From: Chloroflexota bacterium
GTDB lineage: Bacteria; Chloroflexota; Limnocylindria; Limnocylindrales; CSP1-4
Length of the DNA stretch: 64,000 bases
Assembly (NCBI GenBank): GCA_016191345.1
Contig: JACPOU010000012.1
Span: 2,528 to 66,527 of the forward strand
Direction: 5' to 3'
Shown piece after piece: positions 1 to 64,000 of this stretch (the first letter of the stretch is position 1; every line of letters begins with the position of its first letter). The notes beneath the pieces are model-generated. The model ran no database searches. It was not told the DNA's origin and worked only from the letters and a program-made list of their open reading frames with translations. The translations under genes were made by a program, and so were the position numbers.

Positions 1-718
1 CGTCGAGGCCGGCGAACTGGAGAAAGGCGGTCTCGAGGTTGTCGGTCCCGGCGGTCGCGCGCAGCTCGGCGCCCGTCCCGCGCGCGATGACCCGGCCGGC
101 GCGCACGAAGACGAGCTCGTCGCAGCGATCCGCCTCGTCCATGACGTGGCTCGCCACGAGGATGGTGGCGCCCTCCGCCGCCAGGCGCCGGAAGTGCGTC
201 CAGAACTGGACGCGGAGCGCCGGATCGACGCCGACCGTGGGCTCGTCGAGGAACACGATCGGCGGCCGGTGGACGAGCGTGATCGCGAGCGACAGCCGCC
301 GCCGCATCCCCCCGGAGAGCTCCAGCGCCGGCGCCCCGCGCCGGTCCGTCAGCTCGACGAGGGCAAGCGCCGCATCGAGGTCGGCGCGCGACGGCGACCC
401 CTCGAGGTTGGCGAAGAAGGAGAGGTTCTCCCAGACGGACAGGTCCGGATAGAGGGCCTCGGCCTGGGGCATGTAGCCGATCCGTCCGAGCGTCGGCCGG
501 TCCGGCATGGTCGTGCCGAGGACGCGGACGTGGCCGGCGGTCGGCCGGGCGAGGCCGGCGAGGAGGCGGATGAGCGTCGTCTTGCCTGATCCGTTCGGGC
601 CGAGCAGACCGTAGATCCGGCCGGGCGCGAGCGCGAGGTCAACGCCGTCCACCGCGCGGATCGATCCGAAGACCTTGCGCAGGCCGACGGCCTCCACCGC
701 TGCCTCGAGGCCGTTCAT
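1..718 (-). CDS. ABC transporter ATP-binding protein (runs off the window edge)
   Basis: Manual translation from the ATG at 718 gives MNGLEAAVEAVGLRKVFGSIRAVDGVDL...GPNGSGKTT (Walker A), then LSGGMRRR (signature), FLDEPTVGVD (Walker B) and SHVMDEA. ATGA overlap with the rluB stop. Confidence 0.9.
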   Translation of the reverse strand, partial: MNGLEAAVEAVGLRKVFGSIRAVDGVDLALAPGRIYGLLGPNGSGKTTLIRLLAGLARPTAGHVRVLGTTMPDRPTLGRIGYMPQAEALYPDLSVWENLSFFANLEGSPSRADLDAALALVELTDRRGAPALELSGGMRRRLSLAITLVHRPPIVFLDEPTVGVDPALRVQFWTHFRRLAAEGATILVASHVMDEADRCDELVFVRAGRVIARGTGAELRATAGTDNLETAFLQFAGLD

Positions 719-1806
719 CCGCCGGGAGGATAGTCCTCCCCGCGACGCGCGGTGGGCTTGCGGCGCGGCTCGGCCCACCTGCCGCCGTCGGCGTGTGCCT
801 GGGGCGCCGGGCCCCGCCTGCCGCCGTCGGCGTGTGCCTGCGGCCCCCCGGCGCCCGTTGGGCTCTTGCGCCGCTGCTGCGGCCGGCCCGGTTCCGCCGG
901 CGGCGCGGCGGGCTTCGGCACGCGGCCGCCGGACTTGCCCGGCCCGGACCGTCCGGGGGCCACGGGCTTGCGCGGTCGGGTCGTGCCCGGGTCGACGGTC
1001 CGTGGCCCGCTCGGCGCCCGGCGGACCGGGCCCGGCACGCCCGCCCCAAGGCTCCGGATCTCGGGCGCCCGGAGGAGGCGCGCGCGGCCCGAGGGCAGGT
1101 CGTCGACCCGGAGCGGCCCGATCCGGACCCGGACGAGCCGTTCGATGGGCGCCCCGACTGCCCCGAACATCCGCCGGAGCTGGCGCTTCCAGCCCTGGCC
1201 GAGGATCGCCCGGTACCAGGTGAGCCCGTCGGACGGCTCGGGGTCGAGGAGTGCCACCAGGCGGCGGGTCTCGATCCCCGTCGCGAGCCGGAGCGGCGAC
1301 TCGAGCCTGGCGAGGCCCTCCTCGAGCGGGATGCCGGCCTTGAGCTGTGTCAGCTGCTCGGCGTCGAGCGCGCGGCCGACCCCGATCGCGTACTCGCGCT
1401 GGACGCCGAACCGCGGGTGCAGGACCTTCTCCGACCACTCCCCGTCGTTCGTGAGGATCAGGAGGCCCTCGGAATCCTGGTCCAGCCGGCCGACCGGGTA
1501 GAGCCGCGTCCCGTCCGGGACGAGCGCCGTCGGGACGAGGTCAAGGACGGTCGTGTCGGCGTGCCGGTCGCGGGTCGTGGAGGTGACCCCGGCGGGCTTG
1601 TGGAGGGCCACGTAGGCGCGCGCCGCGCCGACGCCGACGGGCCAGCCGTCCACCTCGATCCGGGCGACCGCGGGATCCACCTTCTGCCCGATCGTGGCCG
1701 CCCGCCCGTCAACCCGGACGCGGCCGGCCGCGATCATCGCCTCGCTCTCGCGGCGCGACGCCACGCCGGCAGCGGCGAGCACCTTCTGGAGCCGTTCCTC
1801 AGGCAT
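715..1806 (-). CDS. rluB: 23S rRNA pseudouridine synthase (RluB/RsuA family) with low-complexity C-terminal tail
   Basis: S4 domain (ERLQKVLAAAGVASRR), HKPAGV and catalytic GRLD; follows scpB as usual. Confidence 0.92.
   Translation of the reverse strand: MPEERLQKVLAAAGVASRRESEAMIAAGRVRVDGRAATIGQKVDPAVARIEVDGWPVGVGAARAYVALHKPAGVTSTTRDRHADTTVLDLVPTALVPDGTRLYPVGRLDQDSEGLLILTNDGEWSEKVLHPRFGVQREYAIGVGRALDAEQLTQLKAGIPLEEGLARLESPLRLATGIETRRLVALLDPEPSDGLTWYRAILGQGWKRQLRRMFGAVGAPIERLVRVRIGPLRVDDLPSGRARLLRAPEIRSLGAGVPGPVRRAPSGPRTVDPGTTRPRKPVAPGRSGPGKSGGRVPKPAAPPAEPGRPQQRRKSPTGAGGPQAHADGGRRGPAPQAHADGGRWAEPRRKPTARRGEDYPPGG
778..840. repeat. 24-bp direct repeat, 2 copies with a 39-bp period, in the rluB tail
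   Basis: cctgccgccgtcggcgtgtgcctg at 778-801 and 817-840; encodes PQAHADGGR twice. Confidence 0.85.
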
Positions 1807-2500
1807 CAGCGCTGCCGTCGAGGTCGAAGAGGCCGCGCACCGGCTGGCCCTCCGCCTCCGGATCCGGCTCCATCCGGGCCATCGCGTCGGGAACCGTCTC
1901 AGCCGCGAGGCGGCCGGCGACCTCCACCTCGAGGGGCGGCAGGTCGTCGACCGACGTCAGCCCGAAACGCTCCAGGAAGTCGAAGCCGGTGCCGTAGAGG
2001 ATCGGCCGGCCCGGCGCGTCGGCGCGACCCAGCTCCACGATCAATCGCCGGTGCAGCAGGCTCCGCAGGCTGTAGTCCGAATCGACGCCCCGGATCCGCT
2101 CCACGGCGGCCTTCGTGACGGGTTGCCGGTAGGCGACGATCGCGAGAGTCTCGAGGACCGCGGTCGAGAGGCGGACCGCGTCCGTGCCCACGTAGCGGGC
2201 GATGAGGGCGCCTGCCTCCGGCGCGGTGACGAGCTCGACCCGGTCCCCGGACAGGACGAGGCGGATCCCGCGGTCGGCAAGGCTGACCTCGAGGTCGCCG
2301 AGGCGCGCATCGACGGTGGCGCGGTCCACGCCCGCGAGCGTCGCGATCTCGCGGCGGGAGAGGGGCCGTTCCGAGACGAACAGGAGCGCCTCCAGGGCGG
2401 CCTCGCTCAGCTCGATGGGCGCGGCCGCGGCCGGCGTCCCTTCGGCCTCGGCCGTCGTCGAGGCATCCGCGGCCACGTCGAGGTTGCGCTCGAGGGTCAT
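1799..2500 (-). CDS. scpB: SMC-Scp complex subunit ScpB
   Basis: LEALLF, LETLAIVAYRQPVT, IRGV and GRPILYGT...FLERFGL motifs. Confidence 0.95.
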   Translation of the reverse strand: MTLERNLDVAADASTTAEAEGTPAAAAPIELSEAALEALLFVSERPLSRREIATLAGVDRATVDARLGDLEVSLADRGIRLVLSGDRVELVTAPEAGALIARYVGTDAVRLSTAVLETLAIVAYRQPVTKAAVERIRGVDSDYSLRSLLHRRLIVELGRADAPGRPILYGTGFDFLERFGLTSVDDLPPLEVEVAGRLAAETVPDAMARMEPDPEAEGQPVRGLFDLDGSADA

Positions 2501-3390
2501 CGGAAGGATCCCAGTGATTCATCGAGCGGCTCGTCGGCGGCGGGGACGGAGAGGCCCGAGGCCGCCCGCTCCGCGACGGTCGTTCGCCGGGCCACGATCG
2601 GCCCGAACGGCTCCGCCTGCTCGACCACGATCTCGCGCCGCTTCGTCAGCTCCAGCATCGCGAGAAAGGTCACCGCGATGACGACACGGTCCCGAACACC
2701 GTCGAGGAGCTCCTGGAGGACGAAGGACGGGGCGTCGCGCAGGGCCTCGCGGATGATCCGGGCCCGCTGCGTGAGCGTCACCGTCCGGGGCACCGTCTCC
2801 GGCGGTGGAGGCGGCGGCGCGATGATCCGGGCGAGCGAGCCAAGCGCGTTCCCGAGGGACGCCGGGTCGAGGGGCGGGAGGTCGGCCGGCCGTGCCTCGG
2901 CGATCCCGGCCGCCTGGGCGGCCGCCGGCTCGCGCCGGAACAGCCCGATCCGCTCGCTGGCCATGGCCTGGAGCGCCGCGCCGGCATCGCGGTACGCCTT
3001 GTAGAGCAGCAGCCGTGCCCGCAGCTCCGCCTCCGGATCGGCCCCCTCGTCGGGGAGCTCGCCGGGCTCGGCGGGCGCTTCCCGGCGCGGCAGGATGGCC
3101 CGGCTCTTGATGAGGATGAGCTGGCTCGCCACGGCCACGAACGCGCTGATATTCCCGATCCGGTCATCGTCGAGGCCGGCGAGCGCATCGAGGTAGGCCT
3201 CGGCGAGCCCGCCCAACGGCACGCTCAGGACGTCCAGCCGGCGCGCCTCGATGAGGGAGAGCAGGAGTCCCAGCGGGCCCTCCCAGAGATCCAGCTGGAC
3301 GTGCGTCGCCTGCTCCGGCTGGCGCCCCGCCCCGAACCGGACGCCCGGGTTCGTGCGGGCGACCGGAACGCCGATCGGCGCCTCGAGCAT
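2497..3390 (-). CDS. scpA: Segregation/condensation protein ScpA
   Basis: WEGPLGLLLSLI, ASQLILIKSRAILP and VTFLAMLEL...QAEPFGPI. Start trimmed to the ATG at 3390 (MLEAPIG). Confidence 0.92.
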   Translation of the reverse strand: MLEAPIGVPVARTNPGVRFGAGRQPEQATHVQLDLWEGPLGLLLSLIEARRLDVLSVPLGGLAEAYLDALAGLDDDRIGNISAFVAVASQLILIKSRAILPRREAPAEPGELPDEGADPEAELRARLLLYKAYRDAGAALQAMASERIGLFRREPAAAQAAGIAEARPADLPPLDPASLGNALGSLARIIAPPPPPPETVPRTVTLTQRARIIREALRDAPSFVLQELLDGVRDRVVIAVTFLAMLELTKRREIVVEQAEPFGPIVARRTTVAERAASGLSVPAADEPLDESLGSFR

Positions 3391-3392
3391 CG

Positions 3393-3896
3393 TCAGTTCG
3401 CCTCGTCCGCGAGCCGCAGGCGCTCGCCGAACTCGGGATCGCGCGGCGCCTCCTGCCAGCGGATGAGCTCCACGGTCCGGGCGGAGCAGCCGGCCGCGGC
3501 AGCCAGGCGAGCGGACAGCTCGGGGTGGTCGCGGAGACGGTCGAGTGGCGCCGCGAGGCCCGGGATGCGGTGGGCGGCCGCGGTGACCCAGCCGCCCCAA
3601 GCCTGGCCCAGGGAATGCAGGACGCGGGGCAGCGGGCCGGTGGCGCCCTTGCCCGCGTCGTGGAGCAGGCCCGCGGCGAGCACGTCGGGCTCGTCGACGC
3701 CCTCCGCTCGGAGCGTCGCGGCGACATCGAGGCCGTGGCGCCGGTCGGCGACGTGCATCGCGTCGAAGAGCTCCAGCTGGGCCGGCGTGAGCCAGCCCTC
3801 GAGCGACGCGCGCTCCGCCGCGCTCACGCGGGCCCGGAGGTGAGAACGGAACTGGCGGAGCTTCCCGGCCCACCAGGACCGCGAACCGGGCCTCAC
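3393..3896 (-). CDS. HD domain-containing protein
   Basis: DRRHGL...GLLHDAGK...HPELSA pattern of HD-superfamily proteins. Confidence 0.75.
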   Translation of the reverse strand: MRPGSRSWWAGKLRQFRSHLRARVSAAERASLEGWLTPAQLELFDAMHVADRRHGLDVAATLRAEGVDEPDVLAAGLLHDAGKGATGPLPRVLHSLGQAWGGWVTAAAHRIPGLAAPLDRLRDHPELSARLAAAAGCSARTVELIRWQEAPRDPEFGERLRLADEAN

Positions 3897-4528
3897 TGCC
3901 CCAGCAGGAAGCGGGTGATCGGGTCCGCCACGACGTCGAAGACGATGTTCAGGGGCGACGGGAGGCCGATGAGCCGCGGCACGAAGATCAGGGCCAGGAG
4001 GATCATCGGCCCGTACTGGTCGAGCGTCGCCCGGAGCCGGAACGAGGTCTGCTGGTCCACGAGCGCGTAGAGGACCTTCGAGCCGTCGAGCGGTGGCAGC
4101 GGGATCAGGTTGAAGACCATGAGCAGGACGTTGATCGAGATGAAGAACTCGAGGATCGTCAGGGCGACGATCGGCACCTCCATGCCGGTCAGGACGATGT
4201 AGCGGTACGGGATCGCGGCCGCGGTCGCGAGGACGAGATTGGAGAACGGGCCCGCGACCGCCACGATCGCCTCGCCGTTCCGCCCGCCCCGCAGGTTGAA
4301 CGGGTTGTACGGCGTCGGCTTGGCCCAGCCGAAGCCGGCGACGAGGATGAGGATCGCGCCGAGCGGGTCCAGGTGGGCGAGCGGATTGAGGGTCAGGCGT
4401 CCGAGGAGCTTCGCGGTCCCGTCCCCGAGCCGGTACGCGGCCAGCGCGTGGCTGAACTCGTGGAACGGCAGCGCCACGAGGAGGACGAGCGCGGCGGCGA
4501 TGATGAACTCGGGGGTCAGGTTGAACAT
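3893..4528 (-). CDS. Site-2 protease (M50 family) membrane metalloprotease
   Basis: HEFSH zinc motif, AGPFSN and NLIPLPPLDG. Probable start at ATG 4528 (MFNLT). Confidence 0.92.
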   Translation of the reverse strand: MFNLTPEFIIAAALVLLVALPFHEFSHALAAYRLGDGTAKLLGRLTLNPLAHLDPLGAILILVAGFGWAKPTPYNPFNLRGGRNGEAIVAVAGPFSNLVLATAAAIPYRYIVLTGMEVPIVALTILEFFISINVLLMVFNLIPLPPLDGSKVLYALVDQQTSFRLRATLDQYGPMILLALIFVPRLIGLPSPLNIVFDVVADPITRFLLGQ

Positions 4529-4586
4529 GCGGGTGGAGACTCCGGTCGGCGGGGGGGGGTCGGCCAATGGTAGCCGCCCGGTCCGG

Positions 4587-5270
4587 CTAGAGCCGCGCGA
4601 GGAGCTCCTGCTTCTTGGCCTCGTACTCCGCCGGGCTGATCGCGCCGCGATCGCGGAGCGTCGCCAGCTCGCCGAGGGAGCGGGTCACCTCGTCCGGCGT
4701 CATCGGCCGGGCCGGCGTCCCGCCGGTGCCCGGCGCGCGGAGCGGGGGCGACGGCATTCGCTGGCCCTCGGACTCGAGGAGGTACTTCTGGTCGAGCATG
4801 ACCTTCTTGAACGTCGCCGCCTGGTTGAGCATCCGGTACCGGTCCACGGCGACGTCCGCCGCGGTCAGGATGTCGAGGTCGCCGTAGCCGAAGATCCGGC
4901 CGAACAGGTTCTGCTCCAGGACCGCGTCGTTGATCTTCTCGAGCGAGCTGTCGGCGGAGCGCTTGTTGATGATCCCCTCGACCTTGAGGACGCGGCGATT
5001 CGTCACGAGGTAGTCCTGCGCGTACCAGCTCCAATAGTGCCGGGCGAGGAGCAAGACGGAGATGACGAGCATGGCCAGGATGACGTAGCCCGCGAGGAGG
5101 TCCGCGGCGCCGTCCAGCTTGAGCTGGAGGCGCAGGACGATCAGGACGACCGCGGCGAGGAAGAGTGCCCAGGGCACCCGGGCGTCCACGATCGTCGCGA
5201 GCCAGTGCTGCCGCGTGCGGAGCGCGATCCGCTCGCCGTCCGAGAGCAGGGTGTCGGCATACCGGGCCAC
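4587..5270 (-). CDS. Membrane protein with bacterial PH domain and C-terminal SHOCT domain
   Basis: Two TM helices, YLVTNRRV...GRIFGYGDLDI (bPH_2), and LATLRDRGAISPAEYEAKKQELL (SHOCT). Confidence 0.85.
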   Translation of the reverse strand: MARYADTLLSDGERIALRTRQHWLATIVDARVPWALFLAAVVLIVLRLQLKLDGAADLLAGYVILAMLVISVLLLARHYWSWYAQDYLVTNRRVLKVEGIINKRSADSSLEKINDAVLEQNLFGRIFGYGDLDILTAADVAVDRYRMLNQAATFKKVMLDQKYLLESEGQRMPSPPLRAPGTGGTPARPMTPDEVTRSLGELATLRDRGAISPAEYEAKKQELLARL

Positions 5271-5285
5271 GGGCTGTGATCCTCC

Positions 5286-6251
5286 TCAGGCTCGCGGATG
5301 GGCTCGGGCGTACACCTCGCGGATCCGCTCGCCGGTCAGGTGCGTGTAAAGCTGGGTCGTGCTGATACTCGCATGCCCGAGCAACTCCTGGACGATGCGC
5401 AGGTCCGCCCCGCCCTCGAGGAGGTGGGTCGCGAACGAGTGACGCAGCGTGTGCGGGCTGACCCGGTCCGCGAGCCCCGCGATCGCGGCCGCGCGCTTCA
5501 CGGCCGCCCAGGCCTGCTGGCGCGCGAGCCGCCGCCCGCGGTCGCCGAGGAAGAGCGGGCCGCCGCGCGGCGGCGCGACGTGGCGGGCAGCCAGGAGCAC
5601 GATGCGCGGGCCGTCGATCCAGCGGCCGAGGGCGGCCAGGGCCTCGTCGCCGACCGGCACCAGCCGTTCCTTGTCGCCCTTGCCGATGACCCGGACGAAG
5701 GCCGATTCGATCGACAGGTCCTCGCGGTCCAGGCCGAGCGCCTCGGAGATCCGGAGTCCCGCCGCGTAGAGGAGCTCGAGGAGGGCACGATCGCGGATCG
5801 TCCGCGCCCACGGATCGCCGGCCTCATCACCGGAGCCGTCGGCGCCCGCTCGGCCGCCGTCCGTGGCGTCGAGGAGCCGCTCGACCTCGTCGACCGTGAG
5901 GGTCTCGGGGAGCAGCCGCGACATCTTCGGCAGGTCGAGGTGGGCGGCGACGTCCACCCTGATCAGCCCCTCGCCGAAGGCGAAGCGGTAGAAGCCGCGG
6001 ATCGCGGCCGTCCGGCGGCGGAGGCTCGTCGGCGCGAGCCCGGGATCCGAGGGCCGGCCGCGACGGGTCCGCGCGGCGAGGTAGCGGACCGCGGCGTCGG
6101 GACCGCGGGCCCAGTCTCGGCCGGTGCCGCGGGCGGCGGCGAAGTCGTCCAGGTCGCCCCGATAGGCCCGGATCGTCGCCGGCGAGAGGCCCTTCTCGAC
6201 CTGTAGGAAGTCCAGGTAGGCGGCGATCGCCGCGTCGACGTCCGTGGCCAC
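5286..6251 (-). CDS. xerD: Tyrosine recombinase, XerD-like
   Basis: EKGLSPATIRAY, RDRALLELLYAAGLRISE, GKGDKERLVP, HTLRHSFATH and LLGHASISTTQLY. Start GTG 6251 inferred; lies downstream of recN. Confidence 0.85.
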   Translation of the reverse strand: MATDVDAAIAAYLDFLQVEKGLSPATIRAYRGDLDDFAAARGTGRDWARGPDAAVRYLAARTRRGRPSDPGLAPTSLRRRTAAIRGFYRFAFGEGLIRVDVAAHLDLPKMSRLLPETLTVDEVERLLDATDGGRAGADGSGDEAGDPWARTIRDRALLELLYAAGLRISEALGLDREDLSIESAFVRVIGKGDKERLVPVGDEALAALGRWIDGPRIVLLAARHVAPPRGGPLFLGDRGRRLARQQAWAAVKRAAAIAGLADRVSPHTLRHSFATHLLEGGADLRIVQELLGHASISTTQLYTHLTGERIREVYARAHPRA

Positions 6252-6264
6252 GGCCGGGCCGGCG

Positions 6265-7965
6265 TCAGCCGGCGAGCACCGGCTTGCCGCGCCACGCCTC
6301 GGCGACGTCGAGGAGCTCCCGGGCGGCAGCCAGCGCCGCGCCGTCGGCGGCGCCGAGCATCGCCCCCAGCTCCACGATCCGGCCCTCCCGGTCGAGGAGA
6401 TCGACCTCCGTGACGGTCCGGCCGTCGCGCTGGCGCTTCGAGATCCGGAAGTGGGCATCGGCATGGGCTGCGACCTGGGGCAGGTGCGTCACGACGAGGA
6501 CCTGGTGCGCCCGGCCGAGCGTCCAGAGGCTTCGCCCCAGCGAATCCCCGAGGCGGCCGCCGATCCCGGCGTCGATCTCGTCGAACACGAGCGTCGGCGT
6601 CTCGTCGGCCTGGGCGAGGACCTGCTTCACGGCCAGCGCGACGCGCGACAGCTCGCCCCCGGAGGCGATCTTCGCCAACGGCCGGGCCGGCTCGCCGGGA
6701 TTCGGCGCGAACCGGAAGACGACATCGTCCGCGCCCGAGGCATCGAACGCCAGCGCGTCGCCGTCGAGCTCAATGGCCGGCTCGTCCTTCGCCGCGATCC
6801 GCCGGCCCACGTCCACTCCGAATGCCCCGGCCGGAAAGCCGAGGCCGCGGAGCACCTCGTCGACGCCGTCCGCTAGGCGGCTCGCGGCGGCTCGCCTGAG
6901 CGTGCCGAGGACCTCGGCCGCGGTCGCGACCTCGACCAGGAGCACCGCCTCGTCGCGCAGCCGCGCCGCCCGCTCCGTCTCGAGGTTCCGCAGGCGGTCC
7001 GCCTCCTCGGCCGCCCGCTCGCCGTGGGCGATGATCGCCGCCTCGTCGTCGCCGTAGCGCCGCTCCAGCGCATAGATGGTCCCGAGCCGTTCCTCGAGCG
7101 CCTCGAGGGCAGAGGTGTCCAGCTCCACGGCGTCGAGGAGCGTCCGGACCTCGCTCGCGATGTCGTCGAGCTCAGCGTCCGCTCCGAGGAGGCGGGCTTC
7201 GACGGCCTCGAAGCGAGGGTCGAGGCGGGCCAGGGCCCGCGCCTCGCGGAGCGCCTCCCCGGCGGCGGCCCGGGCACCCCCATCCCCGTCGAGCGCCTCG
7301 CGGATCGCGGCCCCGCCGCGGGCGATCGTCGCCCCCTGCTTCGCGGCCCCGAGCCGGCCCCGGATCTCGTCCGCTTCCCCGACCCGGAGATGCGCCGCCG
7401 CGATCTCTGCGGCCTCGTGCTCGAGGAGCTCGAGCCGGCGGGCCGCTTCCCGGGGGTCGATCGCCAGCGCCGCCAGGAGCGTCCGGTTCTCGCGCCAGCG
7501 CCCCACCGCGGCCGCGACCGCCGCCCGCGCGTCGCCATGCCCGCCGAAGGCATCGAGCAGGTCCCGCTGCCAGCGGGCGTCGACGAGCCGCGACTGCTCG
7601 TGCTGGCCGTGGAACTCGACGAGCGGCGCGGTCGTCTCCGCGAGTCGCGCGGTCGTGACCGCCGCATCGTCGAGGCGGGCCGTGGAACGCCCGGACGTCG
7701 CGACCTCGCGGACCACGATGAGCGGCTCGGGCAGGCGGTCGAAGAGGGCCTCCACGCGCGCGGCCTCGGCCCCGTGCCGGACGAGCGACGTGTCCGCGCG
7801 CGCGCCGAGCGCGAGCCCCAGTGCGTCGATGAGCAGGCTCTTCCCCGCCCCCGTCTCGCCGGTCAGGACGTTGAGCCCCGGCTGGAGCTCCAGGCGCAGC
7901 CGGTCGATGAGCGCCAGGTCCGTGACCGACAGCTCCAGGAGCCGCCCTGGTCGCGCCTCGCTCAC
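6265..7965 (-). CDS. recN: DNA repair protein RecN
   Basis: LTGETGAGKS, ASGGELSR, FDEIDAGIGG and VTHLPQVAA. Confidence 0.95.
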   Translation of the reverse strand: MSEARPGRLLELSVTDLALIDRLRLELQPGLNVLTGETGAGKSLLIDALGLALGARADTSLVRHGAEAARVEALFDRLPEPLIVVREVATSGRSTARLDDAAVTTARLAETTAPLVEFHGQHEQSRLVDARWQRDLLDAFGGHGDARAAVAAAVGRWRENRTLLAALAIDPREAARRLELLEHEAAEIAAAHLRVGEADEIRGRLGAAKQGATIARGGAAIREALDGDGGARAAAGEALREARALARLDPRFEAVEARLLGADAELDDIASEVRTLLDAVELDTSALEALEERLGTIYALERRYGDDEAAIIAHGERAAEEADRLRNLETERAARLRDEAVLLVEVATAAEVLGTLRRAAASRLADGVDEVLRGLGFPAGAFGVDVGRRIAAKDEPAIELDGDALAFDASGADDVVFRFAPNPGEPARPLAKIASGGELSRVALAVKQVLAQADETPTLVFDEIDAGIGGRLGDSLGRSLWTLGRAHQVLVVTHLPQVAAHADAHFRISKRQRDGRTVTEVDLLDREGRIVELGAMLGAADGAALAAARELLDVAEAWRGKPVLAG

Positions 7966-8828
7966 GACGGCAGGAGCTCCACCTTCTTGCGGACGAGGTC
8001 CCAGAACGGCAGCGAGCCCTCGGGCTGGACGAGGCGGATCGGCCGCTCCAGCGCCCGGACCTCCACGACGTCGCCCACGGCGATCGGCACGTCCTCGCGG
8101 CCGTCGATCGAGACGAGCGCCTCGTGGGCGTCGGCGACCCGGCAGCGGACGACGACCTCGGCGCCGACGACCACGGAGCGGATCGTCGTCAGGTACGCGG
8201 CGATGGGCGTGACGACGAGGTTCCGGGCCGTGGGATCGAGGATCGGGCCGCCGGCCGAGAACGAATAGCCGGTCGACCCCGTCGGCGTGGCGACGACCAG
8301 GCCGTCCGCGACGTACGTGGCGAGGTGGATCCCGTCGATGGAGACGTCGAGGCGGCAGACGCGGGCGAGCGCGCCCCGGGCGACGACGACGTCGTTGAGG
8401 GCGATGTGGGGCTCTGCGTCCCCTGTTGCCCGGTCGTCCACGCGGCCGCCGCGCAGGATCCGGCCCTCGATCGCCATCCGGTGCTCGAGGGTGTATCGCC
8501 CGGCCTGGAGGAGGTCGAGGACGCGATCGAGGTCGCCGGCCTCGACCTTCGAGAGGAAGCCGACCTTGCCGACGTTGATGCCGAGCAGCGGGACGTCCAC
8601 GTCGGCCACCCCGCGTGCGGCGCGGAGGAACGTTCCGTCGCCACCGAGGACGACGAGGAGGTCGGTCGTGGGCAGCTCGCGGTGGAGCGCCTCGCGATCG
8701 GCGGCCGTGGTGGCCCAGTGGTCCAGGCCGCGCATCGCCGCCCAGCCCGAGGCGCGCTCGCGGAGCTCGATCGCGGCGTCGCTCGTGGGGTTGTAGGCGA
8801 ACCCGATCCGTCGGAGCTGGCTGATCAC
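7962..8828 (-). CDS. nadK: NAD(+) kinase
   Basis: GGDGTFL, GKVGFL, ALNDVV and ATPTGSTGYSFSAGGP. Start GTG 8828 inferred. Confidence 0.93.
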   Translation of the reverse strand: MISQLRRIGFAYNPTSDAAIELRERASGWAAMRGLDHWATTAADREALHRELPTTDLLVVLGGDGTFLRAARGVADVDVPLLGINVGKVGFLSKVEAGDLDRVLDLLQAGRYTLEHRMAIEGRILRGGRVDDRATGDAEPHIALNDVVVARGALARVCRLDVSIDGIHLATYVADGLVVATPTGSTGYSFSAGGPILDPTARNLVVTPIAAYLTTIRSVVVGAEVVVRCRVADAHEALVSIDGREDVPIAVGDVVEVRALERPIRLVQPEGSLPFWDLVRKKVELLPS

Positions 8829-8862
8829 CCGGCTATCGTGGCACAGCCGACTTCGCCGCGGC

Positions 8863-9681
8863 TCACCCCGCGATCGTGGCGTCGATGCGGGCGCCGAGGT
8901 CCACGCTCGGCCGCGCGCTGCCCCCACGCCCCTCCCCGACCCGCAGGTGGAGCAGGAACTCGCGATTGCCCTCCGGCCCGAGGATCGGCGAGGCGACGAC
9001 ATCGATCGGGCGCAGCCCGGCGCGCACGGCCGCACTCGCGACCCGCGCGATCGTGGCGCGGTGCACGGCGGGGTCCCGCACGACGCCCCCGGGGACCTGC
9101 CCGCGCCCCGCCTCGAACTGCGGCTTCACGAGGGCGACGATGTCGCCGCCCGCGTCGTCGAACGTGCTCGCCACCGGTCCCAGGATGAGGCCCAGGGAGA
9201 TGAACGAGACGTCGATCGTCGCCAGCGACACCCGCTCCGGCAGCGAGAGCGCGATCAGCGAGCGCGCGTTCGTCCGCTCCATCGAGACGACCCGGGGATC
9301 GCGTCGGAGGGCCTCGGCAAGCTGGCCCCGGCCCACGTCGACGGCATAGACCCGCGCCGCGCCGCGCTGGAGGAGCACGTCCGTGAACCCGCCCGTCGAG
9401 GCGCCCGCATCCAGGCAGGTCCGGCCCGCCGGATCGATCCCGAACGCGTCGAGCGCCGCAACAAGCTTGTGCCCGCCCCGGCTGACGTACGGCTCCGGGG
9501 CGACGACGTCGATCTCGATGCCGATCTCGACGAGGTCGCCGGCCTTGCGGTCCAGGCGCGCCGCGTCCCCGATTCCCGTCCGGACCTTGCCGCCCAGGAT
9601 GAGGGCCTGGGCCCGCGACCTCGACTCGGCGAGGCCCCGGTCCACGACCAGCTGGTCGAGGCGACGGCGCTCGCGATTCAG
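8863..9681 (-). CDS. tlyA: TlyA family rRNA 2'-O-methyltransferase
   Basis: RLDQLVV..GLAESR, YVSRGGHKL, DAGASTGGFTD, DVSFISL, LVKPQFE and GNREFL. Start position approximate. Confidence 0.92.
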   Translation of the reverse strand: MNRERRRLDQLVVDRGLAESRSRAQALILGGKVRTGIGDAARLDRKAGDLVEIGIEIDVVAPEPYVSRGGHKLVAALDAFGIDPAGRTCLDAGASTGGFTDVLLQRGAARVYAVDVGRGQLAEALRRDPRVVSMERTNARSLIALSLPERVSLATIDVSFISLGLILGPVASTFDDAGGDIVALVKPQFEAGRGQVPGGVVRDPAVHRATIARVASAAVRAGLRPIDVVASPILGPEGNREFLLHLRVGEGRGGSARPSVDLGARIDATIAG

Positions 9682-10484
9682 CGGACGAGGCTCCGCTCCG
9701 GTGCCCAGCGCAGGGCGAGTTCCCGCGTCGCCGCCGCGGTGTCGATGTCGGCGACCGCGACACCGACCTCGCCGTAGGACAGGCTCGCCAGGAGCTCCCC
9801 GTCCGGGTCGATGATCCCGGTGATCGACCCCTGCGTGGACGCCGCGCAGTTCGCCGCGGCGACGAAGACCGTGTTCTCGAGCGCCCGCGAGCGGAGGGCG
9901 GATTCGTTGTACGGGTTCGAGGGCGCGCGCCACGCGGTCGGCAGCGTCCCGTCCTCGGTCGTGACGAACTGCGGCGCGAAGATCACGTCGGCGCCGGCGA
10001 GGACCATCGACCGGACGAGCTCGGGGTAGCGGAAGCCCTCGTGGCAGATCGCGATCCCGAACGTCAGCCCGGCCACCGTGAAGACGCGCCGCCCCGAGCC
10101 GGGCACGTACCCGCCTTCGGACTCCTCGGTCGGGTCGACTTGGGTCTTTACCTGTTCCCCCAGCCGCGTGCCGTCCGCACCGATGACGATCGACACGATC
10201 TCGCGGCCGCCCTCGACCGGGCGCTCCGTCCCGACGATCGCCACGACCCCCGCCCGTCGAGCGGCGTCCGCGACGACCGCCAGCGCCGCGTCGAGCGAGG
10301 CCTGGTCGACGTCCGGCACGGGGAGGCCCTGGAGGCGATGGCCGGGCAGCCCCGTCTCGGGCAGGCACACGATCCGCGCCCCGAGGCGCGCCGCTGTCTC
10401 GATCGCCGCGACCGCGGCGGGCACGGCCTCGTCGAGCGTCCGAGTCAGGGGCGTCGAGGCGACGCCGATCCGGATCGTCGGCAT
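9678..10484 (-). CDS. Carbon-nitrogen hydrolase (nitrilase superfamily)
   Basis: E-K-C triad context (CLPE, QVKTQ, ICHEG) and RALENTVFV. Start ATG 10484. Confidence 0.88.
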   Translation of the reverse strand: MPTIRIGVASTPLTRTLDEAVPAAVAAIETAARLGARIVCLPETGLPGHRLQGLPVPDVDQASLDAALAVVADAARRAGVVAIVGTERPVEGGREIVSIVIGADGTRLGEQVKTQVDPTEESEGGYVPGSGRRVFTVAGLTFGIAICHEGFRYPELVRSMVLAGADVIFAPQFVTTEDGTLPTAWRAPSNPYNESALRSRALENTVFVAAANCAASTQGSITGIIDPDGELLASLSYGEVGVAVADIDTAAATRELALRWAPERSLVR

Positions 10485-10494
10485 CGGGCGCGGG

Positions 10495-12537
10495 TCAGCC
10501 CGCGGGAGCCGCCGGGGAGCCGCTGGAGCTCGGCGTCGCGCGGCGCGCCTCGAGCGCCTCGCGGACCTGGGCGGCGAGCCCGTCGGCATCGAGGCGGAGC
10601 ATCCGCCGGAGGTCCGCCACGGAGCCGTGGTCCACGAACCGGTCGCCGGGGATCCCGAGGATCCGGACCGACACCTCGCGATAGGCGGGATCGGTGGTCC
10701 GCGCCTCCTCGATGGCCTCGAGGACCGCGCTCCCGAAGCCGCCGGTCACCACGGATTCCTCGAACGTCACCACGAGCTGCTTGCCCCGCGCGGCATCGAG
10801 GATGAGCTGGCGGTCGAGCGGCTTCGCGAACCGCGCGTTGATCTGCCCGACGGACCAGCCATCGCCCTCGAGGATCGCCGCCGCCGCCGCCATCCGCTGG
10901 ACGATCGGCCCGAAGCCCACGAAGAGGACGTCGCGACCCTCGGCGAGGACCTCGCCCCGCCCGACGGGGATCTCGACCGGCGCCGTCTCGGGCAGGCCGA
11001 GCCCCGGGTCGCGGGGATAGTGGAGCGCGAACGGGTGGTCCTGGGCCATCGCCGTCCGGACGAGGCTCCGGAGCTCCTGCTCGTCCTTGGGTGAGGCGAT
11101 CACGAGGTACGGCAGCTGGCGCTGCGCGGGCAGCGTGAACATGCCCTGGTGCGACGTCCCGTCCTCGCCGACGAGGCCCGCCCGGTCGACACCGAGCAGG
11201 ACCGGCAGGTCGTTCTGGCAGACGTCGTGGACGGTCTGGTCGAAGGCCCGCTGGAGGAACGTGGAGTAGAGCGCGACCACCGGCCGCATCCCGCCGAGCG
11301 CGAGCCCTGCGGCGAGCGTGACCGCATGCTGCTCCGCGATCCCGACGTCGATGGAGCGGTCCGGGTAGGCCGCCGCGAACTTCGCCATGCCGGTGCCCGT
11401 CGGCATCCCGGCCGTGATCCCGACGATCCGCCGATCCGTCTTCCCGAGCTCCACGAGGGTGTCCGCGAAGACCGAGGTGTAGTTCGGGGGCTTGCTGGGC
11501 GCGTCGGGCTTCGCGGCCGGCGGCACGGCGTCGCCGTTGGAGCCCTTTCCATGGGGCGTGGCCGGCCCGATCGTCGCCGGCGTCCGCGACGCCCCGTCGT
11601 GGGCATCGGCGTTCGGGGCCAGCTCGATCGGCGGCAGGGCGGCCCCGTGGAAGGACACCTGGTCCGCCTCGGCCGGGCGGAAGCCGCGGCCCTTCTGGGT
11701 CCGGACGTGGACGAGGACCGGGCCCTTCAGCTCGAGGACACGCTCGAACGTCTCGAGGAGGGCGTGCAGATCATGGCCCGGCACGACGCCGATGTAGGTG
11801 ACGCCGAGGTCCTCGAAGAGCTGGCCCGGCGAGGCGAGGTTGACCACGGACCGGCGGAGCCGCTGGCTCCACTCGAGCGCGCCGCCGCCGACGACCGGGA
11901 TCCTCTCGACGAGCCCGTCGTAGGCCGACTTGCTCTGCTGCCAGGCCGTGCTGAGCTTGATCTTCGAGAGGTAGGTGGAGAAGGCGCCGACGGTCGGGCT
12001 GATCGACATCTCGTTGTCGTTGAGGACGATGAGGAGCTGCGTCCCCTTGTGGCCGATGTCGTTGAGCGCCTCGAGCGAGAGGCCGCTCATGAGAGCCGCG
12101 TCGCCGACGACGACCGCGATCCGCTCCAGGCCGTGGCGCATGTCGCGCGCCGTGGCAAGGCCCTGGGCGATCGAGAGGCCCGTCCCCGCGTGCCCGCCGT
12201 CGAAGACATCGTGCTCGCTCTCCGAGCGCCGCGGGAATCCGCCGACCCCGTCGAGCTGGCGGAGGGTGTCGAACCGATCCAGGCGGCCCGTGAGGAGCTT
12301 GTGGGCGTAGGCCTGGTGGCCGGTGTCCCAGACGATCCGGTCATGCGGCGATTCGAGGAGCCGGTGGAGGGCGATGGTCAGCTCCACCACGCCGAGCGAC
12401 GAGCCGAGATGGCCGCCGGTCGTGGCGACGGTCCGGATGATCGTCTCGCGGATCTCCGCGGCGAGGACCGCCAACTGGCCCTCATCGAGGCCGCGCAGGT
12501 CGGCGGGTCCGGTCAGGCGTTCGAGGATCGAGGTCAC
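10495..12537 (-). CDS. dxs: 1-deoxy-D-xylulose-5-phosphate synthase
   Basis: GGHLGSSLGVVEL, WDTGHQAYAHK, LNDNEMSI, DVGIAEQHA, YSTFLQRAFDQ and DRAGLVGEDG. Start GTG 12537. Confidence 0.96.
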   Translation of the reverse strand: MTSILERLTGPADLRGLDEGQLAVLAAEIRETIIRTVATTGGHLGSSLGVVELTIALHRLLESPHDRIVWDTGHQAYAHKLLTGRLDRFDTLRQLDGVGGFPRRSESEHDVFDGGHAGTGLSIAQGLATARDMRHGLERIAVVVGDAALMSGLSLEALNDIGHKGTQLLIVLNDNEMSISPTVGAFSTYLSKIKLSTAWQQSKSAYDGLVERIPVVGGGALEWSQRLRRSVVNLASPGQLFEDLGVTYIGVVPGHDLHALLETFERVLELKGPVLVHVRTQKGRGFRPAEADQVSFHGAALPPIELAPNADAHDGASRTPATIGPATPHGKGSNGDAVPPAAKPDAPSKPPNYTSVFADTLVELGKTDRRIVGITAGMPTGTGMAKFAAAYPDRSIDVGIAEQHAVTLAAGLALGGMRPVVALYSTFLQRAFDQTVHDVCQNDLPVLLGVDRAGLVGEDGTSHQGMFTLPAQRQLPYLVIASPKDEQELRSLVRTAMAQDHPFALHYPRDPGLGLPETAPVEIPVGRGEVLAEGRDVLFVGFGPIVQRMAAAAAILEGDGWSVGQINARFAKPLDRQLILDAARGKQLVVTFEESVVTGGFGSAVLEAIEEARTTDPAYREVSVRILGIPGDRFVDHGSVADLRRMLRLDADGLAAQVREALEARRATPSSSGSPAAPAG

Positions 12538-12646
12538 GGGTGGCGGCGCTCCTGGGGCGTTTCGGACGGGTGCGAGTCTACCCCGACGTTGGACGAGCGC
12601 CCGGGTCCTGACGTGCCGGGGAGGCCTCGCCGGCGCCGACGGGAAC

Positions 12647-12675
12647 GTGATACCACACGGGCGCAGGTTTCGCAA
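12647..12675 (-). promoter_or_regulatory. Putative sigma70-type promoter of dxs
   Basis: The minus strand reads TTGCGA-N17-TATCAC, about 110 nt upstream of the dxs start. Confidence 0.45.
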
Positions 12676-12719
12676 CGGCCCGGCGGGTCGGGGCCGTGAG
12701 CGATTCCATCGGTTACGAA

Positions 12720-12888
12720 TGAGCGTCGTCGTATTCGGCGGGAGAGACCCATTCGGGGTCAGGTACGAACGAGGGTCGTCATCGGTGCGTCGGGGCAGCC
12801 GGAGCGTCAATCAGCGACCCGAATTCCCGGTTGCAGTGAACACGGAGCCGCCACCCCGAACCGGCGGCCCGCCGCGGCGGGTGGCGGA
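12720..12888. ncRNA. Candidate structured intergenic RNA or palindromic element
   Basis: Nested complementary segments: cgtattc/gaacacg, cggga/tcccg, gaccc-attc-ggggtc, gggtcg...cgaccc, and ccgccaccc...gggtggcgg. Confidence 0.3.
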
Positions 12889-12955
12889 ATCGCACCTACC
12901 ACGATGCCCGGTCGTTTCCGGGCCTCGGACGCCTGACGCTCGACTCAGCCGGCGA

Positions 12956-13336
12956 TCAGCCCGTCGGCCGGATCTTCCAGTACGAATCCTTCTTCACGAC
13001 GCGGCCGTCGCGGAACGTCCACAGGTCGCAGCCGCGGACCTCGATCCGCTGGCCGTCGGTCGTGGTCCCGGACAGGGTCCACTCGGAGGCGCCGCGGTCG
13101 CCGTCGACGAAGTGCTCGTCGTCCTGGTAGCGGACGTCCGGGATGCCGGCAAATCGGCCGGCGAAGGCCTCGCGAACCGCCGCCGCCCCGACGAAGCGCG
13201 TCCCCCAGGCCTCCGAACCCCGTGGACCCTCGAAGACGGCGTCGTCGGCGAAGTGGGCCATGATCCCGTCGAGATCGTGCGTGTCGAAGGCCGTCGCGAT
13301 CGCCTTGAGCATCCGCATGCCGTCGTCGTGGTTCAT
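12956..13336 (-). CDS. SnoaL-like / NTF2-like family protein
   Basis: AFDTHDLDGIMAHFADDAVF...GASEWTLSG...RGCDLWTFRDGRVVKKDSYWK. RBS AGGAGG precedes the ATG at 13336. Confidence 0.88.
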   Translation of the reverse strand: MNHDDGMRMLKAIATAFDTHDLDGIMAHFADDAVFEGPRGSEAWGTRFVGAAAVREAFAGRFAGIPDVRYQDDEHFVDGDRGASEWTLSGTTTDGQRIEVRGCDLWTFRDGRVVKKDSYWKIRPTG

Positions 13337-13432
13337 GGTGTCCTCCTGGTCGTTCGGGCGGTTCAGCGGCGCGATGCCGGTACCCGACGACCGGCACTTG
13401 ACACGAGGTGCGAAGGGGCGCAGACCATCCCC

Positions 13433-13660
13433 ATGACCTTCGGCAACAACGGCCCCATCGTGGGCCACGCCATCATCAAGGCCACGGGAACCGAGCGCGA
13501 GGCGTCGGCGCGGGCGCATGAGGCGGCCGCCAGCCGCGCGGCGCTCGACGAGGACGAGCTGCGCGAGGTCGAGTACGCGGCCATGGGCCTGCCGCTGCCC
13601 CACCGGGAGACGTCATCGCGCCCCCGACGCTCCATCCTGCGGCGCCTGCTCCGGCGCTAG
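13433..13660 (+). CDS. Hypothetical small protein (75 aa)
   Basis: MTFGNNGPIVGHAIIKATG...SILRRLLRR; GC3-rich codons; divergent from the SnoaL-like gene. Confidence 0.55.
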   Translation: MTFGNNGPIVGHAIIKATGTEREASARAHEAAASRAALDEDELREVEYAAMGLPLPHRETSSRPRRSILRRLLRR

Positions 13661-13698
13661 CCAGCCGGCCTCGCGGCCGCGCCACCCGGCACGATCGC

Positions 13699-14313
13699 TC
13701 AACTTGACGTCCGGTCACCGCGGCCGCCGACAACCCTGCGCCCGATGAGCGCGAGCAAGGTCGCGGCCACGATGAGGCCCAGGATCGTCTGAGTCGCCCG
13801 GGCGAACGCGTCTGGATCGGCGGCCGGACGGCCCTCACCCGCTTCGGGGCCGGTTGCGAAGGCGAGGGCGTCGTCATCGGTGATCCGTTCGAACGCAATC
13901 CCGGCAGGCGGCTGGCCGGCCACCCAGGCCACGGTGCTGTACAGACTGCCCGTTGCCTCCCGCCGTGCGTCGAGCGCGAGGGCGATCCGGTCGCCCACCC
14001 GAACGACGACCCGCGACGCGCAGGGCACCGTCGCGACGCTGGAGAGTTCCCAGATGAGCGGTGCCGAGCCGCGGATCGTCGCGGCGACCCGAATGGTGAA
14101 CTCGGGCGACCAGCCGTCGACCACTGGATCGACCGCGCCACCCTCGTTCACGTCGACCACATCGCCGATGACGATGGTCCGGGCCGTCGCCGCCGTCTCG
14201 GCGAACGCCGGGTAGCGGCCCTCCGGGTTGCATTCCGCCGCGACGCCGCCGGGCAGGGCCATGCCGAGCAGCACGAGGAGCGCGCCAGTCCGCAGGCGAT
14301 TGATCCTGATCAC
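13699..14313 (-). CDS. Hypothetical exported protein with signal peptide and C-terminal membrane anchor
   Basis: N-terminal RLRTGALLVLLGMALPGGVAA-EC, two Cys residues, and C-terminal TILGLIVAATLLALIGRR. Start GTG 14313 inferred. Confidence 0.6.
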   Translation of the reverse strand: MIRINRLRTGALLVLLGMALPGGVAAECNPEGRYPAFAETAATARTIVIGDVVDVNEGGAVDPVVDGWSPEFTIRVAATIRGSAPLIWELSSVATVPCASRVVVRVGDRIALALDARREATGSLYSTVAWVAGQPPAGIAFERITDDDALAFATGPEAGEGRPAADPDAFARATQTILGLIVAATLLALIGRRVVGGRGDRTSS

Positions 14314-14342
14314 GCGGCCGCGCGGCGAACGTCGCCAGGCCC

Positions 14343-15149
14343 TCACGAGGGGCTGGCAGCCGTCCCGCGGCCGATCGGGATCGCCACGACCTCGAGCCCA
14401 CCGGAGCGCCCGGCGATCTCGACCTGTCGAGCGGCGACATCGGCCGTCCCGTCCGCCCGGCTCCAGCTGTCGCGGCTCACGAGGAGCTCGCCGGGTCCCG
14501 CCACGCTCCCGAGCCGGGCGGCGACGTTCACGGAGTCGCCCAGCGCCGTGAAGTCGATCTTGCCCTCGCTGCCGATCGCCCCGACGAATGCCTCGCCGGT
14601 GTGCACCCCTGCGCCCACGCGGAACCCCTGCTCCGACAGCCCGCTGCGGTCCACGCCCTCGAGGATGGCGGTGGCCGCCCGGATCGCCCGGGCGGCGTGG
14701 TTCTCGCCCGCGATGACCGGAATGAACAGGGCCATGACGCCATCCCCGAGGAACTTGTCGACGATCCCGCCGTTGTGATCCACCGCCGTGGCGGCGACGC
14801 GGTAATACTCCTGGAGCAGCCCCCGGTAGCGGGCCGCGCTGATGCGCTCGGCGAGGCCGGTCGATCCCCGGACATCGGCGAAGACGATGCTGATCTCCAG
14901 CTCCGCGCCACCCGGAAAATTCGCCAGGTGCCCGAAGCACGCCTTGCAAAGGAGTGGATTGTCCTGGACGGGGCCGTGCCACATGAGCCTGGCCGCGGCC
15001 CCGCCGACGCCGTGGAAGGGCGAGGCGCAGACCTTGCACCGTGGCGCCGACGGGACACGCTTCCAGAGGCTCCGGACCTTCAGGAGGGACGGATCTTCAC
15101 CGGTCAGTAGCGCACGCCACTGCGCGCTCGCGGGATCGTCGAGCGTCAT
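14343..15149 (-). CDS. Class III adenylate cyclase with N-terminal CxxC...CxxC domain
   Basis: FADVRGST, VDKFLGDGVMALF, GVHTG and DFTALGDSVNVAARL; N-terminal CKVC and CKAC. Confidence 0.9.
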   Translation of the reverse strand: MTLDDPASAQWRALLTGEDPSLLKVRSLWKRVPSAPRCKVCASPFHGVGGAAARLMWHGPVQDNPLLCKACFGHLANFPGGAELEISIVFADVRGSTGLAERISAARYRGLLQEYYRVAATAVDHNGGIVDKFLGDGVMALFIPVIAGENHAARAIRAATAILEGVDRSGLSEQGFRVGAGVHTGEAFVGAIGSEGKIDFTALGDSVNVAARLGSVAGPGELLVSRDSWSRADGTADVAARQVEIAGRSGGLEVVAIPIGRGTAASPS

Positions 15150-15275
15150 GCCGGCGATGGTACGCCGAAGTAGTGCTGCCGAGGACATCGCGATCCGGAC
15201 TCCAGCGCGCGGATGCTGACGGTTCGCCCGGTCAACGTCGACGTCGCTTGGCTTGCGGGAATGTCACCCGGCGGA

Positions 15276-16676
15276 TCAGACCGGGGCGGCCTCGGTCCCG
15301 CGATCAGGAGTATCTCCTGCCCTCCGGCGCGTCACGAGATCCTGATAGGGCGGGAAGGCGTCCATTAGAGCGGCGATTCGTTCGATTGAGAAGCCGCACT
15401 GCAGCAGGATGCTGGCTTGCACGGCGATCGCAAGCACCTGGTTGAGGCGAAAGAGCGCTTCGCCTTGTGCCGCCTTCGGCGCCATGTCCTCGTCGAAGTG
15501 CGTGTAGTAGTGGCGCGTGTTGGCTGTCAGGCGGGCGAGTTGAGGGTCCGGCGAGATTGGGGTGAGAACAGACTCCAGGGGGCCGAACAGTGCCGTGAGC
15601 CTCTCCACGAGCGATGGTTCGTTCGAGTGGGCCAGCTTAGTCACGAGCCAGCCGCGTACTTCCTCCGGGACAGCCCCCGCGATCGAATCGACCAAGGTGC
15701 GGTGCTCTCGCTTTGATCGCACTCGGTTCGGGCGCGTTCGCCTGTGCAGGACTTCCAATGCTTGGGATAGGGCCAGGAATTTGGTCTCAACGAAGGAAGA
15801 GGAGTACTGAGTCGTGAAGTACAGATCGATGGTTTCGCGCAAGACCTCTGAGTTGCTGAACCAACCAATTAGGAGGTCGGGGAACTGCTCTTCGACATCC
15901 GAGAGGGCGAACAGCATCTCGTGCGGCATCGGAGAGGATCGACGTGGCGGCTCTGGCGGCTCGACGACCTGATAGATCGCTTGGATCAGGTCTCCGGGCG
16001 CAGTTGAAGGACCGTCGGAGGTGCGGAACGAGAGCTTCGTGATCACGCATGGTCTGCCGACGGCGATTGACAGGAACTCCTGAAATGGCTGTAGCCACTC
16101 GCGGACGAGTGCCTCGAATGATGACCCTTCGGGGAACTGGAGGCGGACTGCCCGCGAGACACTCAACCCCCTCTCATGGACCCGGTTACCGGTTACCTGC
16201 CAGCCCGTGGCTAGGGCGAGAGTTATCCCTCCAATCACGACCGACGGGAGCGGCGGATCGGTGACCGCCACTTCATATCCGCGTGGTTCAAGGGCACGCT
16301 CCGCCATCCCTCTGGCCCAGATCCACTCGGCAAGGTACGTGAACTCAAGGAAGGCTTCTGAGATCACAACGCTCCGGTAGTCGACATGTCCGCCGACTAG
16401 GACGAGCGGCGCGGCAATCGTCTGTGTTGTGAATCCGGGTGCGCTGAAGTTGGACGACTTCTCCATCGCGTTGGCGATCGTGATGGACTTTCCGCGATCG
16501 GTGAAGCCGAAGATTTGGGGATAGTCGACGTCTGCGAACGTATCAGCAAGTTCCTTGAAGCTGCCGATGAGTCGCAGCTCTGCTAGCGCGGACGGCCGCG
16601 TCTCAAGCGTCCCAGTAAGCTTGCGCTCCTCATTCTCGGGGAGCCACCAGAGCCCGGAGTAAATCGCATGATCCAT
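15276..16676 (-). CDS. ApeA-like HEPN-domain protein (putative anti-phage RNase)
   Basis: N-terminal GLWWLP...LTGTL resembles the ApeA N-terminal domain; FLALSQALEVLHR; HEPN R-x4-H motif RHYYTH (15498-15515); clearly lower GC than the flanks. Confidence 0.8.
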   Translation of the reverse strand: MDHAIYSGLWWLPENEERKLTGTLETRPSALAELRLIGSFKELADTFADVDYPQIFGFTDRGKSITIANAMEKSSNFSAPGFTTQTIAAPLVLVGGHVDYRSVVISEAFLEFTYLAEWIWARGMAERALEPRGYEVAVTDPPLPSVVIGGITLALATGWQVTGNRVHERGLSVSRAVRLQFPEGSSFEALVREWLQPFQEFLSIAVGRPCVITKLSFRTSDGPSTAPGDLIQAIYQVVEPPEPPRRSSPMPHEMLFALSDVEEQFPDLLIGWFSNSEVLRETIDLYFTTQYSSSFVETKFLALSQALEVLHRRTRPNRVRSKREHRTLVDSIAGAVPEEVRGWLVTKLAHSNEPSLVERLTALFGPLESVLTPISPDPQLARLTANTRHYYTHFDEDMAPKAAQGEALFRLNQVLAIAVQASILLQCGFSIERIAALMDAFPPYQDLVTRRRAGDTPDRGTEAAPV

Positions 16677-16815
16677 GCGTATGTCCCCAATCGCGGTCGC
16701 AATCGCTTCCGGGACTATGCGCCCTCTTCAGTCAAAGGTGGCGTGGGCGAAGGAGGCAGTCCGAGCGAACGTCTCGCGAATCGGACCGCTGAGATTCTGT
16801 CATTCGGCGTGCACG

Positions 16816-17082
16816 TCACTCGACCTCGCGGGCGTCCTCGGGGCGGACGTCGATCGTGCTCAGGGCACCGCCGGCACGGGTGACCAGCTGCTGGACCTTG
16901 AGCTCCGCCTCGGCGAGGAGGGCGGCGCAGCGCTCGTGGAGGGCGACGCCGCGCTCGTAGAGCGCGATCGAGCGTTCGAGGGCCAGGCCACCGGTCTCCA
17001 GCTCGGCCACCGTCTTCTGCAGCTCGGCGAGCGCCTCGTCGAAGGTCAGGCGGTCGATCGGGGTCTCAGTCGTCTCCGCCAC
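16816..17082 (-). CDS. xseB: Exodeoxyribonuclease VII small subunit
   Basis: TFDEALAELQKTVAELETG.LALERSIALYERGVAL...L.EAELKV. Confidence 0.95.
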   Translation of the reverse strand: MAETTETPIDRLTFDEALAELQKTVAELETGGLALERSIALYERGVALHERCAALLAEAELKVQQLVTRAGGALSTIDVRPEDAREVE

Positions 17083-17209
17083 CGGGCTCCTCGTCGCTGC
17101 GTTCGGCCAGCCGCGTGAGCCGCGGCGAGAGCCACACCATACCGAAGGCGGCGCCGGCCAGCCCGACGATGGCCGCGATGCCGAGGAAGAGGAGCAGTTC
17201 GCCGGCCAT
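17066..17209 (-). CDS. Small single-TM protein (47 aa) between xseA and xseB
   Basis: MAGELLLFLGIAAIVGLAGAAFGMVWLSPRLTRLAERSDEEPGGGDD. Starts 2 nt after the xseA stop and overlaps the xseB start. Confidence 0.6.
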   Translation of the reverse strand: MAGELLLFLGIAAIVGLAGAAFGMVWLSPRLTRLAERSDEEPGGGDD

Positions 17210-17211
17210 GC

Positions 17212-18585
17212 TCAGCGCCGCCGACGTGCCGCGCCGGGGCCACTGGAGTCTCCGGCCGTCGCCGGGAACTCGCCGCGCGCAACTCGGATGCTGAGCGCGG
17301 CGCCCGACCGCACCTCCGCCGGATCGCGGATGACCGCGCCGTCGTCCGCCCGGCGCACGATCGCGTAGCCGCGCTCCAGCGTCGCGCCCGGCCCGAGGGC
17401 CGAGAGTGCCGCACCCGCGGCCGCCAGCTGTGCCGAGGCGAGCGCGCTCCGCCGCGCGACCAAGGCCGGTAGTCGTTCCGCCAGCCGCGCCTCTCCACTC
17501 CGTCCATCGGCGATCCGCTGCTGGGCCGCCCGCGTCGCGCGGTCGAGGAGCTCCCCGGCCCGCTCCCGCGAGGCGGCCAGACGCGCCGCCGGGTGGAGCC
17601 GCTCGAGGACTCGCCGCTCCGCGATGACCTCCCGCGACGCGGAGGTCACCACGCGCCCCGCGGCCGCATGCATCCGGTCCGCGCCACGGGCGAGCGAGGC
17701 CGCGAAGTCGGCCCGGTTCGGGACCACGAGCTCCGCGGCCGCGGATGGGGTGGGCGCCCGGACGTCCGCGGCGAAGTCGGCCAGCGTCACGTCCACCTCG
17801 TGCCCGATCCCGGCGACGACCGGCAGCGTATGGGCCACGACCGCCCGGACAACTCGCTCGTCGTTGAACGACCAGAGGTCCTCCATCGAGCCGCCGCCCC
17901 TGGCGAGGATCGTGACCGCGGGCGCTTCCGAGGCCCGACCCTCGTGGCGCAGCTCCTCGACGTGCCGATCCAGGTGCCGGAACGCTGCCACGATGCTCAG
18001 CGCACTCCCCTCCCCCTGGACCTTGCAGGCGACGAGGACGACCCGGGCGAGGGGCCACCGCCGCCCAAGGACCTGGCAGACGTCCTTCCAGACGGCGCCG
18101 GTGGGCGAGGTGATGACCGCGATCGCGGCCGGCCGCACCGGCAGCGGCCGCTTCCGCGCGGCGTCGAAGAGGCCCTCCGCCGCGAGCTTCGCCTTCAGCT
18201 GCTCGAAGCGGATCGCGAGGTCCCCCACCCCGGCGGGCTGGAGCGACTCCACGTACAGCTGGAGGGCGCCCTGTGGCTCGTAGAGGTCCATCCGGCCGTG
18301 GACCACGACGCGCAGCCCGGTCTGCGGCTGGAACGCCGAGCGGACCCGCTCGTCGCGGAACCACACGCACTGGAGCTGGGACTTGTCGTCCTTCAGGGCA
18401 AAGTAGGCGTGTCCGGCGGTCGAGATCGTGACGCGCCCGACCTCGCCCTCGACCCACAGGTCGCGGAGCCGCTCGTCCGCCCGGACGAGGCCCGCGACGA
18501 CCTTTGCCGCCTCGCTGACCGCGAGGATCCGGACGCCGAACGTACCGGGCGCGCCGGCGGGCCGCGGGTCGGGTCGAAGGTCCAT
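17212..18585 (-). CDS. xseA: Exodeoxyribonuclease VII large subunit
   Basis: WVEGEV, GHAYFALKD, ITSPTGA, ARGGGSMEDLWSFNDE, GHEVD, APTPSAAAE and TLERGYAIV. Start ATG 18585. Confidence 0.95.
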   Translation of the reverse strand: MDLRPDPRPAGAPGTFGVRILAVSEAAKVVAGLVRADERLRDLWVEGEVGRVTISTAGHAYFALKDDKSQLQCVWFRDERVRSAFQPQTGLRVVVHGRMDLYEPQGALQLYVESLQPAGVGDLAIRFEQLKAKLAAEGLFDAARKRPLPVRPAAIAVITSPTGAVWKDVCQVLGRRWPLARVVLVACKVQGEGSALSIVAAFRHLDRHVEELRHEGRASEAPAVTILARGGGSMEDLWSFNDERVVRAVVAHTLPVVAGIGHEVDVTLADFAADVRAPTPSAAAELVVPNRADFAASLARGADRMHAAAGRVVTSASREVIAERRVLERLHPAARLAASRERAGELLDRATRAAQQRIADGRSGEARLAERLPALVARRSALASAQLAAAGAALSALGPGATLERGYAIVRRADDGAVIRDPAEVRSGAALSIRVARGEFPATAGDSSGPGAARRRR

Positions 18586-18632
18586 GTGCCGCCCATCGTA
18601 GGGCGCTCGGCACTGGGTGGCGGACCGGCGCC

Positions 18633-18968
18633 GTGTCGCGGCGGCTCGTCGACTGGCTGTGGCTCCTCGCCGGCATCGAGGTCGGGGCGCTCCACCTCGT
18701 GCAGACGCCCGTCGCCGCGCAGCTCTCCGTCCTCGTCGTGACGGTGTCATCGGGGCGATGCACGACGCTCGAGACGGCCCGCGGCATCCCGACCGCGAGC
18801 CCGTCCGACGAGGTCAGTCGACGTCCGGGCGCGGCTCCGCGCCCGTGCCGACCGCCAGATCGGCGGGGGCTGCGGGTTCGCGTCCTGCGGATCCTCCTCG
18901 TCGTGGCCGGGCTCTTCGCCCTGGTCCAGGTCATCGTCAGCGTGCCGGGCGCGACGCCGGGCTCCTGA
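18633..18968 (+). CDS. Hypothetical membrane protein, possibly degenerate
   Basis: Hydrophobic N- and C-terminal segments around an Arg/Pro-rich middle; may be a frameshifted remnant. Confidence 0.3.
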   Translation: MSRRLVDWLWLLAGIEVGALHLVQTPVAAQLSVLVVTVSSGRCTTLETARGIPTASPSDEVSRRPGAAPRPCRPPDRRGLRVRVLRILLVVAGLFALVQVIVSVPGATPGS

Positions 18969-19021
18969 CGGCACCGCCGCCCGCGTACACTCCGGCCGAT
19001 CGTTCAGGCGAGGAGGTCGAA

Positions 19022-20491
19022 GTGTCGGACGCGTTCGATCGGCTCCAGGAGCGACTCGGACCGGCCCTCGACGCGAACCGCGAGGGCTCGGGCGTCGAGA
19101 ACGTGCTCATCGCGCTGCCGTCGTTCAGCGTCAGTGAGTCGCTGCTGTCGCACTACGGCGATCGGGTGACGTCGCTCGAGCACCGGTATCTCGGATCCAT
19201 GCTCATCTCGAGCCGCATCGAGACCTGCACGATCCTGTACCTCCCGACCCGCGCGCCGGACCCCGAGATCGTCGAGTACTACGTCGCCCTCGTGCCACCG
19301 GACCGGCGGGATGCCGTTCGGGCCCGGACCCGCGTCATCGAGGTCGGGGGCGGCGTGCGGCGATCGGTCGCCGCGCGCCTGGTGGACCGTCCGGATCTGA
19401 TCGAGCGCCTCCGGGCGGAGATCGGCGACCGGCCCGCGCTCATCGAGCCATGGAACGTGACCGAGCACGAGGTGGCCTTCGCGCTCGCCCTCGGGGTGCC
19501 GATCAACGGCACGGCACCCGAGCTCCGGCCGATTGGCTTCAAGAGCGCCGGGCGTCGGCTCTTCACGGATGCCCGTGTCGCGATGCCGTACGGGCTCGAG
19601 GACGTCCGGTCGGTCGACGACGTCGTGGACGCGGTCCTCGCGATCCGCGCCGCCCGACCCGAGGCGCCCGGCGTCGTCATCAAGCACGACGACAGTGGCG
19701 CCGGAGACGGGAACGTCGTCCTCGACCTCGGGCCGATGGATGGCGCCGCGGACCCGGCGGCCTGGGTTCGCGCCCAGGTCGAAGCCCTCCCGCACTGGTA
19801 CCGGGCCGACCTCGCGCTCGGTGGCATCGTCGAGGAGCGGATCACCGGCGTGCGGTTCACGAGCCCCAGCGCCCAGGTCGACATCCGCCCCGGCCGCGAG
19901 GTCGTCGTCCTCGCAACCCACGAGCAGGTCCTCGGCGGTCCGGGGGGGCAGGTGTACCTCGGCTGCCGCTTCCCCGCGGACCCCGCGTACGCGCCGCGCC
20001 TCGCGGAGGACGCGGCGAGGATTGGGGAGCAGCTGGCGATGCGGGGCGCGCTCGGGCGCTTCAGCGTGGATTACGTGGCGGCGGCCGACGACGACGGAGT
20101 CTGGCGGATCTTCGCTCTGGAGGTGAACCTCCGGAAAGGCGGGACGACCCATCCCTACTCCGCGCTGCGGAACCTCGTGCCCGGTCGCTACGACGCGGCC
20201 GCGGGGCGATGGATCGCCCGCGACGGCTCGACTCGGGCCTACAGCGCGACCGACAACCTCGTGGATCCGGCGTGGCTCGGGCTGCCCCAGGGGGCCGTCA
20301 TCGAGGCCGTGCGGGCCGCCGGGCTCCAGTTCGACCCGGGGAATGCCACGGGCGTCGTGCTCCACATGCTGTCCGGGCTCTCGATCGACGGCCGCCTCGG
20401 GGTCACCGCCATTGCCCGGACGCCCGCCGAGGCGGAGGCGATGGCGAACGGGGTCCGGAGCGCGATCGACGGGCTCGCCGCAGCGCGCTGA
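19022..20491 (+). CDS. Peptide ligase PGM1-related ATP-grasp protein
   Basis: GFKSAGRRLF, VIKHDDSGAGDGN, SPSAQ, THEQVLGG..GQVYLGCRFPA, EVNLRKGGTTHP and Y.ATDNL. RBS AGGAGG precedes the GTG at 19022. Confidence 0.82.
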   Translation: MSDAFDRLQERLGPALDANREGSGVENVLIALPSFSVSESLLSHYGDRVTSLEHRYLGSMLISSRIETCTILYLPTRAPDPEIVEYYVALVPPDRRDAVRARTRVIEVGGGVRRSVAARLVDRPDLIERLRAEIGDRPALIEPWNVTEHEVAFALALGVPINGTAPELRPIGFKSAGRRLFTDARVAMPYGLEDVRSVDDVVDAVLAIRAARPEAPGVVIKHDDSGAGDGNVVLDLGPMDGAADPAAWVRAQVEALPHWYRADLALGGIVEERITGVRFTSPSAQVDIRPGREVVVLATHEQVLGGPGGQVYLGCRFPADPAYAPRLAEDAARIGEQLAMRGALGRFSVDYVAAADDDGVWRIFALEVNLRKGGTTHPYSALRNLVPGRYDAAAGRWIARDGSTRAYSATDNLVDPAWLGLPQGAVIEAVRAAGLQFDPGNATGVVLHMLSGLSIDGRLGVTAIARTPAEAEAMANGVRSAIDGLAAAR

Positions 20492-20560
20492 GGGCAGTCA
20501 GGAGTCCGTGCCGGCCGGCAGGGAACCGGCGCCACCGGCCGCGGAGGGTGGCCTCCAGCC

Positions 20561-21118
20561 CTAGACCCGGGTCTGGTACTCGCCCGTCCGGGTGTCAACG
20601 CGGACGATGTCGCCCTCGTTGACGAAGAGCGGCACGGAGACGACGAGCCCCGTCTCGAGCGTCGCGTTCTTGCGGGCGCCCTGGGCCGTGTCGCCGGCGA
20701 AGCCGGGTTCCGTCTCGGTCACCCGGAGGTCCACCGTGACGGGCAGCTCCACCCCGATCGTCTCGCCCTGGTAGGTCGTCCGGTCGAGGATCATCCCGTC
20801 CTTCAGGTACTCGCTGACGTCGACGAGCTGGTCCGCGCGGAGCATGAACTGGTCGTACGTGTCCGTGTCCATGAAGTGGTAGTCGGCGTCGTCGCGGTAG
20901 AGGAACTGGACCGGGCGGCGCTCCATCGAGGCGCGCGGCCACTTCGTGCCGGCCTGGAACGAGCGCTCGACCGTCTGGCCGCGGCGGATGTTCCGGAGCG
21001 TGATCTTCACCTGGGCCGAGCCGCGGCCCATCTTGATGTGGTGGTAGTCGAGGATCTGCCAGAGCTCGCCATCGAGCTCGATGGCCACGCCCTTGCGCAG
21101 CTCGCCGGTGCTGATCAT
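20561..21118 (-). CDS. efp: Translation elongation factor P
   Basis: QFLYRD...FMDTDTYDQ, ETEPGFAGDTA, K.ATLETGLVVSVPLFV and VDTRTGEY. Confidence 0.96.
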   Translation of the reverse strand: MISTGELRKGVAIELDGELWQILDYHHIKMGRGSAQVKITLRNIRRGQTVERSFQAGTKWPRASMERRPVQFLYRDDADYHFMDTDTYDQFMLRADQLVDVSEYLKDGMILDRTTYQGETIGVELPVTVDLRVTETEPGFAGDTAQGARKNATLETGLVVSVPLFVNEGDIVRVDTRTGEYQTRV

Positions 21119-21192
21119 GGGATCGGTGACTCCTGGGCTGGCGTGCCGGGGCAGGCGCGCGCCGGCCGGTTCGATCGGGATGTGGTCGCCGG

Positions 21193-21198
21193 ATTGTA
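21193..21198 (-). promoter_or_regulatory. Putative -10 element (TACAAT) of efp
   Basis: attgta on the plus strand, about 75 nt upstream of the efp start. Confidence 0.45.
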
Positions 21199-21275
21199 GC
21201 CGAGGCGCCGCCGGGCCCTCGCGGCTCGGGGCTGGGGCTGGGCTCGGGGCCAGGGCGGAGCGCGCCGCGCGCGCG

Positions 21276-22517
21276 TCAGCTGCCGACGATCACCGGCGAC
21301 GTCGGGAAGCGCGTCAGGCGGTCAAGGGATCCGGCCGAAGCGTCGATCGCGACGAGGTCCTCGATCCGGACCCCCGTCTCGCCCTCGAGGTAGATGCCGG
21401 GCTCGATCGAGAAGACCGTCGGCGTCGGGAGGGGCGTCGCGGCGGAGTGCCGGCCGAGCCCCGGCAGCTCGTGGACGGCGATGCCGATCCCGTGGCCCAG
21501 GCCATGGCCGAACGCCGGCCAGCGGCCGTCGGCCTCGATGACGCCCCGCGAGATCGCATCGACGTCCGGGCCGCTCGGCAGCGGGGCGCCGTGGCGGGCC
21601 GCGGCCAGGGCATCACGAACCGTCGAGATCGCCGCCTCCTGCGACGCGGCGACGACCTCGTAGACGCCGAGGTCCCGCTCGCCGGGCTCGCCGACGAACA
21701 GCGTCCGCGTCATGTCGCTGCGATAGCCCGCGACCTGCGCCCCGAAGTCGAAGAGCAGCACCTGGCCCGCCTGGATCCGCGCCTCGCCGGGCGAGCCGTG
21801 GGGCAGCGCGGCGTTCGGGCCGGCCAGGCAGGCGACGTCGAAGGCGAGCCGCTCCGCGCCCCCGGTCCGCATCCGCCATTCGAGGTCCAGGGCCAGCTCC
21901 GCCTCGGTGACACCGGGCCGGATCGACGGCAGCAGGGAGGCGAGGGCCCGGTCGGAGACCGCGCAGGCGGCGGCGATCCGCTCGATCTCGGCGGGCTCCT
22001 TGACCTGCCGGTCCGCCTCCACCCAGCCCTCGATCGGCACCAGCTCGACGCCCGGCGCCGCGGCCGCCAGCCGCTCCCAGACGAGGTGCGGGATCGTCGT
22101 CGCCTCGACCGCGACACGCTGCACGCCGGCCTCGGCGACGAGATCCGGCCAGCGGGCGGCCAGGGCGTTGTAGCACTCGAAGACGCGCGATTCCGGCGCA
22201 TCGCGGCGGACGGCGATCGTGTAGCGGCTGTCGGCGAGGACGATCGACGCTGTGCCCGTGATCAGGAACTTGCCGGAATCACCGGCGCTGGTGACCTCGC
22301 GCTCGTCGAAGGGCAGGCCCGTGAGGTAGCGCATGTGCTCCCAGCGGAGGCCGAAGTAGCCGTCGACGCCTGCCTCCTCCATCCGCTGCCGGAGGCGGGC
22401 GAGGCGCGCCGGGCGGGCTGCACGGTCTGCCTCGGTCCACCGCTCGAGGTCGGCCCGGGCTGGCGGGGCCGCGAAGTCCGCCGGGTGCGGCCACGCGGCT
22501 GATTCCGCGCCCGTCAT
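21276..22517 (-). CDS. Xaa-Pro aminopeptidase (M24 family)
   Basis: VKEPAEI, ALPHG, DFGA..GYRSDMTRT, HGLGHGIGIAVHE and IEPGIY...GVRIED. Confidence 0.93.
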   Translation of the reverse strand: MTGAESAAWPHPADFAAPPARADLERWTEADRAARPARLARLRQRMEEAGVDGYFGLRWEHMRYLTGLPFDEREVTSAGDSGKFLITGTASIVLADSRYTIAVRRDAPESRVFECYNALAARWPDLVAEAGVQRVAVEATTIPHLVWERLAAAAPGVELVPIEGWVEADRQVKEPAEIERIAAACAVSDRALASLLPSIRPGVTEAELALDLEWRMRTGGAERLAFDVACLAGPNAALPHGSPGEARIQAGQVLLFDFGAQVAGYRSDMTRTLFVGEPGERDLGVYEVVAASQEAAISTVRDALAAARHGAPLPSGPDVDAISRGVIEADGRWPAFGHGLGHGIGIAVHELPGLGRHSAATPLPTPTVFSIEPGIYLEGETGVRIEDLVAIDASAGSLDRLTRFPTSPVIVGS

Positions 22518-22527
22518 CGTCGATCGA

Positions 22528-23919
22528 TCACTGGTAACCGTACTTGGCCTTGTTCGCGTTGTGCTCGGCCAGGGTCTTCGCGAACGCGTGCGTGCCGCTG
22601 CCGTCCGGGATGGCGAGAAAGTACAGGTAGCCGTCGGCGGTGTCAGGGTTCAGGGCGGCATCGATGGAGGCGACGGACGGCGTGCAGATGGGGCCCGGGA
22701 TCAGGCCCCGGTTCTGGTACGTCTGGTAGCCCCGAAGGTCGTCGGTCACCTGGACGTTGCCGAGTCCGCCCTCCGGGACGCTCCAGAAGAAGTAGGTCAC
22801 CCAGTCGGCGAACGGGAGGTCCCGCAGCTTCATCGTGTCGACCGCGTAGAGGACGGTCGGATCGGCATTGAGGATCGTCTTGGAGCCGCCCTTGCCCTCG
22901 ATGCGGTTCTGGTAGACGCCCGCGATGAGTGCCCGCTCCTCGTCGAGGACGGCCTCGCGCTCGACGATCGAGGCCAGCGACAGGACCTGGTAGAAGGTCA
23001 GGCCGCGGCTCTCCGGAACGGTCATCCGCGCCTCGCCGACCGCCGTGTAGAACTTGTCGAGCATCATCCGGACCAGGGCCTCGGCCGTCGTGACCTCGAA
23101 GGGCCCGCCGTTCGCTCCGGTGACCAGCCGGTACGTCGCCGGGTAGAGGAAGCCCTCGAGGGAGGCGCCCTCGGGCAACCCGGCCGTCGCGAGCCAGGGA
23201 TAGTCGGCGAGGAGCTCCGGGGTGGGCTTCGAGGCGAGGTCGTAGAACGCCTTCGCGTCGACGCCGGACTGGATCGTCTGGAGCTGGGCAGCGATCTGCT
23301 CGAGGCGGATCCCCTCCCGGAAGGTCACGTCCACCGTCTCGACGACGACCCGGCCGTTCACGAGCGCATCGACGACCTGCCCGGGCGTCATGTCCCGGCG
23401 GAGCACGAAGAGACCCGCCTTGAGGTTGGCGGCGAGGTCGTCCTGAATGGCCGTGAAGATGAACGCGCGTTCCGACTTGACGAAGCCGTCCTCCTTGAGG
23501 CGTGGGGCCAGGAGGACGGGCGTATCGCCGGCCTGGACCTCGAACACGGCCTCCGTCGGATCGGAGCCCGCCGGATCGGTGAGCTGGGTGCCGAGCTCCT
23601 CGCCCACCAGCTCCGCCACGAACGGCACCCGCAGCGAGCTCGGGTTGTCCCAGGCCCAGCTCGACACGGCGCCCTTCAGCAGGGGCCGCAGCGCCGTGAG
23701 GAGGGCGATGACCACGACGACGGCAAGGAGCCCCGCGAAGAGGAAGAACTTGAGCAACCCCGGAATGCCACCGCGTCGCTCGCGGACGGGCCGCCGGCCG
23801 GGCGGGGGGCCGCCGCGCCCGTCCGTTCCGCGCCAGGAGGGCATGTCCGCGCCCTCGTAGGCGCCGGGTGCCAGCCGGCGAGCCCGGTCGCGGGGGCGGC
23901 CACTGTCGCGGATGCTCAT
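22528..23919 (-). CDS. mltG: Endolytic transglycosylase MltG
   Basis: Single TM helix, TFREG, LEGFLYPATY, LASIVERE, IAGVYQNR, ADPTVLY, GLIPGPI and YLYF. Confidence 0.93.
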   Translation of the reverse strand: MSIRDSGRPRDRARRLAPGAYEGADMPSWRGTDGRGGPPPGRRPVRERRGGIPGLLKFFLFAGLLAVVVVIALLTALRPLLKGAVSSWAWDNPSSLRVPFVAELVGEELGTQLTDPAGSDPTEAVFEVQAGDTPVLLAPRLKEDGFVKSERAFIFTAIQDDLAANLKAGLFVLRRDMTPGQVVDALVNGRVVVETVDVTFREGIRLEQIAAQLQTIQSGVDAKAFYDLASKPTPELLADYPWLATAGLPEGASLEGFLYPATYRLVTGANGGPFEVTTAEALVRMMLDKFYTAVGEARMTVPESRGLTFYQVLSLASIVEREAVLDEERALIAGVYQNRIEGKGGSKTILNADPTVLYAVDTMKLRDLPFADWVTYFFWSVPEGGLGNVQVTDDLRGYQTYQNRGLIPGPICTPSVASIDAALNPDTADGYLYFLAIPDGSGTHAFAKTLAEHNANKAKYGYQ

Positions 23920-24374
23920 CGGGCGCTCACGTCCCGGGCCTCGAGCTCATCGCGCAGGATGAGCGCAGCAGCTTCGCGATCCACGCGCGAACGATACCGC
24001 TCCCGCTGCGTCGGCGACGGCGGGCCGCCGGATCGGCCGCGGGGCATGGGTCCCAGGGCCTCCTCCGCGCGGTGGCTCGAGAGCCGCTCGTCCCGGAGCC
24101 AGACGGCGACCCCGAGCGCGGCGCTGATCGCCGCGGCCCATTCGCGCGCGGCCGCGGCCATGGCGCCCTCGCTGCCGCGCGCCTCGAGCGGCAGGCCGAC
24201 CACCAGCTCGTCGATCCGCTGCTCTCGGACCACGGCCCCGATCCGGGCCACGTCCTCGGCGAGGGTCGCGCCGCGGCGCACGGTCGCGAACGCATGCGCC
24301 GGATCGCGGCCCGTCTCGGCGATGGCCAGCCCGATCCGCTTCTCCCCGAGATCGATGCCGAGCAGCCGCGTCAC
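23916..24374 (-). CDS. ruvX: RuvX/YqgF pre-16S rRNA nuclease (Holliday-junction resolvase-like)
   Basis: LGIDLGEKRIGLA, VVGLP, DERLSS and VD.EAAALIL. Confidence 0.93.
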   Translation of the reverse strand: MTRLLGIDLGEKRIGLAIAETGRDPAHAFATVRRGATLAEDVARIGAVVREQRIDELVVGLPLEARGSEGAMAAAAREWAAAISAALGVAVWLRDERLSSHRAEEALGPMPRGRSGGPPSPTQRERYRSRVDREAAALILRDELEARDVSAR

Positions 24375-26101
24375 GGAGCCGGGCTCGCGGCTGGTCCCGT
24401 GCCGGGACTCGTTCCCGGCGAGGTTGTTGGCGAGGGTGCGTCACTCCGCGAGGGCTCGCCGCTGGTCCCGGGGCTGGCCTCCGGGGAGGCTGCCTCGATC
24501 GTGAGCGTCGCGCGGTCCTCCCGCGTCGGGATCGCCGTGACCCAGTCCGGCCAGACCGTGATCCGGACCGCGCCGTAGGCGCCGAGAACCGTCCGTGCCT
24601 GGGGCAGCCCGAGGCCCCGGACCTTCGCCAGGAGCTCCGCCGGATCGAGCTCGCGGATCTCCAGGGCCCGGACGGTCACCGGGAAGGTGATGATCGAGCC
24701 CGCGACGATCGGGTCGCCGACCTGGACATTGATCGTCGCCTCGTCGAGGGCAAAGCCGTCATCGACGGCGGCCCGGAGCCGCGCCTCGGCGAGGGTCGAG
24801 ACCGGGCCGGGATCCACGCCGATCACCGTCCCCTCCGCGGACACGCCCAACTCGAACTCGGCGGCCTCCGTGCCGACGAGGGTCGCGGGGTCGATCGTCG
24901 GCGTGGCCGCCCCGAGGGCCTTCGTCGCCGGGAAGAGCGTCGTCCCGTCGGGAACGCCCGTGGCGCCGGCGATCTGCTCGTCGAACGCGGTCGCGAGGCT
25001 CGCGTCGAGGGTTCGAAGCGCGGCGTCGACGTCCGACTGCTGGACCTGGGGCGACTCGGTACGCGAGCCGCCGGTCGTCGGGTCCTGGTTGGAGACCTTC
25101 GTCCGGAGCGGGTTCTCGTTCTCGGGCACGACGACGATCGTGCCGGCCGCGACGTTGCCGGACGGTCCGGGCGCGACGGCCTCCACGCCGACCTTGCGGG
25201 TCGACGGAATGACGACGAATGCCGGCGGATCGCCGGCGATGCCGATCTCGGCCGGTGGCAGCTCCACGTCGGCGAGGGTCCGGAACTGGATCCCGGATTC
25301 CGTCTGCACGATGGCGCCCTGCCTGATCGTGTTCGAGCCGCCGGTGTTCAGGCTCGAGAACGTGACCTCGCCCGTCGCGCCCGTCTCGGTGACCTTCACG
25401 CCGGTCGCCGGGAACGTGTCGGTGGCGGTCACCGTGAACGGGAAGCGGACCGCCGGCACGAGCAGGTTCACGGGGTCCGGGGCCGTCACGCCCGCCTGGG
25501 CGGTCACGTTGAGCTCGATGGGACCCACCTGGTCCGTGGCCGGGACGAGCGTGATCTGGGCGCTCGGGAGGAGGAGGAACGCGGCGGTTCCGGATGTGGC
25601 GAGGACCGCGATGAGGACCAGGACGGCCGCAACGACCGGCCAGCGGCGCCTCGCCGGCGGACGGCCGACCTGCGGCACCGGGCTCCGCTCTGCCGGTTTC
25701 GTGAGGGTCGGGACGGCGGGGACGACGACGGTCGGGCTGTCGTCGGCGGGCCTGCCGGGGCCCGGATCGGCCGCCACGCCGCCGGTGGCCACGGCCGCGC
25801 CACCGGCGCCTGCCCGCGCCGCCGCGGGCTGCGGGCCCGCCTCGAACGCGGCCACGGATTCATGGGTCGGCAGGCCCGCCGACGCGGCGAGCGCCCGCGC
25901 CGACGCATCGTTCGTGATCACGTCGACCTGCTTCCCGTGCGTCGCTGCCTCGCGGGCGAGGAGCCGGAAGTTGATCCGCGACGTCGAGAGCCGCGATCCG
26001 GCCGGCAGCACCAGTCCGATCCGCTCGTCGGTGAGGCTTCGGATCCTGGCCGCCGCCGAGGTGATCTCGTCGTCGATGTCGAGGTAGACGATCGCCGCCA
26101 T
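24371..26101 (-). CDS. Membrane-anchored protein with baseplate J/gp47-like extracellular domain
   Basis: Cytoplasmic N-domain (YLDIDDEITS...), a linker, a TM helix (WPVVAAVLVLIAVLA...), then ATGEVTF...GIQFRT...VEAVAPGPSGNVAAGTI...VSNQDPTTGG, which matches the baseplate-J signature. Confidence 0.75.
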   Translation of the reverse strand: MAAIVYLDIDDEITSAAARIRSLTDERIGLVLPAGSRLSTSRINFRLLAREAATHGKQVDVITNDASARALAASAGLPTHESVAAFEAGPQPAAARAGAGGAAVATGGVAADPGPGRPADDSPTVVVPAVPTLTKPAERSPVPQVGRPPARRRWPVVAAVLVLIAVLATSGTAAFLLLPSAQITLVPATDQVGPIELNVTAQAGVTAPDPVNLLVPAVRFPFTVTATDTFPATGVKVTETGATGEVTFSSLNTGGSNTIRQGAIVQTESGIQFRTLADVELPPAEIGIAGDPPAFVVIPSTRKVGVEAVAPGPSGNVAAGTIVVVPENENPLRTKVSNQDPTTGGSRTESPQVQQSDVDAALRTLDASLATAFDEQIAGATGVPDGTTLFPATKALGAATPTIDPATLVGTEAAEFELGVSAEGTVIGVDPGPVSTLAEARLRAAVDDGFALDEATINVQVGDPIVAGSIITFPVTVRALEIRELDPAELLAKVRGLGLPQARTVLGAYGAVRITVWPDWVTAIPTREDRATLTIEAASPEASPGTSGEPSRSDAPSPTTSPGTSPGTGPAASPAP

Positions 26102-26103
26102 CG

Positions 26104-27369
26104 TCAGATCCGCATCTGGCGGACGACCCGCCGCAGCGCGGCATCGAGCGGGTTGGTGCTCGTCCCGAGCTCGATCGCCTGGAAGGCCAGGCCCATCGGG
26201 GTGACGTCCTGCTGGTCCACGAGGAGCTTCGTCTCGTCGCGGATCGTCTCGACCTGGTCCGGGGCCATGATCGTGACCTCGGGCGGTCGCGAGAAGGGCA
26301 GCCGCTTCGAGAACCGCTCGTCGTCGAGGACCGCCCGGATCTCCGGCAGCCTCGAGCCGCCGCCGCAGATATAGATCCGGCCCGGCAGCAGGTCCCCGGC
26401 CGCGAGCTCCTCCATGACGAGCTCAACGCCGGCCGCCCAGACGGCGACGTCGTCGGCGACGATCTCCCGGACCGCGTCCGCGCGGTCGCCGGCGATGCCC
26501 CGGGCATAGTCGACCTTGAGCGCCTCGGCCCGCGGGAACGGCAGCTCCAGGCGATCGGCAATGGACTTCGTGAAGGCGCGCCCGCCGAGCGCGAACATCC
26601 GGGTCCCCTCGATGCCGCCCTGGCGAACGAGGGCAACGTCCGTCGTGCCGCCGCCGACATCGATGAACAGCGCACCGGCCTGCCTGACCTGGTCGGCGTT
26701 GAGGACCCGCGCCACCGCGTACGGCTCGGCGACGACCCCCACGAGGTCGAGATCGAGGCGCGTGGCGACGGTCTGGAGCGCGCCGAGGTGGACGAGCGGC
26801 GCGAACGCGTCGAAGACCGCGATCTTCACGTGCCGGCCCTGAAAGCCGATCGGGTTCGTGACCGCGTAGCCGTCGATCCAGGCCCCGACGACGGCTGCGT
26901 GGACGAGACGGACGTCGACGTTGGCGAGGCCGGTCTCCCAGGTGATCGAGCGCTCCGCCTCGCGGATCGCCTCGCGCTGGACGCCCTCGATGAGCTTCTG
27001 GAGCTCCGCCTCGGTGATCTGCGCGTCCGGCCGGGGCCGCTCCTGCGAGTGCGCCGTCGTGAAGCCCTTGACGAGCTCGCCGGCGATCCCGATGACGACC
27101 TGCGACGGCCGGAAGCCGGCCATCTCCTCCGCCTCCTGGAGCGCGATCGCGCAGTTGTCCACCACGGCCGAGATGTCGGCGACGGTCCCGGATTGCATGT
27201 GGGACAGGCCCTGTCGCTTCCGCCCGACGCCCCGGACGATGCCCTTGCCCGCCTCGTCGATCTCGAACGCGAGCGCCTTGGCGAACTCGGTCCCGATGTC
27301 GAGCGCGGTGCAGGCGGTCAGCGCCTCGTCATCCTCGCCGCGGGTCCAGATGCGCCGGAGGAAGGTCAT
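26104..27369 (-). CDS. FtsA-like actin-family ATPase
   Basis: ALDIGTE (phosphate 1), AEPYA, IDVGGGTTD (phosphate 2) and ICGGGSRL (adenosine); FtsA-type insertion; no adjacent ftsZ. Confidence 0.85.
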   Translation of the reverse strand: MTFLRRIWTRGEDDEALTACTALDIGTEFAKALAFEIDEAGKGIVRGVGRKRQGLSHMQSGTVADISAVVDNCAIALQEAEEMAGFRPSQVVIGIAGELVKGFTTAHSQERPRPDAQITEAELQKLIEGVQREAIREAERSITWETGLANVDVRLVHAAVVGAWIDGYAVTNPIGFQGRHVKIAVFDAFAPLVHLGALQTVATRLDLDLVGVVAEPYAVARVLNADQVRQAGALFIDVGGGTTDVALVRQGGIEGTRMFALGGRAFTKSIADRLELPFPRAEALKVDYARGIAGDRADAVREIVADDVAVWAAGVELVMEELAAGDLLPGRIYICGGGSRLPEIRAVLDDERFSKRLPFSRPPEVTIMAPDQVETIRDETKLLVDQQDVTPMGLAFQAIELGTSTNPLDAALRRVVRQMRI

Positions 27370-30170
27370 CCGGGGCGGGACCGGGCCGCCGCGCGAGCCG
27401 CGGCCTCGATCACGGCGAGCGCCTCCCCGAGCCCGTCGCGGCGCGTGCCCCTGCCCTGCGCCATCTCCGGCCGTCCGCCACCCCTGCCGTCGATGGCGGG
27501 CATCGCCGCCTTCACGAGCTCGCCGGCGGCCAGGCCGTCGCCGAGCAGGTCGTCCGAGATCGTGACGAAGATCCCGGGCTCGTCCGCATCGAGGCCGAGG
27601 GCGACGATGCCGCTGCCCAGGACTCCGCGGACGTCCTTCGCCACGCCCTTCATCGCCTCCATCGATTCGAACGGCGCGGCCACGATGGCGAGCCGGAACC
27701 CGTTGCCGATCTCGATCGCCGCGGCCGCGATCTCGCCGGGCTTCGGGAGGGCCGTGGCCGCGCCGCCGGCGCGGAGCCTGCGCTTCGCCTCGCGGAGCTC
27801 GTCCTGGAGCGCGGCGACGCGGGCCGGGATGGCCTGGACCGTCTGCGCACCGGTGGCGGCCAACGCGTCGTCGAGGGCGTCGGAGCGGGCGCGGAACCAG
27901 GCATCGGCACCGGCGCCGGTCAGCGCCTCGATCCGCCGCATCCCCGAGCCGATGCTCCGGTCCGAGGTGATCACGAAGCTCCCGACCTGCCCGGAGGCGC
28001 GGCAGTGCGTGCCGCCGCAGAGCTCGAAGCTGTAGTCCTGGACCCGGATCGTGCGGACCGTCTCACCGTACTTCTCGTCGAAGAAGGCGTCCGCGCCGGC
28101 ATCGAGGGCGGCCTGCATGCCCATGAAGGCGATCGTGACCGGACGGTCGTCGCGAACGATCCGGCGGACCTCGTCCTCGATCTCGCGGCGCTCGTCGGCG
28201 GTCAGCGCGCGGTCGAACGGGTAGTCGAAGCGGAGATGGTCCGGGGTCACGAGCGAGCCGGCCTGGCGGGCCCGGTCGCCGACGACGTTCCGGAGCGCCC
28301 GATGCAGCAGGTGCGTGCCGGTGTGGTTGCGCATCGTGTGCGCCCGGCGCTCGGCGTCGACCTCGGCGATGACCCCCTGCCCGACTGCGATCCTGCCACG
28401 CAACGTGCCGCGATGGACGATCAGCCCGCCGACGGGCTTCTGGGTGTCCTCGACCTCGAAGAGCACTTCGCCGCCGAGGCCCCGGATCACGCCTCGATCT
28501 CCGACCTGTCCGCCGCCTTCGGCGTAGAAGGGCGTCGCATTCAGGACGATCTCGGCCGCCGCACCGGGCTCGGTCCGGAGCTCCTCGTCTCCCTTCGCCT
28601 GGAGGTTCTCGTACTCGACATCGTCGCGGAGGACGGCCACGACACTGACCCCGTCCTCGAGGCGGGTCGCCTCATAGCCATAGAAGGCGGTGTCGCCCGA
28701 GCGGCCCTGGATGGACTGGTAGAGCGAGGTCAGCTCGGCATGGCGCGCCAGCTCCGCCTTCTTGCCGGAGCGCGACCGGTCGCGCTGCTCCGCGAGCGCA
28801 GCGTCGAAGCCCTCACGATCCACGCCGACGCCGTACTCGGCCGCCAGCTCGATCGTGAGGTCGATCGGAAAGCCGAACGTGTCGTGGAGCTTGAACGCCA
28901 CCGCGCCCGGAATCCGAGACGCGTCCACGGGCAGATCCTCGGGCCGGAGGCCCACCCGGCGGGCGTTCGAGGTCAGCGGGATGAGCGCGTCCTCGAGGAT
29001 CTCCGTGCCGGCCTCGAGAGTCCGCACGAACTGCGCCTCCTCCCGGATGATCGCCCCGAGGACCTCGTCGCGGCGCTCGAGGAGGTGGGGGTACGCCTCA
29101 CCCATCGTCTCGATGACGACCTTCGCGGTCTCGGCCAGGAACGGCTCACGCCGGCCAAGGAGCCGGCCGTGGCGGACGGCACGGCGGATGATCCGGCGCA
29201 GGACGTAGCCGCGGCCCTCGTTCGACGGCAGGACCCCGTCGGCGACGAGGAATGCCGCCGCCCGGGAATGGTCCGCGATGACCTGGTAGCTGAACCGTTC
29301 GGCCTCGAAGGCCTCCGGGTCGTGGCCGAGGAGCTCGCCGAGGCGCGCGTGGATGGGCGTGAAGAGGTCCGTGTCGTAGTTCGAGGGGACCTGCTGGATG
29401 ACGCTCGCCAGCCGCTCGAGGCCCATGCCCGTGTCCACGCCGGGGGCCGGCAGCGGCGTCAGGCTCCGGTCGGGATGGAGCTCGTACTCCATGAAGACGA
29501 GGTTCCAGACCTCGAGCCAGCGGGGGCACTGTTCCGAGTGGTCCGGGACACAGAAGTCCCCCTCGCTGAACTCGATGCCGCGGTCGTAGTGGATCTCCGA
29601 GCAGGGGCCGCACGGCCCGATGTCGGCCATCCGCCACCAGTTCTTCTCGTCACCGTTCGGGAAGTCGCCCCAGCGCGCGACCCGCTCGGCAGGCAGGCCG
29701 ATCTCGGATCGCCAGACATCGTAGGCGAGGTCGTCCGTGGAGTAGACCGTGGCCGCCAGCCGGTCGCCGGGGATGCCGAGGTCCTTCGTGAGGAAGTCCC
29801 AGGCGTAGTGGATCGCCTCGCGCTTGAAGTAGTCGCCGAAGCTGAAGTTGCCGAGCATCTCGAACAGCGTGTGGTGGCGGGGCGTCCGGCCGACCTCCTC
29901 GAAGTCGTTGTGCTTGCCGGCGACCCGCAGGCAGCGCTGGTAGTCGACCGCCCGGTTGTAGCTCCGCTGCTCCGCGCCGGTCAGGGCGTCCTTGAACTGG
30001 ACCATCCCGGAGTTCGTGAAGAGAAGTGTCTGGTCGCCGCCCGGGACGAGGCTCGCGCTCGGGACGGGGGTGTGGCCGCGCTCGGCGAAGAACTCCACGA
30101 AGCGGCGGCGGATCTCGGCGGCCGGGAGCGGCCGGATCCGGGGATCGGGGGTGAACGACGGGCTCGACAT
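27366..30170 (-). CDS. alaS: Alanine--tRNA ligase
   Basis: LLFTNSGMVQFK, HHTLFEMLGNFSFGDYFK, DTGMGLER, editing motifs HTGTHLLH and ELCGGTH, and GGGRPEMAQG. Start ATG 30170. Confidence 0.97.
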   Translation of the reverse strand: MSSPSFTPDPRIRPLPAAEIRRRFVEFFAERGHTPVPSASLVPGGDQTLLFTNSGMVQFKDALTGAEQRSYNRAVDYQRCLRVAGKHNDFEEVGRTPRHHTLFEMLGNFSFGDYFKREAIHYAWDFLTKDLGIPGDRLAATVYSTDDLAYDVWRSEIGLPAERVARWGDFPNGDEKNWWRMADIGPCGPCSEIHYDRGIEFSEGDFCVPDHSEQCPRWLEVWNLVFMEYELHPDRSLTPLPAPGVDTGMGLERLASVIQQVPSNYDTDLFTPIHARLGELLGHDPEAFEAERFSYQVIADHSRAAAFLVADGVLPSNEGRGYVLRRIIRRAVRHGRLLGRREPFLAETAKVVIETMGEAYPHLLERRDEVLGAIIREEAQFVRTLEAGTEILEDALIPLTSNARRVGLRPEDLPVDASRIPGAVAFKLHDTFGFPIDLTIELAAEYGVGVDREGFDAALAEQRDRSRSGKKAELARHAELTSLYQSIQGRSGDTAFYGYEATRLEDGVSVVAVLRDDVEYENLQAKGDEELRTEPGAAAEIVLNATPFYAEGGGQVGDRGVIRGLGGEVLFEVEDTQKPVGGLIVHRGTLRGRIAVGQGVIAEVDAERRAHTMRNHTGTHLLHRALRNVVGDRARQAGSLVTPDHLRFDYPFDRALTADERREIEDEVRRIVRDDRPVTIAFMGMQAALDAGADAFFDEKYGETVRTIRVQDYSFELCGGTHCRASGQVGSFVITSDRSIGSGMRRIEALTGAGADAWFRARSDALDDALAATGAQTVQAIPARVAALQDELREAKRRLRAGGAATALPKPGEIAAAAIEIGNGFRLAIVAAPFESMEAMKGVAKDVRGVLGSGIVALGLDADEPGIFVTISDDLLGDGLAAGELVKAAMPAIDGRGGGRPEMAQGRGTRRDGLGEALAVIEAAARAAARSRPG

Positions 30171-30219
30171 CCGGCCGCAATGGTAGCCGAGCCCGGCGGC
30201 CCGGCCGCGGGCGGCGCGC

Positions 30220-30456
30220 TCAGACGCCGGGCGTCTCGTCGCTCGCGGGATCGGGGACGAGCTCGTCGAGGCGGTCCGCCGGACTGCCTGCCGACAGCTC
30301 GCGGAGCCGCGCCCGGGCCTTCCGGCGCTCCCAGATCGTGGAGCCGGCGATCGCCGCCCCGACGATCGCGCCGATCGCAAGACCGCGCATGAAGCGCGAG
30401 CCCGACGGCACGAGGTCCGTGATCAGGTCGACGGCGGAGCTGGTACGGGATGTCAT
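30220..30456 (-). CDS. Small protein with YtxH-like glycine-zipper TM segment
   Basis: FMRGLAIGAIVGAAIAG followed by a basic stretch; ATGA overlap with the upstream ORF. Confidence 0.6.
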   Translation of the reverse strand: MTSRTSSAVDLITDLVPSGSRFMRGLAIGAIVGAAIAGSTIWERRKARARLRELSAGSPADRLDELVPDPASDETPGV

Positions 30457-30782
30457 CGGGGCACCTCTGGGCTGGATGGGGCGACGGGGTCGGGCGTGAG
30501 ACGCGCGTCGCGGGGCTCGCGCTGCGCGAGGACCGAGATGAGGGCCACCGAGATGATCCCGACCCAGGCGAGGACGGAGGCGCCGACGAGGTGGAAGTCC
30601 CCGATCCGAAGGGGGTCGACCCCCAGGCGTCCGGCGAGGGCGTCGCCGGCCCAGGCGCCCAGGAACGCGGCGAGGACGAGGATCGGGAGCCGCTGGCCCG
30701 CGCTGCCGCGGACGAGGATGTACACGGAGACGTGGAGGATGCCGACGAGGAACGCGAGGATCGGCGCCGGCCCGAGGCTCAT
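30453..30782 (-). CDS. Small hypothetical membrane protein (about 3 TM helices)
   Basis: [14 protein letters not shown]...[10 protein letters not shown]...[14 protein letters not shown]; ATGA overlap with the mnmA stop. Confidence 0.7.
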
Positions 30783-31912
30783 CCGACCACCACCCGCTCC
30801 CCGGCCGCCGCGCGCTCGCCGACCGGGACGGCCGGCCGCGCGATGCGGCCGCCGCCGAGGCATGCATCCCCGTCGTACAGCACGGCCGCCTGGCCGGGCG
30901 CGATCGCCCAGACCGGCGCGTCCGTCTCGATGAACCAGGCTCCGCCTTCGCGGCGGACCGCCGCCGGGACCGGGGTGCCCCGGTGACGAATCCGGACCGC
31001 CGCACGGAAGGACGAGCGCGCCTCGCGGTCGTCGATGAAGCGGACGTCCTCGAGCTCGATGCGCCGCGTCTCGAGGTCCTCGCGCCGACCCAGCGTGATC
31101 GTGTTCGTGACCGGATCCACGCGCGACACGTAGCGCGGCGCGCCGAGCGCGATCCCGAGGCCCTGGCGCTGGCCGGGCGTGAAGCCGGCCGCTCCGTCGT
31201 GATCCCCGACGCGCGATCCGTCCCCGTCGAGGACCGGACCCCGCTCCCCTGCCCAGCCGGCCCGTTCCCGGAGTGCGCCCCGGACGTCGCCGTCGGGGAT
31301 GAAGCAGATGCCCTGGCTCTCCGGCTTCTCGGCCGTGGCGAGGCCGAGCCGCCGCGCGACGTCGCGGACCTCCGGCTTCGTCAGCTCGCCGAGGGGGAAG
31401 CGCGCGTCGCGGAGCTGGTCCTGCCGGAGGCCGTAGAGGAAGTACGTCTGGTCCTTGTCCTCGTCGCGGGCCCGCAGCATTCGCGCCCGGCCGTCCTCGT
31501 CGACGACGCGGCGCGCATAGTGGCCGGTCGCGACCGCGTCGCAGTCGTAGAGGTGCCGGGCCCGCCCCAGGAGCGCCCCGAACTTGACGGTCGTGTTGCA
31601 GTCGATGCAGGGGCTCGGCGTCCGGCCGTCGAGGTACGCGCCGAGGAATGGCGACAGGACGCCGTCATCGAACTCGCGCTCCAGGTTCATGACGTAGAAC
31701 GGGATGTCGAGCTGGGCCGCGACGCGCCGGGCGTCCTCGGCCGCGTCGAGGGAGCAGCAGCTCTTCTTGAACTCCGAGATCGAGTCCGCCACGTCGTGGA
31801 GCCGCATCCAGACGCCGACGACGTCATAGCCCTGCTCCACGAGGAGCGCCGCCGCGACCGACGAATCCACCCCGCCGGACATCGCGACGAGGACGCGCTC
31901 GCGCGCGCTCAC
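30779..31912 (-). CDS. mnmA: tRNA 2-thiouridylase MnmA
   Basis: [39 protein letters not shown] and APGQAAVLY. Confidence 0.96.
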
Positions 31913-33123
31913 CGCACGGGCGCCGTCGTGCTGCCGGTTGCCGGATACCGGCCCGCCGCCGCGTCCGCGAGTCGGACGGCCGCGGCGCGCGCCAGCGAGA
32001 CGACGCGCGGCACGATCTCGACCGCCTCGTCGATCTCCGCGTCCGTGGTCGCGTGGCCGAACGAGATCCGCAGCGACCCGCGCGACTCCTCCTCCGGATA
32101 GCCCATGGCGGTGAGGACGTGCGACGGCTCGGCCGAGCCGGTCGTGCAGGCCGAGCCGACGGACGCGGCGACACCCTCGAGATCGAGCTTGACGACGATC
32201 GATGCCCCGTCGACGTCGCGGACGATCACGGACGCGAGGCCGGGCAGGCGATCCTTCGGATGGCCCGTCAGCTCCACGCCCTCGGCGCCGGTGAGCGCGG
32301 CGAGGAGCCGGTCGCGGCCGCGCCGGAGCCGGCGCGCGGTGGCGTCCCGCTGCTCGACGGCGAGCTCGTACGCGACGGCCATCCCGACTGCGGCCGCGAC
32401 GTCCTCCGTCCCGGCGCGCCGGAAGCGCTCCTGCGAGCCGCCCTGCTGCTGGCTGAGGATGTGGGTCCCGCCACGCAGGAAGAGCGCGCCGGCTCCCTTG
32501 GGGCCCTCGAACTTGTGGGCGGCGATCGCGAGCAGATCGACGTCCATCGCCTGGACGTCCACCGGCAGGTACGGCGCCGATGCGATCGCGTCCACGGCGA
32601 TGAGGCAGCCCCTGGGCCCCTGGGTCCGGACGCGACGGACGATCTCGGCCAGCGGCTGGATGGTCCCGACCTCGTTGTTCGCATGGCCGATGGCGACGAG
32701 GATCGTGCGGTCCGTCAGGGCGGCCGTGACGGCCTCGGGATCGACCCGCCCGTAGCGGTCCACGGGCAGCTCCACGACCTCGAAGCCGAACTTCTCGAGC
32801 TGCTGGAGGGGGTGCAGGACCGCGTGGTGCTCCACCTTCGTCGTGATGATCCGGTGGCCGCGGGCCTTGCCGGCCCAGGCCGCGCCCTTCAGCGCGAGGT
32901 TGAGGGCCTCGGTGCCGCCGCTCGTGATGACGAGCTCCCGCGCGGTGCAGCCGAGGCGGGCGGCGATCCGCTCGTGCGCGTCATCGAGGGCAGCCCGGGC
33001 CTTGCGGCCCCACGCGTGGGGCGAGCTCGGGTTGCCGAACTGCTCCCCGAGGTACGGGAGCATCGCCTCCCGCGCCTCTGTCCGGAGCGGCGTGGTCGCG
33101 GCGTGGTCGAGGTAGAGGGGCAT
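31909..33123 (-). CDS. iscS: Cysteine desulfurase (IscS/NifS family)
   Basis: [41 protein letters not shown] and LRISFG. Start ATG 33123. Confidence 0.92.
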
Positions 33124-33158
33124 CCCCGCGATTGTAGGCGCCCGGGCGCCGATGCCCG

Positions 33159-35078
33159 TCAGGCCTCCGCGCGGCTCCGGTCGTACTCGCGGCCACGCTC
33201 CCGTTCGCGCTCGTGCTTCGGGAGCAGGCGCTTCCGGAGGCGGATCGAATCCGGGGTCGCCTCGACGAGCTCGTCGCTGGCGATGAACTCGAGGGCGGAT
33301 TCCAGCGTGAGCGGGCGGGGCGGCGTGAGCCGGAGCGCCTCGTCGTGCGAGTGGGTCCGGATGTTCGTGAGCTTCTTCTCCTTGGCCGGGTTGACGTCGA
33401 GGTCGCCCGACCGGGAGTTCTCGCCGACGATCATGCCCTCGTAGACCTCGACCCCGGCGCCGATGAACAGGGCGGCCCGCTCCTGGAGGTTGAAGAGCCC
33501 GTAGGCATTCGAGATGCCTGTCCGGTCGCTGACGAGCACGCCCGACGTCCGGTGCGTGACCTCGCCGGCCCACGGCCCGTAGCCCTCGCCGATCTGGTGG
33601 AGCAACGCTGTGCCCCGGGTCTCGGTGAGGAGCTGGCCGCGATAGCCGATGAGCCCGCGGACCGGCAGGACGAACTCCATCCGGACCCGGCCGTCGGCAT
33701 CGGTCGACATCTGCTCGAGGCGGCCCTTGCGCGCCGCGAGCGCGGTCTGGATCTCGCCGATGAACTCCGGCGGGATGTCGACCGTGATCCGCTCGTACGG
33801 CTCCTGGACCTCGCCATCGACCTCGCGGAGGATGACCTCGGGGCGGGAGGCCGTGAGCTCGTAGCCTTCGCGGCGCATCTGCTCGATGAGGACCGCGAGC
33901 TGGAGCTCGCCGCGGCCGCGGACCTCGAACGTGTCGCCCGATTCCGTCGGATAGACCTCGATCGAGACGTTGCCGAGGATCTCCTTGTCGAGGCGGGCCT
34001 TGATCTGGCGAGACGTGACGTACCTGCCCTCGCGGCCGGCGAGCGGCGACGTGTTCACCCCGAACGTCATCCGGAGGGTCGGCGCGTCGACGTCGAGGCG
34101 CGGCAGCGGGCGCGGGTCGCCGGGTTCCGTCAGGGTGTCGCCGATCGTGACATCCGGCAGGCCGGCGACGGACACGATGTCGCCCGCGGTTGCCTCGCTG
34201 ATGTCGATGCGCTCGATCCCCCGGGCGGTCTGGAGGCTCGTCACCTGGCCCGACAGCGTCACCGTCCGCCCCGGCTCCACCGCGCCGGCCGTGTCGCCGG
34301 CCTCCTCGCGGACGACGACGATCTTCTGGCCGACCCGGACGGCGCCGTTCCGGATCCGCCCGACGGCCATCCGTCCGACGTACTCGTTGGCGCTCAGGTT
34401 CGTCACGAGGAGCTGGAGCGGGTGGCCGGGCACATGGCGTGGCGGCGGCGTCACCTCGACCAGCAGGTCGAGGAGCGGCCGGAGGTCCGTCCCGGGAACC
34501 GCCAGGTCCAGCGTCGCCGTGCCGAGCTTGGCGTTCGTGTAGACGACCGGGAAGTCGATCTGGTCGTCGTCGGCGCCGAGGTTGATGAAGAGCTCGTAGA
34601 CCGCGTCGAGGACCTCGGCCGGGCGGGCGTCGTGGCGGTCGACCTTGTTGAGGGCGACGATCACCGGCAGGCGCTTGGCCATCGCCTTCTGGAGCACGTA
34701 GCGGGTCTGGGGCAGCGGGCCCTCGGCCGCGTCCACGAGGAGCAGCACGGCATCGACCATCAGGAGCGAGCGCTCCACCTCGCCGCCGAAGTCGGCGTGG
34801 CCCGGCGTGTCGACGATGTTCAGGCGGACGCCGTCATGCTCGACCGTCGTCTGCTTGGCGAGGATCGTGATCCCCTTCTCCTTCTCGAGGTCCATCGAAT
34901 CCATGACCCGGTCGGCCACGATCTGGTTGGATCGGAAGGCCCCGGTCTGGCGGAGAAGGGCATCGACGAGGGTCGTCTTGCCGTGGTCGACGTGGGCGAC
35001 GATCGCGACGTTCCGGAGGTCCTCGCGGGGGACCGAACCGTCGGCGGCGGGCATGGCGGACAGGGTCGGCTCGTTCAT
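33159..35078 (-). CDS. typA: Translational GTPase TypA/BipA
   Basis: AHVDHGKTT, GITILAK, DTPGHADFGGEVER, GRGELQL..LIE.MRREG and ELVEATP..IRLRK. Start ATG 35078. Confidence 0.96.
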   Translation of the reverse strand: MNEPTLSAMPAADGSVPREDLRNVAIVAHVDHGKTTLVDALLRQTGAFRSNQIVADRVMDSMDLEKEKGITILAKQTTVEHDGVRLNIVDTPGHADFGGEVERSLLMVDAVLLLVDAAEGPLPQTRYVLQKAMAKRLPVIVALNKVDRHDARPAEVLDAVYELFINLGADDDQIDFPVVYTNAKLGTATLDLAVPGTDLRPLLDLLVEVTPPPRHVPGHPLQLLVTNLSANEYVGRMAVGRIRNGAVRVGQKIVVVREEAGDTAGAVEPGRTVTLSGQVTSLQTARGIERIDISEATAGDIVSVAGLPDVTIGDTLTEPGDPRPLPRLDVDAPTLRMTFGVNTSPLAGREGRYVTSRQIKARLDKEILGNVSIEVYPTESGDTFEVRGRGELQLAVLIEQMRREGYELTASRPEVILREVDGEVQEPYERITVDIPPEFIGEIQTALAARKGRLEQMSTDADGRVRMEFVLPVRGLIGYRGQLLTETRGTALLHQIGEGYGPWAGEVTHRTSGVLVSDRTGISNAYGLFNLQERAALFIGAGVEVYEGMIVGENSRSGDLDVNPAKEKKLTNIRTHSHDEALRLTPPRPLTLESALEFIASDELVEATPDSIRLRKRLLPKHERERERGREYDRSRAEA

Positions 35079-35126
35079 GGGCCGGCGGATTGTCGCACAG
35101 GATGCCGCCGCTGCTAGCATCCGGCC

Positions 35127-35828
35127 ATGACCGTTGCCGCCGTCATCCTCGCCGCATCCCCCGGGAGCGCCCTCGCCGACGCGGACGGACTCGCCGCCGT
35201 GAGGCGGATCGCGGACGTCGCCTGGAGCGGCGGCGCGACGCCGATCGTGGTGGGGTCCTTCGACCCGGACGGCGGCGTGGCCGCGGCGCTCGCCGGCGCG
35301 CCGGTGACCCTCGCCGCGCCCGCGCCCGTGGAGGGCGGGCCCGTGGCCCAGATCCGGCGGGTCATCGACGTCGCCCGGGCCGAGATCTCCGGCACGGACG
35401 CGGCGCTCGTGTGGCCGGCCCGGATCACGTGGGTCGGACCGGAGACCGTGACGTCGCTCATCGAGGCCCACGGCCTCGACCCCGATGCGATCCTCCGCCC
35501 CGCCTACGACGGCGAGGCCGGCTGGCCGGTCCTCGTTCCGGTGGCCCACGCGGCGGCGCTCGCGACCATCGCCTCCGACCGCCTGCCCGGCGATGTCATC
35601 GACGACCTCGCGGCGACCGGGATCCGGGTCCTGGAGCTCGAGCTGGGCGACCCGGGCACGACCCACGACCGGTCCACCGCCCTGTCCGACCTGCCGCCGT
35701 ACGTCGGGCCGTCGGAACCCGCCCGCGGCCACAGCCATGAGTGGGGCGCCGAGGTGGCCGCCACGGCCGACGACGGCCCCCTCGAAGGACCGTCGCTCGC
35801 GCCGTACCCGCCCGCCGATCCGGGCTGA
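35127..35828 (+). CDS. NTP-transferase (MobA/MocA-like) domain protein
   Basis: VAAVILAA start and P.YDGEAGWPVL motif; a TAGCAT -10 element lies 6 nt before the ATG. Confidence 0.65.
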   Translation: MTVAAVILAASPGSALADADGLAAVRRIADVAWSGGATPIVVGSFDPDGGVAAALAGAPVTLAAPAPVEGGPVAQIRRVIDVARAEISGTDAALVWPARITWVGPETVTSLIEAHGLDPDAILRPAYDGEAGWPVLVPVAHAAALATIASDRLPGDVIDDLAATGIRVLELELGDPGTTHDRSTALSDLPPYVGPSEPARGHSHEWGAEVAATADDGPLEGPSLAPYPPADPG

Positions 35829-35850
35829 CCGTCGCCCTGCGGCAACCATG

Positions 35851-35870
35851 CGCCGGGCGGCGACCCGGCG
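35851..35870. terminator. GC hairpin between convergent genes (possible terminator)
   Basis: cgccggg-cggcga-cccggcg stem-loop between the MobA-like and aspS stops; no U-tract. Confidence 0.35.
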
Positions 35871-35911
35871 CCGGGCGGCGCCCCGATCGTTCGCGCGTCG
35901 GGGACGAAACG

Positions 35912-37786
35912 TCAGGGCTGGGGCTTGCCCGGAACCCCCACGAATCGCAGGCCGAGTTCCGCGTACTGGTTCGCGTCCGGCTCGGACGGGGCATCGAGCA
36001 TCGGGTCGCTCCCCGACTGGGTCTTCGGGAACGCCATGACCTCGCGGATGTTCACCTGGTGGCTCAGCAGGGCCGCCCACCGGTCGATGCCGAGCGCGAT
36101 CCCGCCGTGGGGCGGCGCGCCGTACTCGAAGGCATCGAGGATGGCTCCGAACATGTTCCGCATCCGGTCGATGGTGTAGCCCTGCAGGGCGAAACTCCGT
36201 TCCAGGAGGTCCCGGCGCCAGATGCGGATCGAGCCGCCACCGAGCTCCCAGCCGTTCAATACGAGGTCGTACTGGAGGGCACGGGCACGGCCGGCGGGAT
36301 CGCCGGGGCTGGGCCTCGACGGGTCGCCGGAGAGGGTCTCGAGGAGCGCCTCGTCCTCCGCGACGACGCCGGAGAACGGGTTGTGCGTCGCGTCCCAGCG
36401 GCCGCCCTCGACGTCCCACTGGTACATCGGGAAGCGATGGACCCAGGCATAGGCGAGGACGGCGGGATCGGCGAGGCGCAGGCTCGTCCCGAGCTCGGCC
36501 CGCAGCCGGCCGAGGACGTCGTGGGTAACGCCCGCCGCGTCGGCCAGGATGAGCACGAGGTCGCCGGGGTTGGCGCCGCTTCGCCGGACGAGCCGGTCCA
36601 CGAGCGCATCGCCGAGGAACTTCGCGATGGGCGACTTGATCGAGCCGTCGGCGCCCACCGCCAGGTAGGCGAGACCCTTCGCCCCGAAGCGCTTCGCGGT
36701 CTCGGTCAGCTCATCGATCCGGCTGCGCGGCACGTCGCCCAGGCCCGGCGCGACGATCGCCTTCACGCGGCCCCCGGTCGCGAGCGCCTCGTCGAACACC
36801 CGGAAGCCGGACGCCGGCGCGCCGCCGGGACCGGAGAGCTCCGGCGCGAGGTCCACGAGCTCCATGCCGAACCGCAGGTCCGGCTTGTCCGAACCGTACC
36901 GCTCCATGACGTCGTCGAAGGTGTAGACCGGGAAGGGATCGCTCTGGATCGGGCGGTCCGGCACCACGGCACGGCTGACCTCGAGGACCATCCGCTCGAT
37001 GAACGCCATCACCGTCGGCTCGTCGACGAAGCTCATCTCGAGGTCCAGCTGGGTGAACTCCGGCTGGCGGTCGCCGCGGAGGTCCTCGTCCCGGAAGCAG
37101 CGCGCGATCTGGAAGTAGCGGTCCACGCCGGCGACCATGAGGAGCTGCTTCAGCTGCTGCGGGCTCTGCGGCAGGGCGTAGACGGCGCCGGGCTGGAGGC
37201 GCGACGGGACGATGAAGTCGCGGGCGCCCTCGGGCGTGCTCTTGATGAGGTTCGGCGTCTCGACCTCGATGAAGCCGCTCGCGTGGTGGACCTCGCGGAT
37301 CGCCTGGACGAGGCGGCTCCGGAGCAGGAGCCGACGCTGCATCGCCTCGCGGCGGATGTCGAGGTAGCGGTACCGGAGGCGCAGGGTCTCGTCGATCGAG
37401 GCGTCCGGGTCGTTGATGTAGAAGGGCGGCGTCTTCGCCTCGTTGAGGATCACGACGTCGGTCGCCCGGAGCTCGATGGCGCCGGTCGGCAGCTTCGCGT
37501 TCTCCGTCCCCGGAAGCCGCCGCGCGACCGTGCCCGACACCGTCACGACGAACTCCGACCGGGCCCGCGACGCGATCGCGTGCGCCTCGGGTGCGTCCGT
37601 CGCGTCGATCACCACCTGGGTGATGCCGTGGCGGTCGCGGAGGTCGACGAAGATCAACTGGCCATGGTCGCGGCGGCGATGGACCCAGCCCGAGAGGCGG
37701 GCGTTCGCGCCGGCATCGACGTCGCGCAGCGCCCCGCAGGTGTGGGTCCGGTAGGGCGTGGCGAGATGGGTGGTCGAGTCGGTCAT
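35912..37786 (-). CDS. aspS: Aspartate--tRNA ligase, probably the non-discriminating Asp/Asn type
   Basis: RRDHG, STPEGARDF, LPQSPQ, FRDEDLRGDRQPEFTQLD and GAPPHGG. His in RDHG and Gly in LPGTEN are the residues associated with non-discriminating AspRS. Start ATG 37786. Confidence 0.95.
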   Translation of the reverse strand: MTDSTTHLATPYRTHTCGALRDVDAGANARLSGWVHRRRDHGQLIFVDLRDRHGITQVVIDATDAPEAHAIASRARSEFVVTVSGTVARRLPGTENAKLPTGAIELRATDVVILNEAKTPPFYINDPDASIDETLRLRYRYLDIRREAMQRRLLLRSRLVQAIREVHHASGFIEVETPNLIKSTPEGARDFIVPSRLQPGAVYALPQSPQQLKQLLMVAGVDRYFQIARCFRDEDLRGDRQPEFTQLDLEMSFVDEPTVMAFIERMVLEVSRAVVPDRPIQSDPFPVYTFDDVMERYGSDKPDLRFGMELVDLAPELSGPGGAPASGFRVFDEALATGGRVKAIVAPGLGDVPRSRIDELTETAKRFGAKGLAYLAVGADGSIKSPIAKFLGDALVDRLVRRSGANPGDLVLILADAAGVTHDVLGRLRAELGTSLRLADPAVLAYAWVHRFPMYQWDVEGGRWDATHNPFSGVVAEDEALLETLSGDPSRPSPGDPAGRARALQYDLVLNGWELGGGSIRIWRRDLLERSFALQGYTIDRMRNMFGAILDAFEYGAPPHGGIALGIDRWAALLSHQVNIREVMAFPKTQSGSDPMLDAPSEPDANQYAELGLRFVGVPGKPQP

Positions 37787-37939
37787 GGCGCTGGGTATCG
37801 TAGCCGCCGGGCGCCGATGCGGCGGGGATCGCCAGGTTCCCGGGCCGCGGATCACGCTGGTCGGGGATCACCCGCCGTTGCGGCGGGGGTTCGCGCTGCC
37901 TCGCCGTCCTCGCGTCGGCGGGGCGTCCGTCGCAGGCCC

Positions 37940-38164
37940 GTCGTATTCCTGATTCCGGCCGGTGCTCGCGGCTTTCGGAACGTCACGCCTGTCGCCGTCA
38001 TACGAACACGGCACGCTCGGAGCCTGCCGACCGCGGCCGGCTCGCCCGTTGAGGGCCTTGGCGGCGTACCTCGCCAGTCGGGCCCGCCGGATCCCGCCTC
38101 GTATGACGTCGACGGGCATCGCGGGCAAGATGCTCCCCGAAGTCCCCGGATTCGGGAATACGAC
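37940..38164. repeat. Inverted pair of 65-nt units forming a 225-nt rod-like hairpin (candidate ncRNA or REP/MITE-like element)
   Basis: 37941-38005 and the reverse complement of 38099-38163 are both 65 nt and share their ends (tcgtattcc.ga.tccgg ... gcc.gtcg.cgtcatacga). Confidence 0.7.
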
Positions 38165-38181
38165 CGCTGGCAACCGGGCAC

Positions 38182-38271
38182 CCGGCCGCCGCCAACCGGC
38201 CGCCGCCAACCGGCCGCCGCCAACCGGCCGCCGCCAACCGGCCGGCGCCGTCCCGAACCGGCCGCCGCCAA
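38182..38271. repeat. 14-bp tandem repeat (ccggccgccgccaa), 5 copies with one 20-bp variant unit
   Basis: Units start at 38182, 38196, 38210, 38224 and 38258; the variant ccggccggcgccgtcccgaa is at 38238-38257. Confidence 0.9.
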
Positions 38272-38290
38272 CCGTCCCCCAGCGCGAGCC

Positions 38291-39586
38291 CTATCCTCCC
38301 TCGCCGTGGTGGTGCTGCTTCACCGCACGGCCAAGTTCACGAGTCAGGTCGGACAGCGGAACGAGCCGCTGCGTTCCCGCCTTGAGGTCGCGGAGGCCGA
38401 CCTGGCCTTCCTGAAGCTCGTCGCCGACGATGACGGCGAAGTGGGCGCCGTCGCGGTCGGCGGCCTCGAGCTGGCGGCCAAGCCTTCGGCGGCCGAGGTC
38501 CGCCCGCGTCCGGAGGCCCGCCGCCCGCAGCCCCGTCGCGATCCGGAGCCGCTCGACCGACGCCCCCGGATCAGTGAAGACCACGACGGCATCGAGCGGA
38601 ACCCCGTCCTCGGGCGCCGGCGACTGCTCCCCGAGCACGAGGGCCACCCGGTCGAGGCCCAGCCCGAACCCGATGCCCGGCGTCGGCTTGCCGCCGAGCA
38701 GCTCCACGAGCCCGTCGTAGCGGCCACCGCCGCCCAGTGCCTGCTGCTGGCCCTCGCGGCCGGCCACGTAGTACTCGAAGGCTGTCCGGGTGTAGTAGTC
38801 GAGGCCGCGGACCAGGCCGGGCGAGACGCGGTACGGGACGCCGATGGCATCGAGGTGGGCGCGCACGGCGCCGAAGTGCGCCTCGCACGTCGCGCACAGG
38901 TGGTCGGTGATCCGGGGCGCATCCGCATTGATCACCGCCATCGAAGGGTGCTTCGAGTCGAGGAGGCGGAGCGCATTCCGCTCGAGGCGATCTGCCTCGG
39001 CCGGAGGCAGCGCGGCGAGATGGCCGCGGTAGTACGCGACGAGTGCCTCCAGGTACGCCGGCCGGCAGGCCTTGTCCCCGATGGAATTGACGAGGACCTC
39101 GACCTCGGTGACCCCGACCTCCGAGTAGAACCGGTGCCCGAGCTCGATGATCTCCGCATCGATCGCGGGGCCGGGATCGCCGATCGCCTCGACGTCGAAC
39201 TGCCAGAACTGACGGTATCGACCGGCCTGGGGCCGGTCGTAGCGGAACATCGGCCCGATCATGGCCAGCCGCACGGGTTGCGGCCACGTCTGCATCCCAT
39301 GCTGGACATACGCTCGAACGATCCCGGCCGTCGGCTCCGGGCGGAGGGCCCACGCCTCCGCCTCCTCGGTCCGCCGCGCAATCCGGAAGAGCTCCTTCTC
39401 GACGACGTCGGTGACCTCGCCGATCCCCCGCTCGAAGACCGCGCTCTGCTCGAAGATGGGCGTCTCGATGGGCCGGTAGCCGTAGCGATCCGCCAGGTCG
39501 CGCGCGACCCGCCCAAAGCGCACGAATCGGGCGGCCTCGTTCGGCAGCAGGTCGCGCGTACCTCGGGGGGCGCGGAAAGACGGCAT
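38291..39586 (-). CDS. hisS: Histidine--tRNA ligase
   Basis: PRGTRD, LRPEPTAG, FRYDRPQAGRYRQFWQ, VRGLDYY and GGGRYDGL. Confidence 0.96.
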   Translation of the reverse strand: MPSFRAPRGTRDLLPNEAARFVRFGRVARDLADRYGYRPIETPIFEQSAVFERGIGEVTDVVEKELFRIARRTEEAEAWALRPEPTAGIVRAYVQHGMQTWPQPVRLAMIGPMFRYDRPQAGRYRQFWQFDVEAIGDPGPAIDAEIIELGHRFYSEVGVTEVEVLVNSIGDKACRPAYLEALVAYYRGHLAALPPAEADRLERNALRLLDSKHPSMAVINADAPRITDHLCATCEAHFGAVRAHLDAIGVPYRVSPGLVRGLDYYTRTAFEYYVAGREGQQQALGGGGRYDGLVELLGGKPTPGIGFGLGLDRVALVLGEQSPAPEDGVPLDAVVVFTDPGASVERLRIATGLRAAGLRTRADLGRRRLGRQLEAADRDGAHFAVIVGDELQEGQVGLRDLKAGTQRLVPLSDLTRELGRAVKQHHHGEGG

Positions 39587-39599
39587 TGCCAGTGAGTCT

Positions 39600-39627
39600 A
39601 CCGGCCGGCGCCGTCCCGAACCGGCCG
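39600..39627. repeat. 28-bp hairpin repeat identical to 38237-38264
   Basis: accggccggcgccgtcccgaaccggccg occurs on both sides of hisS. Confidence 0.8.
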
Positions 39628-39713
39628 GGTGATCCCCGACCGGAGGACGTTCTGTCAGCGCTCCACGGTGGGTCTGCTCGGGTGGCGACCCCGCCCTCTG
39701 CCTCGCGCCCGCG

Positions 39714-40088
39714 TCAGGCGGCGAGGACCGGGACCCCGTAGTCCCGCATCCGGCGGTCGCTCGTCGCGATCGTCAGGCCCTCAGCGATCGCCTGCGCGAC
39801 GATGACCCGATCGAACGGGTCCTCGTGGAGTCGAGGCAAGGAACCCGCGAGCCAGCCGTGCTCGGGGGTCACGGACAGGGCCTCGAATCCCGCCTGGGCG
39901 ACGCGATCCATGAGGTCGTCAGGGACGGAGAGCCTGCCCTTCGCGCGCTTGATCGCGATCTCCCAGACCGATGCGGCCGAGACATGCACGAGGTCCGCGG
40001 CCAGGATCGCCTCTCGGACGTGGGCCCCGAGGCGAATATCGTCGGCCATGGCCCAGATCAGGACCTGGCTGTCAAGCAGCAGCCTCAT
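39714..40088 (-). CDS. vapC: Type II TA toxin, VapC (PIN domain)
   Basis: MRLLLDSQVLIW, SAASVWEIAIK, HEDPFDR.IVAQA and TSD. Confidence 0.92.
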   Translation of the reverse strand: MRLLLDSQVLIWAMADDIRLGAHVREAILAADLVHVSAASVWEIAIKRAKGRLSVPDDLMDRVAQAGFEALSVTPEHGWLAGSLPRLHEDPFDRVIVAQAIAEGLTIATSDRRMRDYGVPVLAA

Positions 40089-40345
40089 CGGAGCGGATCG
40101 TTGGGATCTTCGCGATAGAAGTCGGCCGCAATCTCCTCGTTGTCGGCGTCGAAGTCGCCGTGGACGACGATCTGACTCTTGAGCAGGCCGAGGATCCGCT
40201 TGCGCCGCTCGGGTGTGTACGGGACCAGCTTTGCGACAGGCTTGCCCGCCCGCCCGATGACGATCTCCTCCCCGGCCTCCGCCCGTTCGATGAGCCGCGA
40301 CAGGTTGGTCTTGGCGGCGTGGACGTTGACGACCTCGATTGACAT
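40085..40345 (-). CDS. Type II TA antitoxin, Phd/YefM family
   Basis: VNVHAAKTNLSRLIERAEAGEEIVIGRAGKPVAKLVP; ATGA overlap with vapC. Confidence 0.92.
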   Translation of the reverse strand: MSIEVVNVHAAKTNLSRLIERAEAGEEIVIGRAGKPVAKLVPYTPERRKRILGLLKSQIVVHGDFDADNEEIAADFYREDPNDPLR

Positions 40346-40351
40346 GGACTA

Positions 40352-40379
40352 ACTGTAGCTAAGTATGCCGCCGTGTCAA
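40352..40379 (-). promoter_or_regulatory. Sigma70-type promoter of the TA operon (leaderless)
   Basis: The minus strand reads TTGACA-N16-TACAGT-N6-ATG. Confidence 0.7.
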
Positions 40380-40596
40380 TGCCGCCGTCCCCCCAATCAC
40401 GGTTTGGACCAACGACAACTTCCGAACATCGAGTCGGTTCCCTCTCCCGACCTGCGGCACCAGAGACACCTACTATCAGTCGAACAACGCCTGTGGCGAT
40501 GCCGACGGCCGCATCGGCGGCAGCGTTAACACGTGGGTCACCAGCGGCTGCGCGTTCCTGCTCTCGTATACGGCGTTTGCCAGCCCGGGAGGATAG
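40363..40596 (+). pseudogene. 5'-truncated remnant of a probable secreted protein
   Basis: Open frame with no start codon: ...ITVWTNDNFRTSSRFPLPTCGTRDTYYQSNNACGDADGRIGGSVNTWVTSGCAFLLSYTAFASPGG*. Lower GC than the flanks. Confidence 0.4.
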
Positions 40597-40604
40597 CTGA
40601 GATC

Positions 40605-41306
40605 GTGGACCGCGTCCTGGGCCTCCTTCCGTGGGTTCTCGCCTTCGTCGCGGTCGTCGCCTTTCCGCTCCTCCTCGGGCCCGTCGGCTTCGCCTACAGC
40701 CTCCTCTGGTCGACTGCGCTTGTCCTTGTCCGGAGGATCGCGGGAGATGATCGCGAGCGGCGCCTCGCTAGCGACGCGTTGGCCGCGGTCGGGTGCTTCC
40801 TCGGGGCATACCTGGGAGGCTGGTACCTGCTTCCCTCTGTTGCCGCATTCGCGATACTCGATCTCAGGGGCCCACGCGTCCTGAAAGCGCCGAGCAGCAG
40901 GGACCTGGCGTTCACGACGGGCATCGGCTCGGCCGTTGCCGGAATACTGGCCGCTTCCCTCCTCGTTCTTGGGAGGCTGTACGCGACCGCGACATCGATC
41001 GCGGGCCAGGACGGGGCGCGGGACACCATTGCGAGCAACGAGACGTTCCTTGAGGTAACTGGTGCGGCCGGCTTCGCGGTCGTTGCGGTTCTTGTCTCCT
41101 GCTCTGTCGCCATGCTCTTCGGCACCGCGGCTCACCGAGCACGCCGCGGGATCGCGCGGCCTCTCTTCGTGCTGGGTGCTCTCGGGTTCTCGCTCGTCGC
41201 GGTCCCCGGGGCTCTGAGCGTCGGGCTCTACGTCGCCCCCGCCGCCTTCCTCGCGTGGGTCGCAACGGTCGCGTCCTGGCGACCCGTCCGAGGACCCAGC
41301 GCCTGA
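40605..41306 (+). CDS. Hypothetical multi-pass membrane protein
   Basis: About 7-8 hydrophobic segments; GGAGG RBS before the GTG at 40605; lower GC. Confidence 0.65.
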   Translation: MDRVLGLLPWVLAFVAVVAFPLLLGPVGFAYSLLWSTALVLVRRIAGDDRERRLASDALAAVGCFLGAYLGGWYLLPSVAAFAILDLRGPRVLKAPSSRDLAFTTGIGSAVAGILAASLLVLGRLYATATSIAGQDGARDTIASNETFLEVTGAAGFAVVAVLVSCSVAMLFGTAAHRARRGIARPLFVLGALGFSLVAVPGALSVGLYVAPAAFLAWVATVASWRPVRGPSA

Positions 41307-41362
41307 GCACCACGGACGTCGTCTCGGGTGCGCGTGCCTCGCTCGCGCGACGGCAGGGAGGC

Positions 41363-43624
41363 TCAGCCGAGGTCGCGCGACACGCTGATGACGTCCTTGA
41401 GACCCTCGATCCGGCCGAGGACACGGGCGAGCTGGCTCACCGACGCGACCTGGAGGGTGGCCCGGACGATCGCAACGTGGTCGGGTCCCACGGCCACGCT
41501 CGCCGACAGGATGTTGACCTTCGCCTCGGCCACGACCTGGGTGATGTCGCTGAGCAGGCCGGTCCGGTCGTACGCCTCGACCCGGATCGCGATCGGGTAG
41601 GTCTGGGCGGGCGCGGCCTCCCACTCGACCTCGATCAGCCGCGTCACCTCGCGCTCGTTGATGACCGTCGGACAGCTCCGGAGGTGCACGGTGACGCCCT
41701 TGCCGCGGGTGATGAAGCCCTGGATCGGGTCGCCCGGGATCGGATGGCAGCAGCGGGCGAAGCGGACGAGGAGGTCCCCCACCCCCTTGACCCGGACGCC
41801 GCCGGCCTTGGCGGGCTGGATCGGCGGCGCGGTGGTCGGCAGGGCCAGCTGCGCGTCGTCGACGACGCCGAGGCGCATGACGACCGACTGCGCCGAGACC
41901 GCGCCGTAGCCGACCGCGGCGAGGAAGTCGTCGAGGGTGTCGAAGTTCAGCTGCCGGGCGACCTCCATGACCCGCTCCTGGCCGAGCGTGGAGATCGAGG
42001 TCCGGGCAAGGCGGCGGAGCTCGCGATCCAGCGACTCGCGCCCGTGGACGATGTTCTCGTCCCGTTCCTGGCGCTTGAACCATTGCCGGATCTTCTCCCG
42101 GGCATGGCTCGTCCGGACGAGGTTCAGCCAGTCGCGCGAGGGGCCGTGCTCCGCCTTCGTGGTCACGATCTCGACGATGTCGCCGTTCTTCAGCCGGTAG
42201 TCGAGCGGGACAAGACGGTTGTTCACCTTTGCCCCGATCGTCCGGTGGCCGACGTCGGTGTGGATCCGGTACGCGAAGTCGAGCGGCGTCGCCTGCGACG
42301 GCAGGTCCTTGATCTCGCCCTTCGGGGTGAAGACGAAAACCTGGTCCTGGAAGATGTCGAGCTTGATGCCCTCGACGAACTCGGTCGCGTCGCTGACGTC
42401 GCGCTGCCAGTCCATGAGCTGGCGCAGCCAGGCGAGCTTGGCGTCGTAGTCGCGATCCGACTTCGTGCCCTCCTTGTAGCGCCAGTGAGCCGCGATGCCG
42501 ACCTCGGAGACGGCATGCATGGCCTGGGTCCGGATCTGGATCTCGAGGGGCTTGCCGTCGAGGGCGATGACCGCGGTGTGGAGCGACTGGTAGAGGTTGT
42601 TCTTGGGGACGGCGATGTAGTCGTCGAACTGGCCGGGGATCGGGCGCCACAGCGAGTGGACGATTCCGAGCGCGGCGTAGCAGTCGCGGAGGTCCTCGAC
42701 GAGGATGCGGATGGCGTAGACGTCGTAGATCTCGCCGAACTCCGCGCTCTTTCGCTGCATCTTCTTCCAGATGCTGTAGAGGTGCTTCGGGCGGCCCTGG
42801 AGGTCGGCCTTGATGCCCGCCTCCTCGAGGCGCGGCTCCAGCTCGGCGATGGCGCGCTCGATGTACGTCTCGCGGCCCTTCCGCCGCGTGTCGAGGAGCT
42901 TCGCGAGCTCGCGGAACCGCCCCGGCTCCAGGACCTTGAAGGCGAGGTCCTCCAGCTCCCACTTGACCTGCCAGATCCCGAGCCGCTCCGCGAGCGGGGC
43001 ATAGATCTCCAGCGTCTGGCGGGCGATGCGGACCTGCTTCTCGAGGGGCAGCGCCTGGAGCGTCCGCATGTTGTGGAGCCGGTCGGCCAGCTTGATGAGG
43101 ACGACCCGGATGTCCTGGGCCATCGCCAGGAACATCTTCCGGATGTTCTCGGCCTGCTGCTGCTCGTGGGTCAGGGTGCTGAACCGGCCGAGCTTGGTGA
43201 CTCCGTCGACGAGCTGGGTGACCTCCTGGCCGAAGCGCTCCTCGATGTCGGACAGCGCGAGCTCCGTGTCCTCCGGGACGTCGTGGAGGACGGCGGCCTG
43301 GATCGCCACCGGGTCGATCCCGAGCTCGGCGAGGATCTCCGCCGCGGCGATCGGATGGGTGACGTACGGCTCGCCCGAGGCGCGGCGCGGGTCGCCGTGG
43401 GCCTCGATCGCGGTCGCGACCGCGCGCTCCACGTCGGCGAGGTCCGCGTGCGGGTAGTGCACGCGGATCGCGCTGAGGAGGCGGGCCGTGAGCGTCTCGA
43501 CCGAGGGAACGTCGGATGTCGGCCGGGCCCTCGAGAGCGCGGTGCCGCCGGCCCGCCGGGCCCGTGACGGTGGCACGGGCGTCCGGGTGGCGGCGGCATC
43601 GGCACGAGTCCGGGGAGCGACCAT
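41363..43624 (-). CDS. rel: Bifunctional (p)ppGpp synthetase/hydrolase Rel
   Basis: SGEPYVTHP, LHDVPED, KLADRLHNMRTL, YQSLHT, EIQIRT, AAHWRYKE, TGS domain (FTPKG), CCHPIPGD and ACT domain (DRTGLLSDI). Confidence 0.96.
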   Translation of the reverse strand: MVAPRTRADAAATRTPVPPSRARRAGGTALSRARPTSDVPSVETLTARLLSAIRVHYPHADLADVERAVATAIEAHGDPRRASGEPYVTHPIAAAEILAELGIDPVAIQAAVLHDVPEDTELALSDIEERFGQEVTQLVDGVTKLGRFSTLTHEQQQAENIRKMFLAMAQDIRVVLIKLADRLHNMRTLQALPLEKQVRIARQTLEIYAPLAERLGIWQVKWELEDLAFKVLEPGRFRELAKLLDTRRKGRETYIERAIAELEPRLEEAGIKADLQGRPKHLYSIWKKMQRKSAEFGEIYDVYAIRILVEDLRDCYAALGIVHSLWRPIPGQFDDYIAVPKNNLYQSLHTAVIALDGKPLEIQIRTQAMHAVSEVGIAAHWRYKEGTKSDRDYDAKLAWLRQLMDWQRDVSDATEFVEGIKLDIFQDQVFVFTPKGEIKDLPSQATPLDFAYRIHTDVGHRTIGAKVNNRLVPLDYRLKNGDIVEIVTTKAEHGPSRDWLNLVRTSHAREKIRQWFKRQERDENIVHGRESLDRELRRLARTSISTLGQERVMEVARQLNFDTLDDFLAAVGYGAVSAQSVVMRLGVVDDAQLALPTTAPPIQPAKAGGVRVKGVGDLLVRFARCCHPIPGDPIQGFITRGKGVTVHLRSCPTVINEREVTRLIEVEWEAAPAQTYPIAIRVEAYDRTGLLSDITQVVAEAKVNILSASVAVGPDHVAIVRATLQVASVSQLARVLGRIEGLKDVISVSRDLG

Positions 43625-43675
43625 CGTGCGGGGAAGTCTAGCAGCGGCCCCCTGCGTGCCCGATGCCTCGCGTGC

Positions 43676-45325
43676 TCAGCGTGATCGGCGCGGCCCTGGG
43701 ACTGCCGGCACCCCGGCGTCGTCCCAGCCGAGCGCGGCCAGGGCCGCGAACGCCTCCTCGCGCTCGTTCCACGGCTCGGCGCGGTCGGCGTGGAGGATCG
43801 TCGGCTCGTGGCCCTTGCCCGCGAGCAGGACGACGTCACTGGGACGCGCGGCCTCGAGGGCCGTGCGGATCGCCAGGCGCCGATCGACGATGAGCAGGAG
43901 GTCCTCGCCTTCGCGTCGCCCGGCCGCGACCGCGCCGGCCGCGATCTCGCGGAGGATCGCCTCGCGGTCCTCGCCGCGTGGGTCCTCGTCCGTGAGGACG
44001 ACGAGCCGGCAGCGCTCCCCCGCGACGCGGCCCATCATCGGTCGCTTCTCGCGGTCCCGCTCCCCCGCCGATCCGAACACGACGATGACCCCGCCGCCCG
44101 CGGCCCTGGCCGCCGCGCCGAGCTCGTCGAGGACGACGCGCAGCGATGCCGGGCTGTGGGCGTAATCGACGACGACGCTGAACGGCTGGCCGGCCTCGAG
44201 ACGCTCCATCCGCCCGGGGACGCCCGCGAGGCCCTCGAGGCCGGCCCGGACCCGCGCCGGGTCGAGGTCGAACGCCTCGCCGAGGGCCACGATCGCGAGG
44301 GCGTTCCAGGCGTTGAACCGGCCCGCGAGCCGGAGCCGCACCTCCGCGGCCCCGGACGGCGCGTCATAGGCGACCCGGAGGCGGCCGTCCTCCTCCGCCA
44401 CGGACCGGATCCGCACGTCGGCCCCGGCCGCCTCGCCGTAGGTGAGGAGGCGCGCCCCGGCCTCGCGGGTCGCCGCGGCGAAGACCGGACCGGCCGGATC
44501 GTCCGCGTTCACGATCCCGGCCCGCGGCCACGCCAGGCCAGGCTTCGGCGGATTCGAGGAACCGCTCGCGAGCCGCTCGAACAGCGAGCGCTTCGCCGCG
44601 CGATAGGCCTCGAACGAGCCGTGGAACTCGAGATGCTCATGGCTGAGGTTCGTGAAGATCGCCGCGTCGTAGCCGATCCCGCCGACCCGCTCGAGGGCGA
44701 GCGCGTGCGACGTCGTCTCGACGACGGCCACGCGATCGCCCGCGGCGACCATCGCCCGGAGGGCGGCCTGGAGCTGGGGCGCGGCGGGCGTCGTGGCGTG
44801 CTCCACGTTGACCTCCCGGACGCCGCCGATCTGGGTCGCGACGGTCCCCAGGAGCCCCGCCGGCACGCCGGCCGCTCCCAGCGCGGCGGCGGCGAGGAAC
44901 GAGGTCGAGGTCTTGCCGTCCGTGCCGGTGATCCCCACCACGCCGAGCTCGCGCGATGGGTCGCCGTACCACCAGGCCGCGGCCTCGGCGAGCGCGAGCT
45001 GGCTCCGGTCGACGACGACCTGGACGACCCGCGACGGGAGGTCCGGGAGGCGCCGCTCCACGACGATCGCGGCCGCGCCGCGCGTGGCCGCGTCGGCCGC
45101 AAAGCGGTGGCCGTCGACGTGCGCACCGGGAATCGCGACGAAGACCCCGCCGGGCCGGACGGCCCGCGAATCCTCCGTGACGCCGCCCCGGATCTTCGTC
45201 GCCAGATACCGGCCGGCCGGGTCCGACCGGAGCCGTCCGGCGACACGCAGCCGCTCCACCAGCCCGCTGAGCGGTCGGGGCGTCCGCGGCTCGGCGGCGG
45301 CGAGAAGCTCGGTGAGCGTCGTCAT
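43676..45325 (-). CDS. murE: UDP-MurNAc-dipeptide--diamino acid ligase MurE
   Basis: GITGTDGKTST, TTP, ETTSHAL, FTNLSHEHLEFHG, VDYAHSP, DEDPR and AGKGHE. Confidence 0.93.
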   Translation of the reverse strand: MTTLTELLAAAEPRTPRPLSGLVERLRVAGRLRSDPAGRYLATKIRGGVTEDSRAVRPGGVFVAIPGAHVDGHRFAADAATRGAAAIVVERRLPDLPSRVVQVVVDRSQLALAEAAAWWYGDPSRELGVVGITGTDGKTSTSFLAAAALGAAGVPAGLLGTVATQIGGVREVNVEHATTPAAPQLQAALRAMVAAGDRVAVVETTSHALALERVGGIGYDAAIFTNLSHEHLEFHGSFEAYRAAKRSLFERLASGSSNPPKPGLAWPRAGIVNADDPAGPVFAAATREAGARLLTYGEAAGADVRIRSVAEEDGRLRVAYDAPSGAAEVRLRLAGRFNAWNALAIVALGEAFDLDPARVRAGLEGLAGVPGRMERLEAGQPFSVVVDYAHSPASLRVVLDELGAAARAAGGGVIVVFGSAGERDREKRPMMGRVAGERCRLVVLTDEDPRGEDREAILREIAAGAVAAGRREGEDLLLIVDRRLAIRTALEAARPSDVVLLAGKGHEPTILHADRAEPWNEREEAFAALAALGWDDAGVPAVPGPRRSR

Positions 45326-46431
45326 CGCGAGCCCGGCATGCGAACGAGCCGCGCGGCCCGGGCGACGACGCGCCCGATCGCGTACCGGCGCGGCCGGATG
45401 ACCCGCTCATGGGCGCCGGTCATGTCAACCCACGTCGCGCCGAACGAGCGCTTGTGCTCATAGAGTCCGAACATCGGTTCCCCCTCGACCGGCTCGCGGC
45501 GGGCTCCCGGCAGGTCCGCTCCACCGAGGTCCATCTCCGCGCATCCCTCGCGGATCGCGAGCTGGATCGCCCGCCAGCGGAGGAGGTGGAGGGCGCCGGG
45601 GTGCTCGCGACGCTGCGACGCGTGGTCGCCCGAGTGGACGGTGCTGAGGCGCCCGCCGTGCCGGTACAGGACCAGCCCGGCGAGCGGCGCGCCGTCGGCG
45701 GACCGTGCCTCGAGGTAGACGAGCCAGCCGGCCGCGAACGCGGCGCGCCACCAGCCGACGAACGAGGCGCGCGGGCCGAACGTGAACTCGCGGCGCTCGC
45801 CGGTCTCGAGCAGGAGGTCGTAGAAACGGTCGAGGGCGTCAGCGGAGGGCTCGTCGGGAACGGCAAAGCCATCGCCGGGCGGCGCGTCCGGCTCCAGCGT
45901 GCCATCGTGGCGGACGACGGCGATCCCGGAGCGCTCCGCGGCCCGGACCCGCTGCCGGGTGGCCTTCGCCAGGCCGGCCATGGCCGCTTCCTCGTCCACG
46001 CCGCGGCCGAGCTGGAGCGAGAGGTGATGCCGGGACGGCTGGATCTCCTCGATCGCGTGGAATCCCGCGGCCCGGATCCGGTGGCCGTACCCCGTTGCCG
46101 CCGGGACCTCCGCGTCCGTCGCGACGACATCGATGCCGCGGCCGGCGAGCCACCCCGTGAACCCCTCGAGCCGGGCAGCCATGGCGGCCGCGTCCCCGGC
46201 CGGGATCGGTCCACGGGGCAGGTAGGCGCTGCCGCCTCCGATGATGGGCCACGGCCGCTCCAGGGCGAGGACGGCCGACCCATCGTCAGCCACGAGATGG
46301 TGCGGGCGCCAGCCCGCCGCCGCCCGATGCCGGGCCCAGGCCATGGACTGGTAGACGTGGCCGCCGCCGGGACGCACCACCAGGTCGTCCCAGACCTCGA
46401 GCTCCCGGGCGTTGGCCGGCCGGACCGGCAT
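45322..46431 (-). CDS. FemABX-family (GNAT) peptidoglycan bridge peptidyltransferase
   Basis: HVYQS.AWA, YLPRGP, LLRWRAI, MDLGG and GLYEHKRSFG. Start ATG 46431. Confidence 0.8.
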   Translation of the reverse strand: MPVRPANARELEVWDDLVVRPGGGHVYQSMAWARHRAAAGWRPHHLVADDGSAVLALERPWPIIGGGSAYLPRGPIPAGDAAAMAARLEGFTGWLAGRGIDVVATDAEVPAATGYGHRIRAAGFHAIEEIQPSRHHLSLQLGRGVDEEAAMAGLAKATRQRVRAAERSGIAVVRHDGTLEPDAPPGDGFAVPDEPSADALDRFYDLLLETGERREFTFGPRASFVGWWRAAFAAGWLVYLEARSADGAPLAGLVLYRHGGRLSTVHSGDHASQRREHPGALHLLRWRAIQLAIREGCAEMDLGGADLPGARREPVEGEPMFGLYEHKRSFGATWVDMTGAHERVIRPRRYAIGRVVARAARLVRMPGSR

Positions 46432-47516
46432 CAGGCCTCGGAGCCGGCGTCGCCGCCGTCGCCGCCCGTGCCCGGGGCCGTCGCCGAGCCCGAGCCCAGG
46501 CCGTGCCGGCGCCGGGTGAGCCAGACCCGTCCACGCTGGGCCGTCCCGTACACGAACCGGCCGAGTGGATCGAGGACGAAGTCCCACGCCCCGATATACC
46601 GGATCTCGCGGCCGCCGAAGCCCGCCTTGAAGTGGGCGATGCCGGGGTGGGCGAGGCCCCACAGGTCGTAGGCGGTCGCCCCGGCCTCGCGCGACGAGCG
46701 GATCGCCTCCCACTTCAGGAGATAGTTGGCGCGGGATTCGGCACCCGCCTGGGTCATCCCGCCATACGGCTCAACGACGCGCGTACCACAGCGGACGAGG
46801 AACAGGGCCGCGGCGGGCTCGCCGTCCGGGAGCCGGGCGATGAGCAGCCGCGCCAGGCCGTGCGGCCGGTACGCGTTCCAGACGTCGCGATAGGCCTGCT
46901 CCGTCCGGATCAGGAAGCCGGCACGCGCGGCGGTCTCGCGATAGATCTCGTAGAAGATCGGCAGCGAATCGCCGTCGGCGTCCTCGACGGTGACACCGCC
47001 CGTGCGGGCCCGGTTCACGTACTGCCGCCACTTCTTCCGCAGGTCGGCAAGGAGCGCCGCCTCATCCGCCCGGAGGTCGATCATCCGCGTCGATGCGGGC
47101 TGGATCGCCGGGGCGGGCCGCCAGCCCGCCGCGCGGAGGGCGCGCCGCAGGGCACCGTCGGGATCCTGGGGGCCGTCGGCCTCGATCTCGGGATCGATCC
47201 GCAGGTGCGAGACGCGGCCCGTGGCGGCGAGGCCGCGCTGGACGGCGTCGGTGAACGGCGCGACGGCTCCCGGAGACCAGGCGGCCGTCACCGGGCCGCG
47301 CGGCGCATACGCGAAGGCCCATGGCAGCGGTCCCGGCCGGCGGAGGAGCACCTGGGCACCGATCAGGCCGCCGGGGGCCTCGGCCGCGACGCGCGTCGAC
47401 GTCCAGCCATTGACGGCCTTGACCTCGGCCCACGCCCCCAGCTGCAGGTAGGAGCCGGGTTCCGTGCCCTGGACGAACGCATCCCAGGCGGATCGGTCGG
47501 TGAGGTCGAGCGTCAC
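46431..47516 (-). CDS. FemABX-family peptidoglycan bridge peptidyltransferase
   Basis: YLQ..WAEVK...GW, YAPRGP, KKWRQYV, NYLLKWEAI, YDLWG and FKAGFGG. GTG 47516 overlaps the murJ stop. Confidence 0.88.
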   Translation of the reverse strand: MTLDLTDRSAWDAFVQGTEPGSYLQLGAWAEVKAVNGWTSTRVAAEAPGGLIGAQVLLRRPGPLPWAFAYAPRGPVTAAWSPGAVAPFTDAVQRGLAATGRVSHLRIDPEIEADGPQDPDGALRRALRAAGWRPAPAIQPASTRMIDLRADEAALLADLRKKWRQYVNRARTGGVTVEDADGDSLPIFYEIYRETAARAGFLIRTEQAYRDVWNAYRPHGLARLLIARLPDGEPAAALFLVRCGTRVVEPYGGMTQAGAESRANYLLKWEAIRSSREAGATAYDLWGLAHPGIAHFKAGFGGREIRYIGAWDFVLDPLGRFVYGTAQRGRVWLTRRRHGLGSGSATAPGTGGDGGDAGSEA

Positions 47517-49102
47517 GGTCGCGACCGGCGCCGGCGCCGGATCTGATCGCTCACGAGGCCGACGATAGAGGGCAGCTCGGGGATGCGCAAGGCGAGCGCT
47601 GCGGCGATGAAGACGGCCATCCCGCCCGTGGACGCGATCGCGGCGCCGACGAGGATCGTCAGCTTCGACGCCCCGGGCTCCAGCCAGCTGCCGAGCACCC
47701 CGGCCACCGCCGTCGCGACGATCGCGGCTGCAGCCCCACCGGCGATCGCCTCGAGGAGGACACGGAGGATTCCGCCGAGCTCGAACGTCGGGACGTGCCG
47801 GCCCAGCGCGACCAGGAGGACCGCGGCCTCGATCCACGCGGCCACGGCGATCGCGAGCGCGAGCCCGGGCAGCCCCAGCGGGCCGACCAGCAGCACGCCG
47901 AGGATCGTGTTGACGATGACCGCCAGGATCGCCGCCGCGACGGGCGTCCGGGTGTCCTGCCGGGCATAGAAGGCCCGGGCGAGCACAGCGATCGTGGCAT
48001 GCGCCGGCAGGCCGAGGAGGAAGAGCGCGAGCGTCTCGGCGGTGCTTCCGATGGCCTCGGCGTCGAACTTGCCGTAGCCGAAGAGGAGTTCGACGGTCGG
48101 GACGCGAAGGGCGATTCCGAGCGCGGCGATCGGGACCATCGCGAAGACGAGCAGGCGGACCGAGCGCGTCACGAGGGCGACGTACGAGTCGATCGCGCCG
48201 ACCGCGTGCTCGCGGGAGATCGACGGGAAGATGACGACGCCGAGCGGCACGCCGATGACCCCGACCGGGATCTGGAGCAGGGCGAAGGCGAGCGTGTAGT
48301 TCGAGATCGCGCCCTCGCCGAGCGACGAGGCGAGGGCCGTCATGACGATGAAGGTGACCTGCGAGGCGCCCAGTCCGAGCGTGCGCGGGGCGAGCAGTCC
48401 CAGCACCCGCCGCGCGGCCGCATCCGACAGGTCGAGGACGCGCGCCGGCCGGAACCCGAGGCCGAAGAGCGGCGGCAGCTGGACGAGGACGTGGCCGGCC
48501 GCGCCGGCAACGACGCCGATCGCGAGGCCGGTGACGCCCATCGTCGGCCCGAGAATGATCGCCGACCCGATGATTCCGAGGTTGTAGACGATCGGGGCGA
48601 AGGCCGCGGCCGTGAACCGGCCCTCGGCATTGAGCGCGCTCGTCGCGACGGCGCCCAGGGCCAGGAGGACCGGCGCCGCGAGCATCATCCGGGTGAGCTC
48701 CGTGGTCCGGGCAAGGTCGACGTCGTCGAAGCCCGGGGCCAGCAGCCGCACGAGGATCGGTGCCGCAAGGAAGGCGAGCAGGGCGAGCGTCGTCAGGGCC
48801 GCAAGGAGGAGATTCGCGAGCGTCGCGATGACCCGCCAGGCGTGGGCCCGGTCCCCTGCCGCGAACAGCCCCGAGACGACGGGGATCAGCGCCGATCCCA
48901 TCGCCCCGGCCGCGACGACCTGGTAGATGAGGTCCGGGAGCCGGAACGCGGCGAAGAAGTCATCGAGCTCGGGTCCCGACCCGAAGGTCGTGGCGAGGAC
49001 GACGCTCCGGACGTAGCCCAGGACCCGGGACACGAGGAACGCAAGGGCGAGGATCATCCCCGCCCTGACGAGGGCGCCGCGGGCGGGCGTGGTCCCCGTC
49101 AC
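47513..49102 (-). CDS. murJ: Lipid II flippase MurJ
   Basis: SRVLGYVR, AFRLPD and ARAFYARQDTRTPV; many TM helices. Start GTG 49102 inferred. Confidence 0.93.
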   Translation of the reverse strand: MTGTTPARGALVRAGMILALAFLVSRVLGYVRSVVLATTFGSGPELDDFFAAFRLPDLIYQVVAAGAMGSALIPVVSGLFAAGDRAHAWRVIATLANLLLAALTTLALLAFLAAPILVRLLAPGFDDVDLARTTELTRMMLAAPVLLALGAVATSALNAEGRFTAAAFAPIVYNLGIIGSAIILGPTMGVTGLAIGVVAGAAGHVLVQLPPLFGLGFRPARVLDLSDAAARRVLGLLAPRTLGLGASQVTFIVMTALASSLGEGAISNYTLAFALLQIPVGVIGVPLGVVIFPSISREHAVGAIDSYVALVTRSVRLLVFAMVPIAALGIALRVPTVELLFGYGKFDAEAIGSTAETLALFLLGLPAHATIAVLARAFYARQDTRTPVAAAILAVIVNTILGVLLVGPLGLPGLALAIAVAAWIEAAVLLVALGRHVPTFELGGILRVLLEAIAGGAAAAIVATAVAGVLGSWLEPGASKLTILVGAAIASTGGMAVFIAAALALRIPELPSIVGLVSDQIRRRRRSRP

Positions 49103-49109
49103 CGCGCGG

Positions 49110-50093
49110 TCACGGGGCGGGCTCCGCAATGCGCCGGGCGCGCGGGTGGGCGGAGCGGTAGGCGTCGCGGAGCCGTGCCGGGGAGACATGCGTGTAGATC
49201 TGGGTCGTGGCCAGGCTCTCGTGGCCAAGGAGCTCCTGGACGACGCGGAGGTCGGCCCCGCCGTCGAGGAGGTGCGTCGCAAAGGAGTGCCGGAGCGTGT
49301 GCGGGGAGACGCCGTCCGGCAGGCCGGCAGCCCGGCAGAGACCGTCGATCCGGAGCCGGAGCCCACGGACGCCGATCGCGTCGCCACGATGGTTGAGGAA
49401 CAGTTCGGCGGGATCCGGGCCCGGCGAGCGGCGGAGCGCGAGGAGCACTGGCCGGGATTCCTCCAGGTACGTCGTCAGCGCCGCGACCGCCGGCCGCCCG
49501 AGCAGCCCGACACGCTCCTTCCGGCCCTTCCCGAGGACGCGGATCTCGCCGCGACGAAGGGCGAGTGAGCCGAGGTCCGCGGAGGCGAGCTCGCTGATCC
49601 GGAGGCCCGCCGCATAGGCGACCTCGACGATCGCCCGGTCCCGGAGCGCGATGGCCGTGGCCACGCCCGTGCCGCGCCGGCGATCCGTGCCGGCCGCCCT
49701 GGCGAGCTCCGCGTCAACCGCCCCGAGGAGCCGCTCCACCTGCTCGACCTCGAGCACGCGTGGCAATCGCCGCGGGAGGCGCGGCGTCGAGATCGCGCCC
49801 CACGGATCCCCGGCGGCCAGGCCGTCCCGGGCCGCGAACCGATGAAAGGCGCGAATGGCCGCGAGGCGCTGGGCGACCGAGGTGCGGACGGCGGTCGAGG
49901 AGAGCCGGGCGAGGTAGGCCCGCAGGTCGCTGCGGCCGGGGCTCCGCCAGTCGATCCCCCGCTCCCCGAGCCAGTCGAGGTAGGCCGCCAGCGCGGTCCG
50001 GTAGGCCCGGATCGTGTGCGGCGACGCGTCACGCGCGGCGAGCGCCTGCAGGAAGCGCGCGAGGGCGCGTCCGGAATCGCTCGGCGCGGTCAC
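49110..50093 (-). CDS. xerC: Tyrosine recombinase, XerC-like
   Basis: SPHTIRAY, RDRAIVEVAYAAGLRISEL, GKGRKER, HTLRHSFATH and LGHESLATTQIY; directly downstream of topA. Confidence 0.85.
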   Translation of the reverse strand: MTAPSDSGRALARFLQALAARDASPHTIRAYRTALAAYLDWLGERGIDWRSPGRSDLRAYLARLSSTAVRTSVAQRLAAIRAFHRFAARDGLAAGDPWGAISTPRLPRRLPRVLEVEQVERLLGAVDAELARAAGTDRRRGTGVATAIALRDRAIVEVAYAAGLRISELASADLGSLALRRGEIRVLGKGRKERVGLLGRPAVAALTTYLEESRPVLLALRRSPGPDPAELFLNHRGDAIGVRGLRLRIDGLCRAAGLPDGVSPHTLRHSFATHLLDGGADLRVVQELLGHESLATTQIYTHVSPARLRDAYRSAHPRARRIAEPAP

Positions 50094-52528
50094 GCGGCCG
50101 GCGCGCTGTCGCCCCGCGATCGGCGACTGGCCGGTGTCGACCGGCCGCCGGACGTCGAGCCGCCGCGCGCTCCGGATGCGCGTCTGGCGCCGCCACGCGC
50201 CCCGCCGCGGGCCGGCCGCTTCGGGGCCAGCGCGGCGGGATCCGGCTGTCCACCGGCCAGGCGGCGCCCGACGAGCGGTGCCTCGCCCTCGGGGAGCTCG
50301 ATCGCGGCACCGCACCGCAGGCAGAGCGCGCCATCCGGGCGGCGGCCCACCGGGCCGTCGTCGGCATCGTGGACCGCCCCGAGCGGCTCGAAGTTCGTCG
50401 TGAAGTCGCACTTCGGGTAGGCGGAGCAGCCCCAGAAGACGTTGCCGGTCCGCCGCGCGCGACGCGCGACGAGATGGCCGTCGCCGTTCTTCGGACAGAT
50501 GACCTCGAACGGGAGCTGGTCCGGCGGCGGCGGCCCGTCGCGCTGGATGAAGTCGCAGTCCGGGTACCGCGAGCAGCCGACGAACGGCCCGAACCGTCCG
50601 CTCCGCGACGTCAGGACGCCCTCGCCGCACTTCGGGCAGACCTCGCCCGTCCCCGGCAGCTGCGGCGCCTCGTCCCCCGGCAGCGGCCGCGATTCCTTGT
50701 GCTCCGGATACTCGGAGCAGGCGAGGAACCGGCCGTTCCGGCCGAGGCGAATGACCATCGGGTGGCCGAGCGAGCAGACCTCGTCAGACGCTTCCGTCGT
50801 GAAGTCCTTGCGCTTCAGTTCCCGGCGCTTCTCGGCCACTCGATCCCTGAGAGGCCCGTAGAACGCCTCGAGGAGGGGCACCCACGGCCGCTCGCCTCGG
50901 GCGACCTCGTCCAGCTCCTCCTCCATCCGGGCGGTGAAGGCGACGTCGACGTAGTCGCCGAAGTGCTCGACGAGGAGGTCGGTGACGATGTCACCGATCA
51001 GCTCCGGCCGGAGCCGCCGCTCCTCGATCCGGACGTAGCCCCGGTCCACGATCGTCGAGAGCGTCGCCGCGTATGTCGACGGCCGGCCGATCCCATGCTC
51101 CTCGAGGGCCTTGACGAGCGAGGCCTCGGTGAACCGCGGCGGCGGCTCGGTGAAGTGCTGCGTCGGCTCCACCTCGGTGACGGTCGTCCGGTCGCCCTCG
51201 GCGAGCGCCGGCAGGCGGCCCTCGGACTCCTCCTCGCCGTCATCGTCGCGGCCTTCCGTGTAGACCCGGGCAAAGCCGTCGAAGAGCGTCCGCGTCGCGC
51301 TGGCCCGGAGCTCGTACGGGCCCGCGGCGAGCTCCGCGGTCGTCGTCTCGAGCTGCTTGGCCGCCATCTGCGAGGCGAGGGCGCGCTGCCAGATCAGCCG
51401 GTAGAGGCGCAGCTCCTCAGGCTTGAGCATGCTCGCGAGGCTGTCCGGATCCCGCCGGAAGCTCGTGGGCCGGATCGATTCGTGGGCCTCCTGGGCGCCC
51501 TTGCTCTTCGTCCTGTAGACGCGGCCCTTCGGCATCGTGTACGGCTGGCCGTACCGGTCGGCGATGACCTCGCGGGCCTCGCCCATCGCGATTCCGGCGA
51601 TGGCCGTCGAGTCGGTTCGCATGTAGGTGATGAGGCCGACGTGGCCGTCGAGCGTGTCCACGCCCTCGTAGAGCCGCTGGGCGACAGACATCGTCCGCTT
51701 CGGGCTGAAGCTGAGCTTCCGGCTCGCCTCCTGCTGGAGCGTCGACGTCGTGAACGGCGGGGCCGGGCTTCGCTGCTGGGTCCGCGTCCCGATGCTCGAG
51801 ACGACCGGCTGCAGGGACCGGAGGGCCTCGGCGTGATGCGTCGCCGACGCCTCGTCCGCGACGTCGAGCGGCTTGCCGTCGACCTTGACGAGATCGGCGC
51901 CGAAGGCCTCGCCAGCGGCCGTCGCGAGCGTCGCGCGCAGCGTCCAATACTCGCGGGCGGTGAAGGCGAGGATCTCCCGCTCGCGCTCGACCACGAGCCG
52001 GACCGCGACCGACTGGACGCGCCCGGCCGACAGGCCGCCGCGGACCTTCCGGGACAGGAGCGGGCTCAGGGTGTAGCCGACGAGGCGGTCCACGATCCGC
52101 CGCGCCTGCTGCGCGTCCACGAGGTCCGTGTCGATCTCACGCGGGTGGTCGAACGCGTCGCGGACGGCCCGCTCGGTGATCTCGGAGAAGGTCACCCGGC
52201 GCGTCTTCGAGGCCGGGACGTGAGCCGCCTCGGCGACGTGCCACGCGATCGCCTCGCCCTCCCGATCGAGGTCCGTGGCGAGGAAGACCGTGTCCGCCGT
52301 CCGGGCCGCCTTCTCGATCGCGTCGACCTGCTTCCGCCGGTCGTCCGAGATGACGTACTCGGGCGTGAAGCCATGGTCGACGTCGACGCCGAACTTGCCC
52401 TTGCCGGGATTCTCGGGCAGGTCCCGGACGTGACCGTACGAGGCCAGGACGCGGTAATCGTCGCCGAGGTAGCGCTCGATCGTGCGGGCCTTGGCCGGCG
52501 ACTCAACGATCACCAGGTGCTTCGGCAT
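50090..52528 (-). CDS. topA: DNA topoisomerase I
   Basis: IVESPAK, GHVRDL, ATDLDREGE, SAGRVQS, ITYMRTDS, AHESIRP and C-terminal Cys zinc ribbons. Confidence 0.97.
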   Translation of the reverse strand: MPKHLVIVESPAKARTIERYLGDDYRVLASYGHVRDLPENPGKGKFGVDVDHGFTPEYVISDDRRKQVDAIEKAARTADTVFLATDLDREGEAIAWHVAEAAHVPASKTRRVTFSEITERAVRDAFDHPREIDTDLVDAQQARRIVDRLVGYTLSPLLSRKVRGGLSAGRVQSVAVRLVVEREREILAFTAREYWTLRATLATAAGEAFGADLVKVDGKPLDVADEASATHHAEALRSLQPVVSSIGTRTQQRSPAPPFTTSTLQQEASRKLSFSPKRTMSVAQRLYEGVDTLDGHVGLITYMRTDSTAIAGIAMGEAREVIADRYGQPYTMPKGRVYRTKSKGAQEAHESIRPTSFRRDPDSLASMLKPEELRLYRLIWQRALASQMAAKQLETTTAELAAGPYELRASATRTLFDGFARVYTEGRDDDGEEESEGRLPALAEGDRTTVTEVEPTQHFTEPPPRFTEASLVKALEEHGIGRPSTYAATLSTIVDRGYVRIEERRLRPELIGDIVTDLLVEHFGDYVDVAFTARMEEELDEVARGERPWVPLLEAFYGPLRDRVAEKRRELKRKDFTTEASDEVCSLGHPMVIRLGRNGRFLACSEYPEHKESRPLPGDEAPQLPGTGEVCPKCGEGVLTSRSGRFGPFVGCSRYPDCDFIQRDGPPPPDQLPFEVICPKNGDGHLVARRARRTGNVFWGCSAYPKCDFTTNFEPLGAVHDADDGPVGRRPDGALCLRCGAAIELPEGEAPLVGRRLAGGQPDPAALAPKRPARGGARGGARRASGARGGSTSGGRSTPASRRSRGDSAPAA

Positions 52529-52581
52529 CGGGCGGGACTATACCTCAGGCCCCTGCACGCCCCGTTATCCCGGGATCCCGG

Positions 52582-52908
52582 TCAGGCCTCGCGTACGCGC
52601 CGCAGGAAGTCCTCGTCGATCTCGACGTCCTCGTCGCCCGCCGGCGCCGGCGCCGCGGGCCGGCCCTCGACGACCTCGTCCCTCGGCCGACCGGCGCTGT
52701 CCGTGCCCGCCGCGTGGATCTCGAGGAAGCGGATGTGGAGGTACGGAAAGACGAAGGTCGAGCTGGAGCTGTCGACGAACACGGGCCGCCGGCCGTCGAG
52801 GGTCCGGAGATTCGTGCAGATCAGGTTGAGGTCGGTGGGCTTCGGCTCCTCGAGAAGGTCGGCGAGGACCGGCTGCTCGCTGAGCAGGTGGATCACGACG
52901 CGCTGCAT
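52582..52908 (-). CDS. Hypothetical protein (108 aa)
   Basis: Globular-looking N-terminal part and acidic tail EIDEDFLRRVREA; good codon bias. Confidence 0.7.
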   Translation of the reverse strand: MQRVVIHLLSEQPVLADLLEEPKPTDLNLICTNLRTLDGRRPVFVDSSSSTFVFPYLHIRFLEIHAAGTDSAGRPRDEVVEGRPAAPAPAGDEDVEIDEDFLRRVREA

Positions 52909-52918
52909 GGCCGGCGGT

Positions 52919-54655
52919 TCAGCGCGGGCGGTAGAAGTCGACGACGAGGCGGACGCGACCGCTGGCCGCCCAGACCCCGATGCCGACCCGGTCGTACTTG
53001 GTGTTCATCAGGTTGACCCAGTGGCCGCCGCTGTAACTCCGTTCGCTCTGGTAGAAGAGGTGTGTCCCGAGAACGGAGGCATACGGCTCGCCGCTCCGGC
53101 AGCCCAGGTTCTCCGCCCAGATGTAGCTCGTATAGCCGGCGGCCTTCAGGCGGTCGGCCGGCGTGCCCCCGGAGAAGTGGGTGCACAGGTTGCTGAGGGC
53201 GAGCTTCTTCGCATAGGGGCGGGAGACGGTGGCGCTGATCCCGGCGTCCTGCACCAGCGGGGGCACGACCTGGCCGCCGGAGGCGGTACAGCCGCCGCTG
53301 GACGTGACGAGGCCGCCGCCGCGATTGCAGTTCATGAGCTTCAGGTAGTAGGTCTCCACGGCGCCCCAGGTGCCGGAGCCGAGGCTGCCGCCCGAGGTTC
53401 CGCCGGACGTTCCGCCGGCCGTCCCGCCGGACGTCCCGCCGCTCGTGCTGGGCGGTTTCGGCGGCACCGGCCTGGCGGCGGTCGTGAAGGAGACCGAGCT
53501 CGCGGCCCGGACCGGGAGTCCGGCCTTCGAGGTCGCTCCGGTGCCGATCGCGATCGTCACCGACTGCGAGTAGCCCAGGACGACCTTCGGATCGAAGATG
53601 AGGACGGTGTCGTTCTCGGCCCAGCTGAAGCTGCCCGCGATGGCCACGGCGCCCTGGGTCGCGGACCAGGCCGCCTCCGTCGTCGATCGGTCCATCGGCT
53701 CCGTGAAGCGGACCGAGAGGTTCTGGCTCCAGGCGACGCCTGCCGAGCGGTTGGCGGGCCGGAAGCGGACGACCGCGGGCGCGGCGGCAGTCCGGATCTG
53801 CAGCGCCTGGCCGCCGACCTCGACCCCCTCCGCGTCGAGGACCCCGGCGGCGAGCGCCACGCGGTAGGCCGTGTCCCCCCGGAGCGGGGCGTCCGGGACG
53901 AACTCGAAGGCAGGAGCGTCGGGTACGGCGTCCGCGGCCGGGACCAGCCGCCCGGCCAGCGCCGGCTCCACATCGAGGCCGACGGTCGACGCGTCGACCG
54001 GACCGTCAAAGGTGATCCGGAAGGTCGTCGCCGCGGTCGCCTCATTGCCGGCGAGGTTCGTCGCCGCGAGGGTGGCCGCAACGGGCGGGCGGGTATTGAA
54101 GGCGGCCCGGAGCCGCCGCTCGAGGGGCCGGCCGTCCGCATCGAGGGCGCCGGGCAGGACCGTGATCGAGTAGAAGGTCCCCGTCCGCCAGATGGTGGCG
54201 GGGCGAATGATCAGGCGCGTCGCCGTGTCATCCCATCCGAAGGTCACGTCCGTCGCGGGCGTGACCCGGATCATCGACTCGACGCTCGCCGCGTTCATGG
54301 CCGCCGCGAACGAGATCGTGACGGGAGCGACCGGTGATTCGGACGTCAGGATCTCGGTCGTGAACTCGGTCGGGTCGATGGCGGTTGCGCGCGACGGAGG
54401 CGTCGCCGCCGTGGGCGCGGGACGGGTGCCGGGGAACGCGACGATCGCGCCGACGGCGAGGACGATCGCGAGGACGAAGAGGCGGCGAGCCCCCGCGCGA
54501 CTGACGAGCGATCGGCCGATCACGCCGGCGAGGACGGGGACCGCCAGGGCGGTCGCGAACACGTTCCGCAATACGTTCAGTCTCCTGGCACGTCGCTGGG
54601 ACGATGGCATCGTGAGGCTGGGCGCCGAGCTTGGCGGCCGGTCGAAGGATAGCAC
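52919..54655 (-). CDS. Membrane-anchored surface protein with bacterial Ig-like repeats and C-terminal CAP/SCP domain
   Basis: N-terminal TM segments, about three Big_5-like repeats (FAAAMN, FDGPVD, FTEPMD), an SGGT linker, and CAP motifs AENLG and GHWVNLMN...VGIGV. Confidence 0.8.
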   Translation of the reverse strand: MLSFDRPPSSAPSLTMPSSQRRARRLNVLRNVFATALAVPVLAGVIGRSLVSRAGARRLFVLAIVLAVGAIVAFPGTRPAPTAATPPSRATAIDPTEFTTEILTSESPVAPVTISFAAAMNAASVESMIRVTPATDVTFGWDDTATRLIIRPATIWRTGTFYSITVLPGALDADGRPLERRLRAAFNTRPPVAATLAATNLAGNEATAATTFRITFDGPVDASTVGLDVEPALAGRLVPAADAVPDAPAFEFVPDAPLRGDTAYRVALAAGVLDAEGVEVGGQALQIRTAAAPAVVRFRPANRSAGVAWSQNLSVRFTEPMDRSTTEAAWSATQGAVAIAGSFSWAENDTVLIFDPKVVLGYSQSVTIAIGTGATSKAGLPVRAASSVSFTTAARPVPPKPPSTSGGTSGGTAGGTSGGTSGGSLGSGTWGAVETYYLKLMNCNRGGGLVTSSGGCTASGGQVVPPLVQDAGISATVSRPYAKKLALSNLCTHFSGGTPADRLKAAGYTSYIWAENLGCRSGEPYASVLGTHLFYQSERSYSGGHWVNLMNTKYDRVGIGVWAASGRVRLVVDFYRPR

Positions 54656-54683
54656 GGCCCATTCCGGAGTCGCCTCCGAGGGG

Positions 54684-56135
54684 TCAGGCAGCCGGATCTC
54701 CGGCCCGCGCCGGCGGCTCCATCTCGAGGCGGCCGGCGGGCCGGTAACGGCCGAAGGAGCCCGTCACGAGGCCCCGTGCCTCGAGCGCGGTGAGGCCGCC
54801 CAGCACGGCCGCGAGCGGCATCGTCGTGACCGCCACGAGCTCGTCGACGGTCGCAGCGCCGGCGACGAGCGCATCCGCGAGACGCGCATCGCGAGGGGCG
54901 AGCTCCAGGCGGCGGGCGGCCGAGGTCGGCTCGCGGACGGGTCGTGGCGAGGGGCGAAGGGAGGGCGCCGTCGCCGGGCCGGAGCGGCGTGCGGGCAGCG
55001 GCGCCGGAAACGCGGCCGGAAACGCGGCCGGAAACGCGGCCGCGGCGACGAGCCCGAGGTCGTCGAGGAGCTGCGGGATCCCGGCGACGATCCGCGCCTC
55101 GCCCGGGAATTCCCGGAGCCAGGACAGGCAGCCCGCCGATTCCGGAGCGTCGATCGGTCCCGGCACGACGAAGAGGTCGCGGCCCTGGTCCAGCGCCCAG
55201 CGGGCGGTCACGAGCGCCCCGCTCGTCGCCCCGGCCTCGACGACGACGACGGCATCGGCGAGGCCGCTGATGATCCGGTTGCGGCGGGGAAACGTCCCGC
55301 GCGTGGGCTCGGTGCCCGGCGGATGCTCGGACACGATCGCGCCCCCGGAGGCGACGATCGCGTCGGCGAGGTGATCGTGGGATTTCGGGAAGAGCCGGTC
55401 GTGCCCGCCGCCGATCACGCCCACGGTCCGGCCGTTCGCGAGAACGACGGCCTGGTGGGCCGCCCCGTCGATGCCGGTCGCGAGCCCGCTGGTCACGAGC
55501 GCGCCGGCGCGCGCCAGGGCCGCTCCGAGGCGCGCGGCGGTTCGACGGCCGGCATCGGTCGGCCGTCGCGTCCCCACCACGGCCACGGCGTGGCTGGCCT
55601 CGAGGGCTGAGACCTCGCCGCGGACGAACAGGACCCGCGGCGGCAGCTCGATCCGGCGGAGCCGCTGCGGGTAGCGGGAATCTGCGGACGACAGTGGCGC
55701 GACGCCCGCCGCCGCCATCGCGTCGAGGATCCGTCCGGGCTGCCGCGCCGCGACCGCGAGCGCCTCCGCCGCGCCATCGCTCATGGCATGTCCGCGACGG
55801 TCCGGATCCGGGTCCCGGCTGGCACCGAGCAGGGCCCGGACCCCGCTGGGCACGAGGGCCGCGGCCAGCACCTCGCGCGGATCGCCGAATGCCTCGAGGA
55901 GCCGTTCCAGGAAGATGGGCCCGACGCCGGTCGCGGACGTGAGGACGGCGAGCGCCTCGGCCTCGGAGAGCGCATCGACCGCCGGCGAGGCGCTGGCGCC
56001 CCCGGTGCCCGCACCCGGAGCGCGGACATCGGCGCCCGGCCCGCGGTCCATCCCCGGCGCACCGTCGCCGCCGTCCGCCTCCGGGAGGTGGGCCGCCAGC
56101 GGTCCGAGCGGTCCATGCCGTCCGATGCCGAGCAT
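54684..56135 (-). CDS. dprA: DNA-processing protein DprA
   Basis: VAVVGTR, SGLATGIDGAAH, FPRRNRIISGL, VVEAG..SGAL.TA and a C-terminal winged helix. Start ATG 56135. Confidence 0.93.
   Translation of the reverse strand: MLGIGRHGPLGPLAAHLPEADGGDGAPGMDRGPGADVRAPGAGTGGASASPAVDALSEAEALAVLTSATGVGPIFLERLLEAFGDPREVLAAALVPSGVRALLGASRDPDPDRRGHAMSDGAAEALAVAARQPGRILDAMAAAGVAPLSSADSRYPQRLRRIELPPRVLFVRGEVSALEASHAVAVVGTRRPTDAGRRTAARLGAALARAGALVTSGLATGIDGAAHQAVVLANGRTVGVIGGGHDRLFPKSHDHLADAIVASGGAIVSEHPPGTEPTRGTFPRRNRIISGLADAVVVVEAGATSGALVTARWALDQGRDLFVVPGPIDAPESAGCLSWLREFPGEARIVAGIPQLLDDLGLVAAAAFPAAFPAAFPAPLPARRSGPATAPSLRPSPRPVREPTSAARRLELAPRDARLADALVAGAATVDELVAVTTMPLAAVLGGLTALEARGLVTGSFGRYRPAGRLEMEPPARAGDPAA
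55003..55038. repeat. 12-bp tandem repeat, 3 copies, in the dprA linker
   Basis: gccggaaacgcg three times, encoding AFPA repeats. Confidence 0.8.
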
Positions 56136-57763
56136 CAGCCGGCCAGGGCGCGGGCTGGGTCCGAGGCCGGCGCCCGCCACCGCGCCGCCTCCTCGAGATG
56201 GGCCTCCTCGACGGCCTCTGCGCCTTCGAGGTCCGCGATCGTCCGGGCGACCCGCAGGAGGCGATCCGTGCCGCGTCCCGACAGCCGCTCCAGCTCCGCG
56301 AGCGCCACGGCACTCCCGCGCGTGGCCGGGGTCAGCCGGCAGGCCGTGCGCAGCGCGCGGCCCGAGCTGCGGGCGTTGAGGAGGAAGGGCGGACGCCCGA
56401 GCTGGACCGCGCGGGCCGCGGCGATCCGTGCGGCGACGGTCGCGGAGTCCTCGGGCTCCGTGCCGCCCACGAGCGCCGCCGCGCGGAGGCGCGGCATCCC
56501 GACCCACAGGTCGATCCGGTCGCGGAGGGGTCCCGAGATCCGGCCGACGTAGCGCTCCGGCCCGTAGAGCGGGCAGGTGCACGGGAGATCCGTCCCCGCG
56601 AAGCCGCACCGGCAGGGGTTCATCGCGGCCACGAGCTGGAAGCGGGCCGGCAGGATGGCCTGGCGCGTCGCCCGCGCGATGGCGACGCGGCCCTCCTCGA
56701 GAGGCTGGCGGAGTGCCTCGAGCACGTCCCGGGCGAACTCGGGCAGCTCGTCGAGGAAGAGAACCCCGTGATCCGCCCGAGTGACCTCGCCTGGCAGCAG
56801 CCCCGGACCGCCGCCCACGATCGCGGCGTAGGACGCCGTATGGTGCGGTGCCCGGAACGGCGGCTGGCGGACAAGGGCCCGCACCGCGCGCTCGGCCGAG
56901 ACCGAGGCAACGGTCGTGGCGGCGAGGGCCTCGGCGTCGCCCAGTGGCGGCAGGAGCGTCGGGATGGTCCGGGCCAGGAGCGTCTTGCCGCTCCCCGGGG
57001 GCCCGATGAGCAGGAGCGCGTGACCACCGGCCAGCGCCACCTCGAGCGCGCGGCGGGCCTCCGCCTGCCCGCGGACCTCGGCGAGGTCGGGCGCGGGAGT
57101 CCCCACGCCGTCAAGGACCGGACCCGGGCCGGGCCCGACGCCGGACGCCGGGCCCGGCGGGCCCGGCAGGTCGCCCGCGGTCACCGCGCCGCCCCCGCGA
57201 GCCGTGACGACCTCGGCCAGCTCGACGCGGTTCGGTCGCAGCGGTCCCGCGCGGCGGCGGGCCCGGAGCCGATCCACGGCCTCGCCGAGCGTCGCGCACC
57301 CGATCGCCTCGATACCGGGCACGAGCGCGGCCTCCTCGAGCGAGGCGGACGGCACGAGCGCTCGCGGCACGCCCCGCGCGGCAAGGGCCGCGAGCATCGG
57401 GAGGATCCCCGGCACGGGCCGGACCTCGCTGCCAAGCGAGAGCTCTCCGATGAGCGCCGTCCGGCCGAGCGACGCGGTGAACTGCTCCGAGCCGAGGAGG
57501 ATCCCGATGGCGATGGCGAGGTCCAGGCTGGCGCCGCCCTTGGGCAGGTCCGCCGGGGCGAGGTTCACGGTGATGCGCCGTGCCGGGTGGAGGAACCCCG
57601 CGTTCCGGATCGCGCCGCGGACACGCTCCCGCGCCTCGCGCAGGGACGCATCGGCGAGGCCGACGATCGTGAACCCGGGCAGGCCGGGGGCCACGTCGAC
57701 CTCGACCCGGATCTGGCGGCCGTCGAGGCCGATGAGCGTGGCGGAGAGCAGGGTTGCGAGCAC
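56135..57763 (-). CDS. comM: ComM/YifB Mg-chelatase-like AAA+ ATPase
   Basis: IVGLAD..REARERV, VNLAPADLPK, GPPGSGKT, RAPHH, LFLDELPEF, AAMNPC.CG and RVARTIADL. Confidence 0.92.
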   Translation of the reverse strand: MLATLLSATLIGLDGRQIRVEVDVAPGLPGFTIVGLADASLREARERVRGAIRNAGFLHPARRITVNLAPADLPKGGASLDLAIAIGILLGSEQFTASLGRTALIGELSLGSEVRPVPGILPMLAALAARGVPRALVPSASLEEAALVPGIEAIGCATLGEAVDRLRARRRAGPLRPNRVELAEVVTARGGGAVTAGDLPGPPGPASGVGPGPGPVLDGVGTPAPDLAEVRGQAEARRALEVALAGGHALLLIGPPGSGKTLLARTIPTLLPPLGDAEALAATTVASVSAERAVRALVRQPPFRAPHHTASYAAIVGGGPGLLPGEVTRADHGVLFLDELPEFARDVLEALRQPLEEGRVAIARATRQAILPARFQLVAAMNPCRCGFAGTDLPCTCPLYGPERYVGRISGPLRDRIDLWVGMPRLRAAALVGGTEPEDSATVAARIAAARAVQLGRPPFLLNARSSGRALRTACRLTPATRGSAVALAELERLSGRGTDRLLRVARTIADLEGAEAVEEAHLEEAARWRAPASDPARALAG

Positions 57764-57869
57764 GGGCGGAACCGTACCCGGAGGCCCTTATCGGCCGATC
57801 ACCTGTCGGCCATGCGCCGCGGCCTGCCGGCCGCGCCCGGCGCATTCGGCACCGCGCGCCGCCGCAGGC

Positions 57870-59039
57870 TCAGCGCGCGACGGACTTCGCGGGGGCCGCC
57901 GGCGCGTGGATCTTGTCGATCGTGGCCGCCATCGCCGCGACCTCGCGGCCGAGCGGCGAATCCGCCTTCGTGAAGGCGAACGGCGAGCCCGAATTCTGGG
58001 CGCTGATCGCGACCCGGTACTCGTTCGCGATCTTGTACTCGAAGGGCCGCTTCAGGGCGCCCTCGGCAGCCTGGATGCTGATCCCCGTGAAGGCATTCGA
58101 GCGGTTGAGGAGGAGCTTGACCTTGCTCTGCTCGTAGCCGATCCGGCCGAGAGCCTCCAGCACGAGGCGGACGTTCTTCAGGCAGGAGAGGTCCGCGGTC
58201 ATGACGACGAAGATCATGTCGGCGTGGTCGAGGACCGAGAGGGTGAGGTCGCCGAGCCGCTTCTCCACGTCGACGACGACGTAGTCATACATCGTCCGGA
58301 GCTGGGCCAGGGACTGCGACATCTGGCTCTCGTGGACGAGGTCGCTCTCCTCCGGGTTCGGCGGGGCCAGCAGGAGGTCCACCCCGGAGTCGTGGCGGAC
58401 GACGACCGACTTCAGGAGGTCGGCGTCGATGGCGGGGGCATTCACGACGTCGGCGATGCTCTTGCGGTCGTTGCCGAGATCGAGGAAGACCCGGTGGTCG
58501 CCGAACTGCAGCACGCCGTCCACGAGCGCGACGCGCCGGTGCTGCTCCTGGTGGAGCGAGATCGCGGTGTTGATCGCGAGGGTCGTGGTCCCCACGCCGC
58601 CCTTGGCCCCATAGAAGGCCAGCAGCTTGCCGAGCGGCGGACGTCCGCCGCCCGTGCCCTCGCGCGCGCCGAAGCGGGCGAGGAGGCTCTTCATCCGGGC
58701 GAGGAGCTCGGCCTGGTGGAAGGGCTTGACGAGGTAATCGTCCGCACCGGCACGCAGGCCCCGGACCTTCTGCTCGACCTCCTTCTCGGCGGTCAGCATG
58801 ATGATCGGGACGTGGGTCTCCTGGCCCTCGACCTCGCGGATCCTGGTCGCCACCGCGTAGCCGTCGACCTTCGGCAGCGTGACGTCGAGCAGGATGAGGT
58901 CTGGCGCGTCCGCCTCCCAGAGCCGGAGGCCCTCGGTGCCGTCACCCGCGACGACGACCTCGAAGCCTTCCTGCTTCAGGGTGACGCGAAGGAGGCGCTG
59001 GACGTTCGGGTCGTCGTCGACGACGAGGATCTTGGTCAT
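57870..59039 (-). CDS. Response-regulator receiver fused to a CpaE/TadZ (MinD/ParA-like) ATPase
   Basis: REC domain (VVDDD, LLDVTLP, MLTA, KPF) followed by GAKGGVGTTTLA and DYVVVD. Confidence 0.88.
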   Translation of the reverse strand: MTKILVVDDDPNVQRLLRVTLKQEGFEVVVAGDGTEGLRLWEADAPDLILLDVTLPKVDGYAVATRIREVEGQETHVPIIMLTAEKEVEQKVRGLRAGADDYLVKPFHQAELLARMKSLLARFGAREGTGGGRPPLGKLLAFYGAKGGVGTTTLAINTAISLHQEQHRRVALVDGVLQFGDHRVFLDLGNDRKSIADVVNAPAIDADLLKSVVVRHDSGVDLLLAPPNPEESDLVHESQMSQSLAQLRTMYDYVVVDVEKRLGDLTLSVLDHADMIFVVMTADLSCLKNVRLVLEALGRIGYEQSKVKLLLNRSNAFTGISIQAAEGALKRPFEYKIANEYRVAISAQNSGSPFAFTKADSPLGREVAAMAATIDKIHAPAAPAKSVAR

Positions 59040-60082
59040 GCCGGGTGGTCAGCCTCCGCGCGGAGCGACGGCCCGTCGGATTCGTCCGACGCCCCCGTCG
59101 CGGCCGAGGCGAGTATACCGACCGGCGCATCGCGGTCCCGCGCCGTTTCGAAGGCCCGCCGGAGGAAGGCGCTGACCCGCTCGTCCCAGGCGTCGCCGGC
59201 GGCCCGGCGTCCGGCCGCGTGGGCCGCGCCCGGGACCATCCAGGTCTCCGTCCCCTCGGGCGCTGCCGCGATCAGGCGGCGGGCTTCGGGCGGCGGGACG
59301 GTCGTGTCGGCGTCGCCGTGGATGAGGAGCAGCGGAAGGTCCTCGAGGAGCCCGACGAGCCGCACCGGCTCCGTCGATCGCAGGTCCTCGCCCACAAGCT
59401 GCGCCGCGATCGTGAACGCGCGACGGGCGAGGGCATGGCGCAGGAACGTCGGTCCGCGCAGCCGGTTCGCGACGACCGTCGGCAGCTCGGCGGTGACCGC
59501 CTCCGCGACGATCCCGGCGATCTGGGGTCGTGGCGCGGGGGACGTCAGCTTCGGCGCGTCCGCATCCGAATCGGCCGAGGCGAGGCCGCCGTCGCCGAGG
59601 ATCACGGCCGCGGCGATGGCGGTGATCCCGCCCATCGACGTTCCGACGAGGGCCACGCGCCGGATGCCGCGCTCCCCGAGCCAGGCGAGCGCCCCGCCGA
59701 CGTCGTCGACCTCGCGCAGCCCGAAGGTCGTCAGACTCGCGTCGGAGCCGCCGTGGCCCCGGAAGTCGAGGCCGAGCACGCCGGCCGTCCGCCGGAGGGT
59801 CGGGCCGTACTCGACGAGGTCCGGCGTGACGGACCCCGAGTAGCCGTGAAGGAGGAGGATCGCCTCCCGCGGATCCGGCTTCCAGCCCGCGCCAGAGCCG
59901 GCTCCGGGACCGGCGGCGTCGCGATCGGCGTCCAGCCAGCGGCCCGCAAGCCGGACCCCGTCGCGCGACACGAGCCGGACGACCTCGCCGCCGAGGCGGT
60001 CCAGCGCCGGCTTGAGCGCCGCCTCCTCCGGCCGCGTCCGGGGCGCGTCCAGCATCCGCCTGGCGATGCGCCCGGCGATCAC
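59036..60082 (-). CDS. Alpha/beta hydrolase
   Basis: LLHGY, DFRGHG.S, GTSMGG nucleophile elbow, HGDAD..VP and GAAH. Start approximate (GTG 60082). Confidence 0.85.
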   Translation of the reverse strand: MIAGRIARRMLDAPRTRPEEAALKPALDRLGGEVVRLVSRDGVRLAGRWLDADRDAAGPGAGSGAGWKPDPREAILLLHGYSGSVTPDLVEYGPTLRRTAGVLGLDFRGHGGSDASLTTFGLREVDDVGGALAWLGERGIRRVALVGTSMGGITAIAAAVILGDGGLASADSDADAPKLTSPAPRPQIAGIVAEAVTAELPTVVANRLRGPTFLRHALARRAFTIAAQLVGEDLRSTEPVRLVGLLEDLPLLLIHGDADTTVPPPEARRLIAAAPEGTETWMVPGAAHAAGRRAAGDAWDERVSAFLRRAFETARDRDAPVGILASAATGASDESDGPSLRAEADHPA

Positions 60083-60092
60083 CGGGCGGTCG

Positions 60093-60998
60093 TCACGGGC
60101 GGGAGCCGCCGCCGCCCTCGTCGGCGCCCATGCCCCGGGCAAGGATGCCCGTGAACGGCTCGATGAGGCGGGTGAACTCGGTCGGGATGACGAACTTCGT
60201 CGACGGGCTCGCCCCCAGCGCCTTGAGCGCCTCGAGGTACTGGAGGGCCATCGTCTTCTGGTCGATGCCCTTGGCCGCCGAGAAGATCTGCTGGAGCGCC
60301 TCGGAGAAGCCCTGGGCCCGGAGGATCGCCGCCTGGCGATCGCCCTCGGCCTTCAGGATCTCGCCCTGCTTCGTGCCCTCGGCGACATTGATGGCGGCCT
60401 GCCGGGTGCCCTCCGATTCGGTGATCACGGCGCGCCGGGTGCGCTCGGCGGAGAGCTGGCGGTTCATCGCGTCCTGGACGTCGCGCGGCGGCGTGATCTC
60501 CCGGATCTCGACCGTCGTGACCTTGCCACCCCAGCGCTCGGTGACCTCGTCCAGCTTGGTCCGGAGAACCTCGTTGATCTGCTCCCGCTTCGAGAGGACC
60601 TCGTCGAGCGGGATGTCGCCGATGACGGCGCGAAGGGTCGTCGCCGCGACGCCGAGGAGCATGTCGTCGAGGCGCTGCGGCGCCAGGACGCTGGTCAGCG
60701 GGTCCGCGATCCGCCAGTAGACGAGGAAGTCGACCTCGATCGGGGCGTTGTCGCGGGTGATCGTCCGCTGGCTCGGGACCTCGGTCAGGGTCTCCCGGAG
60801 GTCGATCTTCACGGGCCGGTCGATGATCGGGATGAGGAAGTTGATCCCCGCCCCACGGACCATCGAGGCGTCCGTCCGGCCCAGCCGGAACACGACCATC
60901 TTCTCGTACTGCTGGACGATCCGGACCGACAGGTAGAGCAGCACGAGCAGGACCACGACGAGGAACGCCGCGATCGAGAGCGTGAGCGGGAATTCCAT
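60093..60998 (-). CDS. SPFH/band 7 (stomatin-like) protein
   Basis: VVFRLG, ITRDN, TTLRAVIG, AM.RQ.SAER.RRA; paired with nfeD. Confidence 0.93.
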   Translation of the reverse strand: MEFPLTLSIAAFLVVVLLVLLYLSVRIVQQYEKMVVFRLGRTDASMVRGAGINFLIPIIDRPVKIDLRETLTEVPSQRTITRDNAPIEVDFLVYWRIADPLTSVLAPQRLDDMLLGVAATTLRAVIGDIPLDEVLSKREQINEVLRTKLDEVTERWGGKVTTVEIREITPPRDVQDAMNRQLSAERTRRAVITESEGTRQAAINVAEGTKQGEILKAEGDRQAAILRAQGFSEALQQIFSAAKGIDQKTMALQYLEALKALGASPSTKFVIPTEFTRLIEPFTGILARGMGADEGGGGSRP

Positions 60999-61029
60999 GC
61001 GATGCCTCCTCTGCTGCCCGGCCGGCGGC

Positions 61030-62382
61030 TCAGGCAGGACTCGATGATGACGGGTCCGGCTCGACGACGAGCGTCAGGCCCTCGATGCGCACGACCCGGA
61101 CCGCCGTTCCCCGTCCGAGCGGCAGGCCATCCAGCGACTTTGCCGACCATTCCTCGCCGCTGGCGTGGACGGTCCCGATCGGGCCGAGCGTCGATCTGAC
61201 CTCGCCGCGGGTGCCCGTCGGGACGGCGACCGCCCCGGCGTATGGGGTCGTGCCGATCCGCCGGCTGCGCAGCGCACCCCAGGCGATGAACCCGGCGAAC
61301 GCCGCGGTCGTGAGGGTGGTCACGGCGAGGAGCGGGGCGCCGACGCTGAGGAGCGGCGCCATCGGGTCGCCGGGGGCCGTGTAGAGCGCAGAGGCGCCCA
61401 GCACGAAGGCGACGAGCCCGCCGACCGTCAGCAGGCCGTGGCTCGTGACGGTCGTCTCGAGCGCGAAGAGGACGATCGCGAGCCCGAGCAGCAGCAGCCC
61501 GGCGATGTTGAGCGGCAGGCTCCCGAACCCGACGAGCGCGAGGATGATCGCGAAGGCCCCGAGGACCCCGGTCACGAAGTTCGGGCTCTGGAGCTCGAAG
61601 ATCAGCCCGTAGAAGCCGATCGTGAAGAGGATGAAGGCGATGTTCGGGTCGGACAGGAGGTGCAGGAAGCCCTGGAACGGGTTCATCCCGTCCTCGCGGA
61701 CCGCCACGCCGCTGAAGTCGAGGGTCCGCGCCGCGCCGGCGACCGTGACGGTTCGCCCGGACGCGGCCGCGAAGACGTCCTCGAGGGACGACGCGATGCC
61801 GTCCACCGCGCCGACCGCCACGGCCTCGTTGGCCGCCGACGAGCGCGCCTCGGCCACGGTCGCGACCGCCCATGCCTCGTTGCGGCCGCGCTCCTGGGCG
61901 ATCGCCCGCATCTTCGCGATCGCGTCGTTGCGGACCTTGTCACCGAGCGTGCCGCCGATGTCGCCGCCGTTCGAATCCACCGGCGAGGCCGCCCCGATGT
62001 TCGTGCCCGGGGCCATGTAGGCGAGGTTCGCGGCGAGCGTGATGAACGTGCCGGCCGACGCGGCCCGCGCGCCGGCCGGGGCGACCCAGACGATCGTCGG
62101 GACGCGGGCCTCGAGCAGGGCGGTCACGATGCGCTGCGTGGCGTCGAGGCTGCCGCCGGGCGTGTCCAGCTCGATGACCACCGCCGCGACGCCGTCCCGC
62201 TCCGCGCCGGCGATGCCCTCCGCGAGGTAGCCCGCCACGACGTTGTCCACGACGCCGGTTGCGCGCAGGACCACGACCGTCGCGGGTTCCACGGCAACGC
62301 TCGAGCCGGCGACGAGGAATCCCGCGACGGCGGCCACGACGGCCGCGGCGCGGAGCCGGCGAGCGAGGCGAGCGGTGATCAA
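61030..62382 (-). CDS. nfeD: NfeD family membrane-bound serine protease
   Basis: LDTPGG, RAASAG, MAPGTNIGAASP, TM region and C-terminal OB domain GEEWSA. Confidence 0.92.
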   Translation of the reverse strand: MITARLARRLRAAAVVAAVAGFLVAGSSVAVEPATVVVLRATGVVDNVVAGYLAEGIAGAERDGVAAVVIELDTPGGSLDATQRIVTALLEARVPTIVWVAPAGARAASAGTFITLAANLAYMAPGTNIGAASPVDSNGGDIGGTLGDKVRNDAIAKMRAIAQERGRNEAWAVATVAEARSSAANEAVAVGAVDGIASSLEDVFAAASGRTVTVAGAARTLDFSGVAVREDGMNPFQGFLHLLSDPNIAFILFTIGFYGLIFELQSPNFVTGVLGAFAIILALVGFGSLPLNIAGLLLLGLAIVLFALETTVTSHGLLTVGGLVAFVLGASALYTAPGDPMAPLLSVGAPLLAVTTLTTAAFAGFIAWGALRSRRIGTTPYAGAVAVPTGTRGEVRSTLGPIGTVHASGEEWSAKSLDGLPLGRGTAVRVVRIEGLTLVVEPDPSSSSPA

Positions 62383-62436
62383 GGGTTCAGTCCGATCCCA
62401 GTATGCGCCCGTGCCGGAAGCGTGACGCTCCGGTCT

Positions 62437-63027
62437 TCAGCCGGCGCCGCCGTCGGCGAGGAACGCGACGACGAGGGCGCTCCACGTCTCCATCCGGTCG
62501 ATGACGGCCTCGACCTCCTCGGGCGTGGCGAAGGCACCGCTGAGCTTGTGCGTCTCGCGGATCGCGACCGCCCGACCGGCGGCCTGGGCGACATAGACGG
62601 CCCCGAGATGGACCGAGCCGACCTCGGTGGTGTCGTCGTTGAGGAGCCCGATGAGGCGGAAGCCGGGCACGAAGGCCGCGTCGAGCTCCTCGGCCCACTC
62701 CCGTCGGAGGCCCGCCAGGAGCCCGCCGTCGCCCGGATTGAGGTGGCCGCCGATCCCGATCGAATAGCGCTCGTGGAGGCGGGCGTCCGTGCCGGCGCTG
62801 GTGCGCCGCATGAGGAACGTCCGCTCGGCATCGCGGAGGACGAGGTACGGGATGACCTGCTTCGTGGACCGGTCGTTTTCCGCCTCGGTCCGGTCGCGGA
62901 AGGTGCCGTGCCTCGCGACGAGCGCCTCGAACGCCCCGATGCCGTCGGTCCTGATCCCGTGCCAGCCCGGGTCCGGCATCAGCACCGCCCGCGGGATGAC
63001 CAGGACGCGCTCGGGGGCCCCGCCCAT
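62437..63027 (-). CDS. Nudix-fold phosphoesterase
   Basis: KQVIPY, YSIGIGGHLN, GLRREWAEEL, ND...VGSVHLG and METWS. Confidence 0.8.
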   Translation of the reverse strand: MGGAPERVLVIPRAVLMPDPGWHGIRTDGIGAFEALVARHGTFRDRTEAENDRSTKQVIPYLVLRDAERTFLMRRTSAGTDARLHERYSIGIGGHLNPGDGGLLAGLRREWAEELDAAFVPGFRLIGLLNDDTTEVGSVHLGAVYVAQAAGRAVAIRETHKLSGAFATPEEVEAVIDRMETWSALVVAFLADGGAG

Positions 63028-63049
63028 GCGGATCGATCCGGTGCCGGGC

Positions 63050-63967
63050 TCAGCCGGAAGCCGGCGGGGCCGAGGCTTCGAGGCGCTCGCGGACGGCGCG
63101 CAGGCGCGCCTCCAGCGCCTCTGCGCGCGCCGCGTCTCCCCCGCCGTCGACCTCGAGCTCGTGGATCCAGGCGTCCAGGACGTCGCGGACCCGTCGGAGG
63201 GCCACCGCCAGTGCCGCGCTGTTCGTCGCCGCGATGCCGGCCCCCATCCGGGCGTCGCCCCGGGCCAGGCGGGTCATGTCCCGCCAGCCGGTTGCCGCCA
63301 GCGTCGCGGCGGCGGGCCAGTCCTCGCGTTGCGCCGAGCCGCCCGCGATCGCCTCGACCAACGCAGCCGCCACGACGAGCGGGGCGTGGCTGATCGCGGC
63401 GACCGCGCGATCGTGGTCGGCGGCCAGCATCCGGACCGGCCGTGCGCCGCAGGCGGCAGCCAGCCACTCGACCCGCGCAAGGGCCGGGCCGTCGTCGAGC
63501 GTCATCGCCCCCGGCACGATGACCCAGGGCCGGCCCTCGAAGAGCCGGGCATCCGCGGCCCCGTAGCCGGACTTCTCGCGGCCCGCCATCGGGTGACCGC
63601 CGACGAAGCGGACCGACGCCGCGTCCGCGGCCGCCACGATCCGTAGCTTCGTGCTCGAGACGTCGGTGACCACCGCGTCCGGCGCCAAGGTCCCGCGCAG
63701 ATCAGCCCCGAACCGCTCCACGAGTGCGAGCGTCTCGAGGGGCGGGGCGCCGAGGATGACGAGATCCGCGCCGTCGAGGGCTTCGTCGATGCTCGCCGCG
63801 ACGCGGTCGAGGGTCCCCCCGGCTGCGGCGGCCTCGGGCCCGGCGTTGGTGGGACTCCAGGCAATCAGCTCGGCCCCCGCCGCCGCATCACGGAGCGCCC
63901 TGGCGATCGAGCCGGCGATGAGGCCGAGGCCGAGGAACGCGACGCGGGCGGGCGGCCCGTCCGTCAC
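63050..63967 (-). CDS. tyrA: Prephenate/arogenate dehydrogenase
   Basis: GLGLIAGS, DVSSTK, GGHPMAGRE.SG, HDRAVA.ISHAP and WRDMTRLA. Confidence 0.92.
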   Translation of the reverse strand: MTDGPPARVAFLGLGLIAGSIARALRDAAAGAELIAWSPTNAGPEAAAAGGTLDRVAASIDEALDGADLVILGAPPLETLALVERFGADLRGTLAPDAVVTDVSSTKLRIVAAADAASVRFVGGHPMAGREKSGYGAADARLFEGRPWVIVPGAMTLDDGPALARVEWLAAACGARPVRMLAADHDRAVAAISHAPLVVAAALVEAIAGGSAQREDWPAAATLAATGWRDMTRLARGDARMGAGIAATNSAALAVALRRVRDVLDAWIHELEVDGGGDAARAEALEARLRAVRERLEASAPPASG

Positions 63968-64000
63968 TCGAGCCAGCCGCTGCTGTCCCGGCCGCCGGGC

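Follow-up and report, generated by a model that had tools for sequence, protein, structure and literature searches.

The 64,000-nucleotide window analysed here, by which we mean the whole stretch of Chloroflexota DNA under study, contains a compact run of five genes on the reverse (-) strand, which is also the strand of every feature of these genes described below. In the order of transcription these are alaS (alanyl-tRNA synthetase; 27366..30380), a gene for a 421-aa FtsA-like actin-fold ATPase (26104..27369), a gene for a 576-aa baseplate-J-like bitopic protein, hereafter J-like (24371..26101), ruvX (YqgF; 23916..24374; PF03652, 98.9 bits) and mltG (YceG family; 22528..23919; PF02618, 217.5 bits). 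The first three are delimited by the ORF list, the ATPase being identified in addition by profiles and an AF2 model and J-like by Pfam and AF2. The tight coupling of these genes noted in the preliminary description is directly visible in the ORF coordinates: the alaS stop (27366) overlaps the ATPase start (27369), a gap of 2 nt (...MRI, stop, cg, ATG) separates the ATPase from J-like, and J-like overlaps ruvX (24371/24374) as ruvX overlaps mltG (23916/23919). The real start of alaS probably lies further downstream than the TTG given in the ORF list. Since neither alaS nor ruvX is an envelope gene, sharing an operon says little in favour of a link between the ATPase/J-like module and MltG.

The ATPase belongs to the FtsA family without being the FtsA of its genome. 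It exceeds the cut-off of the Pfam FtsA profile (PF14450, 53.6 bits against 31.8) and stays below that of the canonical FtsA equivalog (TIGR01174, 104.1 bits against 175.85), which the genome's own canonical ftsA matches at 400.7 bits. The latter gene (C22:1927-3033) adjoins ftsZ (C22:653-1615) on a contig other than that of the module, so the FtsA-like ATPase is distinct from the genome's FtsA; the preliminary description had left a canonical ftsA-ftsZ pair to be looked for elsewhere, and had rightly stated that neither ftsZ nor pilN is found near the module. The FtsA-like gene is located between alaS and J-like rather than at the end of an ftsZ/dcw cluster, and pilN, pilO, pilP and pilQ are absent beside it, its neighbours being alaS, J-like, ruvX and mltG. 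The PilM profile (TIGR01175) scores it at 24 bits, the cut-off being 133, and in a profile search no PilM above cut-off was found anywhere in the genome, which has two MreB genes. All five other genomes tested carry a canonical FtsA (389-449 bits), and each of the four among them that bear the module has a second FtsA match at 95-115 bits. In a midpoint-rooted tree restricted to Chloroflexota sequences (19 FtsA-like rows against 6 FtsA rows of the same genomes), the branches separating FtsA-like proteins, FtsA and MreB are supported at 94/98, 98/95 and 100/100, respectively. The status of the protein as a separate paralogue is thus borne out by its sub-cut-off score, by the canonical gene next to ftsZ and by its own group in the tree.

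Its AF2 model (pLDDT 90.3) displays an actin fold with subdomain 1C replacing 1B. The best FtsA structure (7q6f_A) superposes at Z 41.1 and rmsd 2.4 over 352 of 382 residues (18-402 of the model); FtsA structures as a whole give Z values of 33-41 and TM-scores of 0.72-0.83, compared with Z of 26-32 for PilM and about 24 for MreB. The actin motifs that had been read in the sequence are present (DIGTE, AEPYA, DVGGGTTD, CGGGS), with core residues invariant among 30 orthologues, in which the nucleotide-site residues D24, G26, D237, G239, T243, G336 and G337 are likewise unchanged. The two ends of the protein differ. The preliminary description had suggested amphipathic helices at both, which holds for the C-terminus but not consistently for the N-terminus. 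At the former, a basic amphipathic helix (residues 407-421; 26107..26151) is a candidate membrane-targeting sequence; the tail has the consensus LRRV.K.MK[IVL], is helical at 407-419 in the AF2 model and, in 12 of 16 orthologues, reaches a hydrophobic moment of 0.56 or more, a moment matched by at most 0.11 of shuffles in 13 of the 16. Because the model leaves almost no linker after the last core helix, this helix could also belong to the fold. The N-terminal basic segment (residues 2-12; 27334..27366), defined by alignment of orthologues, is net positive in 16/16 and clearly amphipathic in just 4/16, and it is disordered in the model.

J-like is a bitopic protein, as had been proposed, and its AF2 model (mean pLDDT 87, about 97 in the folded parts) resolves its architecture. 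A cytoplasmic alpha/beta domain (residues 1-93; 25823..26101; pLDDT about 97), thought earlier to comprise roughly 85 residues and here somewhat larger, is followed by a disordered Pro/Ala-rich linker (95-153; 25643..25819; pLDDT below 50), a single TM helix seen in the translation and as an AF2 helix (156-176; 25574..25636) and an extracytoplasmic domain delimited in the model (180-540; 24482..25564). The linker varies in length among J-like proteins and is far longer in the 880-893 aa forms of two loci (L041 and L054). An Arg cluster ahead of the TM helix fits an N-in topology, judging from the sequence. The ectodomain consists of a beta-sandwich, the J barrel, a long helix and two alpha/beta subdomains, in that order. 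The barrel (235-350; 25052..25399) is assigned by both profile and structure: PF04865 (Baseplate_J) matches residues 240-351 with 31.7 bits against a gathering cut-off of 21.1, and four distant orthologues with 28-33 bits; structural matches include the wedge protein 8kea_b (Z 14.8, rmsd 2.8, 99 aligned residues), 9gb2_G (Z 14.7, rmsd 1.9, 92 aligned), Mu gp47 (9ki1_H; Z 12.3, rmsd 2.0, 91 aligned) and GlxA (5lxz; Z 13.6), and Foldseek relates the barrel to baseplate wedge proteins at E 4e-8. Against whole J chains, residues 236-536 align over 139-155 residues with rmsd of 31-45, that is, as separate rigid bodies. The cytoplasmic domain is STAS-like in structure, with matches to 4xs5_D (Z 8.3, rmsd 3.4, 97 aligned) and RsbS (Z 7.0-7.2), a range in which the likeness may reflect no more than a common arrangement; no STAS match was found in the sequence, PF04865 being the sole Pfam match at E <=1 and NCBIfam giving none. 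Its invariant residues are E12, T14, R21, S36, R42, N44 and L48.

This same domain is the predicted docking site of the ATPase. Modelling of the two partners, a check named in the preliminary description, predicted binding with ipSAE of 0.72, 0.73 and 0.73 in three runs, compared with 0.00 for the best of three controls; each run had 65-71 contacts and a partner pLDDT of at least 84, and contacts agreed between runs at 93% or more. The ipSAE mark used is passed by 116 of 157 solved complexes and by 2 of 215 mismatched pairs, a calibration that holds just roughly here because the complex was run with unpaired alignments, and the result is a model rather than a measurement. On the ATPase side, the predicted contact involves mainly subdomain 2B; on the J-like side, it would involve residues 10, 12-15, 17-18, 21, 37, 40-44, 46-47 and 50-51, which coincide with the invariant or near-invariant columns of the domain among 65 homologues.

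The FtsA-like/J-like pair is vertically conserved. Of 80 class-level loci, 79 have the FtsA-like gene immediately upstream of J-like, as do 16 of 20 loci picked by hand across the phylum, the usual position of the module being between alaS and ruvX-mltG; alaS is upstream in 14/20 of the phylum-wide loci (tblastn) and likewise in the class-level loci. When considering the 30 families tallied, the ATPase gene is present in 10, all of which also have J-like. Co-occurrence and adjacency thus extend across many Chloroflexota families, as the neighbourhood check was meant to reveal, but a strictly dedicated pairing is only partly upheld: in 4 of the 20 sampled loci the slot between alaS and ruvX-mltG contains J-like but no ATPase gene, and J-like is likewise unaccompanied in 8 of the 18 families possessing it. 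As the cytoplasmic domain is kept in such proteins, it may have another partner or role. Of 401 genomes, 352 have MltG; they cover nine families, among the 30 tallied, for which no J-like was found. The occurrence of the module in Patescibacteria is a weak lead. The preliminary description had staked its proposal on three points, and on each the evidence is in its favour: the ATPase is neither the sole nor a canonical FtsA, the two genes co-occur in relatives and the partner has a baseplate-J fold.

From the gene structure, folds, paralogy and synteny described above, together with the predicted binding, we propose that the two proteins make up a transmembrane module of housekeeping character, passed on vertically in Chloroflexota, whose likeliest process is the growth or remodelling of the cell envelope; we give this reading a probability of about 0.5. 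The FtsA paralogue, its nucleotide site intact, would probably be held on the inner face of the membrane by its basic amphipathic C-terminal helix, and its subdomain 2B would bind the folded STAS-like cytoplasmic domain of J-like. The actin-like ATPase would in this way be coupled, through a flexible linker and one TM helix, to an outer domain that presumably descends from a baseplate-J wedge protein of a phage or contractile system. This outer domain has no invariant catalytic-type residue and therefore most likely serves for scaffolding or binding in the zone of the wall. We infer, rather than observe, the attachment of the ATPase to the membrane, its polymerisation, a role of the pair in the envelope and whatever cooperation with MltG there may be; the formation of rings by J-like and the organisation of wall synthesis with MltG, both put forward in the preliminary description, are conjecture. 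A bolder version, which we regard as rather unlikely, would add the module to the divisome and the MreB elongasome as a third envelope machine based on actin homologues. Membrane-bound filaments or rings of the FtsA paralogue would in that case organise, on the other side of the membrane, an oligomeric scaffold of domesticated wedge proteins, the scaffold would work with MltG on the termination or remodelling of glycan strands, and the module may predate the split between Chloroflexota and Patescibacteria.

The module could instead be an accessory of the divisome, with the paralogue at the septum beside canonical FtsA and J-like serving as an FtsN-like activator or marker of septal wall synthesis. 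The nearest structures are indeed those of FtsA, including an entry for the FtsA-FtsN complex (7q6i), an actin homologue with a bitopic partner bearing a cytoplasmic binding part matches FtsA-FtsN, and the predicted contact is on 2B, the subdomain that FtsA uses for the FtsZ tail. However, the genes are outside the dcw cluster, the canonical ftsA-ftsZ pair is elsewhere, and the ectodomain has no SPOR-like or other wall-binding family recognised by Pfam; we consider this explanation unlikely. Much the same applies to a role in the envelope that has nothing to do with peptidoglycan or MltG, for example the anchoring or patterning of a surface layer, a sheath or exopolysaccharide, or cell-cell contact, with the J domain as an extracellular adaptor. 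Streptomyces GlxA, an extracytoplasmic oxidase that is anchored in the membrane and acts in glycan deposition, has the same barrel (Z 13.0-13.6), many families with MltG yielded no module, and the presence of alaS and ruvX illustrates that adjacency need not mean a common function. This scenario nevertheless sits uneasily with a conserved neighbourhood that has no glycosyltransferase, S-layer or secretion gene and in which mltG is the only envelope gene kept beside the module.

More doubtful still is the idea that the ATPase and J-like are mere neighbours in a tightly packed housekeeping operon, without a joint function. It would account for J-like proteins found without the ATPase, it draws on an operon whose alaS, ruvX and mltG are unrelated to each other in function, and complex predictors do give false passes, as with the two mismatched pairs mentioned above. 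Against it, J-like is immediately downstream of the ATPase in 16/16 phylum-wide loci that have the ATPase, as in all but one of the 80 class-level loci, and the residues that the cytoplasmic domain contributes to the predicted interface are its most conserved ones, the controls scoring nil. As for a remnant of a prophage tail, a tailocin or a contractile injection system, which the Baseplate_J family and fold of J-like might bring to mind, we rejected it and regard it as effectively refuted. The 91.5%-complete genome has a single Baseplate_J match and no match to GPW_gp25 or Phage_sheath_1, the slot between alaS and ruvX is fixed across the phylum, J-like has a TM anchor and an additional cytoplasmic domain, and patterns of that domain gave no relative in IMG/VR.

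We found no description of the FtsA-like/J-like module in the literature, and its function appears unstudied. In bacteria, division, elongation and pilus assembly are organised by actin homologues working through bitopic partners in the membrane; one more such pair, spread across a phylum, would offer a new way into the cell biology of Chloroflexota, which has been little studied. It would also clearly illustrate how a phage baseplate protein can be taken into a single-copy housekeeping role while the rest of the tail is missing. The idea lends itself to a direct test, since mutations can be aimed at particular residues of the predicted interface.

The proposed module is reminiscent of several known systems. 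As in FtsA-FtsN, an FtsA-fold ATPase with subdomain 1C and a basic amphipathic C-terminal tail is combined with a bitopic N-in/C-out partner through a predicted cytoplasmic contact; however, the ATPase is a paralogue under the equivalog cut-off whose gene is not next to ftsZ, and the outer domain of J-like is of the baseplate-J rather than the SPOR type. Moreover, FtsN binds subdomain 1C of FtsA through a short peptide, whereas J-like is predicted to contact mainly 2B with a folded 93-residue domain. The likeness to MreB-RodZ (2wus) is in the predicted docking of the bitopic partner, by a folded domain on its cytoplasmic side, on an actin homologue that is probably held at the membrane; in both partners this domain is followed by a linker, a single TM helix and an outer part. 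Here, the homologue is of the FtsA and not of the MreB type, in a genome with two genuine MreBs, and the cytoplasmic domain is STAS-like, while that of RodZ has a helix-turn-helix fold; mreCD, rodA and pbp2 are absent from the conserved neighbourhood of the module. With PilM-PilN it shares an ATPase of the FtsA/PilM fold encoded immediately upstream of a bitopic partner, but it departs from that pair in its PilM profile score, far under the cut-off, and in the absence of pilO, pilP, pilQ and pilin genes near the module. PilN binds with a peptide of roughly 12 residues; the binding part of J-like would be a folded domain. The relationship to the baseplate J/gp47/T4 gp6/TssF proteins is one of family (PF04865 above the gathering cut-off) and of fold, since its barrel fits onto theirs at 1.9-2.8 A (22-29% identity) and what follows the barrel aligns as separate bodies. 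Unlike these wedge proteins, J-like is membrane-anchored, has gained a cytoplasmic domain and is inherited vertically in a housekeeping operon, in a genome where no partner baseplate genes were found (gp25, sheath and a second Baseplate_J were sought). GlxA of Streptomyces lividans (barrel PF21110), likewise an extracytoplasmic protein anchored in the membrane of a monoderm, has the same barrel over 97-105 residues, but it works as a copper oxidase and carries a kelch propeller, a catalytic domain that J-like lacks; J-like has a cytoplasmic domain instead. On the best reading, the module would resemble FtsA-FtsN, MreB-RodZ and PilM-PilN in its logic, its outer part being supplied by a baseplate protein that has been domesticated.

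The FtsA-like ATPase (421-aa ORF, 26104-27369) and the J-like bitopic protein (576-aa ORF, 24371-26101) belong to a minus-strand run that reads, in order, nifS-like, mnmA, alaS (27366-30380), FtsA-like, J-like, ruvX (23916-24374), mltG (22528-23919), Xaa-Pro peptidase and efp. The tight coupling of these genes described earlier was borne out, with overlaps at the alaS/FtsA-like, J-like/ruvX and ruvX/mltG junctions and, as also described, 2 nt between the FtsA-like stop and the J-like ATG. The G+C content of the window is about 73%, at which the scan of positions 20000-34000 for promoters and terminators (no promoter-like site and one terminator-like site, within mltG) was no better than shuffles and uninformative. 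In Bacillus, alaS presumably adjoins yrrK/yrrL. PMC3814617 gives adjoining locus tags for B. subtilis yrrK (yqgF/ruvX) and yrrL (yceG/mltG) and groups yrrKLM with yrzBL.

The ATPase gene is an extra FtsA-like paralogue, since the window's own genome (G000; 64 contigs, 91.5% complete, 6.7% contamination) carries a canonical FtsA elsewhere (C22:1927-3033, 400.7 bits), with ftsZ (C22:653-1615) as the next gene downstream; this settles the check for a separate ftsA-ftsZ pair. Two MreB genes in this genome exceed the TIGR00904 cut-off (C49:28238-29224 and C12:41423-42394; 486 and 473 bits), bringing its actin-fold cytoskeletal genes to four in all, and a profile search of it returned no PilM above the PilM cut-off. 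FtsA is the strongest Pfam match of the window protein (PF14450, 53.6 bits; MreB, PilM, EutA and others are far weaker), yet its score against the FtsA equivalog TIGR01174 is 104.1 bits, below the cut-off of 175.85, and the NCBIfam PilM model gives 24 bits, below a cut-off of 133. Canonical FtsA was found in all five other Chloroflexota genomes tested (389-449 bits), and a second FtsA match at 95-115 bits in each of the four that have the module; the fifth (G258), which has no module ATPase, gave no second FtsA match. In a maximum-likelihood tree of 30 rows, all from Chloroflexota (19 FtsA-like, 6 FtsA, 5 MreB; 11 near-identical matches removed beforehand; midpoint root only), a single branch sets each of the three groups apart from the rest; its support is 94/98, 98/95 and 100/100, respectively.

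FtsA structures are the closest to the structural model of the ATPase (AF2; pLDDT 90.3, pTM 0.88): on Vibrio 7q6f, 352 residues superpose with rmsd 2.4 and Z 41.1, and Z is 33-41 over the FtsA entries as a whole, against 26-32 for PilM, 26 for EutJ and about 24 for MreB. The FtsA-type insertion noticed in the preliminary description is accordingly a real FtsA-type 1C architecture in the model. All 30 orthologues compared keep the phosphate and adenosine motifs unchanged. The amphipathic helices proposed for both ends fared unequally: the C-terminus has a conserved basic amphipathic helix (12/16 orthologues have a hydrophobic moment of 0.56 or more), whereas the N-terminal segment is basic in 16/16 orthologues but amphipathic in only 4/16.

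The J-like protein exceeds the Pfam Baseplate_J cut-off (31.7 bits against 21.1, residues 240-351), the sole Pfam family reported for it, so that the profile assignment holds; NCBIfam gave no match, and the PDB sequences retrieved with a profile of 65 homologues, baseplate gp47/ORF62 proteins, matched only weakly (E 0.045 and 0.16). Its AF2 model (mean pLDDT 87, about 97 in folded parts) begins with an alpha/beta N-domain (residues 1-93), from which a disordered Pro/Ala linker (95-153) leads to a TM helix (156-176); the ectodomain that follows has 360 residues. The predicted baseplate-J fold is confirmed in the model by Foldseek, which ranks wedge proteins of phage and tailocin baseplates highest, with E down to 4e-8, among them A-1(L), phiCD508, phi812, Mu gp47, diffocin and AFP. 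With VIA-align, the barrel (residues 235-350) gave Z of 14.8 and 14.7 on wedge proteins (rmsd 2.8 and 1.9; 22-29% identity), 13.0-13.6 on the barrel domain of Streptomyces GlxA and 7.9 on TssF, and later parts of the ectodomain also align to wedge chains (rows 236-536), as separate rigid bodies. Across 65 sequences the ectodomain has no invariant Asp, Glu, His, Cys or Ser; most of its invariant positions are Gly, Asn or Ala residues in the J signature. The N-domain matched STAS domains at Z 8.3, a level flagged by the tool as possibly generic; its patterns found no relative in IMG/VR, and an Atlas search with the N-domain alone yielded nothing but short clusters from Chloroflexota, below 0.9. 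That the gene stands apart from phage or contractile-injection genes, first observed for the window, holds, for the families searched, in the 91.5%-complete genome, which has one Baseplate_J match, no gp25-like match and no sheath match. The J-like proteins of family f24 are longer, at 880-893 aa (L041:8346-11027 and L054:8439-11078), with a linker extended by about 270-300 residues and a conserved N-domain and ectodomain.

The suggested modelling of the ATPase with the partner's N-domain (J-like residues 1-95) predicted a complex with ipSAE of 0.72, 0.73 and 0.73, against 0.00 in all three controls; the runs had 65-71 contacts each, the partner pLDDT was no lower than 84, and the runs matched one another to at least 93%. 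Among solved complexes, 116/157 clear the same mark, and among mismatched pairs 2/215 do, counts that hold only roughly here because our own unpaired alignments were used. To our knowledge, the solved FtsA and PilM complexes involve short peptides, not a folded domain, so that a pass resting on a solved complex already known to the predictor seems unlikely. On the J-like side, the predicted interface (residues 10, 12-15, 17-18, 21, 37, 40-44, 46-47, 50-51, 67 and 70-71) falls on the DDEIT and SRINFRLL motifs, which house most of the invariant columns of the family and which a locus scan had picked as the most conserved patterns. The contacts on the ATPase lie mostly in helices 263-274 and 294-323, which by fold position would belong to subdomain 2B, and also in loops 55-60, 98-99 and 144-148. 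We estimate the probability of a complex between the two proteins at about 0.7. The interface residues show a suggestive contrast: where the ATPase is standard (14 loci), mean identity to the window is 0.42 at the interface and 0.32 elsewhere in the N-domain, against 0.19 and 0.245 in four loci without an ATPase (the divergent L052 being in neither group). This contrast is confounded by phylogenetic distance and is not counted as support. The N-domain is retained where the ATPase is missing, and it may therefore have another role or another partner in those lineages.

Conservation of the neighbourhood across Chloroflexota, which had been proposed as a check, was examined in 20 loci hand-picked to span families, deliberately including four with a lone J-like gene and L052, whose ATPase falls below the 1e-40 cut-off; gene content was read from tblastn and profile searches. 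In 19 of them the J-like ORF is closed, and in the remaining one it is cut by a contig end. An FtsA-like gene, in one case very divergent, lies directly upstream of the J-like gene in 16/20, ruvX and/or mltG directly downstream in 19/20 and alaS upstream in 14/20, and the five genes are all in order in 10/20. The divergent gene (L052:5386-6651; genome G210, family f54) occupies the usual place; its tblastn identity is 25%, it scores 142 bits against the profile of the family, and Pfam gave no match at E up to 0.01. In two loci, L044 (genome G199) and L047 (genome G002), ruvX and mltG follow as usual and alaS was not detected upstream of the FtsA-like gene, so the link to alaS looks looser than that to ruvX-mltG. 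A contig scan turned up 497 relatives; in the best 80 of these loci, all from class-level relatives, the FtsA-like gene immediately precedes the J-like gene in 79, the other starting at a contig end, and the full order mnmA-alaS-ftsAL-J-ruvX-mltG-pepP-efp is present in 31.

Of 401 evenly sampled Chloroflexota genomes, a few of them flagged unpublished, 173 gave a J-like match (E up to 1e-5) and 120 an FtsA-like match (E up to 1e-40). Among 30 families tallied for both, the ATPase occurs in 10, all of which have J-like, which itself occurs in 18; 12 have neither. Outside the window's class, 48 genomes carry the two matches side by side and in the same orientation on one contig (a count read by hand from two match tables), and in two further genomes the matches lie at the ends of different contigs. 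Within the order of the window's genome, family f2 (G133, G269, G309 and G357) gave no match to J-like (0/4) or to FtsA-like (0/4); these genomes are small (1.1-1.4 Mb, 91-93% complete) and keep MltG in 4/4, which looks like loss of the module accompanying genome reduction.

A hidden, divergent ATPase might precede the lone J-like genes, which are abutted by alaS or another gene; the upstream ORF is a class-V aminotransferase in L049, and in L048 it has no Pfam match and does not resemble the FtsA-like profile (probability 0.1), and we reject this reading for both. The J-like family is large: at E up to 1e-3 it numbers 3643 representative clusters, of which 261 remain at E up to 1e-30; named close matches to the module proteins are nearly all from Chloroflexota, many labelled Limnocylindrales. 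The Patescibacteria, Dormibacterota, Eisenbacteria and Sulfomarinibacteraceae labels among them are probably binning or labelling noise, given their identity to the window's sequences (48-51% in one J-like search, 68% in another search and 82% for FtsA-like), and Saccharimonadota clusters of about 542 aa in the Atlas (0.90 and 0.89) are leads only.

Among 15 longer proteins examined for fusions, two, P0391 and P0397, link FtsA-like to Baseplate_J in a precomputed Pfam list. Both are singletons, and in P0391 an out-of-frame-looking Pro/Arg/Gly stretch separates the parts and the N-domain does not align. Most of the remaining long proteins are joined to alaS or ruvX domains, and many of P0388-P0401 are singletons from public assemblies with an FtsA-like part and alaS, J-like or ruvX domains. 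We reject a real FtsA-like/Baseplate_J fusion; the singleton long forms are most likely frameshifts or read-through calls over packed, overlapping genes in high-GC assemblies. In P0396 (792 aa, labelled Ktedonobacteraceae) an N-terminal Ser/Thr kinase domain (residues 14-258, Pkinase at 175.6 bits) precedes a complete FtsA-like part, which is 45% identical to the window protein over 97% of the latter's length. Because it was seen on three contigs, unlike the other long forms, P0396 may represent a genuine fusion, hinting at phosphorylation control of the FtsA-like paralogue.

As for function, action of the module in wall or envelope growth is a tentative proposal, to which we give slightly less than an even chance. 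A specific link to MltG is a conjecture from gene adjacency, in an operon of which alaS and ruvX are members too. MltG was found in 352/401 genomes, including nine of the 30 tallied families without a J-like match, so it does not depend on the module, and its near universality makes co-distribution uninformative as evidence. Full-text literature searches returned no description of such a pair, in agreement with the earlier statement that no functional characterisation is known. PMC10608941 scores dcw genes in Dehalococcoidia with TIGR01174 and other models and gives statistics for Limnocylindria; the supplementary figure of that paper on the occurrence of division genes could mention extra FtsA matches.

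The module shares its logic with FtsA-FtsN, MreB-RodZ and PilM-PilN, in which an actin-fold ATPase at the membrane holds the cytoplasmic part of a bitopic partner whose outer domain acts in the envelope. Unlike in these three systems, the outer domain of the module is a whole baseplate-J-type protein unaccompanied by any other tail gene, and a folded cytoplasmic adaptor is present. What is new here is this combination of an outer domain of baseplate-J type with a folded cytoplasmic adaptor.
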